Shown here in pieces: positions 1 through 46,823 of a stretch of 46,823 nucleotides of DNA (position 1 is the stretch's first letter; each line of letters starts with the position of its first letter). The notes beneath the pieces are model-generated. The model made no database searches. It was not told where the DNA came from and saw only the letters and a list, made by a program, of their open reading frames with translations. The DNA comes from Nemertoderma westbladi. Its lineage: Eukaryota > Animalia > Xenacoelomorpha. The translations under genes were made by a program, and so were the position numbers. Location: the NCBI GenBank assembly GCA_032718475.1, contig JAUCBJ010007178.1, forward strand, positions 1-46,823. Reading direction: 5' to 3'.

Positions 1-116
1 TTGGTTTCGACTAGTGTAGTGAATCAAATACTTGTCATAGGCTAAAAAGCGATTTAATATCTAGAAGACATCTTAATTTGGCGGGTTAAACTGCCAAAGG
101 TCTGAAAGCGCGAACA
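1..116 (+). mobile_element. 3' end of an LTR from a sister family of the BEL/Pao element at 16311-33632 (cut by the window edge)
   Basis: 1-116 aligns with the reverse complement of 16311-16425 with scattered substitutions (shared ctagaagacatc..aatttgg..ggttaaactg..aaaggtctgaaagcgcgaaca). It ends at the same ...AACA terminus. Confidence 0.85.
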
Positions 117-974
117 AGATATCCGCGAAAAGTATCGCGTAAGGTATACAAGTAGAACATATATGATAATCACTTTATTTACTTTAGGCCCTACTTTACT
201 TTTCACAGTAAGGACCGTGTTTTACGAAAAGTATACAAGTAGCACATATTTGGTAATCGCATAAAGCATTAAGAAATCAACCTAATTTTGATTTTATTGG
301 ATAGTTCTTTTTACAGAACACAAGTGAACACACAAGAACACACCCGAACACACTCCAAAACTGCCGAACAAAATCGAACACAGTCGAAAATAGAAAGAGC
401 ACAAAAAAATAACACCGGGTTCCAACCTTTAGATAAAATTAGCCACGCGTTGCTTTTCTATAAGAAAATTCCCGAAATTATTGAATAAAATTGTCGTGAA
501 ATTAAATATTAATCGTTTCTGATTGATTGTGATTGTGGTATTTTTAAATATGTCCCAATGAGTGACGAAAAATGCAAGTAGCTCAGTAATATAACATTGT
601 CTTCAACTTCTATTTCATTTGTTCATTTCCACGACGCATATAACAACGGATTATTCCCCAAAAATAAAACTGAAACGTCTTTTCTATTGACTTCAGTTTA
701 TTGTTTTGGTTAGAATGACGCGCCAAAGTTAACCTGACCCTTTCACGAAATAGATACTTTAACATTTCGGTGAGAATTTAAATTGCCGATAGGGGTTGCG
801 TTAAGTTTTCTCCTATCTCACAAATTCAAAAATATATGCGTATAGCAAATGGGCCACTACAAAAGTTAATTTCTGAACTGAAATAAACCTACGGAGCCCA
901 TACAGGGAAATTAAATAGTCTTTTTTTTTGCTAAGTCATGCGAACGACTTACGATCTCTAGTGTGATACAGTGT

Positions 975-1430
975 AATACAGGGCCAAATACATGGGCGCT
1001 GCCCATGTCTGTCTGTCACGTGCTTCTGTTTTTCTGTCTGTCTGGCTCACACCAATATCCCAGCTATGACTCAGTAAATTTTTTTGAAATTTGTTATGTA
1101 TGTAGTAGAGAAAAGGTTTAGAAAGTTTAGTTGTAGATTTTGGCGCCCTGCAATTTCATGGGATGCATTTAAGTGGCGCTAAATATCTTATTTTCAAGGC
1201 TTAATAACTTATGAAGGACCTTTTTATTAAAAGATTTTAACGATAAATTATACATACTGTGTATAATAATGATTCCTACTAGTGATTCCGACCATACAAT
1301 GACACAGGGTGTATTCTAGATTGTAATCTGACAATTTTCAGCTTGAACGGATCATAAATGACTGAATAGGTCAAAAAATTCACTTTCAGACATTTCGTCC
1401 TCTAGCGGCAGACTAAAGAACTGCAGATTG
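975..1430. repeat. Probable non-autonomous DNA-type repeat related to the 26146-26664 insertion
   Basis: (ctgt)n-like tract at ~1006-1045. The blocks tttcagcttgaacggat and cctctagcggcagact..agaactgcagat (1336-1430) recur at 26241-26342. Boundaries are uncertain. Confidence 0.4.
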
Positions 1431-2229
1431 TCTTGAGTTAGCCATTATTGAGTTTCAACTGGAGTATTGTATATTGAATTTAAAAACCCGCTATTGTTTT
1501 TTTTATTACTACAGTAGTAATGTCCAATCGAAGCATAGTTAGTTAAGTGGTTCGAATGTCTTAGTGAGTCGTTCCAACGAGTTAATTAAGTCGGCCGTAC
1601 GACTTTAGTATAAATCTGTACAAGTCAGCCTACCTGAACGTTTTCCCTTTGCGTTCTGTGTATGAGAATCCTCGTCCATCGTAAAATAATGTATATTCTT
1701 TATTTAATATTCAGAAATAAAAGATAGAATTGATTTTCTATCTTTTAGGCCCATTTTATTTTATTTATTTATTTATCAATATTAATATAATGATTATATA
1801 CTTCTCCGAACGCCATTTCTGATAATTAGTTTTATTTATATAAATCCATTACAACTTAATAATTGGCAACAAATTTATTTGTTTCGATAATATATTTAGT
1901 TTACACAATTGTACCCCCCCCCCCCCCCCCCCCCCCCATCCTACCCCCGTCAGTGCTTTACTGCGTGGGTGGTTCTCTCCAGGTGCTTTCGTAATGTTGC
2001 CTAGCAATTATTTGATAAAGGTAAATAGTCTGACAGGGCGGGAAATTTAAAAATAGTTAATGCTACCTTGATTTGGATGTTTATTTATTGGCTGACCTAC
2101 AGACATTACTGACATTAGACATTTAGCTCAAGAGTGCTGCTGCCTGCAGTAGCGCGTACCGGTAGCCATCTGACACAGTTAACGCATTTGCTCTATGTGG
2201 TCTCTCGCTGTTTCACGAACTTGGAAGAG

Positions 2230-2655
2230 ATGAGCATCATAAAGAGCTGAACTGCGTTGGTACAGGAGGAATACCCCCCACGTTGTAAAAATAAGAGGCG
2301 TGGACATACCGAGTTCGACATCCCGGAGACCAATGCGGTGTGGGTGGTTGAAGATGAATACCTCTATGTTCTATAAAACAGATAAATGCCTTTTGAACAG
2401 TAGCGATTCCCTAAAGAACGGAAACCGAGACGTCCGACTGGATTGTTATTCGACGGGTGTGGACACACGGATGAAAAACTCGACTTTGATCGGTTGTAGA
2501 CGCGGATCGATGGCAACGTTATTGGCGACTTCCGTGGGTTGTGGCACTGGTGGAGACGAAATCACGGAGCTCGTTGGGGCGTATCAACGAATAACTGCCG
2601 GCAGGCGTGGGCCACTCCACCAAATATAATGGGAAATCTTTTCACACAGGCGTAA
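2230..2655 (+). pseudogene. Possible decayed 142-codon ORF of unknown product
   Basis: ATG at 2230 to TAA at 2655 in one frame with 5 internal stops. It is a GC-richer, coding-like island in AT-rich DNA. No motif recognised. Confidence 0.2.
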
Positions 2656-2947
2656 TAATCAGTATATAATAGATGGAAATATACATAAAAATATAATAGA
2701 AATATACATATAAATATACATAAAAATATAATAGAAATATAGATAGAAATATACATAGAAATATAATAGAAATATAGATAGAAATAATCATAAAAGCATA
2801 ATAGAAATATAGATAGTGTTGGATTATTCACTGTTAAGTAGATATCTACAGTACCATGAAAAAAAGTTTCTAAATCCGATGTATTTTGCCTTGATTTGTA
2901 GTAGTTGTAATATGCCTACTTCCTATAATAGTTATAAGTTCACTGCG

Positions 2948-3030
2948 GATTCCATTGGTGCAGTGGTCAGATAGGTTAAGGTATTGGTTACATTCTAGGT
3001 AGGTAAGGGGTTCGAATCTGGGTCGGGAAA
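2948..3030 (+). repeat. Degenerate tRNA-derived (SINE-head-like) sequence
   Basis: A-box-like TGGTGCAGTGG and B-box-like GGTTCGAATCT. No clean cloverleaf. Confidence 0.3.
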
Positions 3031-3077
3031 TTTGTATTTTGGGCTGTTAAATTTTCGGTTTCATTAAACTAGATAAG

Positions 3078-3242
3078 CCAATGAGGTGCGTACAACACAT
3101 GGAACGATGTGTTGGGCCAATCATAGGGCACTTAATAATTTATTGCTCCAATGTGCGGCCATAGAATGTTATCGAATGTTCTAGGTGATTCCATGCTTAG
3201 GATTTGCTATATAAGGGGCAGTTTGTCCTTCGGTTATCAGTC
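3078..3242 (+). promoter_or_regulatory. Pol II core promoter-like arrangement (CCAAT, TATA, Inr), possibly from an orphan LTR
   Basis: CCAAT at 3078 and 3117, TATATAA at 3208-3214 and TCAGTC at 3237-3242. The TATA lies 31 nt before the Inr A. Confidence 0.35.
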
Positions 3243-3524
3243 ACACTAACTTGTAAAACTGTGTACTAACTAACTAATAACTTAGTTTCCTTAGTTTACT
3301 ATCCACTTATCTCTCTTACTTTAGTTTAGTCCCTTTTGTTATTTGTAAAGTCAAAGTTTGATAATTCTTTATAATTACGTTAAATATACTGCTCTTAGCC
3401 ATGTAGTTTTAACGTATCTACCTTGGGACAGCCAAACGCTTCGGAGAATGGCTGCCTAAACCGTTAGGCCTCAGCAACACAAGGGAAAGGATGTCCACGA
3501 TGCATTAAGAGCCCACATTATCTA

Positions 3525-3712
3525 TGTTTGGTAATCTGTAATAGCTTGTATTTAGGTTAACACTAGAGCTAAGTGTGTAAATGTTTGGTAATCTTTAGTG
3601 ACTTTAATTTAGGTTTAACACTAGAGCTAAGTGTGTAAATGTTTGGAAATCTTTAATGGCTTTTATTTAGGTTAACACTAGAGCTAAGTGTGTAAATGTT
3701 TGGTAATCTTTA
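3525..3712. repeat. Tandem repeat, ~57-58 bp x ~3.3
   Basis: The unit atgtttggtaatcttt...atttaggttaacactagagctaagtgtgtaa repeats three times. Confidence 0.9.
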
Positions 3713-4353
3713 GCATCAAGATAGCATCATGATAGCATCTATCATGAAGATAGCATCAACCTTAAGTGCGCTTCAATTCCACTGGAATCCAATCTAATAT
3801 TGGATGTGGGGTGGAATTTATTTTTTTTTTCTCGGCGTCAGTTTTCCAGGCTGGCTTCCATGGGTCTGTTTTCACTACCCATCCTTGATACATCTGCGAG
3901 CTAAGCTGTATCAAGGCATCTGGCGTCTCTGTTTTAGACGATCGCCTTCACTCCTCACACAATTTTATCTCTTGGACATTGTTGTCCCTTCCTCTCTCAC
4001 AAGTCCCTTAGGACTCATCCCCATCCATGCTCGCTGCCTACGCTTGAATCTCGCACCCTTTTACTTCTCCTCCAAACTCCAGCACCTCCTCCCCAGGCTC
4101 CTCTCATTCTCAAGCCCTTTTATTCCCACTCTACACGCCTGTGGTCCCATCAAGTGTCCCTCCTACTCATACCCCCGGTAGCGCCCGTCTGGACGATTCT
4201 TATCCCGCAGGATATGAGCTCTCACAATAAATCCTAAACTCCGCCCTGTTGTTCAATGACCACACAATCTGGGTTGGCCTACCCCTCTACTCTTCCTCCC
4301 ATGTGTTTCCCTAATACGTCCGTTAACCCTAATACTGACTCCAGCTGGGCTCT

Positions 4354-4555
4354 ATATGGTCCCGTTGACCCAGCATATGGTCCCATTGACCCGGAATATG
4401 GTCCCGTTGACCCTGCATTAGTGCGTACGTATGGTCCCATTGACCCGGCATTAGTGCGTATGTATGGTCCCATTGACCCGGTGTTAGTGCGTATGTATGG
4501 TCCCATTGACCCGGCGTTAGTGCGTACATATGGTCACATTGACCCGGCGTTAGTG
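4354..4555. repeat. Minisatellite with 21-bp then 33-bp units (tatggtcccattgacccggcattagtgcgtacg)
   Basis: Direct repeats are visible and explain the repetitive YGPIDP ORFs. Confidence 0.9.
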
Positions 4556-7113
4556 TGTAAATTATGTACATTGGTACGTTTGTACCATACGTTAGTATGT
4601 ATGTACCACATATGTATTGTACATTTTTGTACCCATCGAACATACGTAATTGTAACTAGCTACTCCTATTATGTACATTGGTAGGTTCGTACCATATGTT
4701 AGTACATGTGTTGTGTACTACGTATGTATTGTACATTTGTACCCATCGGACATATGTAATTATAACTAGCTACTCCTAAATATTATTTTTTTTATATTAT
4801 TTTATATTTTATTTTTGTGGGAAGGGTGTATCGCCCTCATTCCCACCCCCTCAGTCCAATTTGTTGGACGACTCATCGACCTAAGGGCGATTTTTTCAGC
4901 AGGCAACTCTCCCACTGCCCCCCTGCAGGTCCTCTTATTCTTCGCCCCACTCTCCTTGTCAATTCCAAATCTCTTGGATCTGACTTTCCCTTCTCCTCCA
5001 CCCTAAGATCGGATCTTTCCGTCACCTCACAGAACTCCTCATCGTCCCCTGGCGTGCAAAATGCCACCCTTCATCTTGTCATCACTTGGTGGTAGAATGC
5101 CGCCCTTCATCTCATCCTCACTGGTACATGCCACCTCTGCTGGCCTCCCCCTCAATATGTGCGCCGGCATTAAAGCCCCCGATGACCCTTGGTCATCGTT
5201 CGGTACACATAATGGCTTACCATTTAATACCCCTCGCACTCTGCCAGCCCCGTGTACAACACATCTCCTCTAACTTTCCTGTCTCCTTTGTCACCCTTCG
5301 TCATCGGCTCCTCTCCCTTTGGATTAACCTTCTTACATCCTCTCCCTTTCCACCTTGTCTTCTTATTCGACCTCCTCAGTGTTGGTAGGCTTCTTAATTG
5401 GACCAGCGTCTCTTCTGGACATCTCTCCGGAGATCTCACCATCCACTCTTCTCCATCCTCATACCGATACTCGCCAGGAACATCCGTGTTACATCCCATT
5501 GCCTCTAGGTCCTGTGCGTCGAACCCATTCTCCTCTGCACACACTCCCTTGCTGTTACTTCTCGTCCTGTCTCCTCTACCGACGGTATTTCTCTGGACTC
5601 ATCCTCCACACTTTCCACTGTATGTGGATCCAGATCCATGCCTGTCCCCTGTCTCCTGGTATCCTTCCCCGGGCCGCTTCTCACATGGGATCTCCCCATC
5701 ACCCGTCTTTGGCTTCTCCTCTATGTCCTCAATGGTACTGGACAGCATGCATCCTGAGGATTCGGACATGCTAAACGGGATCCTTGTCTTTATTGGGCCG
5801 CTGAGCGTCCATCCGAATGGCATGAGAATGGCCACCGGGTCTCGCTCTTTATCATCGCCGAAGATGGTTTGCAGCCTCTCATGGGCCGTCGGACAGTCCA
5901 TACCGACTATGAGAGGCACTTTCGGGACATCTAGTTCGGGTGCAAAGAAAGTTGATGTCGTCCAGGTACCGGTACTGCTCGATCTCGATCTTTGTAGGTC
6001 GCCTGGCATTAATGTTGATCGACTCTATTATCTGAATGGGTTCCATGGTGGCCCCATAGTCGCACCCTGGTGTTATCGCTGCAATCTCGCATCGTCCCCT
6101 CCTCATCTTCATGACCTCGTCTTTGCTTGAGATCGTGGTCACCGCCATTTTACTTGGCCTGGTCTCGTAATCCAATCTTCTCGGCCACCCAACTCTCCGT
6201 TAGCGTGAACGCTGCTCCACTATCGACCAACATTAGTGTCATAACCGATAGCCCGTTCTCTCCTATTATTCTCACTGGTACTACTCCGAGTAGTACCGTT
6301 CACTTCCTCATTGCTCCCATGGTGCTCGTCGCCATCATCTGGCCTCTAGTTCCATCAGTCTCAGTGTACTTTGGTGGGTTCTCTCGATACCTATCCTTCT
6401 TATGTCCTCCCACCGCGCATCTGTGACATAATCCAAACTTCCCTGTATAGGCTAATCGATCTTCTTTCAGCAGTGACTGCCACTGGTCGCAATCGATGGT
6501 CTTATGCGTCGTATCCCACATATGCACATGTTTTCTATGTAGTTAACACCTATAGTATGGATTATAACGCTCTCTGTATAGCGTCTTGCATATTTCATCC
6601 AGGTCCGAGCCGGATGGTTTGTTGTTTTGGTTGTATAAACCCGCGTCAAGGGTGTTGTTTCTTCTATAGTTACCACGGCTGTTATGTGGATAGACTCTAT
6701 AGACTTGTAGGTATTTAAGGCACTCCGCCTGTATGAGATTTATTGCCAAATTCTCATTGCTGTACATCCTCCGGAACTGTAGATATTCTTCCGGCTTGCT
6801 ATCATCAAACTTGAAAGGCTCCATGGGTGGCAGCTCAATTCTAGTTTTTAGCGCGTTGATGAGTGTTGCCATTCCCATTGCTTAAATCTCCAGTGCACTC
6901 GACGGTACGGATGCAGCTTCTTTACGTACTGGCTGTGCTTCGCCTCTCGGGTTCGTCGACTTTCCCTGTGTGGGATATATCATTGGGGGCAATGGTCCCC
7001 TCCATATCTCAGTGTCGCACGACTTGTTTTCATCTGGGGGGGTTGCGATCTTTATTTTATTTTGTTGCATGAATTGCGAATACGAAGTTATGGTGATCCC
7101 AGGGGATATCTTA

Positions 7114-7766
7114 ATTTGAGACAAAATAAGATAAGTAGTGCGATTTGAAAGAACATAATTATTGTTTAAATCCGGAACGTTTCGTATATTACGTTATACA
7201 TCATCAGCCATAATACTGTAGGTACAAAATAACTATAATTATATGAAAAAACCTAAAATTAATGTAAAAGATAAGAGTAAGCAAAATTCAAAATGTGATA
7301 GGGTGGATAATTACGATAAATGTAAATTAGAATATTTTTACTAGGTATAATGAAGTAAATGCAGAATTACAGAGAAGTTATAGAAAAAATTACAGTACCG
7401 GTAGCAATCAAAGACTAAAGGCAGTAAACTAACTAGGTAGTGTGTTCATTACAGTAGATACATTAGAATTGTACTGTATGTAATAGTTATCATAATTATA
7501 ATAGATATAGCGGGAATGAAGTGTCTTGTATGTTAAGTGATGGTCTTCGTTTCTGTATAATTAGACTTTCTTTAATTAGTAGATCGTAGTTGTTAGTGGC
7601 TGTACCTATAATATTAAAGTCTTGGTATTCGAATCGGTGGTCGTACTCAAGTGCATGTTCATGTATGGAGGAGTGGATGTTGGCTTTCCTGTTTGGGGAG
7701 ACTTCGCAAGGTGCTCAGAGATTCTTACTTTAAAGTGGCGCTCGGATTTACCGATGTAGTCAGCAT
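7114..7766 (-). mobile_element. 5'-truncated Penelope-like element (GIY-YIG C-terminal half plus 3' pLTR region)
   Basis: Minus strand reads ADYIGKSERHFKVRISEHL...(frameshift)SSIHEHALEYDHRF..DFNIIG...LLIKESLIIQKRRPSLN, stop at 7496-7498. It is flanked by TATCTTA at 7107-7113 and 7767-7773. Removing it rejoins the BEL frame (LLYPQYKISPGIT). Confidence 0.85.
7173..7210 (-). ncRNA. Minimal type I hammerhead ribozyme of Penelope pLTR type
   Basis: Minus strand tgg CTGATGA t gtata acgtaa tatac GAAAC GTT ccg: conserved core, 5-bp stem II, loopless palindromic stem III and 3-bp stem I. Confidence 0.75.
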
Positions 7767-9745
7767 TATCTTATATTGCGGATACAGTAAGGGGGGAATG
7801 TCACCCTGCCCCCCCCCCCCCCCCACCGGTGTTATATTCTTCGCTGGGGTAGATGTTATTATATTGGGGCCCATACACTTATCTGCAATACCCACCACCC
7901 CCCCCCCCCCCCCTCCCCTGGGTATATGTTATATCCATGCATATTATAGTCATACTGGTGTGCAGGTACCGGTATAGGCCTAGCAGGTTCCTGCCTACTC
8001 ACCAGTATGTAAGCCGCAACCTCCGGGTATAATCCCGGCATTCGCGCTACCCTATCATCTACACTATCTCTCCCAGCATGGCCTATAGTATGTTCAGTAA
8101 GACCTACAGTATGTCCTGCAATCTGTACGTGTTCCTCGTGATCGAAGTTTAATCTTCTCGAATATTCCGAGAACTCCTCCCCGCGACTACCATATCCTCG
8201 ATCGGCAGCTACGTTACGACAGGAAGTTTCCCTTCGATCCCTTCTTCTCTCATCCTCCTGGTCCCGGTACACTCTGTACCCCTCTCTTGGTGTATAATAT
8301 ACATCGCCGGGCAGTGTTCCCCCAGGGCGACAGCAATCTCCCGAAGTACAACCCCACCAGCCCTCTCTCTCCATTTCGACTATCGACGGTTCATTGTCCG
8401 TCCTATCTCGATATCTCCAGTTGCCCGTGGCAACATTTCCTCGCTCATCTCTATCATCCTCCTCGCGTCCTCCACTCCCGAGGTTATACCTACGTTCATG
8501 AGATCTCGTATCGACCTCCCGGATGAACTCTACCATTCTCCTTCCGTCTCCCAAGTGGGCTCGATGTTCCCTCATTTGGCTGATTATGGTGTGAACGCTT
8601 CTCCCCCTACCAGGTTGTATGGCCTCGTAGATATTCGCTGCCCTTCTACTCCCTTCCATCGCCTTCTACTCTCCTCCATCACCGCACGCATTTCCTGCCG
8701 ACATCTGTGGGGCATTTTTTTTGCATTGCTTTTGCGGAGGGTATAGCGGACTTTTCGGTTGCGACGGACTCCCCTCGCCTGTTCATTCCACTAATTTTGT
8801 CAAGCTTACTAGCGGTTTCACTAACGGACGACGCCGAATCTTCCAGGATAACCTCGGGTTCGGCGTCGTTCGGATCCACCCATCCCAACAAACTTAACCC
8901 CCCACGCATCCACCAGATAAGGCCCTACATACACTACACTATACAGTATAATCTCGGATCACCACAATTCAAACAGTTACTTGGCGACCCCCCTCGCCCT
9001 TTCACTTGCCAGTTCCCCCTGCCCAAATCGGACTAGGTAGTGAAAATGTTTATTACACTCACCGAGTCTCCGAGTTAGTTTGGGTTCATCTACCTTTCCT
9101 CCTGTCTTGGCATCCTTTAGCATCTCCCTCGTCGCATTGTACGTGCGTCATAGTCAACATTCACCGACATTCTCCTCCTCAACTTTCTGAACTTGTTTCC
9201 TCATCCGGCGTCGCACCGTCGGCCCCACCGTTGCCATTCTGGTGGGCCCTTCACCGCCTGTAGCCACCGACTGGCCGGCGATCTCGGTGCTCCTCTCGCC
9301 CCTCCGTGTCGCCTCGCATCTCTTCTTCTCATACCTGTCCGCTCTCCTCCTCTACCACCGAATCGTCTCTCCTCGGCGAATCCGGTGTGGCAGGCCGGTA
9401 CCGCCTCGTCGTCGCCTCCCGAATGGTTTGGTCTCTATTGCTCGGGGTGCGCGGCAGAGTTCATCCCCTCTCCGAACCCTGGGGTGTGTGTTCGCTCATC
9501 TCGTTGGCGCTGGCTGTGGTCACAGTTTATTTAAGCTGGATGTTGACTTGTTGGCAGTTTTTAACTGTGATGGAATCCAGTGGAGTCGGCAGTTTGGACC
9601 CCCGACCGGTGTGTGTGTTATACGCATCGCCGCGTCTGTAGGCTGCTAAAAGCTGTGGTCTGGATATATAATAGGCCGAAGGCCATTGAAATAACTGAGT
9701 TTTTACTGTCAGTTGTTTTAATCACAGAACATAATAATAGCACAG

Positions 9746-9965
9746 TGTGGCAGTATAATCGTACTGCTAATGTCTCATCATAAAGTATACCGGATATGCA
9801 AAGGTATGCAATAAAAATGTATAATATGAAGGCAGTAGTTAGCCTACACCAGTAAGTAGGATGAAGGAAGTTAATGCAGTGAATAGTCAAGTGAAAACTC
9901 TCTAACACTTGTCCGAGTATATGGCAAACTCAGTAGGTCCTGAGTATGTAAGTGGCACCGCCACA
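9746..9965 (-). repeat. 3' LTR of the Gypsy element
   Basis: TGTGGC...GCCACA termini. One substitution seen versus 13952-14171 (ggatgaagg vs ggatgtagg). Confidence 0.97.
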
Positions 9966-9980
9966 TGACCCCCCCAGACT
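9966..9980 (-). other. Polypurine tract of the Gypsy element
   Basis: Minus strand agtctGGGGGGGtca directly before the 3' LTR. Confidence 0.8.
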
Positions 9981-9989
9981 CGGAAAGAG

Positions 9990-12900
9990 TTAGAGGTAGT
10001 GAGGGGGGTGGATAGTGCGTCCAGACCGAGTTCGAACAGACGGGGCGTCCGGGGTGGGCAGTGGTGGTGTGTATGTCGGTGTCCCCCTAGTGGCGGGAAG
10101 GTCGGGAGGAACTCTGGGAGGTCGGCCGCGACGCCGTGGCTGCCCGTAGACGATCGGCTCAGTGCAGTCTAGATGTGCCGGCTTCAGTCGGTCGACGGAC
10201 ACTGTCTCGGTGCGGCCCCCAATGTCGAGTTGGAACGTCTTGGGCCCATGGACCAGGACCCGGTAGGGTCCCTCATATGGGCGTTCCAGGTGCGTCCGGT
10301 GGGCGTCCCGTCGGACGAAGACGTGTGGGGCATTTTGGAGTTCGTGGGGAACAGACGATGGGGTTGGACCGTGACGCGACGTGGGGACTGGGGCGAACCG
10401 TCCGACACGCTCGCGGAGTTGCGGAAGGATCGTGGACGGAGAGTGTGGGACGTCCGTCTGCGTGGGCGGGAGGAACTCGCCCGGGACGGTGAGGGGGGCA
10501 CCGTAAACCAACTCGGCGGTGGAGGTGCCCAAGTCGTCCTTGGGTGCGGTCCTAATTCCGAGAAGGACCCACGGCAACTCGTCGACCCAGGCGGGGCCGG
10601 TGAGGGACGCACGGAGGGCGGACTTGAGGTGGCGGTGGAAACGTTCCACCAGTCCGTTTGCCTGCGGGTGGTAGGCCGTTGTGCGGTGCAGTTGGGTGCC
10701 CAGCAGCTGGTTGACGGCGGACCAGAGCTGGGAAGTGAACTGCGAGCCCCGGTCGGAGGACACGTCAGTAGGGACGCCAAAACGGGCGATCCAGTTCGCG
10801 ATGAGCGCGTGGGCGCAGCTCTCAGTGGAGGTGTCGGTGAGGGGAATGGCCTCCGGCCACCGGGTGAATCGATCCACCATCGTTAGGAGATGGGTGTACC
10901 CGTGGGACGGCGGGAGGGGCCCGACCAGATCTATGTGGATGTGGTCGAAGCGGCGATGGGGAGTCTCGATGGTGCCGAGGGGAGCGCGGACGTGGTGTTG
11001 CACCTTGGACGTTTGGCACGGCACACAGGTTGTTGCCCATGCACCGACCTGTTTCCGGAGGCCATGCCAAACGAATCGGTCGGCGACGATTTTCTTAGTC
11101 GTGCGGACCCCCGGGTGCGAGAGGCCGTGGATGACGTCGAAGACGTGGCGACGCCACGTGGCCGGAACGACCGGTCTGGGGTGGCCGAGAGAGACGTCGC
11201 AGAGCAGCGTTGCGCCGGAGGGGCCGATGGGGACGTCCTGTAGTTCGAGGCCCGAGATGGCGGTGCGGTATGCGGCCATCTCGCTGTCGGCGAGTTGGGC
11301 GGCAGCCATGGCGACGTAGTCGAGGCCGGGGGTGTGTACAGCGCCGATGTGTGTCCTGGAGAGGGCGTCCGCCACACAGTTATCTTTCCCCGAGACGTGG
11401 GCGATGGCCGTGGTGAACTCCGACACATAGGCGATGTGCCGCTGTTGTCTGGAGGACCACGGGTCACTGATCTTGGAGAAAGCGAACGTGAGAGGTTTGT
11501 GGTCCGTGTAGGCGGTGAAGGCGCGCCCCTCCAGGAAGTACCGGAAGTGGCGAATTGCGAGGTAAAGGGCCAGGAGCTCCCGGTCGAACGCGCTGTACTT
11601 CACCTCCGGGGGTCTCAACTGGCGGCTGAAGAACGCTAGGGGGCGCCACGACCCGCCGACCAGCTGCTCGAGGACGGCGCCCACGGCCGTGCCAGAGGCG
11701 TCCACTGTGAGTGCCGTGGGGGCAGTGGCTTCGGGGTGGGCCAACATGGTGGCGTGGGCGAGGACCTCCTTCGTGTCCCGGAAGGCTACCAGCATGTCGG
11801 GAGACCAATCGAGGAGTTTCGGCTTGGTACCGGAAAGGGCCCTGTAGAGAGGCCGCATAATGGCTGCAGCAGAGGGGATGAACCGATGGTAGAAGTTTAC
11901 CATCCCCACGAACTCCTGCAGGCCCTTAACGGTGGTGGGCTGGGCGAAATCCCTGATGGCGGCGACCTTGTCAGGGAGGGGAACGGCTCCATGGGCCGAG
12001 ATGCGGTGGCCGAGGAAGTCGATGACCGGTCGACCGAACTGGCACTTGGCGAGGTTGATGACGAGGCCGTGCTGCTGGAGGCGCGAGAAGAGCTGACGGA
12101 GATGGTCTCGGTGCTCCTGTCTGGACCGACTCGCGACGAGGACATCGTCTAGGTAGATGAAGACGAAGTCGAGTCCCTGGAGCGCCGAGTCCATCAGTCT
12201 CTGGAAGGCCTGGGCCGCGTTCTTCAGCCCGAACGGTACCCGGAGGAACTCGAAAAGGCCGAACGGGGTGATGACGGCGGTCTTAGCGATGTCGACCTCA
12301 TGGATGGGTATCTGGTGGTAACCGCGCACCAGATCGATCTTAGAGAAGATCCGTGCTCCTGCCAGGCGGGAGGAGAAGTCCTGGATGTGGGGAACAGGAT
12401 ACCGATCCGGAGTCGTGGCGTCGTTGAGGCGGCGGTAGTCGCCGCAGGGCCTCCAGCCACCCGAGGGTTTCGGGGCCATGTGGAGGGGAGACGACCAGGG
12501 ACTGTTAGATCGGCGGACGATCCCCATCTCCTCCATCTTGCGGAACTCCTCCTTGGCGATCGCCAGTTTGTCTGGAGGGAGACGGCGGGCGCGGGCGTGG
12601 ACTGGTGGCCCTTCGGTGGGGATATAGAGTTCCACGCCGTGTTTCACCGTCGGGTCGGAGAACCGAGGCTCCGTGATGTCGGGGAACTCGGCAAGGAGAC
12701 GGGCGAACTCGTTGTCGGAGGAGGCGACGGAACCGAGGTGGAGAGCGTGTCCCGGGGTCCGCCCGCATGGAATCGAGGTCAACGTCTCGGCGTCGACCAG
12801 ACGGCGGCCTCTCAGATCAACCAACAGGTTGTTGGCCCGGAGGAAGTCGGCTCCGAGGAGAGGCTGGTCCACGTCCGCGGCCGTGAACCGCCACTCGAAT

Positions 12901-13148
12901 TGGCGGGTCCCGAAACGCAGCGGAATTGTGCGTTGTCCGTATGTCCTGATCGAGGTGCTATTGGCGGCTACGAGGGGCGGACCGCTTCCGCCCGCGCGTG
13001 CCTCGTGCGTCATAGCCGGGATGACGCTGACCTCTGCCCCGGTGTCCACCAGAAACCGTTGCCTGGACAGTCGGTCCAGGACAAATAGCAGCAGATCGGG
13101 GTGGCCGGCCGTAGCAGCTGCTACTGACGGCCGGCCGGGGCGTTTCCC
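9990..13148 (-). CDS. pol: Gypsy Pol (protease-RT-RNase H-integrase), probably expressed by -1 frameshift from gag
   Basis: [10 protein letters not shown] protease, [19 protein letters not shown] RNase H, HHCC, IDLVGP / SDRGSQF / NGLVER integrase and GPY. The ORF is uninterrupted; the start given is the slippery site. Confidence 0.97.
13103..13148 (-). promoter_or_regulatory. -1 programmed ribosomal frameshift signal
   Basis: G GGA AAC in the gag frame (13148-13142), a 5-nt spacer, then a 10-bp stem ggccggccgt/acggccggcc (13136-13103). Pol is in the -1 frame. Confidence 0.85.
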
Positions 13149-13861
13149 GGAAAAGTGCAGGGCGAGCGGCACTTCAGGGCGTCGGTGCCAAACTTCTGGT
13201 GGAAGTAGCACCAGTCGTCGTGAGCAGGCTGGGGGACGCGTGAACTCCGGCCGCTAGTTGGGGGGCCGGTGGAGGGCTTGTGGCGGGCCGGCCCGCCGGG
13301 ACCTCGTACAGTACGCACTGCCGGCTCCGGTACGATGAGCGGCGTCGCTACAGCATGAGCGGAGAGTGAGCTCGAGCGGGAGGTTTCCCAAAGCGCGTCG
13401 GCACGGTCTGCGACGCGGTCGAGGTCGCGAAAGTCCTCCTCGGCGAGTTGGAGGCGTATGGCGTCGGGCATCTGGCGGAGGAACGCCTCCTCGAACAGCA
13501 GGCAGTGGTGGTTATCACCGAGGAGTGCCTGCATCTCACCGAGGAGCTGCGAGGGTCGGCGGTCGCCGAGGCCGTTCAAGTCCCAGAGCCGCGCGGCGCG
13601 GTCGCGGCGGGAGAGTCCGAACACCTTGAGGAGTTTGGCCTTGATCTGGGCGTACTGGTCGACAGTAGGGGGATCCCGGATCAGCTGGAGCAGGCGACTG
13701 GCAGTGTCCTGGTCGAGGGCCCCCACCACGTAGTAGTACTTAGTGGCCTCGGTTGTGACGCCCCGGATGGCGAACTGTGCCTCGGCCTGGGCGAACCAAA
13801 CCTCAGGCTGGTTAGTCCAGAAGGTGGGCAGTTTCAGGGAGACGGCATTTGCCTCAGCCAT
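13121..13861 (-). CDS. gag: Gypsy Gag, 246 aa
   Basis: N-terminal [18 protein letters not shown] and C-terminal C-x2-H-x9-C-x3-C ([18 protein letters not shown]). Confidence 0.95.
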
Positions 13862-13938
13862 GGTGAAGGCGTTGGAGCGGGGCGCGAATAACGGGAGGGC
13901 TGTTGGTTGCAGTTCGACTCAACAAATCGTGCTGAGCA

Positions 13939-13950
13939 GTCGGGTCACCA
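13939..13950 (-). other. Primer-binding site, tRNA-Trp-like
   Basis: TGGTGACCCGAC 1 nt after the 5' LTR. It is complementary to the animal tRNA-Trp 3' end GTCGGGGTCACCA with one base missing. Confidence 0.8.
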
Positions 13951-13951
13951 A

Positions 13952-14171
13952 TGTGGCAGTATAATCGTACTGCTAATGTCTCATCATAAAGTATACCGGA
14001 TATGCAAAGGTATGCAATAAAAATGTATAATATGAAGGCAGTAGTTAGCCTACACCAGTAAGTAGGATGTAGGAAGTTAATGCAGTGAATAGTCAAGTGA
14101 AAACTCTCTAACACTTGTCCGAGTATATGGCAAACTCAGTAGGTCCTGAGTATGTAAGTGGCACCGCCACA
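13952..14171 (-). repeat. 5' LTR of the Gypsy element
   Basis: 220-bp direct repeat of 9746-9965. Confidence 0.97.
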
Positions 14172-15531
14172 ACAGTCAGAATATAATTGCACGGTAATGG
14201 CGACGGTTAAAAACTGTTCCGGTCTCACAACTGTATAGATACCAACTAATTCAGAATCAATAAGTGCAACGGTTATATATTATTAACACATATTAATCAC
14301 TGCTACAGTATTGAGTGGCCTGGCCAGTAGATACGTTCTAATCACTCCCAATCTGTTTTCCCCTCCCATCATTGGTCAACCTGATTAATTGTCACCTCGC
14401 CACTCCCTGCTGTCACTGTCCCCACGTGCTAACCCCTGCTAGCCCCTTTGTCCCTCTGAGATGGTTTGACCTCTCAACTCTCCCTGTGGCTGGCGATGTG
14501 TATCGCCTAAGTTGGTTATGAGGTGACATTATTATTGGTAATGTCACCTTCCCAACTATAATTGGTAAAATGCCACTAAGCCCATTTTCGGTGGGTAGTG
14601 CAGGGAATTGAATCCGCTTACATAGCCCTACCAGATCAATCCTATTAAAAAACAATTGAATTAAATCAACGGATCTCTTAAATATCTCTTCAATTCTCCT
14701 AATAACTTCAGTAATTATCAGTAATATAAATGGTATCATCTTCAGAATCTGCAGATTAAAGCGGATCTAATTAAATCAAAGTAAACTTAAGCCGCCATAT
14801 ATTACAATATATTATTAACTATAAACTGCATGAAAGCCGTGGTTTAAAAAACCCAGGGAAATAATTATGAACTGAACGATGGTGAATCTATATTATATTT
14901 GTGTGAGGAATTATTTGCAATTATGTTATTTCAACTATCTTGTACTGTAACATGATAAGCCTGACATGGTTCTGATCAACATCCCCACCATAGATAAACG
15001 GGTTTAATTATTAAACTAACCAGGGTCTTTCCCGAAACTCTCCACCGACTATTTTTGCATTAACCTTCGTTTGGTATTTCGATTTCACATAGTTTTCAAT
15101 GTCTCTGTTACAATTGGCCATATTGTTTTATCCAGTTACTGCTGCCTCTTTCTTTGCAATGTAGCCACCTATAATAGTTCGGGTTTTCAAAGGTAAAAGA
15201 TATTTGGGGTAGTTTTATATTTAAATAAATTTATATAAATATTATTAATTGAATTAATTATAATTATGCATCTATTAATTATTCCGCCCAGTGAATTTGG
15301 ACGATATCTTGGTATAAGACTCTGTATGACTATCAGTTTAGCGGGGTACTTTAATTTAATTGTAAATTCGTCGTGAGATATTATTACGTAAAAATATTTT
15401 GTGATATAATATAAAATTATTGGACATTTATTTAAAAAAAAATATATTTTTAATCAATAAGAGAAAATACATTAATTTTAAGTAAGATATATTCCTGGAT
15501 GGATGTCCATCAAAGCAGAAAGACAGTAATA

Positions 15532-16310
15532 AATAATGGCTGGCCCTGATATTATTCTGTATAAATCATGGCTGAACCCTGATATTATTCTGTATGAATC
15601 ATGGCTGAGCCCTGATATTATTCTGTATGTATCATGGCTGAGCCCTGATATTATTCTGTATAGAATCATGGCTGAGCCCTGATATTATTCTGTATGAATA
15701 ATGGCTGAGCCCTGATATTATTCTGTATGAATCATGGCGGAGCCCATGTATGAATTCATTCTGTATGAATAATTGTGGAGCTATGATATTATTCTGTATG
15801 GAATCATGGCTGAGCCATGATATTTCTCTGTATGAATCATGGCTGAGCCCTGATATTATTCTGTATGAATCATGGTTGAGCCCTGATATTATTCTGTATG
15901 AATCATGGCTGAGCCATGATATTATTCTGTATGAATCATGGCGGAGCCCATGTATGAATTCATTCTGTATGAATAATTGTGGAGCCATGATATTATTCTG
16001 TATAGAATCATGGCTGAGCCATGATATTTCTATGTATGAATCATGGCTGAGCCCTGATATTATTCTGTATGAATCATGGCTGAGCCCTGATATTATTCTG
16101 TATGAATCATGGCTGAACCCTGATATTATTATGTATGAATCATGGCTGAGCCATGATATTATTCTGTATAGAATCATGGCTGAGCCATGATATTATTCTC
16201 TATAGAATCATGGCGGAGCCCTGATATTATTCTGTATAGAATCATGGCTGAGCCCTGATTTTATTCTATATAGAATCATGGCTGAGCCCGGATATTATTC
16301 TGTATAGAAT
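15532..16310. repeat. 33/34-bp satellite, left part (gaatcatggctgagccctgatattattctgtat[a])
   Basis: Tandem units are visible. The array stops at agaat, the BEL TSD. Confidence 0.97.
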
Positions 16311-17472
16311 TGTTCGCGCTTTCAGACCTTTAGCAGTTTAACCTGCCAAATTAGGATGTCTTCTAGATAATAGATAGTCTTTAGCCTACGACAAATATTT
16401 GATACACTACATTAGCCGAAACCAGTCTATGTGCGATCATTCACCCGCTGGATATACCCGGGAGACTGGATTCGGAAGCCTAATCGTATTGCGGGGTAGG
16501 CCTACTGTATTATTCGATTGATCGTAATATATATAATCTCTGACAAATATTATTCACTTTCGGGAAATATTAACAGTTCCTTTAGGACGTGGCGCTCTAA
16601 ATATGTAAACAGAGTTATGACTTAAACTAGACACAACAGAATGGCTATAGATTCACGTATATGGCGCATTCTTTAGGAGATGCTTCGTTATCAATCACAA
16701 TCATACACAATGCTGCACAATGCTGTACACCAATCTGCCGACCTTCACTAATTTTAGTCACATACAAAGAGAATAACAGACAATACATGTAGGGCCTATA
16801 AAATAGCATTAGATTCACTTCAAACCACTTAATGTAAGCCGCAATCGTTATATGTAACCTGTCTCTCTAACCTTTAGGATATCAAGAAGATTGGGGTGTC
16901 TGATTATTGATCAGTATTCCAAATATAATGTTCCATCAACAAATATAATGAATAACCGACAGCAAAAGCAGTAATGTTAAGTAGGATATGTATGTTATGA
17001 GATATGATTTATGATTAAGAGTAGAGATAACGGATATACGTTCTATAATTAGGCCTACTAATGTTAAGCTAAAGACTGAAACACGGAGGTTCCACGCCGG
17101 TGTTGTAGGCTGTGGGCAAAAATCACATACACTGACTCAACTCCACGAGTTTCTATCTACCATCTAACACAGAGGCAAAAAACGCTCTGATTGGTCGACC
17201 GAACAAAGAGAGAACAAAGAACAAAGAGATGTTCTACGTGGCAATATCAGCTGTTAGCCGTCGTCATGGTATCTACACTGTTTCAAGAGGATCCGGCTTA
17301 TTGCGTCATAAAATTGCGGATTATGTCCGCTAAAGTACACATACAGAAGAAATGACTTTTATGTCCTCTAAAACACCAGTACAGTAAGGACACGGCCTTT
17401 TTATGCCTGGTAAACCAACTACAGAGTACTTTACGGGGAAAATAACCGGCTAATTACGCAAAAGCCTTTACA
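16311..17472 (-). repeat. 3' LTR of the BEL element, 1162 bp
   Basis: Matches 31634-32453 plus 33291-33632 with about six substitutions seen by eye. A purine tract (minus strand ctgggagcgg, 17473-17482) precedes it. Confidence 0.96.
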
Positions 17473-17498
17473 CCGCTCCCAGAAAATGGGATTTAAGT

Positions 17499-19072
17499 CT
17501 ATAAAATATAACAAATCACAGTTTCTAAAATATAAAAATACTCTAAACAGTTAGTCTTTCTTACGCGGACGGCGTTTACGCAGTTTTTTGAGGCAAGCAA
17601 GAGTCCTTTTCTCTTTGGGGGTAGCCACTTTACTAGGAGGGCCATAACTCCTGGGTGAAGGGTGCAATATGATTGCATCAGAAGGTGTAGGATTATGGTC
17701 GGGGTATCCGCCGTTTCGATATGCTTCTCCTCGAGCTGATTTTCCTCCGCTCGTAGCTGGATACGTTCATCCAAAAACTCTCGCAGAGAATAGGATCGTC
17801 CAAGTTCGATAACTTCTTAGAGATTCTGGATTTCCCGATCGAACTGAGATATAGTTACTTTGTTTACCGCTTGGACTTGCTAGTGCAATTTACGTTTATC
17901 TGAACAAGCGTAAGTTCCTTTTCTGATCTTTGTAGAATAGCGTCTAACTCATTTGGTACAACGCTCTCCGCCACTTTGGTGACAGGTTATATCGTGTTAA
18001 GCCGGGACGATGGTAAGGGTTAAACGGCGATATTAAATGTCCGCGTCCCAATCCGGCTAGGTAGGATGGGCTAATATCTAGGAAGCCTACAACCGGGGTG
18101 CCACCGACTAATTGTTCAGGTAACACTAGATCTTTGAACAGTGAGTACAGCTCGGGAGGATCCGTCATACTAATAGGATCAAGAGTCTGAGGTCTCACTA
18201 GGGAATGAAGAGGTCTAATCGAGTATTCCGAAACTCTGATCATTGGTTTATTTAAGGATGTCTGAGTCGAACGAGCGTAGGTGATACGTCAAACAAATTT
18301 CGCTCGAAACTCCCGTAAATATAGCGAGTAAAACCGTGTTTAAAGCAACGTCTCCGCGGATGTTTATGTCTTTCCGTTTGTTGGTTGGGTCTTGGGCATT
18401 CATCGCAATAATACCAAAGACGCACGTCTTGTAGGGGAAACGCGAGTGATCTTTCTCCAGCTTACAATATTCCTCCATCCGTTCGACGCTATCCAGTACA
18501 ACAGGTAGCGGTCGATCAGCGGTAAGATACATCATAGTGGAATAGAGCCGTTTGAGTTCTACCATGCGGTCATGATGTATACCTTGAGGATATCGAGTTT
18601 CTAGATTCTGTTGACTGGTAATATCGAGATAGGTTTCTCTCAAGAATTCCAGGTATTTGGTAAAGTCGCTGCATTTATCCGGCTCTTTAACATCTGCACT
18701 TTCGAGTCGGTTTCGAATAGAATTTTCGTGTTCGAGTCTCAGTTTATCGTTCCGCTTCCGCTGGGTATGATATTTAAATAAAACCATTTCCCTTTTGGTG
18801 TCTATATAGTTCGTATCGTGTAGGTCGATAGGATGGCCAGTAGTTAAGAAGTCCATATACGTACAATTACGATGCGTATAGCGAGCGGTGAATTTTCTCC
18901 AGCCCAACCCACGCGCAAGTTGCTCCCGGGACATTGGCGGTTAGATATAACGACCATCGTCTTCCGTAGTAGTTGGACCAGCGTCGCCGCGTATCAAGCT
19001 ATCAACAAAGGCTTGTAAAGGTAGAGTATATCGCTCCCTGATACCAAGATCATCTTCTATCAACTCAATCAT
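17499..19072 (-). pseudogene. Decayed accessory ORF of the BEL element in the env position, unknown product
   Basis: ATG at 19072 (MIELIEDD...) is in frame with the 228-aa ORF 18248-18934 across one TAA. ORF pieces 17944-18243 and 17499-17774 follow on the same strand. Confidence 0.55.
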
Positions 19073-19906
19073 ATCTGCTATATAAGTTTATCCATATTAT
19101 AATGAGTTTATATTTAGGCGAGCGGGCGTCGCTGCCTACCCCTCTCTGCCCCCGGACAGTGCGAGATCCTCAGCGCTGGTGTACTTTCGCCGATGTGCCT
19201 ATCGCCAACGTCGTAGCTGCACAACGACTACAACCACCAGCACAAGTCACTCCACCGTCCGTCCCAAAGGCTTAGATATACTTCAGGTTCTTACTGGAGA
19301 GTTAGGGTTACTTTCACAATTGCGACTCGCTACTGTACACACACCTTAGTAGTAACATTCACCTACAAACGCACAAATTCCACGTAATTGTCACAAATGG
19401 TACACATTCTATCACACATTCGGGTCATTTGTCCGTTAGTCAAGTGCCTTCCAGAATGTCACTTTATTTATTATGTATCCCTGGATACTAGCAGTGCGCT
19501 ATTTATTCCCTATGCTATTCAATGGGGCAAGCCTTCTATTGTTCTTTTAACTCACTTCTAATTCTGGCGTGGTTGTTGCCATGGTGACATTATGGAAAGC
19601 TAGCGGTAGAATTAGGGTAATTCTCATGCATACAGATCTGGGATGCTATTTGATAGTAATTCTTTAATTGTCAATATCCTCTCTATATATGATTTTATGG
19701 ATTTTATCGGCTATTGACTATATATTGGAGATTCTCGCACACAAATACACTTAATAGAGTGAATCTCCGCTCCCATGATCTATTAATTAATGGAATTTTG
19801 GGAATGTTATACATTGTATAAAATGACAATTTATTAAATTCATTGAAATATATGAATTTAAATTTATTCCCGTAAATTTTATTATTTAATATTAAAATAG
19901 ACATAA

Positions 19907-20200
19907 TTTTATTCCAGAACGTGTCTGGGGACTGGGATCCTGTATTCTAGGAATTTTGTCCTTTTAAGAGTATCGGTAAGTGCTACGATATCTTAATCGA
20001 CTAGAATTTTAAAGGATCTGATATTTGACAGATTTTGTAAATATTAATAATTAATATTTAGGATGGGCACCAGTTTATTCCAGAACTTGTCTGGGGACGT
20101 TAACCACTGATTCTAGAATTTTGTCTTTCAAGTATATCGGTGGGTGCCGCGATATCTTAATCGACTAGAATTGCAGATGGTCAAAGGGTTTAACAGATTT
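19907..20200. repeat. Diverged tandem duplication (~165-bp period) in the BEL 3' internal region
   Basis: tttattccagaac.tgtctggggac...tatcggt..gtgc..cgatatcttaatcgactagaatt occurs at ~19908 and ~20074. Confidence 0.8.
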
Positions 20201-20719
20201 ATTTTGCGTTATACGCTACTGTTAAAGGGACATCACGCTAATATATGTATTATTTAATATACGGTATGAGAGCAATATCGCACGAAGCAATGTCAGTGTG
20301 AAGAGGCAAGTCGTTTCCAAGGTCTACCCAGAGCTTGGTTTAGCCGAGACACGAGGATCTGAACTTTGCATTCCTAATACTCTGCCTACCAATAATACTT
20401 GAATATAGTAGTGGCTTTATTGTACTTTAATAAGTACGGACATTTCATCTTACTGTAGTTACGTATTCGTAATATAATACGGGCAGTAAGGAAAGAGAAA
20501 AAGAATTATTTCTCGCCGTCACACTAAATATATAATATAAGTAATTACGTAATAAACACGAATATATATTATACTAATCTACTAAATAATCGCTAAAATA
20601 ACATTCTACTGAATAAAATTAAATAAAACGATTATAATAAAATTACATAATAATACATACATAAATATAAAATAATAAGACAAATATAAAATATAGTCAT
20701 ACACCCACTCCAGCCGTTG

Positions 20720-21989
20720 TTAAGTTGGGGAGTCCCTAGATGTTTGTTGGATTAGGGAGGTGGTCGTGGTAAGAGTATCTTGCCTCCCATAGTTTCCGGA
20801 GAGTTCTCTGTCTCTTTCCAGTAAACATAAGCGACCAACTGGGCGATTGAGCTGCTGCGTCTCGAAGACAATTCCCGGTTTCTTGAAGTTACGTCGCATG
20901 ACGACGAGTTCTACCGATCGCACCAAACCATCATCAGAGATGTGAGTCTCGATGATACGACCTGTCTGCCACCACTTACGTGGAAGATCTACATCCACAA
21001 TAAGAACCATGTCTCCAGCGCTGACGTTTTCTTGCTGCGCAAACCACTTAGTTCGAAGTTGTAGCGTGGGCAGATAATGTTTTTCGAAATGATCAGCGAA
21101 ACGACGGGATAACAACTGCATGAGTTGCCAAGTTTGCCGGCAGTATTCGTCTCCGTCTGTGATTTCCGATTGTGGGAGCATGGCTACAGGTTTCTTCAGT
21201 AGGAAGTGCGCGGGTGTTACCGCTTCCAGGGAATCTGGACTCGATGAGACTGGCATAAGCGGTCTCTCGTTGAGATAGGCGGCGATTTCCTCCATTAACG
21301 TCCGCAAAAGTTCGTCGGTGAGATACGCGCGGCAAGGCACTATAAAGTTAAATGCTGTCTTCACACTTCTTATTAATCTCTCCCAACTTCCTCCCCACCA
21401 AGGGGCGTCTGCGGCGTTGAAGGTCCAGCTAGACGCTGTTACTCGTAGCTGATCGTCCACCTGTCTTTGGTTCCAATCTTTGACGTAAGCTTTGATTTCA
21501 TTGTTGGCACCAATGAAGTTAGTTCCCTTATCAGATCTCATCGTGTTACTAGTGCCAAAGCGAGCGATCTGTCGTCGTAAGCTTAATAGGAAGCTGTTGG
21601 TCGATAAATCGTTCACCATATCGAGATGGATAGCTCTACAAGTCATACAAACAAAGATTACACACCATCTCTTGACTATAGTCCTAGCACGATATACTTC
21701 AATAGGGCCAAATAAATCCACACCGGTATTAGTAAAGGGTGGTTCATAAAAGCTTACTCGTTCCCTAGGTAATTCTGCCTCTCGCTGTGTTAAAGGCCTA
21801 CTGAATGCTTTCCTACAGGGTATACAGTTCCTAAGAACTTGGTTCAGAGCTCTACGGGGTTTATAAAAATAATAGCGAGTTCGAATTTCGCTAAGAACTC
21901 GTTCCCTACCAGCATGATAAAGTTTGCTGTGAACATCTACAATCATCTTGACTTGTATTTCAAGATTTCTAATGAGTATGGGGAACTTT
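20720..21989 (-). CDS. pol: BEL integrase domain, frameshifted from the rest of pol
   Basis: HSKLYHAG...CIPC (HHCC), GVDLFGP, RSDKGTNF and GGSWERLIRSVK. It joins the upstream frame if one A at 21987-21989 is removed (SFDTK|FPILI). Confidence 0.93.
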
Positions 21990-24900
21990 AGTGTCAAAGG
22001 ATAATGGGGCATTCGTTAATCTTCCTCCAACACGTATCAACCCATCTATCATTGTGCTAGAGAAACGATCCCTTAAGCGCATCTGTGGATTTCTCAACAA
22101 CAGGAAATACTTATCGGAATCTTCATAGCATTGCAGGAGTCTCAGCATCTGCTTGTTGGTTTCTTCATGCTCCTGATAACTGATCTTCTCCTTCAGAAAC
22201 CTGTCGGGTATCTTATATTTGGGAAGATCTTTAATAACATGGACCTGCACTGATGTTATTGGAGCGGTATCACCTTTGGCCTTCATCCCGGAGTAGTGAT
22301 GGTGAAAACATCTCTTTAAATATGTAATGGCCTTACAGAGCCGATTCCAGGAACTGTAGTGATGTATCGCTCTCTGCAGAAGAGGTGAGAGTCCTTGCGA
22401 GACGTCTGGTATTCCAGATTTCCAATCCTTCTCACGGATTTCCACAACAAGTTTATTTGTGGCTGTGGGTTTCTGATCCAAAGCGTCGTCTCCGGAAGTA
22501 TGTAGTACAGACAGATCTACCATAGGTTTGAATAACTTCGATTTACTCGCTCGAGTTTTAGGTTTGACTTTCTCCGCTCCCTTGGCCTGTCTAATCTCTG
22601 TGGTAGTAAGATGAGGAGGCCATTCTTCTTCTTCTTTGTAGAGGAAGTCGGGTCCACCTAGCCAGTCTGGAGTATCTACCAGTTCTTGTGGAGTTGCTCC
22701 TCTGGAGGCGATGTCTGCTGGGTTAATCGTTCCGGGGCAATGTCTCCATTGATCCATCGTTGTGCGACTGAGTATAATGGCTACTCTGTTGGTAACGAAG
22801 ACGCTGAACTGACAGACTTCATTGGTTATATACTCCAACACGAGTAAAGCGTCGGTCCAATAGACAGTTTTCTCCAGTGGATAGTCGATCTGTTCTGTTA
22901 CATTCCGGCCGATGGCTGTAGCGTATAGAGCCGCTTTTAACTCCGCTCGAGGAACTTTCAACTTGTTGTTTATCAATGCCTTAGAGGTAACCAAGGCGAC
23001 TTTGATTCCTTCCGGAGTTTCCACCCTTAGGTAGGCTACTATACCTATTCCCATATCGCTGGCGTCTCCAAACACATGGAGTTGATAGGAATACGTAGGG
23101 AGAACATGACCAAAATATGAACGGGAAATTATAAAGTTCTCGATGGCTGGTAGAGAATCTTCCCATTTCATCCACTTCTTTAACAATTCTCCCTTAAGTG
23201 GATCGTCCCATGAGTGGTTTTCAAGCCACATTTGTTGTACTAAACTCCGAGCAATCAATATAACTGGGCTAATAAATCCCAATGGATCGAAATAAGTGCT
23301 CAGGATACTTAAACAAATCCGTTTAGTACGGACTGGATTATCTCGCTGTTTTAGTTGGAAAAACAGGATATCTCTTTCGGTGTCCCATTTCAAACCAAGG
23401 GTCTTAGTTTCTGGGAGATCATCCTTTATTAGATCCAGGTCTTTCGCTCCTCGATCTTCGACCGGGATCGACTCCAGAAACTCACGGGAGTTGCTGGTGA
23501 ATTTAGTTAATCGAAATCCACCTCTTTTTAAGCACTCTACCGTTCCTTTAGCGACGTCAATGGCTTCTTCGACTGATGGAAGGGACTTTAGATTGTCGTC
23601 CATGTATATATCCCGCTTAATGTTGTCAATCACCTCTTTAGAGAAGGCGTCTCGGTTGTCATCCGCAGTGGTGCGCACCACGGAACAGGCGTTTGAAGGG
23701 CTCGAGATTATCCCAAAAGCTTGGATGGTCATCCAGTACTCCACCGGTTTCTGGTTGAGGTCTCCTTCAGGCCACCACAGAAATCGTAGGCTATCTCGAT
23801 CCCTATCCAGCGCTTTGACTTGTAAGAACATGCCTTCTATATCTGAGGCGAAAGCAATGGAATATTGTCTTAATCTTAAAAGTATTCCCAACAATGATTG
23901 GAGTAAGTTGGATCCGGGTAACAATTCGGAATTAAGGGATTGGCCCATATAGAGGGCGGAGCCGTCAAACACCACTCGTACTTCATGAGGTTTACCGGGT
24001 TTGGGAACGTAATGGTGAGTTAAATAATACGTTCTCTCAGTTATAGGTGTTTCTTCCGGTACTAGCTCCGCATATCCCTTGCTAATAAATTTCTTCAACT
24101 GCGTTTGATACATTTCTTTAGCTGAAGAATTTGCCGTAAGGCGTCGATGTAGTTGAGCAATTCTTTTCTCCGCCAAGGGTCTGTTGTTTACGAACTTTGG
24201 TTCTCGCTTTCGGAAAGGTAAACCGATCTCATATCTACCTTGATCTTTAAGAAAACGAGTAGTTGTCGCTTGGATCTGCTTGGCTCTTTCTTCCTCCACC
24301 GATAGGGCCTTATTGTAGGAGTTGGGCTCTACAGCCTCTTGAGTAAAGAATCGTACGGCATGTTCTTCCCGAGTCTTGGCATTATAACGTTCAATGACGT
24401 CATTAAGCTCGTCGTTATAGTCGTCTCGTTCTGATGGAAGAAGGAGTTGACATAAGTTCACTTGGTTTTGCCAAGTCTCGTTTTCCTGAAGGAGATCGAT
24501 TGTATTCTCCTCATCGAAGAGTTGGTGTATATCGTCGTTGTCTGAGGAGTATGGAGTTCCCTCAGTTTGATCGTCTAACTCACTGTTCTCAACTTCCCAT
24601 TCTCGCACTTGATATACCTGATCTTTCGGTAATCTTTCCATGAGAGTTCTACGGGAAGGGCCAGTAAAGTACCAACCCACTCTAGTTCTTCCCGCATAAG
24701 CTTGTAGTGGTTGCGGATGAGCGGGCCGTTTCTCCAATGTCTCGAGCGCTTCATGCGCGTTTTGACCGATGAGTATTTGCACTCCAGGGTAATCGGTGTT
24801 GAATCTAGGTATTTCCAGTTGCTGGGTGAAATCGTCCTCATCCCAGTTATAAGGTTCCACTTGGGTGGTAGCGAAGTTCTTTATCGCCACCATTTTTACT

Positions 24901-26147
24901 GACCTTATACTATGTTCTCCTAGTTCATCCTGGGGGGTGGACAACGCACCTACATAATAATCCGCGATTACTGTAGATTTCCAAACCTGCATAATTCCTG
25001 ACATGTTTAGCTTAGTTCGGAACTTGGGTTGTCCAGCAAAGATGTCTTCGGCTATTTCTTTGTCGATGAATGTTCCTGTACTACCGGAGTCAAGGAGGGC
25101 GTTCACTACATAACTCCTTTTAGGTCCGTGGACCCTTACCTGTACTACAGGAAATTCTCGGATTCCTACATTGGAAGGTGGCGCTTTCCAAGATGGTTGT
25201 CGATCAGAAGTAGTTAGTGTGAGGTCGCTGTCTGTATCTTTTTCATACGTGAGTGCTCGATACACTGCGGTATTTATCATGTAACAGGATTCGTTTTCGT
25301 CGGATAACTCGTCCGTATAGAATCCTTCCATCTCAGATTGATCAGTGTCGTTCACATCACTGAATTGGACATGTAGTTCGGAATCACTTACCTGACTCGG
25401 ACTATTTCGCTCGAATTCAGTGTGCAACAAGATATGATGTTTCGCACCGCACTTTGCACACCTTGTGTCGGAGTAACAGGTTCGCCGTTGGTGTCCTTGT
25501 CTGAGGCAATTATAACACAACCGCTTATCCCACATGACTTCCCGTCTCTCCGCTAATGATTTCTTCAGGAATTCATCACACATATTCAAACAGTGGGTCC
25601 CGTCACATAGCGCACATTTCGGTTTGATGTTACTTACCTTATTTTGAATAACATTGTGCACACTCGTTCTTTCTTCGGGCCTTCTCACGTGAATTCTCTT
25701 AGGAGACGTAGGAGGAGTTTTTCTTACCTGTTCTCTCCTGTCATTGGTTCGAGACTTGAATTTACTTACCTGATCTTTAGGCATTTTATTGACATAATAA
25801 GATCTTTCAGTGTCTTTCCCGCTATCCTCTCCTTGAGAAGTCTGGCTTTCGCCGTCGTCAGTATAACACACTGGTGTTACTTTTCTCCTAGAAACGGGTT
25901 TCTCACTTACCTTGTTTTCCGGTGTCTTCTCTCTGGACTGTTTTAGGAGTTGTAATTTCACTTCTCCATCTAAGAATGACATGAGATCAGCCATGGTAGG
26001 GTCTCGTCGTTGTTGTTCCATCATATATAACACTTTCTTATCCCAGCTTGTACCTACTCCACCCTTCGGTAAAGTAGAAGCCACGGCTCCAATAACCATA
26101 GAACTCTGATATTCATGAGACTTACCTAACCAATCTAATTGTCTACA
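21969..26147 (-). CDS. pol: BEL gag C-terminus, protease, RT and RNase H
   Basis: CALCDGTHCLNMC / CYNCLRQGHQRRTC / CAKCGAKHHILLH knuckles, LLDSGSTG, RVVFDGSA, IYMDD, LHVFGDAS and NPADIASRG. Confidence 0.96.
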   Translation of the reverse strand, partial: CRQLDWLGKSHEYQSSMVIGAVASTLPKGGVGTSWDKKVLYMMEQQRRDPTMADLMSFLDGEVKLQLLKQSREKTPENKVSEKPVSRRKVTPVCYTDDGESQTSQGEDSGKDTERSYYVNKMPKDQVSKFKSRTNDRREQVRKTPPTSPKRIHVRRPEERTSVHNVIQNKVSNIKPKCALCDGTHCLNMCDEFLKKSLAERREVMWDKRLCYNCLRQGHQRRTCYSDTRCAKCGAKHHILLHTEFERNSPSQVSDSELHVQFSDVNDTDQSEMEGFYTDELSDENESCYMINTAVYRALTYEKDTDSDLTLTTSDRQPSWKAPPSNVGIREFPVVQVRVHGPKRSYVVNALLDSGSTGTFIDKEIAEDIFAGQPKFRTKLNMSGIMQVWKSTVIADYYVGALSTPQDELGEHSIRSVKMVAIKNFATTQVEPYNWDEDDFTQQLEIPRFNTDYPGVQILIGQNAHEALETLEKRPAHPQPLQAYAGRTRVGWYFTGPSRRTLMERLPKDQVYQVREWEVENSELDDQTEGTPYSSDNDDIHQLFDEENTIDLLQENETWQNQVNLCQLLLPSERDDYNDELNDVIERYNAKTREEHAVRFFTQEAVEPNSYNKALSVEEERAKQIQATTTRFLKDQGRYEIGLPFRKREPKFVNNRPLAEKRIAQLHRRLTANSSAKEMYQTQLKKFISKGYAELVPEETPITERTYYLTHHYVPKPGKPHEVRVVFDGSALYMGQSLNSELLPGSNLLQSLLGILLRLRQYSIAFASDIEGMFLQVKALDRDRDSLRFLWWPEGDLNQKPVEYWMTIQAFGIISSPSNACSVVRTTADDNRDAFSKEVIDNIKRDIYMDDNLKSLPSVEEAIDVAKGTVECLKRGGFRLTKFTSNSREFLESIPVEDRGAKDLDLIKDDLPETKTLGLKWDTERDILFFQLKQRDNPVRTKRICLSILSTYFDPLGFISPVILIARSLVQQMWLENHSWDDPLKGELLKKWMKWEDSLPAIENFIISRSYFGHVLPTYSYQLHVFGDASDMGIGIVAYLRVETPEGIKVALVTSKALINNKLKVPRAELKAALYATAIGRNVTEQIDYPLEKTVYWTDALLVLEYITNEVCQFSVFVTNRVAIILSRTTMDQWRHCPGTINPADIASRGATPQELVDTPDWLGGPDFLYKEEEEWPPHLTTTEIRQAKGAEKVKPKTRASKSKLFKPMVDLSVLHTSGDDALDQKPTATNKLVVEIREKDWKSGIPDVSQGLSPLLQRAIHHYSSWNRLCKAITYLKRCFHHHYSGMKAKGDTAPITSVQVHVIKDLPKYKIPDRFLKEKISYQEHEETNKQMLRLLQCYEDSDKYFLLLRNPQMRLRDRFSSTMIDGLIRVGGRLTNAPLSFDTKVPHTH

Positions 26148-26664
26148 CGAAGTGGGGACTTCGCGCAGCACGAAGTTGGCAGAGCCTTAGCGAATTGACA
26201 CTGTTAGGGGGTAGGTCAATTTATGCAAATAGTCACGTTGGCCCTCTAGCGGCAGACTGGAGAACTGCAGATGGATTCGCCTCCCTTGAAAGTCACAGCT
26301 AATGGTCTAATACATATCTGCCAAGTTTCAGCTTAAACGGATTAAAAGCAAAGAAATGGGAGGGCATTTAATGTTTAGACATGTGGCCCTCTAGCGGGAG
26401 ACCATTGCACTGATGGTGTCTGAAAGTCTCTCAAAAATCTCAACTTTTGCTCATATTGATACCTACAAATTTTCAACTTGGCAGCTTTAAATCCGACAAA
26501 GTTATTAGCATGTCAAAATCGTAACGACGACGACAACGACGACGACGACAACGACGACGACGACAACGACGACGACGACGACGACGACAACTATTTGCAT
26601 AAATTGACCCACCCCCTAACAGTGTCAATTCGCTAAGGCTCCGCCAACTTCGTGGCTCGCCCCA
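26146..26664. mobile_element. 519-bp non-autonomous insertion with subterminal inverted repeats, a microsatellite and a terminal hairpin (HINE/DINE-1-like architecture)
   Basis: ~65-bp inverted repeats at 26169-26233 and 26590-26654, (gac/aac)n at 26524-26590 and hairpin cacgaagt gggg acttcgcg at 26146-26165. Removing 519 bp restores FSDEIQEIC|RQLDWLG in frame. Confidence 0.85.
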
Positions 26665-29078
26665 CAGATCTCTTGAATCTCATCGGAAAACTCTATTATC
26701 CCCCTGCTAATGAACTTTCGGGGCGCTACTAATTTTGCATACAAATATTTAGCTATGTTATTCCTATTACCATACCTGATGTTTAGGGTATCCCAAACTT
26801 GCCTTAATCCGTCTGGATGTCCAATAAACTTTAATGCCATTAACTTGGGAGATCCTTCCAAGCACTCGATGAGGAATCTAAGTTTCTCTCCATTAGATAG
26901 TACAGAGTTCTGTATGTTATCTTTATAATATTCATTAAAAGGTAACCATTTCATCTCATCTCCATTGAACTTGACTATCTCTCCCACCTTTACCGCTTGC
27001 CGGGCTTCGGTTCTAGCCATTTGACGCGTAAAACTTTCTTGGGCCATCGTGTTATTTAATATCGAGTTATCGGTATATAAATTTCTCGGATTATGATCAG
27101 GTCTATAGGGAATATCACTATCAACAGGTCTATAATTACCCTTAATAGGGTTTACTATAGGAGTTTCTACTTCGCTAGCAGTATAGATGCGTGTAGGCTC
27201 CACACCTTGCGCATGAGATACTTCAGACCTAACGGGTTGACATATTGTTACAGAGGGTGGTGATATACCCTTTTGTAAATTTACTAATTTATCGCGTTCT
27301 AGCGTGATACTTTGCTGCACTTCTTGCAACTCTAACCTACTTTCCTTTACGGTTCCCTTTAACTGTTGAACAGTCCATTCTAACTCTCGGACCTGTTGGG
27401 AGGAGCGCACTCGATTCTCCTCCATCTTTCCGAGGAGAATATCCATCCCCCGCCGTCTCTCGTCTACCCAATCAACCGCAGAAGCGGGATCCGCCAACGT
27501 CGTAGCGGGCAGACGAGGGACTACGGGCGATATATCCTTTATATTTCGCTCGGAGTCCAGGACCGACACTGTTTCAGGGGCTGTTCCTCTAGGCACAGAT
27601 AATTTGGTGCTGTGTAAAGGGAATTTAAAGGTAGGTTCTGGGAGTACAGGTGTCTCTATCACCGAAGGGGTGATTTCAAGAACAGGCCTAATTATTTCAG
27701 GCTCATCTACTATAGTAGGGAGTCTTTCCATTTTAATTATTTGGTCTGTGGGTTCTGTACTACCTAAGCCTGCGCTAGTTAGTGCGCTTTTAACAGCTGG
27801 GGGCAAATCAGGCAATTTCTGATGGTGAGATGTTCTTCTACGCCTACTGAGACGAGATCTATTTCCTCCGCCTTCAGGATCGGTGGTATTGCCTTCCTCT
27901 GATGATGTATATCCTTGGCGTTTGGGAGTAGATCGACTCATCATCTGCATTCGACTATCTGTTAACTGCCTATTTATGTTGTCTTGCGTCTCCTGCAGAT
28001 CCTCCAACTCCAGTTGGGTGGTCTCTTCCGACGCTCTCCGTTCTGCTTCTGCCACTGCCTCTGCTGCTGCCACAGCCGCTTTTCTTTCCGCTTCTGCCTC
28101 TGCCGCTGCAACTGCAGCCTTTCTTTCCGCTTCTGCCTCTGCCGCTGCAACTGCCGTTGCTACCGCCGCTTTTCTTTCTGCTTCTGCCGTTGCCATTGCC
28201 GCTGCTACTGCTGTTGCCTTTCTGTCTTCTATCCGCCTTTTCTTTAATTGTTCTTCTCGGACTCTAGCGATGCGGAGTTGTTCATCAAATTTAGCTTGGT
28301 TCGCAGCTAACCTATCCACATCTATTGCGTCCAACACAAGCTTGGCTCCTTCACTATTAGGGCTAAGTCCCTCCAGCCTTCTCCTCAACTCTTCGTCCCC
28401 TACAAAGCGTTGATTGTCTGACAGATAGATGTCAATAGCATCCCTCTTATGCGGTTTCTCTGCTGTCGCTTCACTTTCCACTTGGGAAAAGGTAGCGTCT
28501 GTGGATTCCCCAAGTGTTGAGCGCTCATCTAACTGCGATTTCCACGGGGCAGCTCTTTGAACTTGGAGACTCACCCGTTGAAACCAAGTCTTTACGGCAA
28601 CTTGCAACGACGTGTCTTGTTTTCTTTTAGAAGCCTCCTCAAAGGCCGATAAGATTAGCCTGATTCGTAGAATTCTTTCTCTAACTTGATAAAGCAGCTG
28701 TCCCTGCTCTTGAGGTCCTTGTGGTTGTTGAAACAGTTGTTTTTCTAATCGCTCCATGGAGCTGAAGAATCCCTGTACGTATCCGGCTGCGGACCTCTTC
28801 CACACAGCTGGATCGATGGTTTCCTTGGTTACTCCCATCCTGTGTATATCTTCCCAGACAGTTTCTGATAAATCAAACGGGAGTCCGGGTCCGGGGAAGT
28901 TCCATTGCGACTCGACAATAGACTTCAGTTCTTCCCTTGTGTATCCCGCATAACTATCTTTAGTCGATCGCTTACTTCTCACCCAATCGATCTGGTGTTC
29001 TTCCACCGCAATCAATAACCTAGTGAGTACGGCTGCAGGGAGGATGAGAAGGGGATCCGAATAAACCGCATCCGTCAT
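26664..29078 (-). CDS. gag: BEL gag N-terminal part with long coiled coil and Ala-rich repeats
   Basis: BEL gag core (KFNGDEMKWLPF..LSNGEKLRFLIECLEG..LNIRYG) in frame with 21969-26147. AEAERKAAVAAA repeats at ~28040-28220. Confidence 0.92.
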
Positions 29079-29398
29079 CTTTGCCCCGCGCTCAGCTCTA
29101 CAGTATCCTCACTACTGGAGCTGTCGGGCCATTGAGAAATAAGTTCTTGGCTCACGGGTTGTTGTTGTTCCGCTGCTTCTTGGTCCCGCTTGACCTGAGC
29201 TCGAGTGCCTATGATAGACCTACGGTGTTGGATTAGCCTAGGGTCTGATATTACTACAGGAGGGATGACCTTCCTCACAGTAGGAGGTGAACTGAACTTA
29301 GGTCTAGACGGTTCTACAGCCCTATCTGAGTCGCAGATAGTTACATCTAATAAACTGTCTGACAGGTTCTGCTTAGTATCAGACATGTTTGTTTGCAC
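29075..29398 (-). CDS. 107-aa ORF upstream of gag, overlapping it by ATGA (or a frameshifted gag N-terminus)
   Basis: Its stop TGA overlaps the gag ATG at 29078-29075. Composition is similar to gag. Confidence 0.4.
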   Translation of the reverse strand: MQTNMSDTKQNLSDSLLDVTICDSDRAVEPSRPKFSSPPTVRKVIPPVVISDPRLIQHRRSIIGTRAQVKRDQEAAEQQQPVSQELISQWPDSSSSEDTVELSAGQR

Positions 29399-29524
29399 AG
29401 TTGAATGCTTACTGCTATATTACAGTCTAAGCAAGTCTAGTAATTCAGTATTAACTGTTAGCCTAGTAATTAATTACCGATACTGCTACTCAGTGTAGCG
29501 TGATATATATATAATATGATATAT

Positions 29525-29780
29525 TAGAATACCGGTATGCTTATAGTATATATAAATTTTATTACAGACTAGGTTTGTCACAGAATACCGGTATATAATT
29601 TTAGCACAAATATATATAAATATATAATAGGCCTATCGTGAATACCGGTATACAGCCTACACTTATAGTATATATAAGTATAATTCTGGACTAGAATTAA
29701 TTACAGAATACCGGTATAATTTCAGCCTAAATTTATAGAAATAAAGATAATAGGCCTATCGTAAATACCGGTATATCAAT
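29525..29780. repeat. Degenerate tandem repeats in the BEL 5' UTR (core aataccggtat, ~60/120-bp period)
   Basis: Five aataccggtat cores alternating with ataggcctatcgt blocks. Confidence 0.7.
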
Positions 29781-30736
29781 TATTTAAATAATTGAATTTC
29801 TGAATTTTAAGGGTTACTTGGTTACTTTAACTTACTTTATTACCGTTATTTAAGCAGTAGTCCAACTGATATTGAGACCTAATTGTTGTATGGCAGGCCT
29901 ACTATTTATAAATCGTTTAAGTTGATTTATAATATATATACCCCTATAATGGGTTTTGTCAATATTTGAAATAAATGTTATTATTTCTGGGGGGAGTCAC
30001 TACACAGAAGCTGTGCGCTCTCAGTGAAGTGCTACTTGTTGGACACTAAAACAAATAATTCTAATTTACCTAAGTTACTTAATACTACAAATTACGTACA
30101 ATTCGGGTTGAGATTACAATCTCTAAATAAACACAAAAAAAAATTACAAATACCCAAATACGAATTTTTAGGGTAATTTTACAAGAAGTCTACTAACCAG
30201 CCTAACAAAGGGTTAGAATATCTGGTTATTACAACGGACAGGTTACTACGGTATTTGAAAATAATAAGTAGTAGTAAATATATTGCGCTGTCCAGATAGG
30301 AAAATGCCACCGTCTGACGACCTATAGCCGTATCGCTATAGGTACTACGTTATGTATCACGGAGTGTTCCTACCCAGAAGTTAATTACTGCGGTCTACCA
30401 GAACCAACGTGCCTATTAACCACTTTACAACACAAATATACTGCCTACACGCTAATTACCTTCGGAAAGCACTGTACACTAAACCCTAAATTAGGTACAA
30501 GTACTTGTACAACAAATAATCAGTCGTTAAAAATACTTGAACAGCTAAAAGAACCACGGTATCTGCCGGAGTGACCAAAGCATAAAATCTCCAGTCTTTA
30601 CCTACGCCAAGCAGCCCTGATGTAGTACCGGAGTTAGTTTAACTATAACGGTATGTATAACAAGCACAATTACTGTAGGAATAAACTTGGGGAATGAATG
30701 TTGCGAATAATAGCATAAACTCTGAATAATAAATAT

Positions 30737-31285
30737 TACGCTACGCGTACAGACTACTCAAACAAAATGCAGACCAAATACTGACAGACTACTATCAAGC
30801 CTAAACAAACCACGGTATAACCTAACGGTATAACCTAACCTAGTAGTACGACTTATTCTTTCAGAGGAGGTTTACCTCACAGCACTGGAAGCCCCTACGT
30901 TCCCAACTGGCACTTTATCGGACATACACTCTACATACACCGAAATTTCCTCAGACTTAACAACAGCCAGACAACTATCCAGCCTACAAATTATCTAAAT
31001 AAGAATTATACGCTACCTGTACAGACTACACAAACAAAGTACAGACCAAACGATGGCAGACTACTATCAAGCCTAAATAAACTACAGTATATGCAGACTC
31101 CGAAATGATTAGTTAGTATGCGTTCTAACCTAGTAGTACGACTTATTCTTTCACAGGGGGTTTACCTCACAGCACTTGAAGCCCCTACGTTCCTAACTAG
31201 CACTTTATCGGACAGATGCTCTACACACACTGCAATCCGTTCAGACTTAACAACAGTTAGACAACAGTCAAGCCTACAAATTATC
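30737..31285. repeat. Tandem duplication (~270-290 bp) in the BEL 5' UTR
   Basis: tacagactac...ctaacctagtagtacgacttattctttca...gaagcccctacgttcc...agcctacaaattatct occurs twice. Confidence 0.85.
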
Positions 31286-31633
31286 TGTACAATCTGAGCA
31301 GGCTTACACGCCTTCTGCTCAATATTAGCCTACTAGTAAATAAAACTGACAGAAATAAGTAAAATCTCAATAAAAAACCAGGGCTACAGTCCCTGATTAA
31401 TTATTAAGGCCTACCGGTATATAATTATCAAAATCGAATAATACTGCTGTACCTGTACTGCTGTAGGTACCGGTCCGGGTGGTTAGGTAGTCAGGCCTAC
31501 TGGGTACCGGTTGCCGGTACTTCAGCTTTATTGCCTACTGCAATACAGAAGCTATAACCGTTATTGTGCTTACCAGAACAATATTAAACTGTATTTATTG
31601 CCTACCCTGCAATCCGAACTTAATATCCGTTAT

Positions 31634-33632
31634 TGTTCGCGCTTTCAGACCTTTAGCAGTTTAACCTGCCAAATTAGGATGTCTTCTAGATAATAGATAG
31701 TCTTTAGCCTATGACAAATATTTGATACACTACATTAGCCGAAACCAGTCTATGCGCGATCATTCACCCGCTGGATATACCCGGGAGACTGGATTCGGTA
31801 GCCTAATCGTATTGCGGGGTAGGCCTACTGTATTATTCGATTGATCGTAATATATATAATCTCTGACAAATATTATTCACTTTCGGGAAATATTAACAGT
31901 TCCTTTAGGACGTGGCGCTCTAAATATGTAAACAGAGTTATGACTTAAACTAGACACAACAGAATGGCTATAGATTCACGTATATGGCGCATTCTTTAGG
32001 AGATGCTTCGTTATCAATCACAATCATACACAATGCTGCACAATGCTGTACACCAATCTGCCGACCTTCACTAATTTTAGTCACATACAAAGAGAATAAC
32101 AGACAATACATGTAGGGCCTATAAAATAGCATTAGATTCACTTCAAACCACTTAATGTAAGCCGCAATCGTTATATGTAACCTGTCTCTCTAACCTTTAG
32201 GATATCAAGAAGATTGGGGTGTCTGATTATTGATCAGTATTCCAAATATAATGTTCCATCAACAAATATAATGAATAACCGACAGCAAAAGCAGTAATGT
32301 TAAGTAGGATATGTATGTTATGAGATATGATTTATGATTAAGAGTAAAGATAACGGATATACGTTCTATAATTAAGCCTACTAATGTTAAGCTAAAGACT
32401 GAAACACGGAGGTTCCACGCCGGTGTTGTAGGCTGTGGGCAAAAATCACATACTACTACTACTACTACTAGGATCGGCATGCTGCATTGCAGCTGCATTT
32501 TTAAGAATGCTGTGCCGGCTTGTCAACAAAATTGCACCGCCACAACTCCCTATCACCCATGACATTTGCTAGATCATCCGCATCTTTAAGGCCAGTGTCC
32601 TTTAAGATGCGTCTCAAGAAAGTCATGGGCTGTCCACCATGCTTATTCACTCCATGAGGCTGCCAAAGTACAAGATTATGCACTGGCTGGTCCTCACGGC
32701 GAAAGCAATGTCCTGCAAAGCGGAGGCGATTTTGTTCTAGTGTCAAGCTTGGGGGAACCAATGAGACACCTCCAATGTTATATAGTGTCTGGTTGGAGAT
32801 GTGTGCATTGTACTTGACACAATGTACCCGGCGTAGCATTCTTGTGAATGTGCCATCCAGAGATTTGGTGTCCTCAGCAGTTAGAGCCCAGCATGGACTC
32901 CCGTAGAGGAGTACTGGAACTACTGCTGCTCTAAATAATCGGACCTTAAGTTTCCGATTAATTCTAGGTGACTTCCAAATCCTGGAAAGCCTATTCAAGG
33001 CTGCCCATGCCTTTCCCTTACGTATTCGAAGGTCCTCACCTGACTTCCGAATCCATGATCCCAGGTAACAGAAGTCGTCCACATGCTCAAGCATACCATC
33101 CTTTGAGCTTATGCTCATCCGATCAGAGACTTGCTGAGGACTTTCAAAGTTAACTGTCAGAATTTTGGTCTTTCTGGAGTTAATAAAAAGACCAACACTA
33201 GAAGCAGCATGTTCTAATGAGCTGAGGAGCCGCTGGGCTCCCTCTAATGATTCTGAGAGTACTCCTAAGTCATCAGCAAAGTCTAGACTCACTGACTCAA
33301 CTCCACGAGTTTCTATCTACCATCTAACACAGAGGCAAAAAACGCTCTGATTGGTCGACCGAACAAAGAGAGAACAAAGAACAAAGAGATGTTCTACCTG
33401 GCAATATCAGCTGTTAGCCGTCGTCATGGTATCTACACTGTTTCAAGAGGATCCGGCTTATTGCGTCATAAAATTGCGGATTATGTCCGCTAAAGTACAC
33501 ATACAGAAGAAATGACTTTTATGTCCTCTAAAACACCAGTACAGTAAGGACACGGCCTTTTTATGCCTGGTAAACCAACTACAGAGTACTTTACGGGGAA
33601 AATAACCGGCTAATTACGCAAAAGCCTTTACA
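31634..33632 (-). repeat. 5' LTR of the BEL element, interrupted by a LINE fragment
   Basis: 1999 bp minus the 837-bp insert equals 1162 bp, the length of the 3' LTR. Confidence 0.96.
32454..33290 (-). mobile_element. 5'-truncated RTE-type non-LTR retrotransposon (RT C-terminal part) with a (TAG)n tail
   Basis: ORF 32501-33292: LDFADD, GLFINSRKTK, VDDFCYLGS, VLLYGSPCW, RLRFAGH. It is absent from the other LTR, and no TSD is seen. Confidence 0.9.
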
Positions 33633-35262
33633 AGAATCATGGCTGAGCCATGATATTATTCTGTATGAATCATGGCTGAGCCCTGATATTATTCTGTAAG
33701 AATCATGGCTGAGCCCTGATTTTATTCTATATTGAATCATGGCTGAGCCCGGATATTATTCTGTATAGAATCATGGCTGAGCCCGGATATTATTCTGTAT
33801 GAATCATGGCTGCTAAGCCCTGATATTATTCTGTATATAATCATGGCTGAGCCCTGATATTATTCTGTATGAATCATGGCTGAGCCCTGATATTATTCTG
33901 TATATAATCATGGCTGAGCCCTGATAATTATTCTGTATGAATCATGGCTGAGCCCTGATATTATTCTGTATAGAATCATGGCTGAGCCCTGATATTATTC
34001 TGTATATAATCATGGCTGAGCCCTGATATTATTCTGTATGAATCATGGCGGAGCCCTGATATTATTCTGTATGAATCATGGCTGAGCGCTGATATTATTC
34101 TGTATGAATCATGCTGAGCCCTGATATTATTCTGTATGGAATCATGGCTGAGCCCTGATATTATTCTGTATGAATCATGGCTGAGCCGTGATATTATTCT
34201 GTATAGAATCATGGCTGAACCCTGATATTATTCTGTATGAATCATGGCTGAGCCCTGATATTATTCTGTATGAATCAGGGCTGTGCCCTGATAATATTCT
34301 GTATAGAATCATGGCTGAGCCATGATATTATTCTGTATGAATCATGGCTGAGCCATGATATTATTCTGTATGAATCATTGGTGAGCCCGGATATTATTCT
34401 GTTTAGAATCATGGCTGAGCCCTGATATTATTCTGTATATAATCATGGCTGAGCCCTGATAATTATTCTGTATGAATCATGGCTGAGCCCTGATATTATT
34501 CTGTATAGAATCATGGCTGAGCCCTGATATTATTCTGTATATAATCATGGCTGAGCCCTGATATTATTCTGTATGAATCATGGCGGAGCCCTGATATTAT
34601 TCTGTATGAATCATGGCTGAGCGCTGATATTATTCTGTATGAATCATGCTGAGCCCTGATATTATTCTGTATGGAATCATGGCTGAGCCCTGATATTATT
34701 CTGTATGAATCATGGCTGAGCCGTGATATTATTCTGTATAGAATCATGGCTGAACCCTGATATTATTCTGTATGAATCATGGCTGAGCCCTGATATTATT
34801 CTGTATGAATCAGGGCTGTGCCCTGATAATATTCTGTATAGAATCATGGCTGAGCCATGATATTATTCTGTATGAATCATGGCTGAGCCATGATATTATT
34901 CTGTATGAATCATTGGTGAGCCCGGATATTATTCTGTTTAGAATCATGGCTGAGCCCTGATATGATTCTGTATGAATCAGGGCTGTGCCCTGATAATATT
35001 CTGTATAGAATCATGGCTGAGCCATGATATTATTCTGTATGAATCATGGCTGAGCCATGATATTATTCTGTATGAATCATGGTTGAGCCATGATATTATT
35101 CTGTATGAATCATGGCTGAGCCATGATATTATTCGGTATGAATCATGGCTGAGCCATGATATTATTCTGTATGAATCATGGCTGAGCCCTGATATTATTC
35201 TGTATGAATCATTGGTGAGCCCGGATATTATTCTGTATCTATCATGGCTGAGCCCTGATATT
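33633..35262. repeat. 33/34-bp satellite, right part, with a 535-bp higher-order duplication
   Basis: Same unit as 15532-16310 and resumes in register. Identical variant strings lie 535 bp apart (33976-34212 and 34511-34747). Confidence 0.97.
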
Positions 35263-36240
35263 TTAATTTAACTGCAAACATTTTTGTAACTATTTGTGGT
35301 TAACTTTCCTAGAACTGTGTTAAATTAATTTAATTGAATTAAGCACATCTTGTAGCCTCTTGTGAATAAATGCTTCCTACTGTCCTAAAATTAATAAATT
35401 AAAAAACAAGATCTCAGCTAGAATAAGATTAGGGAAGAGGTTTGTGTAATATAAATTAATCTAAAATATATCAGTGCAAATTAGTGTATTTCTTAATAAT
35501 TCAATTCATTCAAATGAGGCTATTTTATTCTATGAAATAAAAATACCATATTCTAGATTGATAAATAGGTTTAAACAATATAAAATTAAATAATAAATAA
35601 AAAAATAAAATAAAATAATAAAATAAAATAAAATAATTCTCCTTAATTAAAATGTATAATAAAAGTAAATAACACAGCAAAGTATTTAAGTTTTGTCGGA
35701 TTGTCTCCATATTCGGAGCCCCCATCCATAACCTTAGCAAAGTATTGGACGACAGTTTAAATACGTAAACCGTATCAATCATAGACTGTAGGGGCGTACA
35801 GTAGGTACATACATTGGATATGTAAAGAACCATACAATATGATCCACTTATGTTCACCTGAATACATTTACTGTGTCTTTGTCCATATAGTAATTGATAC
35901 ATTGCGTTATATTATATATCTCTTACAGAGCCACGCAAACAACATTACGAGCTTGATGTACCTTGAAAAACTGACAAAGAGATTGTGGCATTGTAGCATA
36001 TTAATGATAAAGCAATACTATAATAAATTATTTCACAAATATGAATATCTATCTACACGGATTGCCATATATTAATTAATATGAGTCACTAATCCAGATA
36101 ATGTGATTGAATAGAATATACGTCACCACACCAAAAATACTTATACATATACTATAAAATTAAATTAAATAAAAAATAAAATACACTGATAAAGTACATA
36201 TACAAGGATGCATTCCGTCCCCCCCCCCCCCCCCCCCCCC

Positions 36241-36901
36241 TCCCCTCAACATACTGTAAGACCTTACCAATTCGCAATACCCCCTTCCCCCTCAACATAT
36301 ACTGTACGTCATCACCAATTCGCGACCCCCCTGTCCCCTCAATATACTGTAAGACGTCACCAATTCGGCGACCCCCCTCCCCCTGCCCCCTCAACATACT
36401 GTAAGACCGCACCAATTCGCGATCCACCCTGCCCGCTCAATATTATATTGTAAAGACGTCACCAATTCGCGATTCTGGCTGCCCCCTCAACATACTGTAA
36501 GACCTTACCAATTCGCAATACCCCCTTCCCCCTCAACATATACTGTACGTCATCACCAATTCGCGACCCCCCTGTCCCCTCAATATACTGTAAGACGTCA
36601 CCAATTCGCGACCCCCCTCCCCCTTCCCCCTCAACATACTGTAAGACCGCACCAATTCGCGATCCACCCTGCCCGCTCAATATTATATTGTAAGACGTCA
36701 CCAATTCGCGATTCTGGCTGCCCCCTCAACATACTGCAACACCTCACCAATTCGTGATCCTGGCTGCCCCCTCAACTTACTGTAAAACCTCACCAATTCG
36801 CAATCCTGGCTGCCCCCTCAATTTACTGTAAGACGTCAACAATTCGCGATCCTGGCTGCCCCCTTAATATACTGTAAGACGTCAACAATTCGCGATCCTG
36901 G
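36241..36901. repeat. Minisatellite of ~46-51 bp (cccctcaacatactgtaagacgtcaccaattcgcgatcctggctgc) with a ~240-bp higher-order repeat
   Basis: Tandem units are visible. 36242-36481 is nearly duplicated at 36483-36720. Confidence 0.92.
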
Positions 36902-37669
36902 TCTTTGCACGATCAGGTGATCTGGTGCTTCTGCTGTATGAGTAACAAAACTTTTTTTCTGCCAATAGGCCACTTCTGATTGGTGCCTATTGCTATCGGG
37001 CCACCCCTGATTGGTTCATATTGAACTTATTGATCAATCCAACTAATAAATTCTGTTAAATCGGTCAATTCAATAGAAAAAAGTAGAACTATTAAAAAAC
37101 ATTAATAACTACAATAAAATAATATAAACACAAAATTATTATAAATATTAAATTATTATTAAAAACTGAAAGTGGAATTATGTTGGAACTGTTTCCCAAT
37201 TTAATTAGCTCGTCACTGGGCGATCAACTAAAACTGCACGAAGTGGGGCCTTCTCGCTGCACGTGCCGCAAACAATTATAATCAAAATCTAAGCAAATTT
37301 TCCTTAATCACTTTACCCTCCAGAGGTAGACTGGGCAATAGGGCGGTGCGTTTTTTACTTTTTTTCGATTTCATTGTTCTACCGGTGCACAAAAGTTGCC
37401 AAACGGTAAAAAAATAAGGCATACATTTTTTTTTTAATTTCGTCTATATCTTCACGGATCCCAAGAGGGTTGAAATTTTGAGCCATTGCGATACACCATA
37501 ATGAAATTTATAGCAATATAACACATTAATGAAAGATCAATGACTCAAGAATGAACTTCCTGCATGCATCAAATGTCATGAATTGGGTCCAAACTTAGTT
37601 AGATACAAAAATTTTGATTTTGGGACCAAGGGAAGTAGTGCCACAGGCACATGACCAGAACCTACTCTT

Positions 37670-37985
37670 TGGCGCAAGTGACTCTTATTCTCAATTTTGG
37701 TGATGGACAACTTTTAGTTCTCCTACTGCATTGATATTATGCTCATTAGAACCGCAATGACAACGAATTAGTGGCGGTAGACAACATCAAAACAAGCACA
37801 GCACAGAGCGAATAGTTATTGAGATATTGCAGAAAATGTTAAGTCCGGCACAAGTCAACATTACGGCCTTGATGATTTATAGACAAATACACAAAAATGT
37901 TACTTCTAATGAGCATAATATTAATGCAGTAGGAGAACTCAAATTAGGCCATCGCGAAAATTGATAATAATCATCACTTGCGCCA
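37670..37985. repeat. Fold-back/MITE-like inverted repeat with ~82-bp imperfect arms
   Basis: 37670-37751 (tggcgcaagtga...agttctcctactgcattgatattatgctcattagaa) is the reverse complement of 37904-37985. The right arm abuts the LINE. Confidence 0.8.
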
Positions 37986-40190
37986 TCGGGCTCATTCAAT
38001 TGTAAAATTGGAAACTCCGACCACCAAGCCACCTTCATAGTCATACAAAAGTTTAATTGTATTTTTAACGAACCCAAACCACGCACTACCTTTGACTTTT
38101 CTAAATTTAATGAACGCGCCTTTCTTCAGGACATTAAGACAGACACTATCTGGACTTACACCGACAATGCTATACCTCTCCGCACTAAATTCGACACTTT
38201 TCACAAAGACCTCACAAGAATTTGTACATCACATTTACCGACGAAACCGCTTACTCATAAGACTCGGCCCCTTAAACCGTGGCTATCTGAAAACTTACTA
38301 AAATCTATTCGGACAAAGGACAAACTATACCGTAACTACCTGAAAAACCGAACCGACACCAACCGACAACTCTTTACTTCATACCGCAACCGTTTAACCT
38401 CCACTCTTAGGGCCGCTGAAAAAAACTTTTTTTCCCAACAATTTGACCGTAACTCCAACAACATCCGCAAGACTTGGTCCATTATTAATTCCGCCCTGCA
38501 CAAATCGTCTTCCAAATGTTCTCCTAAAAAATTGATTATTAAAACAAACAATGAAACTCAAATCATTTCAGATCCTAAAGAAATAGCAGAAAAATTTAAC
38601 AGTCACTTTGCAACCGTTGGATCGTCATTACAGAACACGCTAACCCAGAGGCCTACCTCCTCCCCCCTACGTCATATTTCTCACACCCGCGCGAATTCAT
38701 TTTGCCTCTCTGAAACCTCTCCAATTGAGATCCAATACAAAATTCTCAACCTAAAATTAAATTGTAGCTCCAATGACCCTTTTCCACCAAAACTCATACG
38801 ACTGGCCGCTGAACCTCTTTCTTACCATTTATACAATCTTTTTAATCTTTCTATTGTCCGCGGTTTCTTTCCGGATTCCTTAAAAACTGCCAAAGTGATT
38901 CCAATTTACAAATCCGATGATATAACTGATCCCAACAATTACCGCCCCATATCTCTCTTACCCATTATCAGTAAAATTCTAGAACAAATTCTTAACGACC
39001 AATTGCAAACATACCTTATAAAATACAACATTATTTCCATATCTCAATATGGTTTCCGCAATAAGACTTCTACTTCGCACGCCTTACTCTCCATCACTGA
39101 AAAAATATATGCCATGCTTGATTCCCACCAATCAATTTGTGCCGTATATATTGATCTTAAAAAAGCCTTTGACACCGTGGACCACAAGATTCTTATACGG
39201 AAGCTTGAAGCCTACGGTGTCAGGGGCCCCCCATTACATCTCTTCTCTGACTTTCTTGCTAATCGTAACCAATTTGTTTCGATTGACAGCATCCACTCAA
39301 CCCTTCAACCCATAAATTGCGGCGTCCCACAAGGCTCTGTTTTGTCCCCCACTTTATTTATAATTTTTATTAATGACCTTCCAAACGTGACTAACTTACT
39401 GACCACACTATTTGCCGACGACACGACGTTACTCAACTCGCACACCAATATTCAGACCCTTCTCAATGACACAAACAATGAACTCACCAAACTAAACAGT
39501 TGGCTAATAGAAAATAAACTAATACTCAATTTAAAAAAAACCGAATATACTCTATTTACAAACCGTATCTTAAATAATGACAATCGTTTACCCACAATCG
39601 AAATTAATAACTCCTCTATACAAATTACCGACAACACAAAATTACTAGGCATCTGGCTTGATTCAAAACTCAGGTGGAAAACACACATAAATTATATCCT
39701 TAAAAAAATCTCTCAATCTTCTGGAATATTTTACAAGCTACGCCATATTTTTCCCTTACACATTCTCAGGACACTCTACTTCACCCTAATTCACCCATAC
39801 ATCAACTACGGCATTATTCTATGGGGCAGCTCCGATAAATCGATACTCAAACCTTTACGCATTAAAATTAATAAACTGATACGGTGCATTACATTCTCCC
39901 ACTATCAATCGTCCGCGTTACCACTTTACAAAGAACTAAAAATTTTACCTCTTAACAAACTATACGATCTCACTGTCGCCAACTTTATGTACGATATTCA
40001 TTCTCACACAATCTCAACCTCCTCCACGCTAGGCAAACTTTTCAGCAAACGTTCCATTTCACACAACTACAATACTCGTTCTTCTGCCCGAGGTGATTAT
40101 ACAACCCCGCTTTTCAGGCTTACCTCCTCCCAACGTTCCGTGAGTTTTCGAGGTCCTGCCATCTGGAACTCTGTGCCACTTGACATTAGA
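37986..40190 (+). mobile_element. L2/CR1-group (Crack/Daphne-like) LINE ORF2, truncated at both ends
   Basis: One open frame from the APE-terminal SDH motif through KPWLS, NYRPISLL, QYGFR, IDLKKAFDTVDH, GVPQGSVLSP, FADD and LLGIWLD to GPAIWNSVP. No 3' UTR or tail. Confidence 0.93.
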
Positions 40191-40250
40191 TTAGACATGA
40201 TGGAGTGCACTTTTAGAGAGATATATATTCCAGGGAAACCTAAAATGTTG

Positions 40251-40290
<40 letters not shown>

Positions 40291-40333
40291 CGTGATTAAC
40301 CCTGTATGCACTTCACCATCCCAGAAACCAAAA

Positions 40334-40618
40334 TTTATTATTGGTGTTATGGGTGAATGAGTGGTTTCATATTATTACAAAATTTTGTTGGGCGCAGATT
40401 TTGCAAAGTCGGCAATCACGTCCAGGTGGGATCGAACTGGTGACCTCCGTGTTGGAAGTCTGACGCTCTAACCATTCAGCTAGCAGCTCAGGTAAAAGAT
40501 AGACCTGCAAATACTATCTGATACCTTGTATGTCCGCAATTTACCTCCTCATGGCATCACATATCTGTCAATACCATCATATGCTGCCGCTGTGCTCAAC
40601 TCTACCGTACTTGGCCGT
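40334..40618 (-). repeat. Repeat containing a tRNA-like module, copy 1
   Basis: Reverse complement of 43977-44216 and 40630-40817. A-box TAGCTGAATGG, loop CTTCCAA and B-box AGTTCGATCCC. Confidence 0.8.
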
Positions 40619-40817
40619 ATCAGATAGTACCAGATAGTATTTCGAAACCTATCTTTTACCTAAGCAGCTAGCTGAATGGTTAGAGTGTCAGACTTCCAAC
40701 TCGGAGGTCACCAGTTCGATCCCACCTGGACGTCATTGCCGACTTTACAAAGCTGCGCCCAACCAAAAAGTTGTAATAATATGAATCCACACATTCACCC
40801 ATAACACCAATAATAAA
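40617..40817 (+). repeat. Repeat containing a tRNA-like module, copy 2 (inverted relative to copy 1)
   Basis: ~190-bp arm complementary to 40334-40520. Confidence 0.8.
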
Positions 40818-42369
40818 CTATAAACATACTGGTCGCAATTATCTATGGGTGTAACTGTCCTACCGAGAGAAAGCCGCCCCAATATTAGATTATTACAACA
40901 ACATATCCATTGGGTAAGAAAGTGGAGGAGAGCCAGCCCGTCTCTTAATTGTTTACTTTATATTACGCGATCAATTTTCACTCATCTCGTCATGAACCCA
41001 ACATGTATGTAACCTTTTGTTAAATTTGTTGGCTAAGCGTTTGCGGTTGTTTGGGCGTAGTGTGGTAGGCCTACACTTTTCACACTTAAATATTTTGGTT
41101 GTGAAATGTTACAGGGCATAGCGATCTGAGATATTTCATTTATATTTTATTATGAGAGGAAGAAGAACATACAACGTTATTTACTATATGTAACAAAATA
41201 ATTGTTTTCGGGTTTAACTTGGAAGCCTCCCCAAATAGTTGATATACAATTATATTTAAAATTATTTCCATGGTCATGGTCATTCACCCGTCTTTAGTTA
41301 GAAATTTGTTTGCATGAAAGACAGTTTAGTTTAGTTTTTACTGATTTATTATCTCTTATCTGACTGGGGTAATAATAAAGGATAGGATAAATGGAAGCAA
41401 AGTGTGACAGTAACAAATATTTCCCCGTCACCCTAGCATGTCTTAAGTATATGATATATCAAAAGGGGGGAAGTTTGGATTCACTGCATAAATGCAGTTC
41501 ACCCAAACTTCCCCCGAATGCACACTGTAACTTCCCCCTTCCCCCAAATATCCACTGTTAAATTAATTTGAAGCGATATAAGATATAATAAGTACAAAAT
41601 TGTGCGAGTTTTTAATTGTGTGGTCCAATTGTTATCTGATCTCTATTTATTGTTTAAAGTGCATTTAATATCACACTGTTTTTTTAGAATATTACAACCT
41701 TATGTTTTATTAATTTACCCAATCGAAGACTCATAAGGGCCGGTTATTTGTACACTTATCCCTAATGCGCTCAGTATGGTCCAAACAATATATTAATATG
41801 AAAATAAAGTATCTGCAAAGAAAAGAACCCAATACTATATAATTTGACCTTATTAAAAAATTTGCACTTTTGCACACTTATTTGTACAAATGCACTTTAG
41901 CAGATCGTAATGGTGGCTCTTATTTAACAAACTTATGTTTATCCTCTATCGATCTACGATGGTGTATGATCAAGTGTCAGTCGCTAAAAGTGTCAAAAAT
42001 CCAATTTAATAAATCTGGATTTGCGATTTTGGACCATATTCATGGACATTTTTAAGTCACTTTATAGACATAAAAAGTTAAACAAATGTTACGATTATAG
42101 TTAGAAATCATTCCAAACTACATTTTAATCCAAAAAATAACATTCTACGATGAATAGAACTGGAAATAACAGTGTTTGAAATATCGAAAAAATGTTCACT
42201 ATTTAAGTGCATTTTGCACTAAGTGCACATGCGTCTTTTCCCAAGTTGTATCCTATTTCACACACTACAATCTATCCTCTATCCAATGAAAAAAGTTTCA
42301 GATTAAACGGCCCTGTAGAACCGAAGTTATTTATGTTTAAAAATAGTCACTCGAAAATTTCAAATTCTC

Positions 42370-42445
42370 TTGGTCACATAGTCTAGTGGTTATCAATCAC
42401 GTTAATGAAACCTAAGTTCGCGGGTTCGAAATCCAATATTGACCT
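42370..42445 (+). repeat. Degenerate tRNA-like sequence inside AT-rich repeat-like DNA
   Basis: A-box-like TAGTCTAGTGG and B-box-like GGTTCGAAATC. Stems are poor. Confidence 0.3.
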
Positions 42446-43976
42446 GACCATTCTTAATTTTTTTGCAAAAAAATTTTTTTTATTTTTTCACTAAAATCGC
42501 TCTAACTTCGGTTCTGGTGGTCCAAATTCAATAAAATTGGTATATTCTTTGCCGTAATTTTTTTCTTTATCTTTTGAGAAGGGGTTATTTTTGGCCCCAA
42601 AAAAATTATAAAAAAGGGCCAAAATAACGCGATATTTTTCGACCCTTAAAATTCGTAATTTTAATTATATATGTTAAGATAAAAGATAGCGGAGTTAATT
42701 TGATACTTTTTACCGGTACTTTTGGCGCAATACGCTAAATTATAATGGAATAGCGATTTGTTAAAAAAAAAAATTTTCGTCCCTCCTTTATAAATATTAT
42801 ATTTCACACGATCGCCTGCCGCTCCAGTTTTATAATATCTCCGGCGCTGTGATTAACGCTGTTAGATAGATAATTTAACGCACTATAAGTCTGTGTAAAC
42901 AAATCTCCCGTAAGTTAAGTAGTTTTCGAGCTAGACGATTTCCCGCGAAGCAAGTTTGAAGCGCGAAATTATAATTTTGGCCCTCATTTTTTTAATATCA
43001 TCCTTGGAGCAAAACCGATAGCATATTTGAATTCCCCGTATGGATATTGACTGTATAGAATGTACCTTAACCAACTAAAGTTAAAAATAAAAAATTATTC
43101 GATAAAAACTACTTTACAAATTCTGGCCCTTTTTGGCCCCTATTGCCGACATATTTTTTGTACCCCCATTCGATAGGAACGTAGCCCCAATGGTCTTCTA
43201 CGAGTTTCATAAAAGAATTAGTGGATTCCTACCCGCGTTGTCGAATTAAACATTTCGGAAATAAGTTTTCCAAAAAAGACGGACAAAAACGTACAAATTT
43301 ACAGCCCCTTTTTCCACCCGAAATTTTAATAAATATCTTACCGGCGGTAGTACCACTCTTCCCCTTTCCAACCGCGTTACTTTCGTCCCCGTACGATTAA
43401 CATTAGCCGAGTTATAGCGGATCCCGCAAAGTCATTTTGTCCGTTTTTTCAACTTTGACGGACATTTTCGGAAAAAAGGCGTGGTAATCTTTTTTGAAAA
43501 AAAAAACGAATTCACTAATTAATCCCTTCTATCGTATCCCGACGTCGGCTAAACAATAACCTAGGGTTTTTTCGAGCCACTGTAGAGCGCCTTTCAAAAA
43601 AATTTTAAAATTGTCGAAAAAATGACGGTTTTTTGTCCGCCGTGTCCGTCGAAGGGTTAGATTTAATAATGTTAGAGTTGCTAATATCTTAGAATTCCGA
43701 GCCGCTCCCCTGGTGAGAAAATAAAACAATTTGGTCAGTTCCTTCATCGAAAAGTCCCCCAGAATCCCAAGTTAACCTATATAGTTAGCGATGGCCTGCG
43801 GCTTTAGGAGCGGCCGCGGTATTCACCTCCCTCATAGCGGCCGCGGCGGTGTTGCGTCAAATGGAGAAATATTTATCCCACCTAGATTAGTAGCTATAGT
43901 GTATAATTAATCATTGTGGCCGTGATGGTTCATGGTTCATATACACTACCCTTTCATTGTAGCGAGGGGTTAAAGA

Positions 43977-44216
43977 CGGCCAAGTACTGTAGGGGTTGAG
44001 CTCAGTGGCAGCATATTATGATGGTATTGACAGATGGGAGACTATGAGGAGGTAAATTGTGAACATACAAGGTATCAGATAGTATTCCCAGGTCTACCAT
44101 TTACCTGAGCCGCTAGCTGAATGGTTAGAGCGTCAGACTTCCAACCCGGAAGTCACCAGTTCGATCCCACCTGGACGTCATTGCCGACTTTGCAAAAGCT
44201 GCACCCGACAAAAAGT
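43977..44216 (+). repeat. Repeat containing a tRNA-like module, copy 3
   Basis: Aligns with copy 1, including ~130 bp upstream of the tRNA-like part. Confidence 0.8.
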
Positions 44217-45092
44217 TATAGAAACCAAAATGACACCCTGTTCAGCTATAAATCATTTCATGACAGATATTATTTGCCCCAAAAAATGATTGGTACCCAA
44301 TAAAGGCGGAGTAACAATTAAGGTTTTGTGAGCAAACAGGTGAACCAGATGTTGTGATAGCTATGGCATCCGTTTCATCGTTTCATAGTAACTATGTTAT
44401 ATATTGTTTATCTATTGTACACTGGTTAAAACCGCCATAGGCATTCCCCTAATACATTAGTGCTAGTATCATCCGAAAGCAATGCTGGTGTAGTAACATA
44501 GAAACAATGGTTAGTCATATATTGCTATCCTATATATACCTAGCGCAGCATTCCGATCAGAGGACCTATATAACATTATAACAACTCACTTACTAGGCTG
44601 CATTTTCTGCAGCAAGACCATGGCTATTACGAACAAAGACTGACTTATAGCTTTCAACCTGTGTGGAACCATAGTTCCGCACATGCTCGGATTCTGGACA
44701 TTAGCTAGTTATCTATCTGTGATATATTTACTATTATACTGTTTATCCAGAATATATGTGGAATTTAAAGACGAAACAAGCTAAGGTTTCCCCAAGATCT
44801 ATAACTATTAGCACCCCTTTGTCAATTTAAACCTATGGGTTGACAACAAACACGCTTGGTATCTAAGTGCTAGTTACAACACGTCTACCAACCTAGATCC
44901 CCTGATGCAGAGTGGCCTTCTGACACATATTGAATGGATATTAAAAATATCTTGGAAGCGAGTAATTGCTGAGTAATTTAAGTGATTTCACATAATGAAA
45001 ATTTATATATATATATATATATTATAATATACAAATTTACTAAAAAGTATCAGTTTAAAGGACCACCCCACCCCTATTTGAGAATGATTTCC

Positions 45093-45857
45093 CTATAATT
45101 CAAACAATTCTGTAGTGTGAGATAGTTCAGTAGAATCACATTTAGTGTAAGATAGTTCAGTAGAATCACATTTAGTGTGAGACAGTTCAGTAGAATCACA
45201 TTTACTGTAAGATAGTTCAGTAGAATCACATTTAGTGTAAGATAGTTCAGTAGAATCACATTTAGTGTGAGACAGTTCTGTAGAATCACATTTAGTGTGA
45301 GATAGTTCAGTAGAATCACATTTAGTGTGAGACAGTTCTGTAGAATCACATTTAGTGTAAGATAGTTCAGTAGAATCACATTTAGTGTGAGACAGTTCTG
45401 TAGAATCACATTTAGTGTGAAATAGTTCAGTAGAATTACATTTAGTGTAAGATAGTTCAGTAGAATCACATTTAGTGTGAGATAGTTCAGTAGAATCACA
45501 TTTAGTGTGAGACAGTTCAGTAGAATCACATTTAGTGTGAGACAGTTCAGTAGAATCACATTTTATAGGCTGAAATCGTCCTTTACAACCAATCATCTTC
45601 TTGAATGCTTCTCTAAATACTGACCCCGCTACGACATACAGGAAGAAGTTGATGGAGGCGTTTATACTAAAGGCTAATTCTCCAATGACCCGGTAGAGGT
45701 AGTTGAGTGCAAACATTTCTGGTGTGTGCGAAGTTCTCGTTCCCAAAGTTACGAATATAACAGTTGTTGCGTTCAGAAAGAGAAACGATATGCACACAAC
45801 ACACAACATAATTGTTATACTTGAGGCACAACTGTTCCTGGTTGTGTTATAATGACT
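45093..45857 (-). CDS. Last coding exon of a class A (rhodopsin-like, peptide-receptor-type) GPCR: TM6, TM7, helix 8 and tail
   Basis: TM6 ITIMLCVVCISFLFLN, TM7 LAFSINASINFFLY (NPxxY variant) and helix 8 FREAFKKMIGC. The splice acceptor ttttgtttatttgcag ends at 45858. Confidence 0.85.
   Translation of the reverse strand, partial: SHYNTTRNSCASSITIMLCVVCISFLFLNATTVIFVTLGTRTSHTPEMFALNYLYRVIGELAFSINASINFFLYVVAGSVFREAFKKMIGCKGRFQPIKCDSTELSHTKCDSTELSHTKCDSTELSHTKCDSTELSYTKCNSTELFHTKCDSTELSHTKCDSTELSYTKCDSTELSHTKCDSTELSHTKCDSTELSHTKCDSTELSYTKCDSTELSYSKCDSTELSHTKCDSTELSYTKCDSTELSHTTELFEL
45113..45562. repeat. 30-bp minisatellite x15, translated as KCDSTELS(H/Y)T
   Basis: The unit gttcagtagaatcacatttagtgtgagaca is in frame with the GPCR exon. 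Confidence 0.95.
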
Positions 45858-45943
45858 CTGCAAATAAACAAAACATATGGCATGTTATTATGTATTGACC
45901 TGTACTGACTATATTTCCTTATTTAACAATACTTACGGATCTA

Positions 45944-46094
45944 GGACACTTCCCCCCAGGACAATTCCCCCCCCCCCCCCCCGGACACTTCCCCCCCGGA
46001 CAGTCCCCCCCCCCCGGACACTTCCCCCCCGGACACTTCCCCCCCGGACACTTCCCCCCAGACACTTCCCCCCCGGACACTTCCCCCCCCCCCC
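45944..46094. repeat. C-rich minisatellite (ggacacttcccccc[c]n), possibly the subterminal array of a DNA transposon in the GPCR intron
   Basis: About nine units of 15-20 bp. The minus strand has G-quadruplex potential. Confidence 0.85.
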
Positions 46095-46823
46095 AGTTAA
46101 AGTGTTAAAATTAATCTGGGTGCATCAAAGCAATAAACAAAAGTTAAAGATGGTTACAGGACAAGTTGTATCGAGACAAGTTTTTCAAAATTATAAAAGA
46201 AACATTTTTATAGTCAAATTTTGTTTGTTTTTCATTTAATTGGGGCTGCCGCCCCCAAACCCCCGCTTCTCTTGTTGGGGGCTTCCGCCCCCAAACCCCG
46301 GCATTTCCCTGTGTGGCCGTGGTGAAAGACTTTGAGACCGTTTTGAAATAATCAATTCATGTTTGTATCAGATAATAAATTGACTAAGCCTAAAGTAGGA
46401 GCTGTATTGAATGTTAACCAATTTAATATAATATTATATAAATTACTACAATATTATATAACTCAACAAAATCCTATTAAAAATATTGCAAGTAACTGAA
46501 CACAGAATACAGGTCGACGCATGTCGATTTTACCCTGGATAGGTATAATTTTGATTGCAACAATAATATTCATCCCCATCTGCTACAATTTAAAGAAGAC
46601 TATTACATAATAATACCTATAATTAAAACAATTAATTATTATAATTCTATAGTTAATAAAAACAGTATATCATTCCGGGGATGGAATTTATAGGTCATCT
46701 AATTAATTGTTTAAAGATTAGCAAACAATACGATGTAATTGCATTGATAAAACCCATAAATAAAACTTGGATATAAAATGTAAAATCGGGATGCAAAAGA
46801 TCACTTTCTGAGCTACGAAAGGA

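Follow-up and report, generated by a model that had tools for sequence, protein, structure and literature searches.

The primer-binding-site (PBS) position of a BEL/Pao retrotransposon from Nemertoderma westbladi is the exact complement of an 11-mer in the element's own long terminal repeat (LTR) and lies flush with the LTR end; the same relation is found, with different letters, in related families. The element was analysed in a stretch of 46,823 nt (contig JAUCBJ010007178.1), which is referred to here as the window. The sequences suggest that this lineage likely starts reverse transcription with its own RNA, often in a form predicted to be spliced. A primer derived from the element itself, in whichever form, is highly probable from these comparisons, and it is rather probable that priming occurs in cis, through an RNase H cut of the element's own RNA as in Tf1. 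A wider scenario has a little better than an even chance: in a broad marine-animal BEL/Pao lineage the spliceosome would build the primer, which is split by an LTR intron. Only spliced RNA would then replicate, the intron would be re-copied from the unspliced 3' LTR, and the window family would have lost the intron and carry its primer ready-made. The splice-built primer would belong to the relatives; the window family shows the contiguous form.

How BEL/Pao elements replicate has been described as poorly understood, with tRNA as the assumed primer (PMC8742986). If self-priming of BEL/Pao elements is true, the Tf1 mechanism would extend to a third LTR superfamily, and it would be clear why PBS-based annotation misses such elements. 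A splice-built primer, if true, would link the replication of a retrotransposon to the RNA processing of its host, and would show how an element copied from RNA keeps a spliceosomal intron.

Structure and classification of the element

The element lies on the minus strand (16311-33632) and spans 17.3 kb with its insertions. It is bounded by LTRs and by a 5-bp target-site duplication, ATTCT (33633-33637 on the minus strand, second copy at 16306-16310), within a 33-bp satellite, the array of which surrounds the element on both flanks (15464-16310 and 33633-35171). The LTRs are 1162 nt each, start with TGT and end with ACA. The 3' LTR (16311-17472, minus strand) is uninterrupted and differs from the 5' LTR by 6 substitutions (99.5% identity). 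An 837-nt LINE fragment (32453-33289, minus strand) separates the 5' LTR (31634-33632, minus strand) into the pieces 33632-33290 and 32452-31634; the fragment is 5'-truncated, encodes the C-terminal part of a reverse transcriptase (RT) (RVT_1, E = 1e-5; DUF6451) and has a short-repeat tail. The insertion point lies upstream of the 11-mer. Two independent features, the 3' LTR and the ATTCT on both flanks, define the LTR ends; the 5' LTR finishes with ...AACA at 31634.

The 5' part of the gag-region ORF (26625-29108, minus strand) contains DUF1759. It is followed by an inverted-repeat insertion (26169-26654; 65-nt arms, 97%) that breaks gag-pol, and by an ORF (21969-26186, minus strand) with Cys-His knuckles, a protease motif, the RT (YMDD) and a PF05380 region; the knuckles and YMDD were read off the sequence. 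The integrase-region ORF (20720-22015, minus strand; Integrase_H2C2 and DUF5641) is in a different frame. The Pfam domain order is DUF1759, PF05380, Integrase_H2C2 and DUF5641. A short, G-rich polypurine tract (17473-17480, minus strand) is flush with the 3' LTR (spacer 0). The nearest proteins are BEL/Pao polyproteins with about 40-44% identity, the named ones being from marine invertebrates and fish, and protein searches found no protein with more than about 44% identity to the RT region of the window. PF05380 is present in all 120 homologues listed.

By its sequence the element is a member of BEL/Pao (Belpaoviridae), with LTRs, target duplication, polypurine tract and Gag/Pol order all present. 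This membership rests on Pol, and a tRNA PBS is only a descriptive trait. The ICTV description of the Belpaoviridae shares with the window element the LTRs, the polypurine tract, gag-pol with PR-RT-RH-IN and a metazoan host; whereas it gives an 18-nt PBS for tRNA-Arg or tRNA-Gly and a length of 4.2-10 kb (PMC8742986), neither of which fits this copy. The copy is young but probably non-autonomous, because of the LINE in the 5' LTR, the inverted-repeat insertion in gag-pol and the frame change of the integrase. Its untranslated regions are unusually long (3' 3.2 kb, 17473-20720; 5' 2.5 kb, 29109-31622) and contain internal tandem repeats. A 230-aa stop-to-stop frame in the 3' region (18248-18940) had no Pfam match.

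Complementarity between the PBS position and the LTR

The PBS position (31623-31633, minus strand) abuts the 5' LTR end without a spacer and reads ATAACGGATAT in the sense direction (31633-31623). The original prediction was drawn from this region, and the observation behind it is confirmed. The sequence after the LTR contains no TGG-type PBS; it is the exact reverse complement of the 11-mer at LTR positions 436-446 (32350-32360, minus strand), the predicted self-primer. This complement occurs at 32360-32350 and in the 3' LTR copy (17037-17027, minus strand), and nowhere else in the window. The pairing is flush with the independently fixed LTR boundary (offset 0), and 716 nt separate the 11-mer from the LTR end, as had been estimated for the loop. 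The two TCAGT motifs said to lie about 40 and 95 nt upstream of the 11-mer are present at LTR positions 394 and 338; the nearer one (32396-32402, minus strand) is initiator-like or splice-acceptor-like. Four further nucleotides (32363-32366, minus strand) are predicted to lengthen the duplex by pairing with 31619-31616 past an internal loop, and the predicted energy of the duplex with this extension is -17.7 kcal/mol. No tRNA gene was found within the window, and the LTR of the element contains neither AATAAA nor ATTAAA, nor any candidate for a canonical intron that splits the primer.

The match might be due to chance or be specific to a copy that lost its normal tRNA site. Eleven AT-rich bases were matched within a 1162-nt LTR, many windows were surveyed, and 4 of 50 pseudo-sites in the element reached 10 nt under the loosest scoring; the copy is also disrupted by two insertions and a frame change. 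However, a perfect complement of at least 11 nt arose at offset 0 in only 23 of 20000 dinucleotide-shuffled LTRs (60 of 20000 when offsets 0-3 were allowed), LTRs that are nearly identical leave little time for a tRNA site to decay, and the relatives show the same design. Such an origin is therefore very improbable. Among the internal 11-mers of the element, 7 of 14150 have a perfect LTR complement, and the PBS is one of these 7.

Complementarity in related families

A profile search returned 88 loci, 87 of which fall into 41 RT families. The counts cover the fifteen families whose repeat boundaries gave both an LTR sequence and the position of the 5' LTR end, and leave out the 26 whose 5' LTR end had no such anchor. 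Many of the loci probably stem from few host species, and the RT of the window is about 40% identical to those of the relatives. Three LTR ends were shifted by 2 nt so that the LTR finishes in CA or TA.

A normal tRNA PBS in related copies was one alternative named with the original prediction; none of the 15 families has a tRNA-type site, and all site sequences differ. The single family starting with TG-G has a 2-nt spacer and a 14-nt self-complement, and is not tRNA-type. An own-LTR complement of 10-15 nt was found in 12 of the 15 families, which makes 13 of 16 with a perfect complement of at least 10 nt when the window is included; two settings behind these counts, the strict motif list and the maximum offset of 6, were chosen post hoc, with the data already seen. 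The pairing between PBS and LTR is thus kept with entirely different sequences. In cross-family controls, 10 of 240 pairs reached at least 10 nt with any GT..AG allowed, and 1 of 240 with canonical motifs; pseudo-sites in the families' own leaders gave 21 of 800 (loose) and 6 of 800 (strict).

Three relatives have a contiguous complement: L013 (10 nt), L048 (13 nt, surviving only in the 3' LTR copy) and L056 (11 nt). The three families below 10 nt are L039/41 (9), L081 (8) and L050 (6); other LTR copies of L050 contain an 11-nt complement, read by eye. In L022, one copy has a PBS change that is unmatched in its LTR.

The pairing might also have a structural or regulatory role, in a leader stem that covers the site or responds to splicing, with a host RNA not yet recognised, perhaps a tRNA fragment, acting as the primer. 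LTR elements commonly have long-range leader helices, and in half-tRNA priming (copia, Osser, Bianca) the PBS complements a fragment of the tRNA anticodon stem. Half-tRNA primers occur in Ty1/copia lineages (PMC6317226). Host-RNA priming is nevertheless unlikely here, because the 16 families have 16 different self-matching sites, each of which would need its own host RNA equal to its own LTR or splice junction. Moreover, the matches consist of Watson-Crick pairs and begin within 0-6 nt of the LTR end, which is where a primer must end.

Three families have no PBS spacer, and they are the only 3 of 16 with a polypurine tract ending in GG flush with the LTR. This coincidence, noticed post hoc, fits the idea that the end of the pairing marks the end of the DNA; the lengths of the two spacers are not always mirrored. 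The loop is 44-230 nt in all 15 relatives versus 716 nt in the window, more than three times that of any relative. In 11 of 16 LTRs, AATAAA or ATTAAA is located at the primer end or beyond it. Across 14 families, no shared TATA or initiator motif was found before the paired segment; a TATA-like motif occurs in L002. A search of metagenome contigs with the LTR-end pattern gave 0 matches, and viral contigs contained no relatives. Several loci, including L081, L082 and L086, are animal-type BEL/Pao elements in contigs filed as bacterial MAGs, which is probably host contamination.

Predicted intron-split primers in the relatives

In 10 of the 15 related families (L002, L003, L006, L009, L023, L029, L037/57, L039/41, L054 and L063), the best complement (9-15 nt) requires the removal of a canonical GT-AG intron from within the LTR. 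The segment to be removed for this match is 71-404 nt. When any GT..AG was allowed, all 10 spliced best matches used GTAAG, GTGAG or GTAGG donors; the acceptors of all 10 were YAG after a pyrimidine- or U-rich run, and the second exon contributed 5-8 nt. L050 and L081 are below the cut-off (6 and 8) and have the same split layout. For all intron families examined (12 of 12), the spliced junction was predicted to form a stronger duplex than the unspliced sequence on either side. The original idea of self-priming is supported by the co-variation across families; the predicted intron-split primer of most relatives had been missed.

Seven loci in which only the LTR start could be placed were subjected to an unanchored scan of CA sites, and are outside the counts given above. 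Canonical spliced matches were found in L044 (15 nt), L067/L068 (11) and L080 (11), and none in L030; contiguous or ambiguous matches were found in L065, L080 and L082. L065 (7088-7400) clusters with the intron family L054, and its 5' LTR apparently has a contiguous 12-nt complement ending in GT. It is possibly a variant that arose by intron loss or donor shift, its LTR end not being independently placed.

The contiguous families do not group together in the FastTree RT tree but are interspersed with the intron families, which fits repeated intron loss; L048, for example, is in a clade (support 0.998) with the intron family L009. The window element is on a long branch with weak placement. For the window family the evidence from the relatives is indirect, owing to this branch and to the roughly 40% identity to all of them.

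Other copies in the host genome

The window family is very abundant, with 9804 matching contigs from one run of public DNA contigs. Contigs of the species match the window through the 11-mer and then diverge, with several different continuations from 32343-32349 in all 4 runs, which is 1-7 nt beyond the 3' end of the 11-mer. None of 224 contigs from the 4 runs, aligned on 32322-32401, stays alike below 32340, and none of the matches listed (17 of 20) has a loose end inside 32350-32360. A 63-nt indel of the window's subfamily (joint 32285-32349) may be in part responsible for this edge. In two single low-depth contigs of other copies, the PBS is retained to about its last base before the sequence diverges (joints 31622 and 31623), which argues against a copy-specific match. 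In 3 of 4 runs the 11-mer also appears with one base changed; the contigs are too short to span both the 11-mer and its PBS, and can reveal neither co-variation nor RNA starts. At the window start (1-116, plus strand) there is a related LTR end, about 89% alike. It had been suggested for testing the pairing and was rejected, as the sequence behind it does not resemble the leader of the element; the LTR is probably a solo or a 3' one.

Proposed mechanism of priming

In the cis reading, transcription would start upstream of the 11-mer or at it, the LTR segment would pair with its complement at the PBS position, and the RNase H of the element would likely cut at the 3' end of the 11-mer, as in Tf1. 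The RT could then copy the remaining 716 nt of the LTR, giving minus-strand strong-stop DNA. The original prediction allowed that two cuts might be needed, with the TCAGT motifs lying upstream of the 11-mer. A second cut appears unnecessary, because a primer needs only a free 3' end; a single cut would release this end, and the motifs demand no further cut since the 5' leader can stay attached. The sequence upstream of the primer 3' end would have to be copied from the 3' LTR portion of the RNA. Plus-strand synthesis would transfer the primer sequence to the new PBS, so that primer and PBS would stay matched. In the intron families, host splicing of the LTR intron is predicted to be necessary for the primer to exist. 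This intron would persist while the 3' LTR copy is unspliced, and would be lost when that copy is spliced, leaving a contiguous primer.

Global folding of trial transcripts (757-1067 nt) gave the 11-bp helix in 1 of 6 (pair probability 0.53-0.77) and 0.0 in the other 5, although long-range predictions of this kind are unreliable. As modelled, folding does not favour the 716-nt loop. The length of this loop beside those of the relatives and the lack of AATAAA and ATTAAA in the LTR also speak against the cis form. Its main rival is supply of the primer in trans. Any LTR copy, whether 5', 3' or solo, could give rise to a small RNA or short transcript (spliced in the intron families) with its 3' end at the end of the 11-mer, and this RNA would be packaged with unspliced genomic RNA. 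Such a primer would avoid the disfavoured loop, and would allow intron retention without unequal splicing of two LTR copies in one RNA. The abundance of the family also suits it, and transcripts of the LTR alone are plausible in view of the AATAAA or ATTAAA at or after the primer end in most LTRs. However, no precedent for it was found in the literature consulted, whereas Tf1 acts in cis (PMC7175516), and a precise 3' end would still require a cut at the duplex end. Supply in trans is considered a minority possibility, clearly less probable than self-priming in cis.

Comparison with known self-priming elements

Tf1/sushi, Tcn1 and Tj1 have been described as self-priming, and the same has been proposed for the TAR copia elements of plants (PMC6317226, PMC4600332, PMC6934838, PMC5443660). 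Like the window element, Tf1/Tf2 (Schizosaccharomyces pombe), Tj1 and the Tf1/sushi and Tcn1 chromoviruses have no tRNA site, and their PBS complements about 11 nt of their own LTR-derived RNA. The RNase H of Tf1 cuts between bases 11 and 12 (PMC7175516, PMC4600332). The Tf1/sushi Pol is that of Ty3/gypsy chromoviruses; whereas the Pol of the window is of the BEL/Pao type and hence from a different superfamily. The Tf1-type primer is formed by the first bases of the transcript; the 11-mer of the window may lie within the transcript rather than at its 5' end, and its loop is 716 nt. No intron-split primer is described for the Tf1 type in the passages available, whereas most relatives of the window would need an intron removed. 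The window element probably works like Tf1 but does not belong to the Tf1/sushi group.

The TAR lineage of plant Ty1/copia elements (Houba, Osr-1) was predicted to be self-priming from an LTR complement of at least 10 nt starting 0-5 nt after the 5' LTR; the window has 11 nt at offset 0. In the accessible part of that report (PMC6317226), the lineage differs in being copia, from plants and supported by prediction only, with no mention of a split primer. The original remark that no self-priming had been reported for BEL/Pao agrees with the literature search, which found no such report and none of an intron-split primer; subscription journals and Repbase notes were outside its scope. The main text of the BEL/Pao clade papers PMC3118150, PMC554778, PMC6238403 and PMC2774666, as far as available, contained no PBS information, and the available portions of PMC3601003, PMC3286476 and PMC13524379 had nothing on BEL/Pao self-priming or split primers.

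Other elements in the window

A second LTR element, of the Ty3/gypsy type, is located at 9743-14171 on the minus strand. It has 223-nt LTRs that are 99% alike, a 1087-aa RT-RH-IN ORF and a DUF7041 ORF; in contrast to the BEL/Pao site, the sequence after its LTR resembles a TGG-type tRNA site that overlaps the LTR end. A 774-aa ORF for an RT of the non-LTR type (37971-40295, plus strand) is followed by a poly-G run. MITE-like inverted-repeat elements are found at 37670-37985, 40376-40817 and 44034-44220, as well as at 26169-26654.
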